A stretch of DNA of 52,991 nucleotides, the filler included, from Jimgerdemannia flammicorona (lineage: Eukaryota): assembly GCA_003990765.1 (NCBI GenBank). It is 2 parts of 2 records of this genome, joined end to end, with 100 filler letters (N's around TTAATTAATTAA, not from the genome) between each part and the next. Parts side by side here need not be neighbours in the genome. Positions count along the whole stretch, not along the records: positions 26,549 to 52,991 come from RBNJ01000727.1; 1 more part is not named here. One strand, given 5' to 3'. Positions 1-52,991 of this stretch are shown one piece after another (the stretch's first letter is position 1; each line of letters opens with the position of its first letter). A program made the translations under genes and the position numbers. The notes beneath the pieces are model-generated. The model had not been told where the DNA came from. It worked only from the letters and a program-made list of their open reading frames with translations, and searched no databases.

Positions 1-36
1 TGAAAACTTTGGCAAAAGGCAGCAGTTAATATTTAC

Positions 37-926
37 CATCGGGGTGAAGGAAGACGCACATTTCATCAGTAGTAAGGATCCCAGTAGGGATGTCGACATC
101 GGCGAGGACCCACTCGGATTTGTATGCTTTCCCTAGGAATTAACATTACAAACCAAAGAATTTTTTTTTTTTTTAAAAAAAAAAAAAACCTCACAATAGT
201 ATAATTTCAAAGCTGGCGTACATGCAAAGAACGGAGAAGCACCATACCTTCAAAGGTCCAATCCGACCTGCCCTTCCTCACCGCCGAATGTACTCCGTCG
301 CACCCCACGATATATTTGGCCTTCACAATCTCCTCCTCCAGGTCACCGTCTGCAGTCATACGCGTCACCGTGGCGACGATCACGTCCTCGAACTCGTCCT
401 CGGTGTATTTGACCAAGGTTGTGCTGCGCTCGACAATCGTCACGTCGCTCCCAGAAGCCTTACGCAAGGATTCCTCTAGGAATTGTTCCGTGTACTTCTG
501 CGAGACGAAGAGGATATAGGGGAACGGCGAATCGGCGCCAAAGGCCGTGAATTCGGCAATCTTCTTTGTGCCGTTGTACATGGCGGCCCGTTTGGGGATG
601 CTGCCTCGAGCGAGGAAGGGTTCCATGAGGTTTCTGGCAGTTGCAAGCGGAAGCCATAACGTTAGGCCATGATGAACAACGATTAGGGACGTAGAAACGA
701 ATCACAGATCATGCGTGAGTATTGTTAGCTACCTGTTATCGAAGGTCTCTAGTGTTCTCGCCACGAATCCCATCGCCTTGGAGTGTATCGATCCAACGTC
801 ATTTTTATCAATGATGCGGAACTTACACCCATAAAGCTGCAGTTCGTTCGCAAGGAGCAGGCCCACCGGCCCGGCTCCGACGACAAGTACGTCAAGGACG
901 TTGTTATCGGATTGTGTTTGAGTCAT
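37..926 (-). CDS. FAD-dependent monooxygenase (FAD_binding_3, phenol hydroxylase/PcpB-like), 5' part; exons 926-733, 633-248, 132-37; runs off window start
   Basis: DVLVVGAGPVGL Rossmann motif and AKYIVGCDGVHSAVR DG motif. GT-AG introns at 732-634 and 247-133 splice in frame (FDNR/NLMEPF, WTFEG/KAYKSEWVLADV); next donor GTAAAT at 36. Confidence 0.92.
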
Positions 927-994
927 GAGTAAAGCAAGGATGAAAGATGTTTGGTAGTGTGTTGTAATTTCTGAAATTGATCGGCGAGGTGGCC

Positions 995-1040
995 ATTTAT
1001 AGGGAGTTGCCCGGTGGTTGCCCAGGTGGTTGCCCAGGTG
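995..1040 (-). promoter_or_regulatory. TATA box (TATAAAT, 1001-995) with three adjacent GTTGCCC(A)GGTG direct repeats upstream of the monooxygenase
   Basis: TATA about 70 nt upstream of ATG 926; repeats at 1006-1016, 1017-1028, 1029-1040. Confidence 0.55.
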
Positions 1041-2842
1041 ATCAGCAGTGTGACCGCTGCCTCGGCTTGGCATGCACTCGGCATGCCGCACGCCAAGGTT
1101 GGTCCTTCGGAACTTACGTTTACATGTATAGCCTTAGTTTATAGTAATAACATGCATTCTTTTTTTTCTCTATGATTTTTTTTTTTTATAGAAGTTACTT
1201 ATTTTGTTTTATTTTATTTTATTTTAATAAATTCAAAAAAAGTTATAATCAAAACAAAAAAAAAAATCCATATTTGCCCCACTTTGACCAGGGATGATTA
1301 TTCAGCGCGTACGTGCGAAATATTGGTTGGATGCGCTAGAAAACTGAGTCACAACATTTGGAGTGCCATTTCCTTTAGGACATTTGTATACAAGTATATG
1401 GATACCAATGTTGCTATACTATTAATGACAAAAAAAGAGTATTCCGCCTAGGCTGTTCACCCCCACAAAGAGTAAACTGTCAAGCCATAATTGACAGTCA
1501 CAGCTAAACCCTATGGACTTCACAGAGTTACGTCAACCGACCCTTCACATCATGCAGAGGGAACTAGTGCGAGGTGGCCTTCAGGAATTCGATTCCCCCC
1601 TCTCTCTCTTCAATTTACAACGATAGTCCTCTTTCAAATCTTTCCTCCTTTGCGACAGCTCGAAGCATTACCATAAAAACCCTCTGTTCATTTACGTATC
1701 TTAATCATGGCTTCTCAACGCTATCTACGCTGACAGCCATCTTCAGCACTCACGCTATCCTTTCGTGCAAGGTAGTGCACCTCACAGACTTCACGGCTAT
1801 AAGAAGGGCTGATTAAATACCTTTATCAACCTATCTTTGCCGTCGTTAGCCATTCCGTTTATATTAACTCAAATCGCTCTCACCTTGACAATATTCAACC
1901 CTTTTCAACCAAATTTCCTACATCAATAACCAAGCATCGCGCGAACAAGGAGAGTACGATAGAAAGCCTAGGTTTCATAGAGATGAAGTTATTACTCTGT
2001 CTCGGAGTTTGAAGGGATGCGGCAGTACGTTTCGTGACACAATTACTGTTTCCAAGGTGTCGCACTTCAATTGGAGGGTGGCAACAGGGCGTTAAGTGTA
2101 GTTGCTTGCCATACAAAATAATCAAATAAAATAGTAAAAAAGGGCATAAAATGCTTCTCAGAGAGCAACTGGATGAACCCTCGTGTTGCCTGATCCTATA
2201 AATAGGTCACCGCGTTGAGGTCTAGAGAGAAAATGATTATAGTCCTTCACGTCGCGCTCGCCTACGTATTTCCTATGATTGAAGTCACGGCCTTTAAAAA
2301 AGGATGAAGGTGATAAACAAGCATGTCAATTGTATTGAACACAATCTATACTACAACCAACCCTGCCCCTCTCCACTTTCCTCCAAAAAAAAAAAACCCC
2401 CCACCTGCAAATCCTGCACAGACCTGATCCTTTCAACGAGCTCCAACTCCCTCTCTAGATCACTCGCATCCACTTCCTTTTCTCCCCCACCTGCTTCGCG
2501 CCCGCTGTTGCTACTGCCGCCGCCGCGGCCTCGTGACCCCTCCCCCTGGCCTCGACCTACCTCATAACCATCTCGTTGATGTAGGTGGTGCGCGCATCGT
2601 CTGACATCGAATCGAGCGCCTGTGTCGACTTCGCCGTGGACAGCAATGGTGATGATGGCAAGGAAAGAAGGAGGGCACAGACTTTGAAGGGAGCACAGAT
2701 ATGGTGATATATGTGGTAGAGGTGATGAAGATATCCTCGGACTGCCACAGGTATTTTTAGGAGAGATGGATTGAGTTGTGGGGGTAGATGGAGGGAACAA
2801 CAAGTGATTGCAAATAGATTTGGTATTGTATTTGAGGGGGGG

Positions 2843-2873
<31 letters not shown>

Positions 2874-2942
2874 AAAGGCATAAGTATCCTGTCTATAAAT
2901 ACATATATACACCCTCACCAATCATTATTTCTGCAGTACATC

Positions 2943-3320
2943 TGTAATATAACTATATGCTGATAGAATTAATATGTTGCAGATAATCAAGATGGCTATT
3001 GGCCCTAAATTCTGAGTCCTTGTGAGAAAGCACTGAGTTCCAATTGCCTGCTGCAGTGGTGTAGTCCAAGTATTGCTTTCAGGTTCTGTAATAAGAATAC
3101 TGCTTTATTCTTATATTTAGGAAAAGTAGAGCTGAGGTTACAATATACTCAGTACAGAGAGTATTTATACAAATTTAAAGCTATAATTAAATATAGTATA
3201 CTAGATATATCTATATATAGTTATACTATATTCAGTATCTATAACTGTTAGTTGGAAATTCTATAGAAATTTCAGTAGCTTATAGGTATATAATGATTCA
3301 TTATATCCTTCTCTTCTTTG
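2943..3320 (-). repeat. Putative decayed 3' LTR (2943-3305) with polypurine tract (3306-3320)
   Basis: TGTAAT at 2943, CATTATA at 3299-3305 (TG..CA termini with one transition), AAAGAAGAGAAGGA abutting on the minus strand. No partner LTR recognised. Confidence 0.4.
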
Positions 3321-4365
3321 TCTGAACCTACTCATTATATTCAGTACTAAAATCTAAATACTCACCAAACTGAAGAGCAGTATACTGAACTATTTGCAAG
3401 ATGATGTTACTCTATTATTTATTACTCAAATTGGCAATGTTCTCAGGTAATACTCTATAGAGATAGTTGAGGACTTGGAGTCATATATAGAAGAGAACAT
3501 AGAGTCTTTTAGCAACAATATAGATATAGTTGTAAATGAAAAGACAGACTTATTGCTTGGCACTACTGAGAGTAGCTTATTAATAGATAAGACATCCTAT
3601 CTTATAGTACTCCTTTAATTCTTATTAATAGTAGAAGATCTGAAAATATTAGATTCTTCTAAGATATTATTGGGCTTTATTTGGGTCTGGGTTTTTAGAG
3701 ATTTATATATTGACAGAGAGTAGTTTAGTTAAGTCAAAGGAATAACTAAGAACTCAAAATGTCTGTAGCAAGTTTGAAAGATAGTTTTGTAGATATCTTC
3801 TTCTTTTATAGTAATTTACCAGTAGCTATTTCATAAATCAAAAGAGCTCATAAACTATAGATTGGTAGGTCTATTGAATATTTCATCAATTTGGAGTAAG
3901 CAACAGTTCTTGATGATCTGCTCATTGAGATCTTGATAACCAATATATATTTATAGATCTTCTTCTTTCTTGATGATAAAGAGGACTGGTGTACCATATA
4001 GTAATATGCTAGATCTAATGAAATTTTATTCTAGAAGTTCATTGATCTCTTTCTTGAGTATATCAATTTCTTTAGAAGATATATAGTAGATTGACTTGAA
4101 GGCTGACTTAGTATCTAAATGAGTTTGATTATATGGTCAACTGCTTATTTAGATAATAGATCTTTTGAAAGTTTCTTTGGAAATATATCTTGAAATTTCT
4201 GAAGTAAGGGTCTGATATAACTGTCAATTTTAGAAAAGGTTCTCATATCTTCTTTTGGATAGCCTTATAGAGATACATAGCAATATCTTTCTCTAGTAAC
4301 ATTCAGGTTACACAATCTTTTGGTAACACTTTCAACACAGTTTCTGGAGAAAAGCTACTAGTATC

Positions 4366-6396
4366 ATGGTGACCAACGAGCATCCGGAGGTGCATACTGG
4401 GCAGGGTGGCCCTGGAGCATTTGAATGGCAGCAAGTGGGGAGAGGCCCTGGCTTAGGGAGAAGTATGAGGGGCCTGCTGGCAGGAGGCCATGGTGGAGGA
4501 GGGGGAGGAGCTAGAGGTCAAGGGTCTGGCAGGGTGAGCTTTGCGGAGAAGGTGAAGGGGGATTGGCAGGGAGCTAGACTGGAGAGCTGGCTGAGAGGGG
4601 GGAAGGTACCAGTAAAGGCTACCAGGCAGCAACCTCTTGGGAGTTCCTCTCTGGAGGGCCATAGGAGTGGAGCTGGGGGGGTAGCAGCTGGGGCGGGGAC
4701 TGCTGATGGGGGTGTGATAGGTGATCTGGAAAAAAATCTAGATATGACTGCTGATGGTGAGCTGAATGGTGGGAAGGGTATGAGGCCCGGAGACCTGGCA
4801 GATGGTATAATGGGACTGGTGGTGGCTCCGTTACTCAAGAAGTCAATCTTGGCATTCGTGGTCATGCTGTGCTTCTGGGGCTTAGCGGTGATGGCAAAAA
4901 TGGTGTTGGGGCTTATCGCTAAGCAGGTGGCAAGAGCGGCTTCGGTGAAGTTTCTGAAGGGACTGGAGGGGGTGGAGGTGGGTTTTGAGAAGGTTGAACC
5001 ACTGGAGGAGGTACTGAAGGTTGGGTTGGTGGTTGGGGAGGTGTGTGTTCCGATGGTGAGGTGTTTGAAATGGGATCCGAGGGTAGTCCAACTGCTGGTG
5101 AAAGGAGTACTCACGGTGATGGTGATGGAGATGAGGAAGAGAGTGGAGGATGTCATGGCGGAGTATGGAGAGGTGGTGGATATCGGATTCAGGGTCTGGG
5201 AAGGGACCATGCTCAGGACTGGGGATGTGGATGTGAGGATTCGGCTGGCTGGGAAAGAGACTACTGGGAAGATGAGAGACTGGCCTTCAGTGATGGTTTG
5301 GGGAGCATTCCTGTGCAAGGTGATGCAGGTGAAAGGAAGTGAAGAAGAGGAGGAGGATTTATTGGAAGTGCTGGAGGAGCTGGATGGGGCTGTGGAATGG
5401 CGAGCTAAGGCCTGGAAGACTTTCAAGGAGTTGATGCACCTGGAGGTGGTGGATGGAAAGAGGATTCAAGTAGACAAGGTGTAGTGGGAAAGGGCTCAGA
5501 GGCGGAAGAGGCAGAAGGATCTGCTGGCTAAACTGGGGGGTGGACCACAGAAGGATGCGAGCATGAAGATAGGTGCAGAAGGGGCCGAAGCGAGTGTCTG
5601 GGCTGGTGAGAAGAGTGGGAACAATGGGGCAAAGACAGGGAAGGCTAAGGAGGTGAAGATTAGCAACCCATATGCTGATGGCACCTTGGAGGTTTGGGAT
5701 GAAGTCTGGGAGAACTCCCCCACCCCTTCCCCTCTTATCAGGCATGGCCCAGCTTCCAGGAACAAGTCTGGGGAGGACGTGACGATGCTGGGGACCCAGC
5801 AGGTGAAATTCAGCATTCCAGAGGTAATGGATGGAGACCAAGTAGTGGCGGCTGGGGAGGAGGAACTGGTGGATGTCCTGGAGGTGTGGGATGAGGATGC
5901 GAGTGTGGGAGCTGACACCACAATGCTGGATGGAGGGAGGCCGGTAACCCCTGGTGGAAAGGAGGTGGGAAACCTACTTTGGATATGCCAGATGATGAAT
6001 AACCTGGTGGCAGAAGAGCTGGGGGAGGTGAACTTGCGTGGGATGGGTGATGAGCACTGGACAAGAATTTTGCAGAGGGAAGGAGTGGCAATGGCACTGA
6101 AGGTGGAAATTCTCGCAGTGTATCTGGAGGAGGAAGGCTATGAGGTGGACAAGGGGAGGGAGGTAGAGTTGGCAGTTGTTGCTGGGGAGAAGACTGAGTA
6201 CTGTTGGAACAGGCATCATGGGTTGCAGCTTTGGCAGAAGGCTTGCATCAAGTACAGAGAGGAGTTTGAGGAGAAGGCTAATGAGGAGATGAATGAGCTG
6301 TTGGCTGGACTGGAGGCTCAGAGAGCTGAAGAGGAGGAGGTGATGGCTGAACATAATCTGGACATGGCACAGGAGGAGATGGGCATGGAGCAGTAG
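4366..6396 (+). pseudogene. LINE-1 ORF1 (one internal TAG at 5482-5484)
   Basis: ORFs 4366-5484 and 5563-6396 are in the same frame; homologous to ORF1 of LINE-2 and LINE-3 (RTGDVDVRIRL). Confidence 0.85.
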
Positions 6397-6426
6397 AGAT
6401 TGGTTGAGAACAAACTGTATTTCATT

Positions 6427-9400
6427 ATGAACAGTACAACCAACATTTTTTCTTTGAACATGAATGGGCTAAGGGGTGCAGTTAGACACAGGAACATTTT
6501 TATTTGGTTGAAGGGATTGGAGGCCGATCTCTTCCTCTTGCAGGATGTCAGGTGTGAGAAGGACTCTGATAGGATAGAATGGACTAAGGAATGGGATGGT
6601 ATGGCGATTTGGAACAGCAAGGTTGGGATTCTGGTTCAGAAAGGCAGAGGGGAGATAAGGGATGTGAGGAGCTGGGGGGAGAGACTGGTCTGGGGTGAGT
6701 GGATTCGTACAGGTTGGGAGCCAGTCACAGTTGGCTCCTGTTACTGCCCTGCTATATGGGGGGAGCATGTGGATTGGGTGAAAGGGCTCCTGGAGAGTGG
6801 GATCCTTGCTGAAGCTGGGTTAGATATGCTTGGAGGAGATTTCAATATGGTTCGGGATGTATGGCTGGATAGAACTGATGGAGGATGGGGTGCTGAGAGC
6901 AGGAGTGGGGGGCTGGTGATGTGAGAGGAGGTCAAAAGGCTAGGAGCACTGGTGGATGCTGGTAGGGAGTACTGGGGGGATAGGAGGGTATATATGCATT
7001 GGGCTAGAGGTCTGGGGACAAGGATTGACTGGATTCTGACAGCCGACTGTTGGGGCTGCAATGTTTGGAAGATGCTAGAGGTAGAATGGTGTCTGTGGTC
7101 AGATCACTGGAGCCTCTTGGGACAGGGGTGTTTTGGGGGAAGTGGTGATGGGCCTGGACATTGGTGCCTAAATTCCTCCTTGTTGGATGATGAGTTCTGG
7201 TGGGAGGAGTGGGTGAAAGACATTCAGCTGAAGGTGGTGAATTGGTGGCAGGAAGGGGCCATGATTGGGGTTCGGTGGATGAGGATGAAAGAGATGGCCA
7301 GGATATATTGGGGTGAGGCTGGCAGAGTGGCTGGGAAGCAGCAAAGGTGGAGAGTGCATTGGGCTTCTACTAGATTGGCTAGGCTCCTGGAGGAGTGGGC
7401 AAGACTGGCAGTAGTGGAGAGAGAAGAGGATTAGAGAATAATGAGGGTGAAGATGGAGGTTGGGGAACTACAACAGGTGCTGTGGGAAGAGGAAGAGTCA
7501 AGGGTGCAAGACCTGGTGGCACGGCTTCATTGGCAGGGGCTGGAGGAAGGGGAGAGGCCTTCCAAGTTTCTCACAAGGACACTTCGAGTGAGAAGGGTAC
7601 AGCAGCAGTGGGAAGGGATACTTGACTTGGATGGTGTACTAGTGCATGGTGTACAGGACATCCTTGGAATGCTGAAGGTGCAATGGAGTAGATTGTGGAG
7701 TAAGGAGGAGGGTGGGGCAGATGCTACAGCCATTGACCAAACATTAGAAGATTAGCACCCACCACAAGCTGAGGGACTAGATGACCTAGTGATGCCTGTA
7801 AAGGAGGACAAGATCCACCAGGTTCTTACTGCGACAGCCTCAGGTACAGCGCCTGGGGAGGATGGCCTCCCCTGGGACTTCTGGAAGCAAATGGTTGGAG
7901 TCCTGGGTATGTTGGGGGAGTTGACAGCACTGTGTGACTCTATATTGCAGTCAGGGAGATGGGTGGGGGAGCAGGATCTTAGGCTGGTGATGCTGCTTTA
8001 TAAGAACAAGAGAAGGCGAGAGGATTGGAAGAACTGGCAGCTGATAATGTTGCTAGATATGGACAGAAAGTTGGTGACTAAGGTGGTGGTCACAAGGCTA
8101 CAGAAGATAGCCCAGCAAATTGTGGGTGTTGAGCAGAGGGGCTTCATAGGGGGTCGGCTTATTAGAGATAGCATGGCCTGGGTACATGGAGTTATTGAAG
8201 GTGCTCGAGCCTGTAGACTGGATGGGCATCTTGTCTTCTTGGACCAAGAGAAGGCTTATGACCAGGTGCAGTGGGTCTGGCTGGCGAAAGTATTAGATAG
8301 AATTGGGGTTCTGGTCCCATTTTGGTCAGTGATAGTCAGCCTACTGGAAAGGAGTAGGGCTGCACTCGTGTGTAATGGGCATAGAGGGGTAGCATTCCCT
8401 CTGGGTAGGGGAGTGCCCCAGGGGGACCCACTGTCCCCCATTTTGTATGCTCTTTTCTTGGAACCTCTAATGGACAGAATTCGGCAGAGGATAGTGGGGC
8501 TCTCTATCTATGGAGTTGGCTGGAAGGTTGGAGCTTTTGCAGATGACATGGTGGTTGGTTTGGGAGTGACTGTGGATGTCGAGGAGCTCAAGAAGACAGT
8601 GGAGTGGTATGAGGAGAACTCTGGGGTGAAGCTGAATTGGCACAAGTGCAAAACAATGGTGCTGGGCAATGGTCTGGTGGGCAGAGAAGTTATTGGAACA
8701 ATTGTTCCAACTGGAGAGGCAGTGCGGTACTTGGGCATCTATTTGTTGGTCTATGGGTCTGTTTTGCCCAGGCTGTGGTGGGAGCAGAGGATTGGAATTT
8801 GAGAGGAGGACCTGTGGGGTTGGGGAGGAAGACACTTCTTGCTAGCAGGAAGGATCTCAATTTTGAATGTATACTGGCTGCTGAAGCTGTGGTATTTGGC
8901 TTATCATCTGGACTTCCCAGCCTGGGTGGTGAAGAGATTGGTGAAGGTGGCTAAGGGATGGATTTGGGCTGGCAGATGGAGTCAGATTGGTTGGGAGACT
9001 TTGTCCCTACTGGTGGCGAGAGGTGGTCTTGGGCTGATGGACTTCCCCAAAAGACTACACTGCTTGAGGGCATGGTGGCTGAGGAGGGCGGTGGAGTTGA
9101 GTGGAGGGGGCTGGGTTCCCCTGCTGCAGAAGGTTTGGGAGAGGTGGACATCACTGAGAGGCTTGACTGGTGATCTTCTTTCATTAGTTGGGCTTCAGAA
9201 TACTGTGCAACTGAGATATAAAGGCTTCTGGTGGGGGATAGCTGAGGGGGCACACCACATTGGTATTCGCTGGTGAGGGGATGAGGGGGAGAGGGCTTGG
9301 GGCCCAGCAATGTGGAGATGGGATGGCATTCTTCTGGGAGGCATGCCTTTACTTGAGTTCAACATTAGTGATAGCATCGAATACCAAAGGGGACCAGGCC

Positions 9401-10083
9401 AGGATCTGTGGCCTAGTGGTTGGCAAGGAGTTAGAATTGGTGAGGAGTGGGACTGGCATGGGGTTTGGACCTGGAGTGCTACAGTGAAAAATTGGATGCC
9501 ACCGAAGTACTGGGTAGTCTGGTAGCATGTGCTGAGGAGGAATGTGATGCTTAACTTCCACTCAGGATACCTTGTTGTAGAGAGCTGCTTTGACTATGAG
9601 GAGTGCCATAATGTAGGGCAGGAAGGGAGATTTGTACAGACACCAGAACATTGGCTAGGGGAGTGTGAGATGTTGGAAGACTTTTGGTGGGCCATTGGGG
9701 ACTGCTTGGGGGTAAGGCGTAGGGGTGATGATGTACGGGAGAGGTGGGAGGACCTGAGGAATCGATTGATAGGAGGGGTAGGGGAGGAGTGGATTACTCT
9801 AGACTGGGCATTGGCTATTTGGGTTGGGCTGGCTGGTTACTGGCTATTTGTATTTGAGGAAGAGAGGTGATAGAGCTTGGGGAGCCAGTTATCATGGTGG
9901 CAGTGCCTTATGGAGGATACCTTGACAGGCTGGTGGCTTGGTTGGGGGCTGCAGGGAGGTCAGAGGCACCACTTGATGGTGAAAATCTATGGTCAGAGTG
10001 GTGGGAGAGTTGGGATTATTGGTGAGAGAGTGGTCTTTGTATGTGAAGAGGTGGGGAGGGGCCCCCCAATGGGGATCAGATAG
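6427..10083 (+). pseudogene. LINE-1 ORF2: AP endonuclease, reverse transcriptase, C-terminal Cys/His region; disrupted
   Basis: SLNMNGLR, GGDFN, RIDWI, SDH (APE); APGEDG, LDQEKAYD, GVPQGDPLSP, FADD, VRYLG (RT); C..C...TPEHWLGEC. Several stops and frameshifts. Confidence 0.93.
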
Positions 10084-10150
10084 TGGGTAGTGATATTGAT
10101 ATTGTATACTTATTCATAGACTGGTAATAAAGACGGAGTCCAAGGGACTA

Positions 10151-10181
<31 letters not shown>

Positions 10182-10846
10182 TACATAGTAAAGAGAGGAT
10201 ACTTCTTTGCTAATTTCTTAAGTTGTAGTTTATTGATATGGATGATCTTTGAGCCTAAGTCACTGGAGCTCTTTTACCTTATAGTTTGAAATTATAGTAT
10301 CCTTTTTTAATGATTAGAGAATTGTTTATCCAATCAATTATAGAGTTCTCTTATTTTAACTATGATGTTCTAAGAATGATCTCATTATCAGAAAGTAGTA
10401 TAATTTGGAGAGTAATATATATATAGTAGTTACTAATTCTGAAGAATAGGTTGCAAACTTCCTTACAAATGACATATGAGATTCTATCAGCAGTAGTAAC
10501 TACTTGGATTTGTTGTACTGAAAAGATCAGAACTTTAAGTCTATTGGCTGTTTCTTTATTAATGAAATTGTCTGAGGCTCTATTGTCTATCATAATCTTA
10601 ACAGAAGCTTGATTGATAAAAGCTTATAGTATCTGATCCAATAGTGGTAATTTTAGTTGTTAAAGACTTTCTTCTATTAACTCTTCATTGAGCTAACTTA
10701 TTGACATATGAAAAGTAATCATTGATTAATTGGAAAGAATATATTCTAATACTATAGAGATATCAGCCACTTGGTACAAATCTATCTTCAATTTTTCTGT
10801 AAAATTATCCCTCTTTATTTATAGTAGATTGAGCAAGGGCCTTATT

Positions 10847-11258
10847 TGATGAGCTAAATCCCTTAGATCCTCAGATGGTAGATAGTAGTTCAGGAACTTC
10901 CTTAACTGTTAGAGTTAATTTGATTTTCTCAAATAAGATCTGGATAATATACATAGTAACTGATAAGGATCTTGAATAGTATCCAACTATAGTTTTGGAT
11001 GAGAATAATAATTTTACCTATATAATCTTCATCAATGACTCTTTTTTCTACTGAGAGTTCTTTTAATATTAAACTGCTACAATAGTATATTCTTTTAATA
11101 TATCCTTCTGGAATTTGAATACTAATTCTTATATAGATTTACTTGACTTCTCAGTTAAAAACTGTAGCTTTTTTAGCTATATATAGATTATATCTAGCTA
11201 CTTTTTGGCTTTCTTTGATTGGGGCCATAGCTATTATTCTTAACTTAATAAAGTCTAA
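10847..11258 (-). pseudogene. dut: dUTPase pseudogene in gypsy A, between zinc knuckle and protease
   Basis: Manual translation through stops and one frameshift: VARYNLY (AAGYDLY), IQIPEGY..CSSL (RSSL), RVIDEDYIGKI (GVIDxDYxGEI), IIQILFEKI (IAQ), *GSKGFSSS (RGxxGFGSS). All five motifs in order. Confidence 0.88.
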
Positions 11259-14200
11259 TATCTTGATAGTCAGATTGTTAAAGTAGTACAGAGTGATGAT
11301 AGTTACTTATAATATTATTCAGAGTTTTTAGTTAGAGCAAGTACTGGTCATATATTCTGTCTTTCAGCAATAGAAGTATACTTGACTTCTTTGGAGTTTA
11401 TTTCTTTCTCTTTCAGTAAGTTTCTTAAAGATACTCAGCTAGGTGGATTCAGAATTTTGAGATGTCTAAGAGGTAGATGTAAAGAGAGCTTAGGATACTT
11501 CATACTTAGATCTCTCTTTCTTGATTTAAGATTTTTTCCTTATTATTAAATTGTTTTTGAGGCAGAATTGGTCCAGCTATTAGGATTTGCTTAACTATAG
11601 TCTGGATTCTGGCCAGGAACTTTTGTTGGTAATCATAACCAACTGAGTATTCTTGTTCTTAGATCTTTCTTGTGAGCCATTCTAGTAGTATATCAAATAA
11701 ATAGTCTGCTCTTATACTATTTCATACTTTATCATTGATAATATATCCTAGGCCAATAGTATTTAGAAGTGACTCAAGTTTTGTATAAAAAGTTTCAAAT
11801 TTCTCTTTACTATATATATCAAATTTGAGATTATAGAGTTTCACTTGAGATTTGGCAATTAGAGTTTTATTATAATATTGAGCAATCATGAGTTGTTTGA
11901 GTCCAGAGGCCACAGAGTGGTCTCTATATCCAGGAATATTATTTGCTGTATTTTGGACAACAACTATAGATCAGATGTTTCATGTGAGGGGTTTCTCAAG
12001 AAGAATTCACTACTATTCTTCAGTAGGTCCTCAGAAAAATACATATAACAACTTAGTGGACATATGCTGTAGTAGTAGCAAAGAGCTGTTCAATAGTATA
12101 GTCTTGGTTATTTATTAGGAGGTAGTTAGTAACTCACTTATTGGTCTATTTATTGGCTTTAAAATTGGTATCTATTATACTAATAAAGCTTTAAACTTCT
12201 TGTATAGTACTATTAAAGATAGATAGACTCAGGCTTTTTGTTAGTCAGGTCTATTTGGCTAAGACAGTAATAGTTATTATCATTATGGCTATTTGGACTA
12301 TAAGGTTTAAGATTTGTTAGTTTGTTATATTGTTTATAGAAGGTAATTATACTACTAATAATGAGATTACTGATATGACTTTAGATACTAGTGTAGAGTG
12401 TGATGATGTTCTTTGAGTCTATATGAGTTGCTGAAATAACTGTTGTGGATCTGATATAAGGGCTTAATAGATAACTATCTATTGTTCTGTAGATATATTT
12501 TGTTCTGAGGTAGATGTATTATCTTCAGTAGTATATCTGAAATTAAACTCAGTAAAAATACTTCTTCTTTTCTTTACTTTGTCTTTATATAGCTGGGTTT
12601 ATTTAGTATCAAAGTAAATAATATCTATTGTATACCAGATTTCAGATGAGCTTAAATCAAAAGCTAGTTCTGGTTCAACTTTGGGTTCAGATAGAGTTCT
12701 AGCTAGATCTGCTTCTGGCTCAGAGTTTGGTTATTGATGAAGGATTTCTCTAGCTTCTTCTTTAAGAATATAACAGGTCTTACAATTCTAAAAATAATAA
12801 TATAGAGCAGTCTTGGTCCTAGTATAGTAATAGTTAGTAGAGTTGAGCCACTTGACTATAGAGACTTGTGTTTCATGAAAAACTAAGGCTAAGAAGATAG
12901 CTGCTAGTTGTTCTAGATCACCTAGATTTATAAAGCTTATAAAACTCTTATTGAGAAGAGTAAAGAAGACTTCTATATATAAGACCTTCTTTATCTTAAC
13001 TTATAGAGTATAGAGCAAAGAGTTCAGTGAATAGAGTTTTATCTATTTGTTGATTTAATTAGAATACTTCTTTATATATATAAAGCTTGTCCTACTTATT
13101 GTAAGTATAGAAGTCTAATTATCCTTATATATCAGATTTAATTTACTCCAGATTGTTAGATAGTTCAGAATAAATTTCAGTTCAATAGTTGGGCTTTACA
13201 CCAACTTGTAGGAATTTCTATAGAAGGTTATAGCTGAGTAAGGAAGCATCTTGAAGCAGAATTAGATTGTGAACTACTACTACTAAATTGTAAGAGGATA
13301 CTTTCTTAGAGTACTGTTACATAGTTCTAAGAGAGTTTTTTTTTTTGGAAATTCTAGATATTCTGAAAGACTGTTTTCTTAGGATTAAGATTAATTTTAT
13401 ATAGAGTATATTCTCTATACTTATTAATTTCAAGATTGGATTGATATTTCAACCAAATTCCTTTTTTTTTAGACTTGTTCTAGGTGTTTAGGATTTTCCT
13501 TATTTTAGAAAGTTTAAGAAACTAAGACCAGCTTAATTGAATTAGTATATTGTTGTAGATAATAACTAATTTGAAAATTTTAGAATCTAGTTAGATCTAA
13601 TATAGTGTGAGTTTACCTAAGAGTAGTTTGTAGATTATTAAATAAATTTATTTACTATTTATAATATTACTATTAACTAATACTAAGAGTAGTATATAAA
13701 GGAATATTTATATAGAGAAGTGTTCTTGTCTATTTATATCTATTCAGATCTATATTTCTGAGATCTGGGGGATGAGAATATTTATACTAATGGGAGGTTA
13801 TCTGGACTATATTAAATATAGGTATAGTACTTTAGTATTTAATGAGTCAGAATATAGTCATATAGTATAATATGAACTGATATATTAAGAGATCAACTGA
13901 CCACTAAGTCAGTATACTGTTATATAATATAAGGCTAATCTAACTATACTAATGATTGTTAAACTATTTATAGGTTTAGATACTATCTGGATATTCTTCA
14001 ATAAGATTACTATCAATAATATTATCTCTGATAAAGTAATCATCTAAGAAGAGTGATTCTTGGATAATGTCTTCTTATTTATTTATATAATAGTATATTA
14101 GAACTATATTACTATCCTACAAGATAACATCATCTGTCTCATATACTGAGTATAGTGTTGGTGGACAGAAGGGGTGTATCATCTTTACTTTCATCAGATT

Positions 14201-14873
14201 TACTATTAGTATATCTTTAGTAAATTATAGTACTATATGTTGTAGAGTTATAGTAAACTGATGGCTGTTCTTCATTTTGCTTGTACTTGAGAGATAGAGT
14301 TGTTGATTCTATCTTAAAAGTAGTTTGGAGATATAGGTTATCTTCTCTGATCTCTTTATTATAGTTGAAGTAGTTAGATATAAATATAGATTAATACTCA
14401 TATCAGTGGTCATTATCTCAATAGATCTTATAAATAGTTATGAACTATTGTAAGTTCATCATCAAGATTGACAGAGTGATCAGGGTTAGCAGAGATTCTT
14501 GGCTAGAGGTCATATCAGTATCAGAGGAATTATTGTCTTCTACTTTATTATTATTGAACTAGATTATATTATAGATATCTTTTATGATATATCTAACTTA
14601 GGATATTTGTATAATATATGTGAGAAGGATCTGTCTGTAGTTTAGATATACTTGATATATTTTTGGTTGAGTTCTTATACTATGTCATCAATTTGGCCAT
14701 AAATCAGAGTGGTAACTATTTCAGTAGTAGTAACTCAGAGATAGGAAATAAAGGTGCTGTACTTATAAAAGAGTTCTCAGTATTTATGAGCAATGAGTTT
14801 CTGGTATTGAGATATTTTAGTAATATCTGTATTATAGTAATAGTTAATCATATCTTCTAAGAGGTGGCTAATC

Positions 14874-15297
14874 TAGTGCTCCCAATGAATCAAATCAAAT
14901 CAAATTTGGCCCAAACTCGATTCGATTCGATCGAATCAAGGGTCCAATTCAATTTGATTCGAATCAAATCAAAGGTCCAATTTGATTCGAAGTTTGATTT
15001 AAACCTTAATTTTCAAAATGTAATAACTCGATGAAAACTCGTCCAAATTTAACGTATTTTAGCTTGTTAGATTCACCATATTAATGTGATTCTAACAAGC
15101 TAAAGTATGTTAGATTTGGATGAGTTTACGCTGAGTTATTGCATTTTGAAAATTAGGGTTCAAATCAGACCCTCAATTTGATTCGACTTTTGATTCGATT
15201 CAAATTGATTTGAATTGAAAAATCCTCAATTTGATTTGACTCATTTAACCCTCAATTCAATTCAATTCAAATTGATTTGACTCGTTTGGGAGCACTA
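14874..15297. mobile_element. hAT-type non-autonomous DNA transposon (MITE), 424 bp
   Basis: TIR TAGTGCTCCCAA / TTGGGAGCACTA; perfect 8-bp TSD GGCTAATC at 14866-14873 and 15298-15305; subterminal AATC(G/A)/TTCGA pentamer arrays. Confidence 0.93.
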
Positions 15298-15719
15298 GGC
15301 TAATCTGATAGTAGCTTGAGGTTTGCCTAATTTAGTGAGCCTTACTAAGTATATTTAGAGTATTCTATAAGATTTCTACAAAATAGAGGGGTGCTAAACT
15401 ATAGATATTTATAAGAGATAGGGGTGCTGTAGCTTAGTTGATAATGATATTCTAAATATCAATATAGATGTAGTTGTAGACTTTGGTGGTCATGTCTAGA
15501 TATATTTGAGAGTTATAGTTATGATTTTTTACTCTTTATTTTGACATACTATATATTCAGTATATATTTTCAGTTCTGATTAGTAAGGTTTCATTTTCAT
15601 ATATCTTATATTCTGTAACTTTGAGTTGACTTAGCTTTATGATCTTATATGTAATTTCTAAATTTACTCTAAGGGTAATATGTGATTACAGTAACTTAGA
15701 GGTTATACATTTATATCAG

Positions 15720-18124
15720 CTTAGAGTTGAGATCTTGGATTTTGTTTCTCTCTTTCTTCCACTTCTTGACTGGCTTTTTTTCTTCTATTTTTCCATGTTC
15801 TTGAAGAAGTCTTTGTAGGGTTTTGACCAAAAGATCTTCCTTATCATCTCTCTTATCATAATTACTTTAGGTGATTTCTTATCTGATATCAAAAAATCCT
15901 TAAGCTATATTCAGACTTTCTGATGCCTAGAGTATAGACATACTGGGCAATATTTGGGAGAATTCTATTTATGAAAGTTATTGGACCTATAATGTCTTAG
16001 TTGATAACATTAAACCCAGCTATATATATTCTTTTCTAGATTCTGATAAAGAATACTCTGGGTAATTCTCTAAGATTTATCTTCATTCTCATAATAGATT
16101 CTTAGGCCTTATAGCAGATATTATTTTCTGTATATTCTTTAATAAACCAGTAGATCATGGCCTCATATTCTACTTTTCAGAATAGTACTATATAAATGAC
16201 TATTCTAAAGTCTAAATATGTATCACTTACTATTTGATTGAAGATTCTCTTTGCTAGTTCTCTGAGTTGGATCTTATAGATAACAACTTTTCTCTGGATA
16301 GAAAGATTCTTTAGAGCTGTAATTTCTTTAATTTCATCAAGGAATTCTCTTGGATTTTCTTCTGAGTATTCTGTAAAGGTGAGTATTGAGATAGTCATTT
16401 TGTTATTACTGTCTTCTGGTTCTGATTTTGATTTTGATTTGAATTCTGGTTCTGATTTACTTTCCAATTCTAATTCTGATTTACTTTTTGAGTTGTTACT
16501 AAAGTGTAAAATACTTGAGTATTCTGAAGATAGTATTATTGATCTCAAGCAAGATATAGTGAGTCTAGATATTCTTGAAGAGACTACTTCTAGTCCTTCT
16601 AATTCAGTAGTTACTGGTCCTGGTAATGGTTTAATGGGGAAGATTGGCAAAGCTTCTGAGAGAAATAAAAATTATGCAATGAGGTCTTCTAACTCTTATA
16701 CAAGCTTGTTGAAGTTTCTAATAGAGCTATTAGTATTATCTAGTTGATCTGATTGAGACAAGTCTTCTGGATTAATACTGGTTGAGAATTCTATACTGTA
16801 CTGGCTTTAGGTTGAGATTCTTCCAATACTGGATAGTTGGTAAGTCTTGAGATAATCTCTTCTCTTCTTTTCTAAATACTAGTTCTTCTATAGTAGTAGA
16901 GATTAGTATTATATCAAATATATCCAACTAGACTATAGGTTCTTGTGAGCTAAAAAGTTACATAGATTTTAAAGAAAATCTTTCCAGTTGAGCCCCCAAA
17001 TATAATATATCTAACTCAATAGAGGTAAATTACAAGATTGGAGGTTTGTGTAGTTTGGCTTGAGCCCCTAGTTACTTTGTCAAAAAGCAACAAAATGTTC
17101 AATGATTTCTGGTATTCTTATTAGTATTTAGTGATATAATAATCAAATCCGAATACAGTGATCAATTCAGACAGATTTCCTTATTGAGATAGTTCTTAAG
17201 TATAGTGATAATTTGTATGATAGTCTCAGTAAGTGGGTCTCCTTATATGATTTCTGTATAATAATTATATTTTCAAAAATATATAATTTCTGTATAATGA
17301 TCTCTGTATAATGTAATAATCTTCAAAAGTATAAATTTCTGACATAATGATCTTAGTATAATATGATAAATTTAATAGTATTTCTTATTAAGTAGTAGAT
17401 TGGCAGATAACTTAGTTTTGGTATAGATTCTTCTAAATTGACAGGCTTCTTAAGAATAGCTCAGATAACTTAGATAATGAATAACTTGATAACTCAGATA
17501 GTGGATTCTTAGGCAAAGTTATGTCAAAGACTAGTTTCATTTATATGAATATGAGTTTATTATAAAGTTGCATCTAATAGACTAACTTTGTATTGAGAAT
17601 ACAGGTGGACTTCTCTTGAAAATAGTGGCTTTTTCTTAAGTAGCAGATTACTTAAATAGTAGTAAAGTTCTTCACTTAAACTTAGGCAGATTTCTCAGAC
17701 TTTATATCAGAAAGTAGACTAGAGTGAAAAAGAAAGCTCACAACTTCTTAGCAGTGACTCATTGGTAGGTTTCTCCTCTTAAGTATATCAGACAATTAGC
17801 TTTTGCTTTTTGATTTTCAGACTGAGATTTATTCACTCTTGTCTCTAAGATATTTTATATAAGTTGGTTACTATCTGGTTACTATATAGCTAACTATAGA
17901 TTGCTATTTCTGGTAATATTTAGCTATTCCTATTGGGAACATAAATCTCAAATTCTAGTATAGTGTACCTGCTGGGAATACTTTGTGCCCTTATTTGGTT
18001 ATCTAGGTTATTTATATAAGTTAGCATAGTAGGGCAGTCCTGGTTGCCTAGTATACTTGATATGGTAAGTATATGGCTAAATTAGTAACTAATTTGGAGT
18101 ATGTTTTTCTCCTAGCTTGTCACA
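15720..18124 (-). mobile_element. Truncated gypsy B (5' LTR 18124-17001, PBS, gag 5' part), older relative of gypsy G3
   Basis: LTR end matches 41400-41490; PBS TGGGGGCTCAACTGG at 16998-16984; ORF 16177-16650 (EENPREFLDEIKEI) aligns to G3 gag (EEDPREFLDGIEGI). Visible homology ends near 15720. Confidence 0.88.
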
Positions 18125-18233
18125 ATATTTACAGCAGGGTAGGTCTCTCTGGGTTGTTCTTTTGGAGGAGGAGGGATACTATATCCTGCTGGACAAAAGC
18201 CTGTATATACACCCAACATCAATGTGGTCTACC

Positions 18234-21200
18234 ACCTTTCACCAGTAACATTCAGGTGATACAAGACTCAGGCAACACTTTCAACAATGTTTTGGTGAAA
18301 GGCGACTAGCAATATGGAATGCAATGAACATGCAGGTGTGCATACTAGGTCAGGTGGACCTAGGGCCTTCGACTGGCAGCAGGTGGGGAGGGGTTATGGC
18401 CTGGGGATGGGGGCCTTCGAGGGGCCAAAGAGTGGAGAAGGCTCTGGAAGGGGACCAGTATCTAGTGGCAATGGGGGAAGATCTGGTCTCCCAAGCTTCA
18501 CAGATAAGGTTAAGGAGAGTGGGTGGCTGGCTGGTACTAGGGCGAGGGAGGGTGGTGCTTTGGCTGGGAGTGCAGGCATAGAGGCTGGAGGTGCTGTGGC
18601 TGGGGGTGTGACTGTTGATGAGAGTGTGATGGGGAATCAGGAAAAAAAAAGAGATATAATAGCTGATGGCCAGGTGGGGCAGGGGTTCCCGATGTGGAAG
18701 GGGGACCTGGCAGATGGTGTGACAGGACTGGCGGTGACCCCATTACTCAAGAAGTTGATCTTAGAGTTTGCAGTAACCTTGTGCTTCTGGAGCTTGGCAG
18801 TGACGGCAAGAATGGTTCTGGGGCTTGTTTCGAACCAGATGGCTAGAGTGGTCTTGGTGAAGTTCTTGAAGAGTCTGGAGGGGGTCAAGGTGGGCTTTGA
18901 GGAGGCAGGCCCACTGAATGAGGCACTGAAGACTAGAGTCATGGTTGGGGAGGTAGTGGTCTCTATGGTGTAGTGTCTGCAATGGGATCCCAGGGTGGTG
19001 TAGCTTCTGGTGAAGGGGGTACCCATGGTGACTAAGGAGGAGACTAGGAAGAGGGTGGAGGAGGTGATGATTGAGTATGGTGATATGGTGGATATTGGCT
19101 TTCAGGTGTGGGAGAGGAAAATGATCAGGACAGATGACATTGATGTCAGGATTCAGCTGGCAGACAAGGAGGCCATGGGGAAGGCAAGTGACTGGTCTTC
19201 TGTGCTGATGTGGGGGGCTTTTATCTGTAAGGTTTCGAGGGTGAAGGGGAGTGAGAAGGAGGAGGAGGACTTGTTGGAGGTGCTAGAGGAGATGAGTGGA
19301 GCTGTGGAGAGGAGGGCAAGGGCCTGGAAGATGTATGAGGAGTCAATGCATCTAGAGGTTATGGATGGGAAATGCACCCATACTGACAGGAAGCAGTGGG
19401 AGTAGGCACAGGGATACAGGAGACAGAGAGAGCTACTTGCAAGTATGAGAGTAGAGATGAAGCAGAAGGCAGTGAGAGCTGAAGGGCCTGGGGGTATCAA
19501 AGCCAGTGTTTGGGCAAGTAAAGGGGTTGGGGAGGTGGAGGTAGATAAGAAAGAGGCTGAAAAGGTGCTGAGCAAGAACCTCTTTACCGACAGCACTTTC
19601 GAGGTCTGGGAGCCAGAGCTGGATGCAACCCCCCCTCTTATTAGGAGGGGCCTGGCTGAAATGAGATAGACAACAGAGGATATGCCAATGAAGGGGGCCC
19701 AGTGGATGTACTTTGGGGTCCCTGATGTGGAAAAAGGGGGTCAGGTAGTGGCGGTTGGTGAGGATGAGCTAGTGGATGTCCCTGAGGAGGAGTGAGATGA
19801 GACTGCCAGTGTAGGGGCTGATACCACGATGTTGGATGTCAGACAGCTGGGGACTCCAGGAGAGAAGGAGGTGGGGAACTTGCTGTGGATGAGCAAGGTA
19901 ATGGATAACCTAGTGGCTGAGACTTTGGGGGAAGTGGACCTATGGATAATGCCTGAGGAGTATTGGGCTCAGATTTTGCATGGTGAGGGTGTGGTGGAGG
20001 CACTGAAGGGGGGGATTCTTTCGATTTTCCTGGAGGAGGAGGAATATGAGGTTGATGAGGTGAGGAGGGCTGAGCTGGTAGTGGTCGCTGGTGAGCAGGC
20101 AGCATACTGTTGGGCAGAGTGGCATGGTTTGTGGTTCTGGCAGGAGGCATGTCAGGAATATCATGAGGACTTTGAGGAGTGAGAAGATGGGGTGATAGTA
20201 GAACTTCTGGGAGGGTTAGAGGTACAGGAAGCTGGTGAGCAGGAACTAACTGCTGATCATGACTTAGATTTGTTGCAGGAGGAGCAGGATGCAGAATTGT
20301 AGAGGGTGGGTTCATGATACAACATTTTTCTCTTATGAACAGTACAACCAACATTTTCTCTTTGAATGTGAATGGGCTAAGGGGATTGGGGTGGCATAAG
20401 AACATTTTTAATTAGCTCAAGGGATTGGAGGCTGATCTTTTTCTACTGCAAGATGTCCAGTGTGAGGATGAGGATGATTGGGTTGAGTGGACTAGAGAAT
20501 GGGGTGGGGCTGTTGCTTGGTTTGGAAAAGTGGCGATTCTGGTGAGAAAGGGTCAAGGAGATTTGAGGGATATTGAGAGCTGGGGTAATTGCTTGGTCTG
20601 GAGAGATTGGCATTGGCTGGGGTGGGAGTCAGTGAGAGTTGACTCTTGCTACTGTCCTGTGGTTAGAGGTGAGAGAATTGCATGGATTAAGGAGCTGCTG
20701 GAGGGGGGTATTCTCTTGGAGGAAGGGGTTGATGTGCTTGGGGGGAACTTTAATATAGTTCGGGATTAGCATCTGGACTGAACTGATGGTAGGCAGAGTA
20801 CAGGAGGGAGAAGTGGAGGCCTGGATGCATGAGAGGAGGTGGAGCAGCTGAGCTCCTTAGGGGATATGGGCAGAATGTGATGGGGCAACTCCAGGGTCTA
20901 CACATATTGGGTGAATGGCTTAGGTACAAGGATTGACTGGATTCTGACAGCAGAATGCTGGGGGTCTGATGTCTGGAAGGCTTTGGAGGTGGAATGGTGC
21001 CCATGGTCTGATCACTGGGGACTGTTGGGTCAGGGGCAGTTTGGGGAGAGTGGAGATGGACCCAGACATTGGCACCTTAACTCCTCCCTGCTGGCTGAGA
21101 TGAGGTTGTAGGATTCATGGGTAGAGGACATTCAGGCAAAAGTTTCTTGCTGGAGGTGTGAGGGTTTGTCAGTGTCCATTGGATGAGATTGAAAGAGGCT

Positions 21201-24056
21201 GCGAGGGTCTATTGGGGAGGGGCTGGGAGAGAAGCGGGGAGATGGAGGAGGAAACAGATGAGGTGTGCTTCCAATAGGCTGAGGAGATTGCATATGGATT
21301 GGGCTGGTTTGCTCACTTCTGATGGGGTGGAGGATTGGAGGTTAGCACAGGTTAGATTGGAGATAATGGAACTGCAACAGATGTTGAGAGAAGAGGAGAA
21401 GGTGTATGTGTAAAGTATGGCTGCTAGGCTAAGGTGGCAGGGGCTTGAGGAGGGTGAGCAGCCTACTAGGTATTTGTCCCATAAGCTCAAAGCTAGGAGG
21501 GTGAGACATCAGTGGGATGGAGTCCTGGATACTGATGGGGACATGGTACATGGCATGCAACAAATCTTAGGGGTTTTGAAAGAGAGATGGCAGGGTTTGT
21601 GGAGTGAGGAAGAAGGGAGTACTGATGGGGTGGCTATTGAGGATACATTAGGGGAATAGAGGCCACTGCAAGTGGCTGGACTGAATGACTTGACCTTGCT
21701 GGTATGAGGTGAGGAGGTCCAGAGTATCCTTGTGGCAACTAAAACTGGAATAGCACCAGGGGAGAATGGACTACTATGGGACTTCTGGAAGAAGATGGTT
21801 AAGGTCCCCAGCATTTTGGGTGAGATGACTGCTCTCTGTGATCATGTTCTTCAGAGTAGTGAGTGGGTTGGAGAGCAGGACCTCAGGCTGGTGGCTTTAT
21901 TGTACAAAGACAAGGGGAGGAGAGAAGACTAGATGAACTGGTGGCCAATCATACTTTTGGACATAGACAGGAAGATGGTAACTAAGGTGGTTGTTGCAAG
22001 GCTGCAGAAGGTTACCCAACAGGTACTGGGGGAGGAGCAGTGGGGCTTTGTTGGAGACAGACTTATAAGAGATGGGACTGCATGAGTGCATGGTGTCATT
22101 GAAGGGGCCCAGGCTTGTGGACTAGATAGAAGGTTGGTCTTCTTGGACCAGGAGAAGGCCTATGACCAGGTCTGGCAGGTTTGGCTGGGCAAGGTACTAG
22201 ATTGTATTGGTGTTCCTCCAGGATTTCAGGCTTCTATGTTGAATCTGCTAAAAGGCAGTCAGGTGGCACTGATGTGTAATAGTCACCATGGTCTGGCATT
22301 TATCTTGAAAAGAGGGGTTCCTTAGAGGGACCCCCTGTCCTCTATTCTTTATGCCCTTGCATTGGAACTGTTAATGGATAGGATTCACCAGAAGGTGGAA
22401 GGGCTTTCTATCTATGGCATAGTGTGGAAGGTGGGAGCATTTGTGGATGATATAGTGGTTGGCCTTGGGTCTGTGGCAGATGTCGAGGCACTTAAGAAGA
22501 TGGTGAAATGATATGAGAATCACTCTGGGGTAAAGTTCAACTGCATAAGTGTGAGACTATGGTACTAGGGAATGGGCTGGTGAGTGGGGACATCATTGGA
22601 ACAATTGTCCCTACTGGTGAGGTGGTATGGTATCTGGGCATCTTCCTCTCTATATATGGTTCTGTCCTGCTGCAAGTGTGGTGGGAGAGCAGAGTGGCTG
22701 CTTGGGGGGAGGCCCTTTGAGGTTAGAGAGGCCACCATATCTCTCTAGCAGGGTGGGTAGCAATTCTGAATACATACTGGTTCCCCAAGCTGTGGTATGT
22801 GGCCTACCACCTAGACTTCCCAGCTTGGGTGGTAAAGAGGCTGACAAAGGTGGCTAGGGATTGGATTTGGGCAGGAAGGAGGTCCCAGATCAGTTGGGAT
22901 ACTCTTGCGACACTGGTGGTCAGGGGAGGTCTTGGTCTTGTGGATTTCCCTAAGAGGTTATACTGCTTACAAGCCTGGTGGTTGAGGAGAGCAGCTGAAC
23001 TGCAAGGAGGGGGTTGGGTACCTCTGCTGCAGAAGGTGTAGGAGATGAGAACATCCCCCTGAGGGTCCTCAGGAGATCTACTCTCTTTGGTGGGGCTCAA
23101 TGGAATTTAGAGGCTGAGGTTTAAGGGCTTTTGGTGGGGAGTGGTCGATGGAGTGCACAGAATTGGTCTGTACTGGCAAGGCAATAAGGAAGAGGTGTTG
23201 TGGGGACCTAGTATGTGGTGATGGGATAGACTACTACTGGGGGGTACTCTACTTGCTGCTTTTAATATAAGGGATGGAGTGGAGTGTCAGCAGGGTCTTG
23301 GCCAGAATCTTTGGCCAAGTGGTTGGCAGGCAGTTGGGATCAGTGAGGAGTGGGACTGGGCAGGTGTCTGGTCTTGGAGTGCTGAGGTATGGTAGTGGCT
23401 TCTCACCAAGTTTTGGGTGGTATGGTGGTGAATGCTGCAGAGGAATGTCATGCTGAATTTCTACACCGGGCATCTGGTGGATGGTGACTGCTTCGACTGT
23501 GAGGAATGTTACAATGTAGGGCAGGCTGGGGGTTTGGTGCAGATGCCAGAACATTGGTTGGAAGAGTGTGAGGTTTTGGGGACTTTTGGGTTGAAATAGG
23601 GGATAGGCTGGGGGTGGGGTGCCAGCTGGTGGGTGAGGGGGATCGCTGGGAGGACTTGAGGTGTCAGCTAGTGGGGGGGGTGGGTGATAGTTGGCTCACT
23701 GTTGGGTGGGTGTTAGCAGTTTGGGTGGGATTGGTGGGACATTGGCTATTTGTGTTTGAGGAGAGGTGGCAGGTGGGCCTGCAGGAGAAGGTTTTAAGGT
23801 GGGAGGAGCTGTTGGGAGATCTGTTAACTAGATGGTGGATAGGTTGGGGTCCTTCAGGGGGGTGACAGTGAGGTTTGGTGACAAGGATATGCGAGCAGAG
23901 TGGTGGGAGGGTGGGAATTGTATTCGATAGAGTGGTGTTTCATTGAGAAGGGATAGGGGGGAGGGGCCCCCCTAGGGGGATTGGATAGGGGGTGGGTTCA
24001 CTGTACTTATATGGGATAGATGGGTGTAATAAAGGAAGAGTCCAAGAAAAAAAAAA
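18234..24056 (+). mobile_element. LINE-2: full-length, more decayed copy of the same LINE family (ORF1 ~18314-20301, ORF2 ~20335-23950)
   Basis: Collinear with LINE-1; AATAAA and poly(A); perfect 16-bp TSD ATCAATGTGGTCTACC at 18218-18233 and 24057-24072. Confidence 0.95.
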
Positions 24057-25229
24057 ATCAATGTGGTCTACCCTGCGACACCAAGCGAAGGCGGCACTTA
24101 TTTTTTCGGACTACTCGGACCCCCCCCCTCCTTTCGTAACGCTCGTCCCGGGTTCAGACATAAGTATTTGGCGAGCTTGAAAGTATTTTTTTTTTTTTTC
24201 TTCACAGACCAAATCAGGTATCCCGTCAAGTGATAATAATTTGCTGGGTTTACGCTGTCGCTGGACCACCAAAGATATTTAATACAACCCATGAACTATA
24301 AACCATCTCACAAAAAAAGTGTGTGCTTGACAACCATGTACAAACTTGGCCCACGCTTCCGAGCTTATCAATTGTGTAGAACCCAAAGAGTGAACGCGAA
24401 GAGCCTGGTGGCGGGTTCTGACTGGTGGCGTCTCTCGCCTGTCATCCAAGATCAACCCGATAAAAGAAATAAGACAAAACAATCGAAATGAGAAGTTGAG
24501 GCCAAAAAAAAAAAAAAAAAAAAAAACCCCCAAACAAGCACCCAGAGCTATTCCATCATCGTTGTCCGAATACATGAGATGGAGGGGGGATTGCTAATAA
24601 AGCACTGGATTCGGCATTGAATAATCTAACGTATATACACCCTAGCCGATCACTAATTCCGAGGTCACCAGCCACGTCAGATAGAAGTCCGCAAGATCCT
24701 CGACGCAGAGACCTCACGTAATCTGGCCTGTAAGCCCGTGCCTTTACGCAATCTGCAAAGAGTTTCAGATAATCCGAGAATTCGCGACCCTTAGCACGCA
24801 ATCCAGTGCGAATGCTTCGATATTATCTTGTATAAATATACATGTTTTTTGGTGAATAAAGTCAGTCAATTTCTAGGGCAGAAATTACTCCGTGACCAAG
24901 GAAACGTAAAACGATTGCGTCCGAATAATCCAGACACCATATTTCGAGAGGTCGAGGGTCAATCGGAATCCAGAAGACCGCACCGAATCATTACATCGAT
25001 CCGATGCAAATAAGAACGTGCTTGCTCAACACAAAACACAGATTGGGATTCGCAAGGAGCGGGTTTCGTCCAGTAATGGTAGTGGTAGAGAGAGGTCATC
25101 GCTTCACTCCCGCAAATTTTCTACGCACCTTTTACGACAAAATATACAGGTGAACTAAGGATACAGCTAATAATACATAAACAAAGACAATAAAATCGCC
25201 CATCAACAATATGTAAATTTCTCCGCCAT

Positions 25230-26386
25230 CTAGGACCCTACTGCTATGCTACTTGAACTGTCGGCCCCTGTGACCACCGAAATCGCTTGCTGTTGCAGGA
25301 CGTTTTTCAGAAGAGCCACCATTTCTCCCATGTCTTTCTTGAGGGTCGTAATTTCGTTGGTCATTCTGTCGATTTTCTGAACAGAACTCTCTTCCGCATT
25401 TTTCAACTTCTCCTCCTCCTTGATCAACTCCGCCTCCTGTTGTTCAACAAGATCTGCGCTTGCTTCATAAAAGATCAGATCCGGGAACCAGTTTTGATTA
25501 AAGCGCTCCCAAGGAAATAGCCAATAGACTTCGATCTCGGCAATGATTCCAGCCTTCGTTCTGAGCCAGACCTCATGTCGTCCTTCCTGCATGTCGTCAA
25601 CGATCTGCGTCATCAGCGCAATCAAGACATTGAGCAACACTGTTTGCGGAAACGAATTGGTGAGAATTTGTCGCTATTGGCTCACAATACATAAACTTAA
25701 TTCAGTGCGGAAAAATGTACTTACGTATGGCGGTTGTGAACGAAAACAGGATTTTGAAAACGTCAACATAGCGGTTTGTATCCCAATACGAAGTTGATGA
25801 CCAGTCACCTAACAATAATAATAGTCTGTTTAGAATAGAGACAGGATAAATGGGTCCTCACGATTGTCATACACATGCTTACCTGTCAGGAACAAGAATA
25901 CCGAGCGCATTGCGTAGTCTGGTGTACTAAAGTAATTGTTTCCATCCTGAGAAAGAGTAATGTTTCCACTTGTAGTGCCGTTGAGGTACCCCGTAAACGT
26001 AGTTGGTGGTTGGGCTATTTCGTTTGACCGGAGGAGCAGGTATAATCCAAACCCGGTACCAAGAATTAGCACCAGCAATACGGCGAATATTTCTCTCATC
26101 TTCTTTGTGATGTGAACTAGAACCGCCACAAGCATTCCAAAACCTTCGAATATACTAATAGCGATATTCAAATACTGAGAATTGAGTTGGGTATGTACGT
26201 GGGAATCATATACCAAAGAGTGTTGATTGCTCACCGTAGATGCAACAAAAATCGCCAAGAAAGCGCCAGAATCCCAAAGGCTTCGAGCGGTGCGATTGAT
26301 TTTGCATCGTCATTGCGGATGAATTCGATCGCAGCGGCCACCGGAAACGCAAATGCCGTGATATCAAAAAAGTTGAAAAGCCACGA
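25230..26386 (-). CDS. TRP-like cation channel (ion transport domain), 3' exons 26386-26235, 26154-25883, 25808-25725, 25639-25230; 5' part not seen
   Basis: Phase-compatible GT-AG introns give FNFFDITAFAFP..LLHLRIFEGFG..SVFLFLTGDWS..TAILLLNVLIALM..WLRTKAGIIAEIE (S3-S6 and TRP-box-like), then a coiled-coil-like tail. Confidence 0.85.
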
Positions 26387-26448
26387 CTGTAATCAAGTTA
26401 TTCAAATATTTAGTTGATGCACAAAAATAGGAGTTTTTTTTTTTTTTT

Positions 26449-26548
26449 NNNNNNNNNNNNNNNNNNNNNNNNNNNNNNNNNNNNNNNNNNNNTTAATTAA
26501 TTAANNNNNNNNNNNNNNNNNNNNNNNNNNNNNNNNNNNNNNNNNNNN
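26449..26548. other. Artificial scaffold/contig linker (N44-TTAATTAATTAA-N44)
   Basis: Exactly 100 nt and symmetric; the core has stops in all six frames. Confidence 0.95.
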
Positions 26549-28789
26549 CCCCCATCCCTTTCTGAACAAGAATACCCACTTTCCCCCTCCAAACTGCTGC
26601 ACCCCCCCATTCCTTAGTCCAATCCTGTAAATCCACATCTGCCTCATACCGAACATCCTGTAACAAGAAGAGGTCCGCATCCAGACCCCAAAGCAAACCA
26701 AAGATGTACTTCCTCCTAGCCGCCCCTCGTAACCCATTAATGTTCAATGAAAATATCCTTGTTGTACTGTTCATATTGAATAGAAGTTGTAAAAGAGACC
26801 TCAACCTATAATTCCATGCTCATCTCATCCCTCGCCAAGTCCAAGAGCTGCTCAGCTTCCAATTCACCCTCCGCAATATCCCGAGCATCCAGTGCCCCCA
26901 AGATTTCCTGACACTCCACCCTGTCCACCTCCTCCATATCCGCCCTGTAATCCAAGCAGACTGCATGCCACTTCTCTAGTCCCTTCCTCGAGTTCCACAA
27001 GACAAGCACCTGGTCACTCGCAATCCTTCTAAGCTCCTCCTCTCGCTGATCATCAACCTGATACTCGACCAACTCCAGAAGGACAGCCAGGATCTCATTC
27101 CTCATCTTCCTCGGCACCTCTTCCCCACGTAGGATCTCCTCCCAATGCCTCTCCTCCATCACCCTGAAGTCCTCACCCCCAGCTCCTCAGCTGCTACCCC
27201 TTCCAGGGTCTTCCACATCCACTTCTCCTCATCGACTGCCTCCGCCACCCCCTGAGCAATCTGTCCCCCATCCACCTTGGGGTCCACCAGTGTGCTCCTC
27301 CTCACTGACTCATCCCACTCCTCATCTGGCTCCTCCTCACCTCCTGCCCCATTTGGAACACTATACTGAGGGTGCCCACCTTCTCCCATTTCAGCATCCA
27401 CCTCCAAGTTATCCTCCTGCTCCTCCCCGACTCCAATCTGAGCCCCGCCCTGGGCCATCTCTCCCCCTTCAGCCCAGGCGCTCTCCTGCAACCCTGCAGT
27501 CCCTGCCCCGGAGCTTCCACCAGCCCCACCCCCACCCAACTTCGCTAACAACTCCTTCTGAATCTTCCTCCCCTGCAACTTCTCCCAGGCCCCCTTCTCC
27601 ATCTGAACCCTCTTCCCATCCACCTCCCCCACCACCGTCCTTGTCTCAAATTCCTTCCAGGCTAACCTCCTCCTTGCAACTGCCCCTTCCAGATCCTCTA
27701 GAGCCTCCAACAGATCCTCCTCCTCCTCCTGAGTCCCCTTCACCCTAGTGACCTTATACTCCACCTGTCCCCACCTCAGCACTGCTGGCCAGTCCCTTGA
27801 CTTCCCCGTATTCTCCTTTCCAGCCAGTCGTACCCTGACATCGACATCCCCAGTCCTAAGCTCCATGCCCTCCCAGACCTTGAACCCAACATCCACAATC
27901 TTACCATACTCCTTGATCGCCTCCACAACCAACTCCCTGGTCCTTTCCTTCGACACTGTAGGGAGGTCCAACACCATCAACTGTACCACCCGGGAGTCCC
28001 AGTGCATACACTGGGCCATAGGGACCACAACCCCGCCAACTATCACCCCCTTCTCCATGGCCGCCAACAAGGCGTCCTCCTCCTCAAACCCCACCTCAAC
28101 CCCTTCCTTTCCCCTCAAGAACTTCACCAACGCCGCTCCCTTAGCCTCCTGCGCCACCAGCCCCAAAATCATTCTCGCCGTCACGGCCAAGCCCCAGAAG
28201 CACATCGTGACCCCAAATTCGGACCTCGACTTCTTGAGTAATGGGGCCAACACCATGCCCATCACCCCATCTGCCAGGTCCCTGGGCCTCGTGCCCCCTC
28301 TAAGTCCCAAATTGCCGACCGCCATCACATCTGGATTTTTTGCCAGATCCCCAGTTACAGCCCCATCAGTGGTCACATCTCCCGCCCCTACTCCGGCCCC
28401 TTCCCTACCACCAGAAGCACCCTGGGGTGTATCTCCCTGACCACCGGCAGTAGCCATCAATGCCTTCCCCAGTCCCAGCCAACTATCCAGCCCAGAAGCC
28501 ATCTTCCCCATCCAGACCTTGTCAGTAAAGGTCAACCGCTCCCCTCCTCTCTGCCTCAGACCTCCCCTCCCTCCACTACTGGGGCCCCGGCTAGCCATCG
28601 AGGCCCCTGGCATCCCCAAACCATCTCCCCTCCTCCCCACCTGCTGCCAGCCAAAGGCACCGCCACCCCCCTGGCCAGTACGCTCACCAGATCGATCATT
28701 GCTATCCATGTTGTTAGTCGTCGGGTACCAAAAACATTGTAAAAAGTGTTGTCTGAGTTTTGTGTCACCTGAATGTTACTGGTGAAAGG
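26549..28789 (-). mobile_element. LINE-3: 5' part of a young copy (ORF1 28709-26806 with a frameshift near 27160; ORF2 starts at 26774, cut by the linker)
   Basis: 516-aa open ORF1 homologous to LINE-1 and LINE-2; MNSTTRIFSLNINGLRG APE start; same 5' terminus CTTTCACCAGTAACATTCAGG; CpGs largely retained. Confidence 0.93.
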
Positions 28790-30209
28790 ATTGACGATCA
28801 TGGAACTCTGCTTGTGTATTTGCCATAAAATGACAGATTCTTTACCAATGTAAAAGAGATATCTGGTCATAGACTGGCAGTTATCTAAGTCTTTAGCCCA
28901 GTCAGTATTACAAGTATCAGATTGTTGGATACTATTACTCTTACTTAATTCAATATCACTATTAAATGTGAGTATATAGTATACTGATCTCTTTAAGTAT
29001 CTAAATATTCTCTTAATTGCTGTTCAGTGTGAGTTGTCATAGTATGAGCAATACTGCATCATCTTATTTATAGCATATGATATATCAGGTCTCATTTCTA
29101 GTATAAGATATATAAGAGAATCAATCACTTGTTTGTAGAGAATATTATTGGCAGCATTCTTGACAGGTGTATTATTATTATCTATCTTAAGTATATTGTT
29201 GGGCTTCCTTAGTTTTATAGAGTTTTATAGAAGTCTCAATTGAAGTACTAATGGGCTTACAATCACTCATATTAAAGCATTCAAGAATTGTTTAACTTAT
29301 AAGAGATATATGGTGTGTACATTCTTGTTATATATAATGGATATCTCCAAAAAGAAGAATATATTACTCATATTGGTTATCTTGAATTCTCAGCATAGAG
29401 TTCTCTTTATTCTGTTAAGCCTATTCTTACTAGCTACAATGATGATATTATCAACCCATATGCTGATATATACTATACTATTATTATAACACTAAATATA
29501 TATAGAATTGTCTGCTTTATAATGCTTGAATCTATTATCAAAGAGATGTTTATCAATCTTTTTATTCCATAGACATACTGCTTGCTTGATGCTATATAAT
29601 TCTTTACATAATCTATATATGAGATTGCCATTCTGATTATTATATAGTTTATATCCTTGTGGTTTATAAATATTATAATGTAGCAGACACTTACTCTTGA
29701 AAGTATATCAGATTTCTGTATCTTAAATACTCAGTCTTCTCTGACTCCTTGGAGTCCTTGGGATGTAGGGATGGATGAGTTCGAAGTGTATCTGCCTGCA
29801 GGCTTACTAGTTCCTTTGCTATCTCTTTACTTTTGAACTATTTCGATCTGAGGTTTATTCACTCTAAGATACTGGGTTATTTATACAAGTTTTGCTAACT
29901 ATAAGGTGGCTAAGTAATGGCTCATTTTACAAGTATTGAATATTTTAATATCTGCTAAGATTTTGCTGATCACGAAGATTTTAACATCTCCTAAATCTTT
30001 GCAAATGTTAAAGTTTCTGCACTTTGTGGAATATGGCTGCTATTTTGATGAGGCTAAGCTATATTGGGAATCGGATTCAGATACTGCCATCAAATGTCTA
30101 ATTCCCCTGTTTCATGTTACTAATTCAGATCAGCTGTCATATCTTCCTCCTGAATAGATGATTCATCTCAGGAGTATCCTATTCACTTGAATTCCCAGGC
30201 TTCTATGAT

Positions 30210-30644
30210 TCAAATTTCCTTATACTGTGTGATTTGTATCATTACATCCTTCCAATGTTGTCTCTTGACATATCCAAAGTCTCCTGGGGTTACTCCTTGG
30301 AAATTGGCTAAGGCTGACTCATCATCTTTAAATAACTTGTGTACTCTTTTTGCAATTGTGATCTGAGTGTAGGAGAGCTGACATTCTCTGATCCAGTCTT
30401 CTTTTCCCATCTTCAGTCTTGAATTCAGTAGCTGTCCCAACTTGAAGTATTTCTGGAACTTAGTTCAGTTCTGGTAGGTCTTGCAATGTGAGATTTATAA
30501 CAAGTGTATTTACACTATACTCTGGATGCTATCAAATGATTCTTCCATTGTTGGTGGCTTGGTGGAATACCACTGTCTTTTAATGGCTCGCTGGGCTACA
30601 CTAGTAATTCTGAGGGCAGCAGTATTACTTTGTTGACTGGTCAT
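30210..30644 (-). pseudogene. G2 ORF3 (env position, ~145 codons, three in-frame stops), unknown function
   Basis: ATG at 30644 overlaps the pol end; single frame with TAA, TAA, TGA (revertible to CAA/CGA); aligns to G3 ORF3. Confidence 0.75.
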
Positions 30645-33329
30645 GATACTTCTTGAGTCAGTTTCGGTGGATGGTAGTGGGGATGATTGTGCCTGAGAGT
30701 TTTTATAGCCAAAAGGTGGTTCCTTTTATATCTTGCACAAGGTAAGGTCCTTCCCACTGGGCTTCAGTTTTCATGACCATGAGGCTTCTACCATGTTCTG
30801 ATACACCAGGACTTTGTCTCCTATCTTGATAATCTCTAGGGGTTTGTGGGTTTTTTCCACATTCTTCCATTGTAGTGTCTGTGCCTTCATTATGTAATTT
30901 TCAGCCTTCTTCCTGATTTGGTATAGTCTTTGTATTTCTCCATCCACATGTTTCCATACAGTATTTTCCATTGGATGATAGGGTTTCTTGAGAACTTTCT
31001 TCTCTGAACAGCATTTCTCAAGAGGTAAAGTGGGTACTTTGTGATCTGATATCTCAGAGAGCAGATAATGCTATCAGCAGATAGTGATCTCAGTTTTCAT
31101 AGTTATCACAGATCTTGGCAATGACATTCTTGAGAGTCTTATTGGTCCTTTCTGCTTGTCTGTTTCCTTGAGGGTGATAGGCTATAGTCTGAATGTGCTG
31201 GATCTTGTACTTCTTGTAGAGAACCTCAAAGAACTGGTTCACAAATTCTGTTCCTCTATCTGTAGTTACTTACATTGGGGTCTTGAACCAGCAGATGATT
31301 TCTTTGTAGAAGAAATCAGCAATTGACTGTATATTAACTTCCTTGAGGGGTCCTACTTCTATCCACTTCATAAAAAGGTCTATAATGACAATGATATATC
31401 GGTTACCAGTCAGGGTCAAGGGTAGAGAGCCAATTACATCCATTGCTATATGGGCAAATGGTACTGGTTCTATGTGTGCTGATCCTGAGACTTGGTTTTA
31501 TTGGTCTTGTTTCTGTTTCTGGCATTTGTCACAGGTTTTGACAAACTGTCTGATATCTTTCTCCATTCCTGGCCACCATATTATTCTTCTTGCCTTATTA
31601 TATGTATTTATTCCTCCTAGATGACTAAGTTCATGTACTGATTTTATTGCTTGTTCCTTCTTGTATTCTGGTATGACTAGTAGTTTTCCTTTCTTCAGTA
31701 TTTGTCTATTAGTTTCAAATTGTTTCCATATTCTGTTGATAATTATTTGCATCTATTCTTCCGGATATTGGGGCATCTTTCACTGTCCCAGATATGTGAT
31801 GATTCCATAGTAGAGCTCTTTATTCATAATTGATTTGTTGGTTGGAGGTATTTCGAGATATCCATGAGAGAGCATCTGCATTGGAATTTGTTCTTCCAGG
31901 GTAGTATACAATAGTTACATCATAGGCTTGTAACTTCATTATCCATCTGGCATAGATTCCTTTAGGTTGTCCAGTTGTCAGTAGCCAGGTGAGAGCTGAG
32001 TGGTCCATCTGAATAGTGAAGTATCTTCCAGCCAGATAGTAGTAGAACTTTTCCACAGCCCAGATGACTGCGAGGCATTCCAACCTGTAGGATTCATATT
32101 CTTTTTCAGCTCCTCAGGTTCCTCAGCTTAGATATGCAATGATATACTCTTTTTTGTCTTCCTTTTGAGCTAGAACTGCTCCTAGTCCTTATGCACTTGT
32201 GTCTGTCTGAAGGATAAATTCTTGGGTCCAATTGGGTCATCTGAGGATGGGTGCCTAGATCAGTCTGACCTTGAGTTCATCAAATGCTTTTTGTTATCTG
32301 CTTGTCCAGTTGAATTTAGTTGTTGAGTTCATAGATTGGACCTGCAATATTAGAGAATCCTCTGATAAATCTGTGATAGTAGGAGGCAAGTCCCATAAAG
32401 GCTTGGGCTTCTGTAACAGTTGTGGGCCTTGGGTATACTGCTACTGCTTGTATCTTGAGGGGGTCTGTGTGCATTCCATCTCGATTGATAACATGACCAA
32501 GGTAGGAGATCTCAATTTCTGCAAATTTGCATTTCTTGGGCTTGATATACAGGCCATGCTTTCTCAGTCTTTCTATTATCTGCCTTATGTACTGTAGGTA
32601 TTCCTCAGGTGTCTTGCTGTAGATGATTATATCATTGACATAGACCATCAACTATCTTCCCATGTCATAGCAGAAGATTTTGTTCATCATTTGCTGAAAG
32701 CTTATTAGTGCATTGCATATCCCGAACAGTATTTATAGGTAGATATAGGTTCCATCTGGGGTGATGAAGGCTGAATTTTCACTTGTCATCTCTGTGAGTC
32801 CGATTTGGTGGAATCCTGAGTATAAGTCCAAGGTACTGTAGTACTGTGCTTCATCTCCCAGTATTATAAGGATGTCACTGATGAGGGGCAGTGGTTGGCA
32901 ATCCTTCTTGGTAACTACATTGAGCTTTCTGTAGTTAACACAGAGTCTTGGGGTGAATTCTCCAGGTTTGCTTTCTTTTTTTGGGGCTAGTACAACTGGT
33001 GAAGACCAGGGGCTGCTGGCTTCTTTGATAATACTGGCTTCTTCCATCTGCTTGATTTCTTCTCTGAGCTATTCTTGGTAGGCTGGTGGGACAGGTCTTG
33101 CCTTCTGGTAAATTGGTTCGGTGTCTCTGGTATCTATCTCATGATAGTAGTGTGGGGTCTTTCCCTTGATATCCTTGAAATCTGTGGCAAGAATATCCTC
33201 GAATTCATGGAGTATTTTCTTAAGTTCCTCCTTAAGTGGAAATTTATTTCCAATGGTATAACTGTGCTTATTTGTGATTTCCTCCTTCTTATGCTCCAGT
33301 TCAGTGATCTTGATACTGGCAAATACTCC

Positions 33330-33730
33330 TCTTTCTGTGGATCTGAATCCTTTCTTTCCTCTTTTCATTTCCTCCAAATTCTTGACTTCTATGATCCTTG
33401 GTTATAGGATTGGAAAGATCAATATCTGTGCCAATCGGTCCTTCTTCTTGACCAGGAATGGGATTGTAGGATTGTGATTCCTAGCAATGAGCAGGATTTC
33501 TCCAGTATAGTCAGAATCCATGACTCCTCCTTCAATTGTAATTTCGCTTCTGACCAGGCTACTTCTTATCTTGAGGATCCTGACATGATCCTTTGGGATA
33601 GTCATCTCCAGTCCAGTTGCAAGTAGGGTGGTTGTTTGGGGTTCTAGTACAGCTTCTTCTACTGTGATGATGTCCATTCCAGCTGCATTTTCTGACTTGT
33701 ATTCTGATAAGACTACATCAGGGTGGGTCC
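33330..33730 (-). pseudogene. dut: dUTPase domain in G2, between PR and RT
   Basis: AAGMDI, RSSL, GGVMDSDYTGEI, RLAQ, RGKKGFRST. Confidence 0.93.
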
Positions 33731-36700
33731 TTCAGATCTTGACCTTAATTTCTTCATCATCATCACTATCCTCTAGGAGGACTGGTAGTTCATCATCTTC
33801 CTCCTCCTTCTCTTCTCTGATCTGTTTTTTGAGAGCTTTCTGTCTTCTTTTCTGGTGGATTTTCTTGATTCTGATGGTGCACTGGTAGTAATCATTGACA
33901 TGCTCCATATAGTACATCTTGATCCCATAAGAACAGACTCCTTGTAGTATATAGCCTTCTGCGATCTTCTTGTACCATTCTTCTTTGCTCATCTGCCCAA
34001 CTTTCTTCTTCAGAGTAGTCACTATATAAGCTTTCTCTTGCTCACTCTCTTCTTCCTCCATATCAGGCAAGACTCCTTTGTTGACATTGATGGGAATTCG
34101 TATCTTCTGTCCCTGGTAGGTGATTTGTATCTTCTGGATATTGAGATCAATTACTGCCCTGGCTTTATGAAGCTATTGATTGCTGATGAGGATGTCATAG
34201 TTGGTGGTATTGGTTACGATTATATCTACTGGGATGGTTGCTCCTCCAATCTTGATGGAGACTTCTCAGATCTTTCCCAGAGGGGTGGCTCTTGTGCCAT
34301 CTGCTGTGACAAAAACCAACTTGGTTGCTTCTTCAACTTTCCAGCCTAGGCAGTCTGCTGCTTTCTTGCTGAGGAGATCCAGTATCGATGATGGCCTCAA
34401 AGACTCTATCTTCAATTTGGCATGTTGCATAGGCAGAGGTTTTGTGATTGTCTTCACTTTCTTCTCCTGAGTCCTCTTGAATATTATTGGCCTTGGTTAT
34501 CTTCCATCCTTGCTTCTTGGTTGTTTTGGCAAGTCTGAACCTCATTTGTTGTCTGAATGTTGGAATTTCTGTAAGCTGACCAAAGGTTGCATTGACCTTT
34601 TATTGGCTAAGGTCCTTGAAGATATTGTACTTGAAAGTCTTGATCTTGCAAAGTTTCTTTTCTTTTTCTCCTTTGCTGGCTGGAGTAGTTCCTTGGATAA
34701 TATCTTGAACTGCTTGCTCCAGCTCCATATCTTGGTCCATCTCTTCAGCTTAGCTTTCAGTGGCCATTTCCATCTGCTTTTCTACTGGGTTCTTCTTGGG
34801 TCTTCCTGGTGGTCTCTTGTAGGGTTCCTTGTGAACATCCTTCTTGGTAGTCTGAGCAGGATAGGCCTCTCATTCTTCTTCATCAGAATCTCCAATTTCC
34901 TCAAAGGTAATTATATTGGCCTGCTCCTTGTTTCATGTAGCATTGCTTGGTTGAGCCTTGCACTTAGTTTCGCTCATGCATTCATAGAAGTAGTGGTCTT
35001 CTTCTCTGTAGGTATAGCAGGTACCTTTCTTCTTGTCTGAGGTAGCAACAAACTTCTGAACTGGGTGGCAGTTTCTTCCTTGGATTTCTTTTACCATATC
35101 TCCTAGGTGGGCAGTCATTTCAGCAAACCTCTTGGCAAGTTCCTCCATAAGATTACTATTCTTTTGCTGCTCTGTAATTTTTGGCTGAGGTGTGTTTCGA
35201 TTGATCATTATAGTAGAGATCACACTGGTTGTCTTGAGTGTTTCGATTCTGACTCCTGTGACTCTTTCCATTGTATGGTCTTGTGGGTGTCTGGCTGTCC
35301 AATATTGTTGAGCATAGGTAATCTTCTGTGGCAGATCCAAGACTACTAGTGATGAATGGATGGTCATGGCTATCTCTGGGTAAACTCCTTTCATGAAGGT
35401 TGCTTCAGCTACTTGATCTTAGATAGCAGTAGCATAATCTGCAAGGATTATCTAATATCGAATTCTGGTATAGAATGTGTTTGGATCCTCACTTATTCCT
35501 TGGCATATTGTGTTGAGCTAATCCTTCAGGGCTTGCTTGATCTTGTCTATAATATGTATTTCAGAGCCAGGTTTTCTGTGCTGTCAGTATAGCATCGGCA
35601 TCATTTCCTGCATAGGTTGTGGCTGTGAATGCTGCTCTGGCAGGACCTCATAGGCTAAAGGGCATGAGGACTACTTGCTGTACTGCTGTCAGGGTCCTTA
35701 CAGCAGCATACTACTCGAAATCATCAATGAAGATAATGATTGATTCATCTGAGGTATACCTGTGGAATACTGGTGGTCTCATATCCATTTTGTCTGGGTA
35801 TTGTGGCTTGGTTTGTGTAGTTGCTCAGGTAGTGACAGTTGTTTATTGTTCAGCTTGAAAGTGAGGGATTTGTCTTGAATTACTAGCCAATGGGCACTAA
35901 GTTGTAATGTAGCAGATGCTTACTCTTGAAAGTATATATCTTGAATACTCAGTCTTCTCTGACTCCTCAGAGTCCTTGGGATGCAAGGATGGATGAGTTT
36001 GAAGTGTATCTGTCCACAGGCTTACTAGTTCCTTTGCTATCTCTTTGCTTTTGAACTATTTCGATCTGAGGTTTATTCACTCTAAGATACTGGGTTATTT
36101 ATATAAGTTTTGCTAACTATAAGGTGGCTAAGTAATGGCTCATTTCACAAGTATTGAATCTTTTAACATCTGCTAAGATTTTGCTGATTGCAAAGATTCT
36201 AACATCTCCTAAATCTTTGCAAACATTAAAGTTTCTATGCTTTGTGGAATATGGCTGCTATTTTTATGAGGCTAAGCTATATTGGGAATCAGATTCAGAT
36301 ACTATGATCAAATGTCTAATTCCCTTATTTCATGTTACTAATTCAGATCAGCTATCACAATATATAGTTCAGTATCTATATCACTATTCAGGAAGACTAT
36401 CTTAATATCTATCTGATAGATCTCCAGATTGTACAGTATACTAATTACAAGGAGTATTCTAAGCAAAGTAATCTTAAATACTAGTGAAAATATCTCATTG
36501 TAGTCTATACCATAATCTTGTGAATAACTCTTAGTAATGAAATAAGCTTTATATTACTCTACATTTCCTTTAGCATTGTACTTTATCTTATATACCTACT
36601 TGGATTCAATTGTTTAGTGATTTGGTAAAAGGAGTACTAGATTTCATATATCATTCTTGATAAGTGAATTATATTCCTCATCTATAGCTCATTTTTATCT

Positions 36701-38605
36701 TTTGCTATTAGGATTAATTATGGCTTTGTCATATATGCTTAACTTGCTAGGAGATATTATGATATATGTGTATTTATATGCTTCAGCATAGCTTATATGG
36801 TCCTTATATTGCCATCAAGAGCTTATTAGTATATCCTAATAACTACCTAATTCTGAACAAGTTTCTTGTTAAATGTTGGAGTACTTTTATACTTATTTAC
36901 TCTTTATAGAGATAGAGAATCTCTTATCATTAAAGGATTTACTATCATTATCTTTAATCTCTATTATTTTTGGCTCAGATATCTCTGGCTCAGACTCAGA
37001 TATATATAGTGGTTGAAAATAGTTCTAATTGACCACTGGAGAGATGGATAACAGTTGCTATATTTTTACTAACTGAGATATAGAGGTTTTGACTAATACT
37101 TTTATATAGATCTCTAAATTATTTCTCTTTTCTCTAAACTATACATTATATAAAATGACTATATACTGCTTATATAAATCTTATAGTCAATATATTTTGC
37201 TGGAGTATCTAAGAAGTATGTGCTTACTTGTCTTGAGTTCAAATTTATTTCAAATAGTATTGCTTTTGTTAAAGATATATGCTTCACAACCAAATATGTA
37301 TAGATATGATATATCTGACTTGGATCTGCTCTATAATTCTTTAGAGGTAAGATCATCATCTCTGAAATGCTTATTATTGCTGAAATCCTTGCTTAGTAAT
37401 TGAGAAATATATCAATTATCTATATATACTATAGTATTTATAGCTTCAGCCCAATAAGAATATGACAATTCAGTGGTATTGATCATTATATATACTATTT
37501 CTATAACTGTACAGTTAAATCACATAGCCATGCCATTTTTCTGAGACATATAGGGAGCTATTGTTTGATGGTCTATATCATACTTTGTCAGAAACTACTT
37601 AAATATATGATTGACATATTTATATCTATTATCTGATTGTATAGTATATATTCTATATCTTGTTTTATTTTTGTTGATTGCTTTGAATTCCTTGAATTTG
37701 TCCAAAGCTTCACTCTTTGCTGATAAAAGGTATACATATGCTTTACATATATTATTATTGATAAATATTAGAAAATATCTCTTACTGAAGTATGATGGGA
37801 TATATATTGGCCTATATATATCTATATATATAAGATCTAGGATCTCAGATATGCACTTTAATCATTCTTTGAATGGTTATCAGAAAGTCTTGTTTTCCAT
37901 ATATGTCTTGCAAAAATTATCCTCAAGATATATATATATCAGTAATATATTTATGGAGCCATTCCTGATCATCTGTTTAAAGCTTATCTTGTCTATATAT
38001 CCTAAGTATTAATACTATATATTAGATATATCAGGTATAGTTATTACATATGTAGAGGCTTTTGTACTATTTGATATATCATTGATCATATAAAGATTTC
38101 CATATTTTAAGACTATCATTAATCACTTATTGTTATGTGAATTATATTGTTGCACTCTTTAAATGTATATGTATCTCTTTATTACTATGGGTCATCATTT
38201 TATCTATGAAGAAGAGGTTCTTTTCCTATCTCCAAAGCATATAGTATATCTGCAAGAGTAGTGACAGGCTCAATAACATTTCTATAGAGATATATGCTGA
38301 TATTTCTCTTTTCTTAAGCATAGATAATATTATTATCTCTCAACTTAATAAGTATAGGGTATTTGAATGGTTAATATATGGAGAACTATTCCCTATATGG
38401 TATTATATATTATATGGTTCCAGAATCTATTAACCAGATATCATTATCATTGGCTACATTGGTATATTTGTTAGATATATAGTTAGGCATATGGTTGGCA
38501 GTTTTTCTATCTGTACTGCTAGTGGTACTGACATCATCACTACTTTTTATTGGGTGAAAAGTGTTTTGCTTTTACTGTTGACCAGAATTCATAAATAATA
38601 GGTTA

Positions 38606-38728
38606 GTGGATTTGATAGTAGATCTTGTGCTAGCAGAGCTGGTGCTGTCAGAATTAGTAGTGAATTTAGTAGTAGATTTTATGCTGGCAGAGCTGGTACT
38701 GTTGGAATTAGCAGTGGATTTGGTAGGA
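38606..38728. repeat. 54-bp tandem repeat (~2.3 copies) encoding a Ser/Thr-rich stretch in the copia gag-PR linker
   Basis: Units start at 38606, 38660, 38714. Confidence 0.8.
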
Positions 38729-40312
38729 CTTTTAAGTCTAAAATTGTCATCCTTGTCAAATTTTATAGATGTGGAGGAATTAGTAGCTTATGCAAAAAAT
38801 AGATTACCACTTTCATCAGTTTTAGTAGTATTTATATTACCACATTTCTCTCAGTAGTTTCTGCTACTTCCACATTGCCAATGCTGGCTTTTTCTATACT
38901 TGTTTTTACTGCTTTCCTTGTCATTCTCTTAGTGATAATATTGGTACTTCCTATATCTATACTTGCCACAATATTTATAGTAGCCATCATACTTAACTGA
39001 TTGGCTAGACTGGTAGTCATATTGTTGAGCTTGGGTTTGGGTTCATTGGTCTTGTTGACTATATTTTTGATCTCATTTGGTGCTATATTTACAGAACCCA
39101 TAAAATGCCCTTTCATTATCATTTTCTTTAGTATCATTTTCTTGGTATATTTTCTCATTTATAAGATTTATTATCATATAGATATAGTCTGTAAGAGTAC
39201 CACTCTTATGTATGGCTGTGACAATAATATTATATGCATTCAAAAGTCCCCTTATAAGTACTATAATCTTATCTTTTATATATATTATATGCTATAACCT
39301 TATCTGCAATCTGCAGATATACTGAGAGAATTCACTTGATTTATCAGATCATCAATGTGACTAATATATTTATAGATGCTCTTCTTAGGCTTTATTCAAA
39401 GATTAAATAGCTGAGATTTTAGATGGAATCTATTCAATGTAGATACTTATATAATGATTGTGTAGAGCTTCTTATACTTTATTGGCTATATTTGTATACA
39501 TTACAAGCTTTATTTATAAGTTTGATAATATAAATGTGATCTTGTATAATACTTGGCAATCATTTGTAAATTGTAGTCTTGAATCTACACTTGTGACTTT
39601 ATATACTCTGCCAAGCTATATTTTTTAAGCTGATTCATCATATAGAATATCTAAATGATATAATCTTTTCTATTAAAGATTGGAATAGATCTCTTGACTA
39701 TATTTATACTTATAACAGAGACTGCTCCTATTACTAGAGTGCTTATTGTTAGCATATCCATATTGCTAGGTTGTTCATTGCTTGATATTTCTAGTGTATA
39801 TAATTGTATAGTATATATTTATAAGATATATATATGCTATGATTACTTAATACTAGTAGGGCTTATAACCTTTATTAGAAAGAGGGGTATTTTTATTGAA
39901 CTTGTATAGGATACATATTTTATATATTACTGATAGATGATATAAGACTAATGAAATTATCAATCATATATTAATATATTGAGTTGTTATTCCAATAGTT
40001 ATTATATAATATAAATTATAGTAGAGAAAGATTTAATATAAATTTTGTATCTTTATCAAAATCTCAAGTAATATATTAATATATCTTATCAAATTCTATA
40101 TGACTAGCTATAGGTATATTATATAATTCTTGTAGAATTTATAAATAGTATAATGGACCAAAACGTACTACCTGAATTATAACTTAGCCAGATGACATGA
40201 ACAATTAGCATACTTACTCAGCATGATATAACTTCTAGTATATTATATGTAGTTACCCATGCCTACTACACTTATAATTAGCCAAGACACCAGATCAGGA
40301 TTATTTATCTGT

Positions 40313-40405
40313 ATCCTGAGGACACACTCATGTCCTGCGGACACACTCATGTTCTGCAGATATACTCATATCCTGTGGACACACCTGTACCTAGAGAACA
40401 CACCC
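40313..40405 (+). repeat. 19-bp tandem repeat (GTCCTGxGGACACACTCAT, ~5 copies) in G3 U3; also at ~49304-49396
   Basis: Visible in both LTRs. Confidence 0.85.
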
Positions 40406-41492
40406 AAACATTACCGGAGATAGCAAATCTATAGTTAGCCACATAGTAACCAGATAGCAACCAACTTGTATAAATTACCCCAGAGACAAGAGTAAATAAA
40501 CCTCAGTCCAAATTGAAGTACAAACCAAAGAAGCCTTTAAAGATTGAGCAATTGGTCTCCTTATTCCCACTCCAGTCCACTTTCTGATACAAAGATTGAT
40601 TGGTTTGCTTGCCAGATAAGTCTGAAGATTTGCCACCTAAGTTCAAGAAGAACTTCACCACCTTTTGAGTAACCTGCTGCTTAAGGAATAAGCTGCTGTT
40701 TTCAAGTTATCCTCTACCTTCCCAAGAAAGCCGCCTTACTCAAGCCAGTTTCTTATGCAACTTCGCAGTGGAGCCAGTCTATGATGTAACCCCATGCAAA
40801 TGAAGCCAGTCTTTAATGCAACTTTGCCAAGAGACCCTTTCCCAGTTGAAGCCATCATTTCCGAGTTATCCACATTCCCAGTCAAAGCTGCCGATTCAGG
40901 AAGAATCTGTGCCATCCGAGTTATTTTCTAAAAGCCCACCAATTCAGGAGAATCTGTGTCACCCACTGTTTTCAAGTTGTTCACATTCCCAGAAAACCCA
41001 CACCACCCGAGCTATTATTCCCAGAAGAACTGACCAAGTTATTTGTTATTCCCAGTGAGCCAAATTGAGTTATCTGCCAAATTATCAGAATGTCCTATAT
41101 AAGGAACCCGTCGTGCTATACAAAAATCACCTGTCACCCAAGAAGGAGAACTACCAAATTATCAGACCATCATGTACAGAGATCATCATACTACACAAGA
41201 CTGTCACTCAGAAATCACATCCTTTTGGAAATTGCCTCACTACACAAATTGTGCCATTCCCAGTTGACCCAAGAAGGAAAAGACATACAAATTGCCGCTA
41301 CACCCAGTGAACTGTCCCAATAAGGAAATTGCTCACAGATATCCAGCTTTGACTATTATACCACTAAACACCAAGGATCTCAGAAATCTTAGAACATTTT
41401 GTTGCTTTTTAACAAAGTAACTAGGGGCTCAAGCCAAACTACATCAACCCCCAATCTTGTAATTTGCCTCCATTGAGCTGGCACGTTATATT

Positions 41493-41509
41493 TGAGGGCT
41501 CAACTGGGA
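41493..41509 (+). promoter_or_regulatory. Primer binding site, probably tRNA-Pro
   Basis: TGAGGGCTCAACTGGGA here and TGGGGGCTCAACTGG in copy B; resembles the tRNA-Pro PBS TGGGGGCTCGTCCGGGAT. Confidence 0.7.
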
Positions 41510-44390
41510 AGATTTTAAAATCAAAGTGACTTTTCAGCTCACAAGAACCCACAGTCAAACTGAATATATTTGATACAACACCAACCTCTGCCACTATAGG
41601 AGAACTAGTCATCACTAGCATTTGGACAGGAAGATAAGTAATCACCTCAAGACTTGCCAACTACCCAGCATCAGAAGAATCCCAACCAGAAGCAGGAGGC
41701 AGTACAGTCTGAAATCTCCAACCAGACCAACCAGATCAACCAGATCAACCAGATCAACCAGACAATATAGACAGTTCTGCTAGAGATTTTGGAGAACTTG
41801 CACAAGAACTAGAAGACTTTATTACCCAGACCCAACATTTTACAGCCAGACACCCCACACCAGTCCCACCAATCTCACCAATAGAACCCCTACTACAACT
41901 CCTTACAGAATCAGAAGTAGTTCCTACAAGAATACCTAGGCCTATTCCACCTCACCCAAGGACCAGAACCCCATCTTCAAGATATCCAAGCACCCTCGTC
42001 TCTAGTGACAGTTCAGAAAGTAAATCAGAATCAGAATCTGAACCTATACCAGAATCAGAAGAAAGTGACAATGAAATGGCCACCTCATTGCCAACCTTTG
42101 CAGGATACCTGGAGGAGGACCCCAGAGAATTCCTTGATGGAATTGAAGGAATTGCAGTCTTGAGAAATCTCTCAGATGAAAGAAAAATCACCATCTACAA
42201 AGCCCAGCTCAGAGAACCAGCCAGAGGAATTTTCCATTGAATAGCAAACAACCAAGATTCAGAACTAGCAAGACAGATACAAGCAGGAATGTCTGATGAG
42301 CTAGAATATGAAGCCATGGTCCACTGGCTCATCAAAAAGTATGCAGAAAACGAAACCTGCCACAAGGCTCAGGAATCTATCATGGGAATGAAGATGAATC
42401 TTGGAGAATCGCCCAGAGCCTTCTTCACAAGAATCCAGAAGAGAATGCATTCTGCTGGGTTCAATGCCACCAACCAAGACATCATAGGTCCAATGACCTT
42501 CATGAATGGAATTTCTCTGAATATTGCCCAGCATGTCTGCACTCTAGGCATCAGAAGGTCTGAAGAGCAAGTAGATGTAGCCCAAGGATTCTTTGATATC
42601 AGGCAAGGAACTACCTGGAGTGATCATGACAAGAAGGAAGATAAGGAAGATATCCTGGTTAAAGCCCTATAAGGACTCCTTCAAGAATAAGAAAGATCTG
42701 AAGAAAGAAGGCCAGCCAAGGAAGGAAAGAAGGACAGAAGCAAAATCCAAGACCTTAGCTCCAAGTTAGACTGATTGGTTGGCTAGATTGAAAAACTCAC
42801 TACATGTGAAAATTGGAGCTACCAAGACAACAGAGGATACCCACTGCAGAGGAGCCAAGGTTATCTACCAAGAGATAATAGGAATTACCAGCAAGAAGAA
42901 AGAAGGTACCCTGTCTGAGACAGAGCCCAAGTTCAATGCTTCCACTGTGGACAATTTGGACACTATGCCACTGAATGTGATAACAAAAGAAGTGACAGAA
43001 GGGACTCAGAACTAGCAAACCAAAGGAATGACACTCAGTACAAAAAGACTGAAGCCCATTCTGTTGAAGATTTCAAAGAAGCAAGTGACAGTGAAGACTA
43101 CAGTGACCTAGACTTGTACCCCACTAGGGTTACAACCCAAAAAACAGTCTATCCAGCAGAGAAAAGTAAGAGACCCATAGGAAGACCATCCAGGAACACC
43201 AGCAGAAGAATTATCCAAGAAGAGGATGAAGAACATGAGGAGGAACAAGTAGAAACACCTCCCTGAACCCCCTCACCTTTTGTCCCCAAGACAAATGAGT
43301 TGCTACCAGAAGATGAAGAAATGGAACAAGAAGAACAGGAACCTGTTGCTCCAAAGTCTAAGAAGAAGTACACTCCAAAGACCACGCCTAGAGATATTTA
43401 CAATGAAGCTTGGCAGAAGATTCAAGAAGCCAAGATGGAAGTTCCTCTTCTACAGTTCTTGCAATTGACACTAGCTGGAGTCTGAAACAAATTGCTGAGA
43501 ACCACTAGGTCTAGCACTGGCCAAGTTCCAATCCCACAGCAAGAACCAGCTCCTATCTCTGTTCAAGCAGCTGAAAGACATGTCAGCACCTACCTACATG
43601 GAGATATTGGAGGACAAAAAGCGAAAATCCTCATAGACACAGGAGCAGTAGTCTGTGTTATTGCCAAATGATTCTTGGACACCCTCCAATGGCCCATTGA
43701 TAGACCATCCAACCTTAGCATCATAGTAGCAGATGGAGCCCGAACTCAACCCCTTGGAGAAGTATGAAATATCACCATTTCTCTTGGACACATTTAGTTC
43801 TCTATCCCCAAAGCTGTTGTCACTGAAGCTGTCACCTATGACATGATTCTTGGCACCAACTGGATGAAGGAAATGAATACAGTTGTTGATATCAGCCAAT
43901 AAGTACTCAAGTTTGACTACTGAGGCAAGAAGTACAGAGTTAAGGTGACCAGCTATGAGCAATCAAAGAAGAAGAAGAAGGTCACTATTCAGAAAGAATA
44001 TGCCAGCAGTGAAGAATCTACCACAGAAGAAGAAGAAGAATCCGAAGATGGAAATGATCCCAGACTCAATCCCTGAATTAACCTGGTGGATGACAGACCA
44101 GAAGACAATGTGTGGGTTAAGAACACCATCCCCATCACCATTGGAGCCATTGCAGGAGAAGCTAAAGGATGCCCTATATGTCTCAAGAGATACAAGTGTC
44201 CCAAGCACTCCTCCAAGATCATGGGAACAAGGAAATCGCCTGGCGCAGCCTGCCCAGAATACAGAAGAAAGAAGAAATGCAGACATGTCTCAGAAACACT
44301 AGCAACTGAAGCTGCAGAAGTACAAGCAATTTGGGGTTAAGAATCATCTGAGGAAGAAGAACTTCTGACCAAGAAGTTCCTGAACAAGAA

Positions 44391-44515
44391 CCACCTGAAG
44401 AAGAAGAGGTCTCAGAACTCATTCCCTGGGATGACCCTCATTGGACACCACCTGAAGAAGAAGAGGTCCCAGAACTCATTCCCTGGGATGACCCTCGCTG
44501 GACACCACCTGAAGA
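44391..44515 (+). repeat. 57-bp coding tandem repeat (PPEEEEV(S/P)ELIPWDDP(H/R)WT, ~2.2 copies)
   Basis: Units start at 44391, 44448, 44505. Confidence 0.9.
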
Positions 44516-45319
44516 CAATGACCCTTGGAATACAAAAGAAGAACCCAGTACAATCACCATTATTCCCAAGAAAGAAACTCACCAAGAAAAGGCTTTCTGA
44601 CTAGGAAGATGTCCACATCAAATGGTCTTCCACTCTCCCCGAGACTACTGCTATCAGTATCATCTGTTGGACCAACAAGAAAGACAGAGACCCCAGAGAC
44701 CAGAACCCCCAACTACTCTTGCACAGTCAACCACTTTTCAAGAAGTTACCACAAGGTTACAAAGTTGATTTAGAGGATAAGGCTTCTTTACCCAGACAGA
44801 AATATATCCCTTGTCTACTCTTCCACCCACCTATGATCAAGATGGGTACCAATTCCCAAGACAACAAGAGATCAACAGCCAGGAAAACCATTTCTGAGCA
44901 ATGGGATATTGTAATCATGGAAGACACCCTGATTGCCGAGACTGCAGATATCAGAAGATTCACCTCAGTCATGATGTTGCAGTGCACACCTTGAAGAAAG
45001 GAGATAACTGGAGCTGGATCCAAAAAAGTCAGATTCGAAAAAGCCAGACCAAGAAGCCTGGAAAAAGAATTCTCAAGATCTACGATTTGGGAGAAGACAT
45101 CCTAGCTCTCATCAGACATACAACCCACCAAGGATGGGCAGAAGATACCACCAACTTCATGGAAGCCCTTGACCCTATAGAAAGGAGGGGAATCAATTAC
45201 CTCTGAGACTCCTCTACTGGAGCCAGATGGCCACACCTCAACCTTAGAGCTTGGAGGCTTTCTACTAGTGGAGCTTCAGTCTCAGAAAAGCCTGAACTCA
45301 GCAAGGACATTGCCCAGTA

Positions 45320-45720
45320 TGTCCTGCTGCACCCCAAGGCCAAACCCCTGACCAAAGCCCACCCAGAGGATGTAGGATATGATATTCACAGCCTGGAGGA
45401 TGATCTATCAAGCCTGGAAAAACCTTCATAGTCAGAACTGGATTAGCTATGCAGCCATCTCAAGGAGCTTATATTCAACTGACCTCAAGGTCCGAACTTG
45501 CCAGACAAGGAATAACTGTAGAAGGAGGAACCATTGACCCTGGATATACAGGAGAAATCAAGGTTATCCTACACAACAGCAGTGCAGAATGGCACCGAAT
45601 CATTAGAGGACAGAAGATTGCCCAAGTAGTCTTCATGAAGGTCAAGACCCCACAGTTACAGGAAGTCTCTGGACTAACTGAAGGAATAAGACAAGCCAAG
45701 GGATTTGGAAGTTCAGATAG
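45320..45720 (+). pseudogene. dut: dUTPase domain in G3, between PR and RT (one frameshift near 45405)
   Basis: DVGYDI, SRSELA, GGTIDPGYTGEIKV, KIAQ, RQAKGFGSS. Confidence 0.95.
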
Positions 45721-48594
45721 GAAAGAGGTACATCTCCTTCAAGTCAACCACCTCAAGAGGAATGTTCCCCAGCAAGTATACTGGCAACCAGTCAGACTGC
45801 ACAAGAATCTCATCCTGGAACCTGGAGAACAAACTACCTTCGAAATATTTGTACTACCTGACCCCAGGAACCTTTTCTTTGAACCCAAGGAAGATATCCC
45901 ACACCTGGACATAGAGAGACACACATTCCCTGACAAGATGAATCCAGTACACTCCCAGGCAACCAACCAAAGTTGGGAGACCATCATCCTGCCAAAAGGA
46001 ACCATCATAGGACATCTGGTACCTTTTCTCAACTGAACTTATAGGGAAGTTTATGAACTAAACTTATTAGGAAATGGCAAAAGGTCCCAGAAGAAAGGAA
46101 AGGCCCCTCTGTGACCCAGGAGACAGTGAAGCCTTCCACCAACATTGGAGAAGAATTGACACCTCAACAATAGCAACAACTAGTAGAACTTCTCAACAAA
46201 TATCAAGATATCTTCACCACCAATTATGGCAACCTGCCATACAACCCATCATATCACCACAGCATAAATACAGGAAGTACAACACCCATCTAGCAGAAAC
46301 CCTATAGAATACCCCATCACTTAAAAACATTCGAAAAAGAGCACATACAAGAACTTTTAGACAATGGAGTCATCCAACCCTCTACCAGCCCCTGGGCCAG
46401 CCCTATACTTATTGTACCAAAGAAAGGAGGATGGAGGCTCTGCATGGATTACAGAAAACTCAACTCAGTCACTGAAAAGGATGCTTATCCTTTGCCCAGA
46501 ATCAATGACCTTTTGGACTAGTTACAAGATGCCAGATACTTCAGTAGTATGGATCTCTTCACAGGATTCCATAAAATCCCCATGGACCCCAAGGACATTC
46601 AAAAGACAGCCTTCCTTACTCCAGGAAAACTGTTTGAATACCTCTGAATACCCTTTGGACTTTACAATGCACCCCCCACCTTCCAGAGGATGATGAACTC
46701 AGTCTATGCCCCCTTAATACACTACTGTCTGATTGTATACGTAGATGATTCCAACATCTATTCAGCAAATTTCAAAGAACACCTGTACCACCTAGAGGAA
46801 TTCTTCAAGCTCACCTGCAAGAATCACCTAAGACTGAATGCAAAGAAATGCTACTTTGGAAAACAGAAACTTGAATTCCTGAGATTCATGGTTTCAAAAG
46901 AAGGAACTCATGCAGACCTAAAGAAAACCGAGAAGATCAACAATTGGCCAGTACCCAAGACTCCAAAGGAAACACTATCATTCTTGATACTAGTATCCTA
47001 CTACAGAAGGTTTATCAAAGATTTTGCCCAAATCACTGCCCCAATCCGAATCCTTCTCAAAAAAGGAGTACCATTCAAATGGACAGAATCACAGGAAAAA
47101 GCCTTCAGAGAACTCAAGAACTGCATGACTACAGCACCAATCCTTGTGTGCCCCAATCTACAGAAGCCATTCATCTTATATACAGATGCTTCTAAAGATG
47201 GCCTCAGGGCAGTATTGTCTCAAGAAGGACCTGATCAACAGTACCATGTGATAGCTTATGTAAGCAGGGCTACCAACTAGCAGATGAACTATGGTAGCAC
47301 CAAACTGAAATGCCTTGCAGTCATATGGGCAGTCACCCTGTTCAAGCATTACCTCATTGGAAAAAGATTCACCCTGATCACAGACCATGCAGCCCTCAAA
47401 TGGCTATTTAATTACAAGGAACCTACTGGAATTCTAGCCTGCTGGATCTTCATCCTTCAGGATTACAAAATCACCATCATTCACAAAGCAGGAAAAGCTC
47501 ACAACAATGTTGATGTACTTTCCTGCCAGCCCTAATGAACTAGAAGAAGGGTGTCCCAAGGAACTACACCCTAAAGGAAGCTCCTCAGACCATCAAGGAA
47601 CAAGAAAATCTCATCTGACAAGAACACCAGAAAGCCCACCAAGGACAGACATGCATAGAAGACAAGATTCGAAAACAACATCAACATTGGCTCCACCTCA
47701 GAACCTAAGTCTGAGACATCATTCAGAAATGTGACATCTGTCAGAAGTATCAAGGAAAAAAGAACTATCAAGCCCCTCTGCAACTGATTCCTGCACCCAC
47801 TCACATCTTCCAAAGATGGGGAGTAGATGTAATTAGACCTCTACCAGTTACACTAAGAAGAAACAAATACATTCTTATATTTGTAGAACATCTGACCAAG
47901 TGGCCCAAGGCTTTCCCAATGGAAATTGCAGATGCCTTAACTATTGTAGGCCTCCTCTATAGACTCATACTCAGATATGGACCTCTAGAAGAACTCATCT
48001 CTGACTGAGGCACAGAATTCATCAACAACATAACAAGTTATGCCCAAATTCACAAGATCCACCTCAAAAGGACCACATCATACCACCCTCAGACTAATGG
48101 CATGATAGAGAGAATGAACCAGACTATCAAGAAAGGACTTGCCTGAGTCAATTCTACTAATTGGGACCTCTGCTTACCTGAGATCCTATGGGAAATTCAG
48201 AACACCCCTGCCACATCCACTAAACAAAAGCCATTCGAAATGATGTTTGCCAAGAGAACCAGAACTACTGATCATGAGAATCTCAGAGACCTCCTCAAGA
48301 AGGCAGAACAGTTACGAAATCAAGCCCAAAGACAGATTATCAAAGTCCAGGAAAGACAAAAGAAGTACTATAACCAAAAACAGAAGGATCAGGAGATCAA
48401 GATTGGAGATCAAGTCCTAGTTTGGAGAAGTATGATTGAGACAAACTTTGCTACCAAACTAGAACCGAAATGGGAAGGACCTTATCTTGTACACAACATC
48501 AGAGGAACCAGCATCTATTTAAGAAGCATGGATGGATGAACTCTGAGAACACCAGTACACATCAATCGCCTCAAGATATACTTCTCCTCACACC

Positions 48595-49104
48595 ATGAAT
48601 CAGAGAATTGACAACTGCCTCCAAACTCTTGTTCTCAGTTCCCTCCAAGCCCTACCAGTTCCCCTGCCTCAGTTCCAGGAACCCAATGGAACATATCTTC
48701 AGAAAATTCAAGTTTATCAAGAGAACCTCACTTTGGCTGAGAGGCTACTCCAGGTCCACCAGCTGCAGGCATATTATGCAATTGGAGAACAATTGCAGAA
48801 TCTTCCTCTCCCAGACCTAGCCTATATCTAAAACACCACTGGCCTGAACAGAAGGAATACTACTGCTACAGACAGACTATATACAATATATAAACAAAAT
48901 CCTTCTGCCTTAATCCAGGCCCAGTTTTCCCTAAATGACCTCCAAAGGATGATACTGCCCACCTACCTCAGCATTATTTACCAAGTGGAGATCCTATTTC
49001 CTGAGGAAGAAGAAGAGCCCCTAGAATGGAGTGACCATAGCTCAGATGATGATGGAACAGGTATAGATGCAGAAGCTGCTTATGCCTATTGGGATGATGA
49101 CTGA
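48595..49104 (+). pseudogene. G3 ORF3 (env position, 169 codons, one internal TAA at 48829-48831), acidic C-terminus, unknown function
   Basis: ATG overlaps the pol end (HINRLKIYFSSHHESEN*); frame continues to TGA 49104, just before the PPT. Confidence 0.8.
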
Positions 49105-50530
49105 AGAATAGTCTGAGACAGACTACCCTTCAGTGGGGGCTGATGTAATAGACTAAAACATACCACCTGAATTATAACTTAGCCAAATGATGTGAACAAT
49201 TAGCATACTTACTCAGCATGATGTGACTTCCAGTGTATCATAGTTACCCATGCCTGCCACACTTATAATTAGCCAAGACACCAGATCAGGATTATTTACC
49301 TGTGTCCTGAGGACACACTCATGTCCTGCAGACATACTCATGTTCTACAGACACACTTATGTCCTGTGGACACACCTGTACCCAGAGGACACACCCAAAC
49401 ATTACCAGAGATAGCAAATCTATAGTTAGCCATATAGTAACCAGATAGCAACCAACTTGTATAAATTACCCCAGAGACAAGAGTGAATAAACCTCAGTCC
49501 AAATTGAAGTGCAAACCAAAGAAGCCTCTAAAGATTGAGCAATTGGTCCCCTTATTCCCACTTCAGTCCACTTTCTAATATAAAGATTGATTGGTTCGCT
49601 TGTCAGATAAGCCTGAAGATTTGCTGCCTAAGTTCAAGAAGAACTTCACTGCCTTTTGAGTAACCTGCCACTTAAGGAATAAGCTGCCATTTTCAAGTTA
49701 TCCTCTACCTTCCCAAGAAAGCTGCCTTGCTCAAGCCAGTTTCTGATGCAACTTTGCAGTGGAGCCAGTCTATGATGTAACTCTGTACAAATGAAGCCAG
49801 TCTTTAATGCAACTTTGCCAAGAGACCCTTTCCCAGTTGAAGCCATCATTTTCGAGTTATCTGTATTTCCAGTTGAAGTCACCAATTCAGGAAGAATCCG
49901 CGCCATCATATTCCCAGTTGAAGCTGCCAATTCAGGAAGAATCCATACCATCCAAGTTATTTCCTAAAAGCCTGCCAATTCAGGAGAATCCGCATCACCT
50001 GCCGTTTTCAAGTTGTCCACATTCCCAGAAAACCCGTGCCACCCAAGCTATTATTCCCAGAAGAACTAACTGAGTTGTTTATTATTCCCAGTGAGCCAAA
50101 TCGAGTTATCTGCCAAATTATCAGAATGTCCCACATAAGGAACCCGTCACACTACATAAAAATCACCCACCACTCAAGAAGGAGAACTACCAAATTACCA
50201 GACCGTTATGCACAGAGATTGTCGTGCTACACAAGACCATCACCCAGAAATTGCATCCTTTTGGAAATTACCTTACTATACAAATTGTGCTATTCCCAGT
50301 TGACCCAAGAAGGAAAAGATATACAAATTGCTACTACACCCAGAGAACTGTCCCAATAAGGAAATTGCTTGTAGATATCCAGCTTTGACTATTATACCAC
50401 TAAACACCAAGGACCTCAGGAATCTTAGAACATTTTGTTGCTTTTTAACAAAGTAACTGGGGGCTCAAGCCAAACTACATCAATCCCCAACCTTGTAATT
50501 TGCCTCCATTGAGCCGGTATGTTACAATAG

Positions 50531-52834
50531 ATAGGAGTATCAGAAACCTAAATCTTTATATTATTAAGATATACATATCTATTTTGAACAGAACCATTTT
50601 TATATATCTTCTTTATAATATTACTTCCTTCTTTAAGAATTTAGTTGGTAATTTTTATATATATTGGTATCCTTGATATATACTTTTTTAACTTCTTCAA
50701 ATAGGCTAATAGTGATGTTGCTAATTACTATAAGGTTATTCTTCTGAGTATTTCAACAAAGTACATTAGCTACTTTATTCTTAATATCAGCAATATACTT
50801 GATTTTAACATTGAAGAGTACAAGTATCTATATTAATTATACTTATCTTTTTATAAAGATTAGTTATATTTAAATATATTATAGAGCTTAATAGTCTATC
50901 TATAAGATAAATTTCTTACTAAGAAGAAAATATCTCTATGAATACAGAGATTAGATGACTATGAGGAGTTCTTTATCTTATATTTTATAGTTCTTTTTAT
51001 ACTCATTTAACTTCTGAAATAGATATATAACTAAATATTTATACTAAATCAATATAACTCTAATTATAATATTTGAGATATTTGTAGTGATAGTAAAGAG
51101 TTCTGTTAGATCTGAGCTGATCAGTCAGTATTCTCTTAAGGATATTCATTTCTGTAGTATATTCTTCTGTTTATTCTTTTTTTATATTAGTTCTCTCCTT
51201 ATAAAGACTTATAAGTAGAGAGATAATTGCTGAGAATTCTTAAATAAATCTTTAGTAGTATTTAGCTAATTCATTAAATTCTTGTAAGGACTTAAAGGTC
51301 TTCAGAATAGACTAGTTACAGATTGTTTCAGTCTTTTTGGAGTTAATGATAATACTATTTGCTGAGAGAATATATTCTAGATATTTAATTTTCTTCTTAA
51401 AGAAGTAGTACTTCTTTCTTTTTACTGAGCTTATATTCTCAGAGTATGTCAAAACCCATTTATAGATATTATTGATAGGTAGCACTACTTGTACTATATA
51501 CTAGAATAAATACTCTAAGATATTTTTAAAATATATCATTCATTAGTATCTGAAAGATTGTTTATATATTAATAAGTAAAAAGATATTATATAGAATTTG
51601 TAATATTCAAATCTTGTTTAAAATACTATCTTTAAGATATTTTCTTCCTTGATATAAATTTGATAATATTCAGATATAAAATCAATAAGTAAAAAGGTCT
51701 TAGTATTATATATTTAGTTAAGCAACTTGTTGATTTATAGGAGTATATATTAGTTCTTGACAGATATCTTATTGAGTACTTAATAATCAATTTATATATA
51801 GAGACTACTATTTCTTATAAATAAAAAGGATTAATATATCATATAGTAATATTAATTGATATATAAGACCTTTGTTTGATAGGTCTGCTAGTTATATATT
51901 TCTTAAGAGTTTTTAACTCAAGCTGAGCTAGTTGTTAGATTCCATAATAGAGAGAGTCTACTTCTGAAGTATTTTTGATATTATGTATATTCTAATACTT
52001 AGATATATAGATAGTAATCCTTAAAATTCTTAAAAGATATCTTTATAGTTCTTGAGTAGTTTCTAGAGGCTTTTTTCTTCATTATCTTCATTCTTCAATA
52101 ATTTAGAAAGATTATTATCATCATTATCTTCTACTAATAGCTCTTTAATAATATATATATATATATATTACTCTGATTTCTGAATTAGTTTCTTTATTTA
52201 TATAGTAGAGATGATATTATACTTGGAATTTACTTTCTTTTTGGCCTGTTCTGACTATAGCTAGATGTATTCTAGAGAGATTATATTAGTTTACCAATCA
52301 ATATATAGATTTTCTTGAGTGAGCTAGAATTTTTCAAAGATAAGATTGTGTTTTAGAAGATGTATAATATAGAATTTCTACTTTGTGATATAGTCTCCTA
52401 GTTGTAAGAGTATATTCTTGCAGATTTTAGAGAGTTTCTAAGTTGTTCTATTTTCAAATATCATGATGTTTCCTTCTAAATATAACAATTTCACAGTTAT
52501 ATTTTAGTCTTAGTACTTTTTATATCTTTTTATTAGTCTTTTCTTGTCTTTTTTTTGAATATTTTACTATGTTTCAGTATCTTCTGAGTACTTAGAAATC
52601 TTCTTTTAGCACTAAGATCTATTAGAATATTTTTATCTTTTCTCAGTACCAAGTATCTTATTATAGAATCTTTTAAAATATTATGGAATTCTATTAGTTA
52701 TCTTTGCTAAAAATCTATTTCTTGGCCTTTCTTTTCTTTTCTAAAGATTCTTCTTTCAGATATTATATAAATATTCTTATTCTCTACTTAAATAAAGCTC
52801 ATAATATTTTCTCTCAGAATTTCTTTGAGAATAC
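50531..52834 (-). mobile_element. Extremely decayed Ty3/gypsy remnant D (host of the G3 and LINE-4 insertions)
   Basis: RT remnant IDY*VLNKISVKN*YILL*INKLL (~51720-51800), equivalent to [23 protein letters not shown]; very AT-rich. Confidence 0.7.
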
Positions 52835-52991
52835 TTTTTTTTTTCTTTACTATTTATTATCTATCTATCAAATATAATTACATTACCCCCTCTCACTATC
52901 CAATCTCACCATAGAGATAGAACTGAACCTCCCAATTGTCCATAGCTAGTCTGCTCCAACCCTCCTCACCCAGTACTACCAGTTGACACCC
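52835..52991 (-). mobile_element. LINE-4: probable 3' end of another G-rich LINE
   Basis: G-rich minus strand, GGATAG..GGGGG..GATAGAT..AATAAA then A10 (52844-52835), like the LINE-2 3' UTR. Confidence 0.6.

Follow-up and report, generated by a model that had tools for sequence, protein, structure and literature searches.

A Trimeric dUTPase between Nucleocapsid and Protease in a High-Copy Chromovirus Family of Jimgerdemannia flammicorona

Introduction

In the betaretroviruses, including MMTV (p30) and MPMV, the dUTPase is located between the nucleocapsid (NC) and the protease (PR), in the order NC-dUTPase-PR (PMC4531489). Among fungal retroelements, the chromoviruses of Postia placenta, reported in 2010, have the dUTPase at either end of Pol (amino or carboxyl) or between PR and the reverse transcriptase (RT), and independent acquisition has been proposed for them (PMC2864245). 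Further fungal Gypsy elements with a dUTPase named in the same source are PosPlaTy3-4 and -5 and those of Phanerochaete chrysosporium and Tuber melanosporum (Tmt1). The bdelloid rotifer LTR retrotransposons Juno, Vesta, and TelKA carry the dUTPase between PR and RT (PMC5408684), and a parallel with betaretroviruses has been remarked on in the papers that describe dUTPase-bearing elements of rotifers and planarians (PMC5408684, PMC6431247, PMC2774666). The main text of an article on LTR retrotransposons in fungi does not contain the term "dUTP" (PMC3248453). Our literature search, which did not reach the subscription originals on Phanerochaete and Tmt1, returned no paper on such elements in Endogonales.

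Here, we describe a gypsy element of Jimgerdemannia flammicorona, element A, and its family. The window is the whole stretch of DNA that was analyzed, 52,991 nucleotides (filler included) joined from two records of assembly GCA_003990765.1. PosPlaTy3-3 is, like family A, a fungal Gypsy element whose Pol starts with a dUTPase, and Postia placenta, like the present genome, has several dUTPase positions in one genome (PMC2864245). The novelty of the NC-dUTPase-PR layout implied by the original prediction is not supported, since both the position and independent acquisition have been published for Postia. Compared with PosPlaTy3-3, which we know by its description, family A differs in its Endogonales (Mucoromycota) host, in having Gag and Pol in one frame, and in a cysteine/histidine module that follows the dUTPase.

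The Element A Locus

The features of element A, together with the dUTPases of two other gypsy families in the window (G2 and G3), are given in Table 1.

Table 1. Coordinates of element A and of the other dUTPase domains in the window.
Feature	Position	Strand	Basis or remark
Element A 5' LTR	13289..15715	-	Junction sequences; BLAST match with L064 (natural copy, 3' LTR)
Element A primer-binding site, decayed	~13288-13270		Next to the 5' LTR
MITE in element A LTR, presumably hAT-like	14874..15297	.	12-bp terminal repeats, 8-bp target duplication
Element A gag capsid region, frameshifted	11667..12232	-	Matches gag of natural copy L063
Element A CCHC zinc knuckle (nucleocapsid), decayed	11337..11378	-	Two of four ligands kept
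Element A trimeric dUTPase, with stops and frameshift	10843..11258	-	PF00692, 38.4 bits
Cysteine/histidine module, decayed in the window copy	10699..10804	-	CxH-x13-CxxC in less-mutated copies
Element A aspartic protease, decayed	10332..10629	-	Active-site remnant at 10590-10575
LINE inside element A, between PR and RT	4281..10177	+	Poly-A end, 11-bp target duplication
Element A RT, N-terminal part; element cut off here	3716..4121	-	Groups with family A RT
G2 module, then dUTPase	33983-33872, then 33743-33335	-	Between PR and RT; next contig, past the N gap
G3 dUTPase	45290..45719 (start approximate)	+	Between PR and RT

The original prediction placed a dUTPase with all five motifs between the gag knuckle and the protease of element A. 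Reading the minus strand of 10847-11258 with stops as X gives a PF00692 match of 38.4 bits (E = 1.2e-9, model positions 5-85), well over the curated cut-off of 22 bits, while the remaining two frames of this stretch give no dUTPase match in Pfam. Both the domain and its place are confirmed. About two thirds of a trimeric dUTPase, from its start and interrupted by stops, can be read at 11258-10985. Past a frameshift near 10950-10965, the rest of the domain is found in the next frame, up to a motif-5 remnant at ~10843; this part has a local-profile score of 18 bits and 83% identity to family A over 35 residues. Motifs 1, 2, 3, and 5 can be recognized as claimed, but motif 4 is just marginal.

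Element A is a dead, heavily mutated copy that has undergone transition mutation, frameshift, LINE insertion, and truncation. Its 5' LTR of ~2 kb is interrupted by the MITE, which we take to be hAT-like from its 8-bp duplication, and the zinc knuckle retains two of its four ligands. The LINE, which divides element A between PR and RT, has an RVT_1 match of 111 bits at 7756-8799. Neither this insertion nor the cysteine/histidine module at 10804-10699 was part of the original prediction. The remaining RT piece groups with the family A RTs at 100/100 in the RT-RNase H (RT-RH) tree.

Other sequences in the window have also been mapped. A G3-related LTR and gag fragment at 15720-17902 (minus strand), with 76-90% inverted matches to 40426-42765, stops where the element A LTR starts, so element A likely inserted into it. 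Three related LINE copies, at 4281-10177 (plus), 18235-24000 (plus), and 26549-28789 (minus), are 71-80% alike and have a strong GC skew. An additional, decayed gypsy RT-RNase H is found at 50764-51827 (minus), and the sole host-like gene seen is a fragment resembling an FAD-binding monooxygenase at 130-900 (minus; PF01494, 85.6 bits).

Family A Copies and Layout

The nested insertions at this locus (LINE and MITE) leave room for the view that the dUTPase is itself a secondary insertion, or a chance neighbor, in the window copy. A DNA search of the genome with window positions 10400-11700 (40 scored of 1944 candidates) returned 30 loci, 29 of them other copies. All 29 contain the dUTPase, covering the knuckle to the protease at 78-80% with near-constant spacing, and in 17 of them the knuckle, motif 3, motif 5, and the protease markers lie in one frame. 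In a protein search (124 scored of 9834 candidates), every scored match runs from the dUTPase through PR in one frame. With the domain present in all the DNA-matched copies and in frame in the stop-free ones, a secondary insertion has been ruled out, and we give this explanation practically no weight.

A natural frame of 598 residues without stops contains zf-CCHC, dUTPase (117 bits), and aspartic protease domains. NC, dUTPase, and PR share one stop-free frame in copies L046 and L051; in L051 the dUTPase scores 117 bits (PF00692) and the CCHC knuckle 20.3 bits (PF00098), just below the cut-off of 20.8. In L063 the same frame extends into RT, RNase H (RH), integrase (IN), SH3, and a chromodomain (PF00385, 43 bits, plus PF24626). 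LTRs and the PR-RT-RH-IN order are present in family A copies, the window copy ending within RT. The family order is Gag-NC-dUTPase-module-PR-RT-RH-IN-chromodomain. Because the less-mutated copies read from Gag to the chromodomain in one frame, family A is a high-copy, single-ORF chromovirus (Ty3/gypsy) of which the dUTPase is an integral part.

This layout was originally called betaretrovirus-like. The description fits the NC-dUTPase-PR order, and the enzyme is of the same trimeric, five-motif type apart from a motif 4 that lacks its arginine, but the description fits neither the expression strategy nor the lineage. Betaretroviruses are described as making a transframe NC-dUTPase fusion by a gag-pro frameshift in a three-frame genome, whereas family A uses one ORF. 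A gag-pro frameshift of this kind is ruled out by the stop-free NC-dUTPase-PR frame of L046 and L051. In addition, family A has a chromovirus RT and IN, and its NC is likely cut from the dUTPase, judging by eye from junction motifs. It is highly improbable that the layout came by descent from, or exchange with, betaretroviruses. The identical domain order (PMC4531489) would agree with such an origin, but the single frame and the chromovirus pol do not, and in a PDB comparison the family A domain matches yeast and vaccinia entries best (93-94 bits), compared with 60 bits for FIV and 52 for EIAV, while MPMV (entry 3TRL) does not appear in the best 60 of 72 matches. Family A and the betaretroviruses likely came by convergence to a dUTPase placed before PR.

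Across 58 distinct family A copies, 6488 of 7219 differences from the commonest column letter are transitions. C-to-T damage affects both strands and all contexts (CpG 0.38, which is an underestimate, CpA 0.23, CpC 0.16, CpT 0.07). It ranges from 4% to 23% per copy (L013-L080), the window copy being among the worst at 21%. This pattern suggests RIP-like or methylation-driven decay in a Mucoromycota genome.

Other dUTPase-Bearing Families

A Pfam dUTPase search of the genome gave 8265 first-look candidates, of which 150 were scored; these figures are not copy numbers. Families B and C are chromoviruses with the orders NC-dUTPase-PR and NC-dUTPase-module-PR, respectively. The mapped G2 copies have the order PR-module-dUTPase-RT and the mapped G3 copies PR-dUTPase-RT, so that Pfam bears out the predicted place of both enzymes between PR and RT. 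This is also the dUTPase position in Juno, Vesta, and TelKA (PMC5408684), unlike that in family A. A local search found the chromodomain in A, B, and C and in none of the mapped G2 and G3 copies. Copia-type RT pieces (PF07727) on the minus strand at 29500-29700 and 36240-36500 flank G2, which thus appears to have inserted in a copia element.

In every mapped G3 copy (L107, L108, L109, L110, L095), the RT frame is set back by one base relative to that of gag, PR, and dUTPase (window 46020-46150, plus strand). The frame overlap has a G GGA AAY heptamer in three of six distinct copies, which we take to be a slippery-site pattern. A programmed -1 frameshift before RT is likely from these sequences and, if true, would mean that the G3 dUTPase is made at the Gag level. 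In the window copy (45720-46036, plus strand) and in L095, a stretch of about 100 residues after the dUTPase looks by eye like a degenerate second dUTPase-like fold, and several Cys/His clusters lie ahead of the dUTPase.

The best-scoring dUTPase of the genome (L001:1501-1899, minus strand) is an intronless, host-type sequence with 96% identity to a named Jimgerdemannia flammicorona protein, followed by other Mucoromycota enzymes at 66-79%, which points to an Endogonales host. Five conserved motif positions are changed relative to its 96% match, and L001 is therefore probably a damaged copy itself.

In a sequence library, Pfam was run on 36 matches picked from 150. The dUTPase precedes the protease in seven of the 36 and follows it in six, and one lies after a chromodomain and one in a copia-type protein. 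P0251, P0274, P0303, and P0339 are library proteins in which the dUTPase belongs to a copia-type polyprotein, comes behind a chromodomain, or follows SCAN-protease. Ten library matches are metagenomic, with an annotation of at most "dUTP pyrophosphatase". When long polyprotein relatives were sought, 5258 candidates yielded a single weak match.

The dUTPase Domain of Family A

Transition damage aside, family A keeps motifs 1, 3, and 5 and the Arg-Ser of motif 2. Motif 3 is where the catalytic Asp of trimeric dUTPases sits (PMC4531489), and this residue is retained in the family. The predicted model of the domain has a pLDDT of 88, and Foldseek matches it to the vaccinia and human enzymes at E = 1e-13. 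The motif-4 arginine is missing in all 58 copies, while R or K occupies this position in 50 of the 56 comparison rows having motif 4. As a result, dUTPase activity may be low. A literature search on the role of this arginine returned nothing useful.

Selection has been estimated from shared transversions. In the 58 copies, the dUTPase has eight synonymous to five non-synonymous changes against an opportunity of 151:671 (pN/pS 0.14, p = 0.0007), a set in which the copies from the protein search are biased to intact frames. In the 30 DNA-chosen copies, pN/pS is 0.35 (p = 0.1), with 0.015 for PR. By this measure the domain is under purifying selection, less than PR, and the signal is weak in the DNA-chosen set.

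We consider it probable, on the evidence of the motifs, fold, and selection, that the family A dUTPase was an active enzyme. It might instead be a weak or inactive dUTPase with another role (a trimeric scaffold, module carrier, or spacer) or a passenger under relaxed selection. The loss of the motif-4 arginine throughout the family is in line with this view, as is selection weaker than on PR and the module in the DNA-chosen set, and an inactive dUTPase-like domain is described in BIV (PMC4531489). We nevertheless find it unlikely, given the retained motifs 1, 3, and 5 and motif-2 Arg-Ser, the 117-bit Pfam score, and the overall pN/pS. The element proteins P0220 and P0231 are also without the motif-4 arginine, so its loss may be tolerated.

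For an active enzyme, the following route can be proposed. By analogy with the retroviral dUTPases (PMC4531489), the domain would ride into the particle within the Gag-Pol polyprotein. Four boundaries (NC/dUTPase, module/PR, PR/RT, RH/IN) have hydrophobic motifs that look similar by eye. From these look-alike junctions, the element protease may cut on both sides of the dUTPase and module, which suggests that NC is separated from the dUTPase. The released enzyme would form trimers, as retroviral dUTPases do, and would remove dUTP during reverse transcription, keeping uracil out of the element cDNA. In sum, a dUTPase between NC and PR of a now dead, high-copy, single-frame chromovirus, an old capture that was packaged, cleaved free, and hydrolyzed dUTP, is the reading we hold to with reasonable confidence.

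The Cysteine/Histidine Module

About ten residues past motif 5, the dUTPases of A and C are followed by a module of ~36 residues with the pattern CxH-x13-CxxC. In G2, the order is reversed and the module stands before the dUTPase. With the A module as a query, the modules of C and G2 are retrieved with E-values of 1e-7 to 1e-10, compared with 8.6 at best in a reversed database; G3 has just a weak look-alike (E about 1), and no module was found in family B. The module is present in eight of 347 stored proteins, always after the dUTPase (P0192, P0198, P0202, P0207, P0236, P0343, P0344, and partly P0001). Pfam, searched to an E-value of 1, has no family that matches it, and there was no useful PHROG match and no usable match in Atlas. 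In a fold search with dUTPase plus module, all the listed matches are dUTPases.

In the AlphaFold model of dUTPase plus module, the module is folded (pLDDT 81-93), and its ligand pattern suggests that it binds zinc. Shared transversions point to purifying selection on it (4:1 synonymous, p = 0.0006; 3:1 in the DNA-chosen set, p = 0.0025). In Juno, the dUTPase is followed by an additional zinc knuckle (PMC5408684), which we can compare with the module by description only, and the texts available to us on dUTPase-bearing elements contain no description of the module.

The different order in A and C compared with G2 hints at exchange between lineages. More speculatively, the dUTPase and a zinc-binding module may form a mobile cassette swapped by unrelated gypsy lineages in early-diverging fungi, with the module as a functional partner of the enzyme. 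This tentative proposal, which we hold to be possible rather than probable, draws on the NC-dUTPase-module-PR order in A, C, and environmental relatives, the PR-module-dUTPase-RT order in G2, and the C-type dUTPase on a G2-type RT in G3. Such a module would perhaps make up for the lost motif-4 arginine or tether the enzyme to the element nucleic acid.

Origins of the Element dUTPases

The five element dUTPases are 33-46% identical pairwise, with 36-40% among A, G2, and G3, and 36-43% identical to the host-type copy. They have been placed in a tree of 60 hand-picked rows and 139 columns, in which 18 of 57 branches are open and which has no betaretroviral or Postia sequences; the RT-RH tree has 17 rows and no named chromovirus references. 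The latter unites G2, G3, and a library protein in a starred clade, and it places the A, B, and C RTs together with an unnamed chromodomain protein on an unstarred branch (84/91). In the dUTPase tree, none of the five falls inside the Mucoromycota host group. A starred eukaryote-type group takes in the B enzyme and leaves out those of A, C, G2, and G3. The A enzyme is without a starred sister, and that of G2 has the same library protein for a neighbor in both trees. The dUTPases of C and G3 pair as sisters with support of 98/86, a pair picked after the tree was seen, while a C+G3 grouping of the RTs is rejected (AU p = 0.00016).

The AU test rejects A+G2+G3 as one dUTPase clade (p = 0.019) and A with the Mucoromycota host-type enzymes (p = 0.021), although these two values near 0.02, out of five tests, would be lost under a strict correction. 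It does not reject A+B+C (p = 0.114) or G2+G3+P0315 (p = 0.13) as one dUTPase clade. A recent capture from the host lineage is rejected at the modest level of p = 0.021, and the A dUTPase is likely an old capture of a eukaryote- or large-virus-type enzyme from outside the present host lineage. Its origin is likely separate from that of at least one of the G2 and G3 enzymes, and more than one origin is likely for the element dUTPases as a whole. The expectation of at least two captures or a relocation is supported by the low identities, the rejected A+G2+G3 monophyly, and the separate RT lineages.

One ancestral gypsy capture, moved later across positions and lineages, could account for all five enzymes, and it would fit the module common to A, C, and G2, the C and G3 sister dUTPases on RTs that are not sisters, and the A+B+C clade that is not rejected. 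We regard a single capture as improbable in view of the rejected A+G2+G3 clade, the separate grouping of B, and pairwise identities no higher than to the host-type copy. The pairing of the C and G3 dUTPases against the split of their RTs would suggest domain exchange between C-like and G3-like lineages and replacement of the G3 dUTPase. The replacement is only suggested, since a G2+G3+P0315 clade is not rejected and the C+G3 pair was chosen post hoc.

Concluding Remarks

The layout of family A is already known from other fungi, so the finding changes little in this respect; less ordinary are its unnamed module, which hints that domains were exchanged between lineages, and the missing motif-4 arginine. 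Should the module prove to bind zinc and to be a partner of the dUTPase, it would represent a small new domain family absent from Pfam and PHROGs. This genome, in which five abundant gypsy families place the dUTPase in two positions and some of them share an unnamed module, is a good test bed in which one can ask whether accessory domains are passed between LTR lineages and whether the dUTPase is kept under selection.

Follow-up and report, generated by a model that had tools for sequence, protein, structure and literature searches.

Why do the two LTRs of one retrotransposon insertion differ almost only by transitions, and can a RIP-like defence be responsible in a fungus outside the Dikarya, to which RIP-type mutagenic defence is, to our knowledge, held to be confined? 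We addressed this question in a single window, the whole 53-kb stretch of Jimgerdemannia flammicorona DNA analysed here (52,991 nucleotides, filler included), and the whole evidence base consists of two LTR pairs, one old element copy and one outside relative. A sequence-only reading had pointed to a CpA-biased, RIP-like signature, which in a Pezizomycotina host would amount to ordinary RIP. The host lies outside that group: in a gene for a FAD monooxygenase, two exons display 90% and 97% identity to a J. flammicorona protein and 52% identity to a protein of Endogone sp., placing it in the Endogonales (Mucoromycota). These exons (within 210-1133) belong to non-transposon DNA at 1-3000, minus strand, which was used as control and has a CpG o/e of 0.74-1.16; an unassigned non-transposon island at 23996-26448 (CpG o/e 1.08), flanked by two LINE-like copies, provided a second internal control. 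A search for protein relatives of an ORF in this island (25833-26309, minus strand), which is not a proven gene, found none.

The G3 and G2 LTR pairs were located by repeat search and self-BLAST. G3 lies on the plus strand, with a 5' LTR of 1342 bp (40149-41490), a 3' LTR of 1383 bp (49144-50526) showing 87.4% identity to it, and an internal region (41491-49143; CpG o/e 0.07) that encodes the zinc knuckle, dUTPase, RT and RNase H of a degenerate Ty3/gypsy gag-pol and carries numerous stops and several frame changes; the flank ATAG at 40145-40148 is repeated at 50527-50530. G2, on the minus strand, comprises a left LTR (29674-30141), an internal region with minus-strand RT fragments and numerous stops (30142-35902; CpG o/e 0.10) and a right LTR (35903-36359) with 90.4% identity to the left one, the flank being ATAT at both 29670-29673 and 36360-36363. 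An old AT-rich copy of a G3-related element (15701-18232, minus strand, 31% GC) retains 70% nucleotide identity to G3, which rises to 87-93% after purine/pyrimidine collapse. Three further AT-rich blocks were recognized: block 1 at 10091-15700 (29% GC, CpG o/e 0.13, with a weak gypsy pol remnant), block 2 at 36360-40148 (27% GC, zero CpG) and block 3 at 50527-52991 (24% GC, zero CpG, with a reverse-oriented gypsy pol remnant).

Between 40149 and 40445, where about 28 substitutions, all of them transitions, had been counted by eye, the aligned G3 pair holds 28 differing sites, every one a transition; the estimated division into some 20 CpA, 5 CpG and 3 other changes was likewise recovered exactly, the CpG class comprising three single CpG sites and one CA/TG doublet (2 positions) and the remaining class one CpT and two CpC; a 4-base indel comes in addition to the 28 sites. 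Over its 1338 aligned columns the G3 pair shows 127 differences, 125 transitions and 2 transversions (with transitions making up two thirds of changes, 125 or more among 127 would have a probability of 9e-20), and the 458 columns of the G2 pair show 35, namely 32 transitions and 3 transversions. Transitions thus account for 157 of the 162 differences in both pairs, a transition to transversion ratio of 157:5. The G3 pair also contains 19 doublets reading CA in one LTR and TG in the other, which are CpGs that one LTR lost by decay on one strand and the other LTR by decay on the opposite strand.

The direction of change is C:G to T:A. The earlier observation that canonical TG...CA termini had become TA...TA in the G3 5' LTR and the G2 left LTR was borne out, the G3 3' and G2 right LTRs keeping TG...CA, and the change to TA is seen at 4/4 altered ends. 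At 58 polymorphic LTR sites the old G3-like copy has C/G at 15, T/A at 35 and another state at 8, and it is weakly informative as an LTR outgroup because it is itself heavily mutated; relative to G3 it shows 215 C/G>T/A differences versus 72 of the opposite kind. As outside reference we used L001, an independent metagenome contig of the same family with 78.5% identity, itself also CpG-depleted (o/e 0.36). Against it T was overrepresented in G3 at CpG (53/142 vs 6/30), at CpA (102/619 vs 54/610, p=7e-5) and likewise at CpC (68/501 vs 44/465), while at CpT such excess was absent (100/549 vs 106/617).

We then normalised for dinucleotide availability and calculated the polymorphic fraction per context, pooling both LTR pairs unless stated. 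The fractions were 73/100 for CpG, 55/252 for CpA, 19/188 for CpC and 5/235 for CpT, and the elements taken separately agree (G3, CpG 58/80 and CpA 44/198; G2, CpG 15/20 and CpA 11/54), with only 2/167 CpT-context cytosines differing in G3. The CpA excess therefore survives normalisation, both CpA (odds ratio 12.8, Fisher p=2.5e-12) and CpC (p=5e-4) being set apart from CpT in the pooled pairs. The prime target is CpG and not CpA, since the normalised fraction is highest at CpG: per available site CpG is mutated about 3-6 times as often as CpA, and CpA about 10-20 times as often as CpT. A real CpA>TpA component exists, but the signature is not CpA-biased in the way known from Neurospora: CpG is mutated most, CpC is also affected and CpT is nearly spared. 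Per copy, the fitted rate for a cytosine in CpG was 0.87 and for one in CpA 0.136, and the fitted ancestral LTR had about 66 CpGs in 1.34 kb. The loss of CpGs per copy was about 83%, at a transversion divergence of about 0.15-0.3%. The trinucleotides TCG (16/24), ACG (15/19), GCG (21/27) and CCG (21/30) reveal no TpCpG preference.

The process is restricted to transposons, CpG o/e being 0.74-1.16 in the 6 non-transposon kilobases versus 0.00-0.44 in every transposon kilobase, with CpA/TpG o/e raised to 1.2-1.44 in the younger elements; the LINE-like copies are likewise CpG-depleted. It acted on both strands of G3 (CpA 24/126 plus vs 20/72 minus; CpG 28/40 vs 30/40) and on both copies (65 vs 60 events), and no strand- or copy-wise clustering, which a processive event would be expected to produce, was found in eight runs tests, all with P of 0.43-0.97. 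By RIP-index thresholds (TpA/ApT > 0.89 and (CpA+TpG)/(ApC+GpT) < 1.03), block 1 (1.12/0.99) and block 3 (1.13/0.89) pass, block 2 (0.99/1.35) does not, the old G3-like copy is borderline (1.10/1.08) and the younger elements fall outside.

Which process could generate this pattern? Ordinary decay of methylated CpG alone, with CpA>TpA changes arising by chance or where a former CpG dyad was hit twice, would agree with CpG being the most mutable dinucleotide and with the 19 CA/TG doublets, a sign that decay struck many CpGs in both copies. This explanation is very improbable, as the sequence-only reading had already argued: a model deriving all TpA from former CpGs is 4.9 lnL worse despite one extra parameter, requires an ancestral LTR with about 120 CpGs in its 1.34 kb and expects 6.4 CG/TA pairs where 1 is observed. 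In the fitted model only about 7 (6.8) of the 47 CpA-type differences have a former-CpG origin, and both the CpA and CpC contrasts with CpT and the recurrence of the CpA asymmetry against the outside relative speak against it. Editing of cDNA before integration, by an APOBEC-like deaminase or dUTP misincorporation, or else errors of reverse transcriptase, might be considered as the elements are retrotransposons and G3 encodes its own dUTPase. Such editing would be one-stranded, and LTR differences within single insertions with matching 4-bp flanks date from the time after integration. That strands and copies alike are affected equally and without clustering leads us to exclude it as a practical matter, its probability being very small. 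Smaller still is the chance of an artefact of sequencing or assembly, be it deamination damage to tissue collected in the field or kept in a herbarium or the collapsing of variant repeats, even though Endogonales genomes are described as coming from field-collected fruiting bodies (PMC10386755). Damage should also be seen outside transposons, where adjoining unique DNA has a CpG o/e near 1; it would not follow a CpG > CpA > CpC >> CpT order, and it would be lost in consensus assembly; moreover the independent metagenome contig of the same family is CpG-depleted too.

Two readings are thus left to be weighed, and to the one we prefer we give about an even chance: that the transposon-restricted C:G>T:A hypermutation, with its CpG >> CpA > CpC >> CpT order, came about by deamination of methylated cytosines. 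The spectrum, its direction, its confinement to transposons and its effect on both strands and both copies are seen in the data, methylation as the cause and the identity of the enzyme being inferred. Under this proposal transposon copies in an Endogonales genome would be hypermutated after integration, when cytosines methylated in transposon chromatin deaminate, dense CpG methylation being accompanied by a weaker non-CG methylation that would favour CpA preceded by a purine. The T:G mismatches so formed would be poorly repaired. A first stage would convert CpG to TpG/CpA and a second one CpA/TpG to TpA, with relics of 24-31% GC as the presumptive end state. Likely enzymes are members of the DNMT1 superfamily, DNMT1 and/or the DIM-2-like protein of which homologues are reported in Endogonales (PMC9963178); for the transposons of Rhizophagus irregularis, a related fungus, CG methylation is on record (PMC8647823).

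The other reading is a true RIP-type defence acting without RID, that is, a homology-sensing and probably premeiotic system in which duplicated DNA, LTR pairs and multi-copy families among it, has its C changed to T by an active enzyme of DIM-2-like or DNMT1-family type. We regard it as a serious contender, if with less than an even chance of being right. Zygospores occur in Endogonales, so a sexual stage exists, and several results are what such a defence would leave: nearly pure C:G>T:A change over a near-zero background, copies equally affected within each pair, a genuine CpA>TpA component and two of three AT-rich blocks passing the index thresholds. The approximately 66 CpGs of the 1.34-kb ancestral LTR imply that decay was rapid once the element had inserted, and a review (PMC13297926) describes Neurospora DIM-2 as processing repeats already within heterochromatin during RIP. 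On the other side, the main target here is CpG instead of CpA and CpT is spared, unlike in Neurospora RIP; there is no strand or copy clustering; RID is reported as absent outside Pezizomycotina (PMC9963178); and RIP is stated to be undetected in Mucoromycotina (PMC8647823, citing Venice et al.), while a 2025 kingdom-wide screen found its signature to be unique to Ascomycota (PMC12543289). The fuller claim, that Endogonales possess an active homology-directed and RID-independent defence of this kind with a DIM-2-like or DNMT1-family enzyme preferring CpG, then (A/G)CpA, then CpC, is somewhat less probable again. Of the RIP-like defence originally proposed, the C>T hypermutation is borne out; RIP in the strict sense, homology-triggered and premeiotic, does not follow from it, as methylation-linked transposon deamination fits equally well.

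Three observations weigh against the preferred reading. In mammals the CpG excess is 10-20-fold; the G3 CpG rate (about 0.87 per C per copy, versus 2/1338 transversions and 2/167 at CpT) is above it and fits better with an enzyme-driven process. The similar divergence of the two LTR pairs (87% and 90%; n=2) is also what a self-limiting process dependent on homology would give, and AT-rich blocks 1 and 3 pass the classical RIP-index thresholds.

As in RIP, known from Neurospora crassa and further Pezizomycotina, nearly all changes are C:G>T:A in repeats and hit both copies and strands, with a CpA>TpA component, created stop codons and AT-rich relics with raised TpA/ApT. Neurospora RIP follows the order CpA >> CpT > CpG > CpC, in contrast with CpG >> CpA > CpC >> CpT here. 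GC-rich LINE-like copies in the window lose CpG and not CpA, again unlike RIP, and the host is a Mucoromycota fungus, whereas RID is placed in Pezizomycotina only (PMC9963178). Hypermutation in Pucciniomycotina has a TpCpG trinucleotide preference, lacking here, and the hosts of Basidiomycota CpG hypermutation have DNMT1-type methylation without RID, as this one probably does. That process, reportedly described by Horns et al. in 2012 and Hood et al. in 2005 for transposons of Microbotryum, rusts and Rhizoctonia, resembles ours in having CpG as main target and in its confinement to transposons, and differs in that clear CpA and CpC components are added in our case. Decay of 5mC as in vertebrates, plants and Rhizophagus irregularis (PMC8647823) likewise entails CpG loss and TpG/CpA excess in transposons only, leaving genes unaffected, with events evenly spread as for independent hits; the very large excess over background (157:5, with some 83% of CpGs gone from each copy) and the strong, ordered non-CG component, with CpA at about 10-20 times CpT, set our pattern apart from it. 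Zoophthora radicans (Entomophthorales, Zoopagomycota), also a transposon-rich early-diverging fungus, gave a RIP-index signal (eLife 2024, PMC11105155) suggesting RIP-like activity outside Dikarya; that signal comes from composite dinucleotide indices only and from another phylum, while the present one is alignment-based, polarised and context-normalised.

Published surveys have not reported a transposon-directed CpG > CpA > CpC >> CpT pattern for Endogonales or Mucoromycota, and our literature search found no prior report in Endogonales; the RIP analyses and supplements of Venice et al. 2020 and Chang et al. 2019 may bear on its novelty. Endogonales genomes are reported to reach 240 Mb, repeats making up more than 77% (PMC7928374, PMC10386755), which gives transposon restraint in this order its interest. 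If a homology-directed defence were true, mutagenic repeat defence would predate the Mucoromycota/Dikarya split or represent a second independent invention, and it would contradict the surveys restricting RIP-like signatures to Ascomycota. The signature predicts a 5mC order of CG >> CA > CC >> CT, and that gene duplicates either carry it or lack it. A CpG-led variant would for the most part escape composition-based RIP screens that are tuned to CpA or to AT-rich k-mers.

Two of the LINE-like copies (LINE A and LINE B) were also compared as a candidate case of hypermutation, which was rejected: with 1048 transitions, 784 transversions and no CpA bias, they reflect old family divergence. With regard to the stops, which the sequence-only reading derived mostly from CAA, CAG, TGG and CGA, residues at the corresponding positions of 150 distant RT homologues (35-50% identity) are mostly mixed, and both stops adjoining the dUTPase region (2/2) align to Arg in closer homologues (79% and 74%).

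The window is a eukaryotic mosaic in which two regions, 1-3000 and about 23996-26448, are non-transposon DNA and three LINE-like copies lie at 4287-10090, 18233-23995 and 26549-28790 (minus strand). The mosaic also contains two LTR retrotransposons, termed G2 (29674-36359, minus strand) and G3 (40149-50526, plus strand), and AT-rich blocks of 24-31% GC (10091-18232, 36360-40148 and 50527-52991); its 88 N all fall within 26449-26548, the filler region at the edge of the third LINE-like copy. A FAD monooxygenase gene lies on the minus strand in two exons, which display 97% (63/65; 732-1133) and 90% (117/130; 210-701) identity to a protein named as Jimgerdemannia flammicorona, and 52% identity to an Endogone sp. 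protein. Judged by these identities, the host is a Jimgerdemannia-like member of Endogonales (Mucoromycotina) and not of Pezizomycotina, a group in which the RIP-like CpA>TpA mutation proposed by the sequence-only reading would have amounted to ordinary RIP.

The coding domains of G3 are a zinc knuckle, dUTPase, RT and RNase H, and the element is disrupted by numerous stops as well as several frame changes. Its LTRs (40149-41490 and 49144-50526) showed 127 differences over 1338 aligned columns, 125 transitions and 2 transversions; taking a transition share of two-thirds, the probability of at least 125 transitions in 127 is 9e-20. The G2 pair (29674-30141 and 35903-36359) has 35 differences over 458 columns (32 transitions, 3 transversions). 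Within 40149-40445 all 28 substitutions are transitions, with 20 in CpA context, 3 at single CpG plus one CA/TG doublet, 1 CpT and 2 CpC, exactly matching the earlier by-eye count of about 28 transitions, some 20 of them at CpA. The terminal change noticed in that reading is likewise present: one LTR of each element has TA...TA and its partner the canonical TG...CA. Since the 4-bp flanks match at both ends (ATAG around G3, ATAT around G2), both LTRs of each element come from one insertion and their differences are post-integration. An indel also separates the G3 LTRs, the 3' LTR having 45 additional bases in an internally repeated segment (49879-50052).

Contexts were set on a C/G-maximal merge of each LTR pair, using both strands and pooling G2 and G3. 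Polymorphic cytosines amounted to 73/100 at CpG, 55/252 (21.8%) at CpA, 19/188 (10.1%) at CpC and 5/235 (2.1%) at CpT (CpG vs CpA, p=6e-19; CpA vs CpT, odds ratio 12.8, p=2.5e-12; CpC vs CpT, p=5e-4), and both elements were concordant (G3: CpG 58/80, CpA 44/198; G2: CpG 15/20, CpA 11/54). Thus the CpA excess survives normalisation for dinucleotide availability, although the prime target is CpG and not CpA. A 5' purine is favoured at CpA (ACA 22/65, GCA 15/55 vs CCA 9/69, TCA 9/63), and no TpCpG preference was found in the pooled pairs (TCG 16/24, ACG 15/19).

Four lines of evidence point to C>T as the direction of change, one being the termini, altered from TG...CA to TA...TA. At 58 polymorphic LTR sites, an old AT-rich G3-related copy (15701-18232, minus strand) has C/G at 15, T/A at 35 and another base at 8; the 15 shared C/G count for C>T because a T>C process should almost never leave a shared C. 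The same copy (31% GC) has a nucleotide identity of 70% to G3, rising to 87-93% after purine/pyrimidine collapse, with 215 C/G>T/A differences relative to G3 vs 72 in reverse (by context, CpG 6/8, CpA 98/200, CpC 54/145, CpT 57/220). The fourth line is an independent relative on a metagenome contig, L001 (78.5% identity over 3964 aligned bases, CpG o/e 0.36, longer open frames). Against it, G3 has excess T at CpG (53/142 vs 6/30), CpA (102/619 vs 54/610, p=7e-5) and CpC (68/501 vs 44/465, p=0.056) and no excess at CpT (100/549 vs 106/617, p=0.65); with this outside reference, the G3 internal region reproduces the same context order. The family member at 1-4101 of L001 is more intact than G3, with open frames up to 494 aa, and close relatives of G3 therefore occur in environmental samples.

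The G3 LTR pair contains 19 CA-vs-TG dinucleotide pairs, which are CpGs decayed on opposite strands of the two copies, together with 18 CG-vs-TG/CA, 2 conserved CG, 1 CG-vs-TA and 47 TA-vs-TG/CA. With CpG and CpA given their own rates, a Poisson model accounts for all six classes and yields about 66 ancestral CpGs; the number of hits per copy is 0.87 for each CpG cytosine and 0.136 for each CpA cytosine. In this model former CpGs explain just ~6.8 of the 47 CpA-type differences. If TpA arose solely from CpG dyads, 6.4 CG/TA pairs would be expected where 1 is seen and about 120 CpGs would be needed in 1.34 kb, and the fit is 4.9 lnL units worse in spite of one extra parameter. The CpA>TpA component of the G3 LTR differences is real, and the earlier argument that CpG decay alone does not produce it holds.

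In 1-kb windows, CpG o/e was 0.74-1.16 in the six non-transposon kilobases vs 0.00-0.44 in every transposon kilobase. CpA/TpG o/e is 1.2-1.44 in the younger elements and 0.68-1.1 in the AT-rich relics, where TpA o/e reaches 1.0-1.23. Weak gypsy pol remnants were detected in the AT blocks at 10091-15700 and 50527-52991, both of which pass the classical RIP indices; the block at 36360-40148 does not. The LINE-like copies are CpG-depleted yet retain 52-56% GC. Decay in this window is stepwise and confined to transposons: CpG would first become TpG/CpA, CpA/TpG would then become TpA, and AT-rich relics would be the end state.

In G3 both strands (CpA 24/126 vs 20/72; CpG 28/40 vs 30/40) and both LTR copies (65 vs 60 events) are hit alike, and events did not cluster by strand or copy in any of eight runs tests (P 0.43-0.97), which rules out cDNA editing on one strand or errors by RT. 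A few processive events likewise find no support in these tests, though many rounds of them would give this same picture. Damage or an assembly artefact would disregard the borders of transposons and the dinucleotide context. The CpG loss per copy is about 83%, with transversions at 2/1338 sites and CpT-context differences at 2/167 cytosines, and the size of this excess over background speaks against a purely passive process.

We infer methylation as the underlying cause because of the primacy of CpG, the report of DIM-2-like homologues in Endogonales and of RID only in Pezizomycotina (PMC9963178), and the CG methylation of transposons described for related fungi (PMC8647823; Phycomyces data, PMC7862722). 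In Neurospora, according to a review (PMC13297926), DIM-2 processes repeats already in heterochromatin during RIP, so a RID-independent, enzyme-linked route is conceivable. Methylation-linked deamination without recourse to a homology trigger has about an even chance of being correct; true homology-triggered RIP is a less probable account.

Badet and Croll (2025) found repeat-directed signatures in Ascomycota alone, by a k-mer enrichment approach biased towards signatures that are AT-rich or of the CpA type (PMC12543289), Dallaire et al. (2021) state, after Venice et al. (2020), that RIP signatures were undetected in Gigaspora or Mucoromycotina (PMC8647823), and an eLife paper (2024) suggests RIP outside Dikarya for Entomophthorales on composite indices only (PMC11105155). 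Searches of the available literature found no prior report of such a signature in Endogonales. From the evidence of a single window, we regard this transposon C>T hypermutation as a new form of a known phenomenon.

LTR elements bearing dUTPase are uncommon. The domain lies in the G3 gypsy pol (45404-46033, plus strand; Pfam E=1.8e-20) and has identities of 79% and 74% to a pair of environmental proteins and of 71% to its counterpart on L001. It is curious to find the domain in an element family exposed to C>T attack, though dUTPase would give no protection to DNA already integrated. Stops occur at seemingly the same RT position in G3 (TGA, 46645-46647) and G2 (TAA, 32733-32735, minus strand), where the residue in homologues is V (131/132 rows) or R (65 rows). 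With an ancestral Arg (CGA), the two stops would represent parallel CpG hits, and G2 would then have taken a CpA-type hit as well.

Two of the LINE-like copies, compared with each other, displayed ordinary family divergence (1048 transitions, 784 transversions, no CpA bias). The three LINE-like copies contain RVT_1 (7756-8799) and long open frames with a few stops, and their coding strand is extreme in composition (G 38%, C 14%, GC skew +0.4 to +0.5), which looks like a family trait because it is common to copies just 67% identical. The AT block at 10091-15700 includes an inverted repeat (14945-15217; 132-nt arms, 80% complementary, 9 nt apart). AT-rich segments 3749-4047 and 51593-51893 are alike only on purine/pyrimidine collapse (81% over 304 nt, E=1e-26) and probably represent the remains of a single family, obscured by transitions; collapsing sequences in this way is a useful means of finding such relics.
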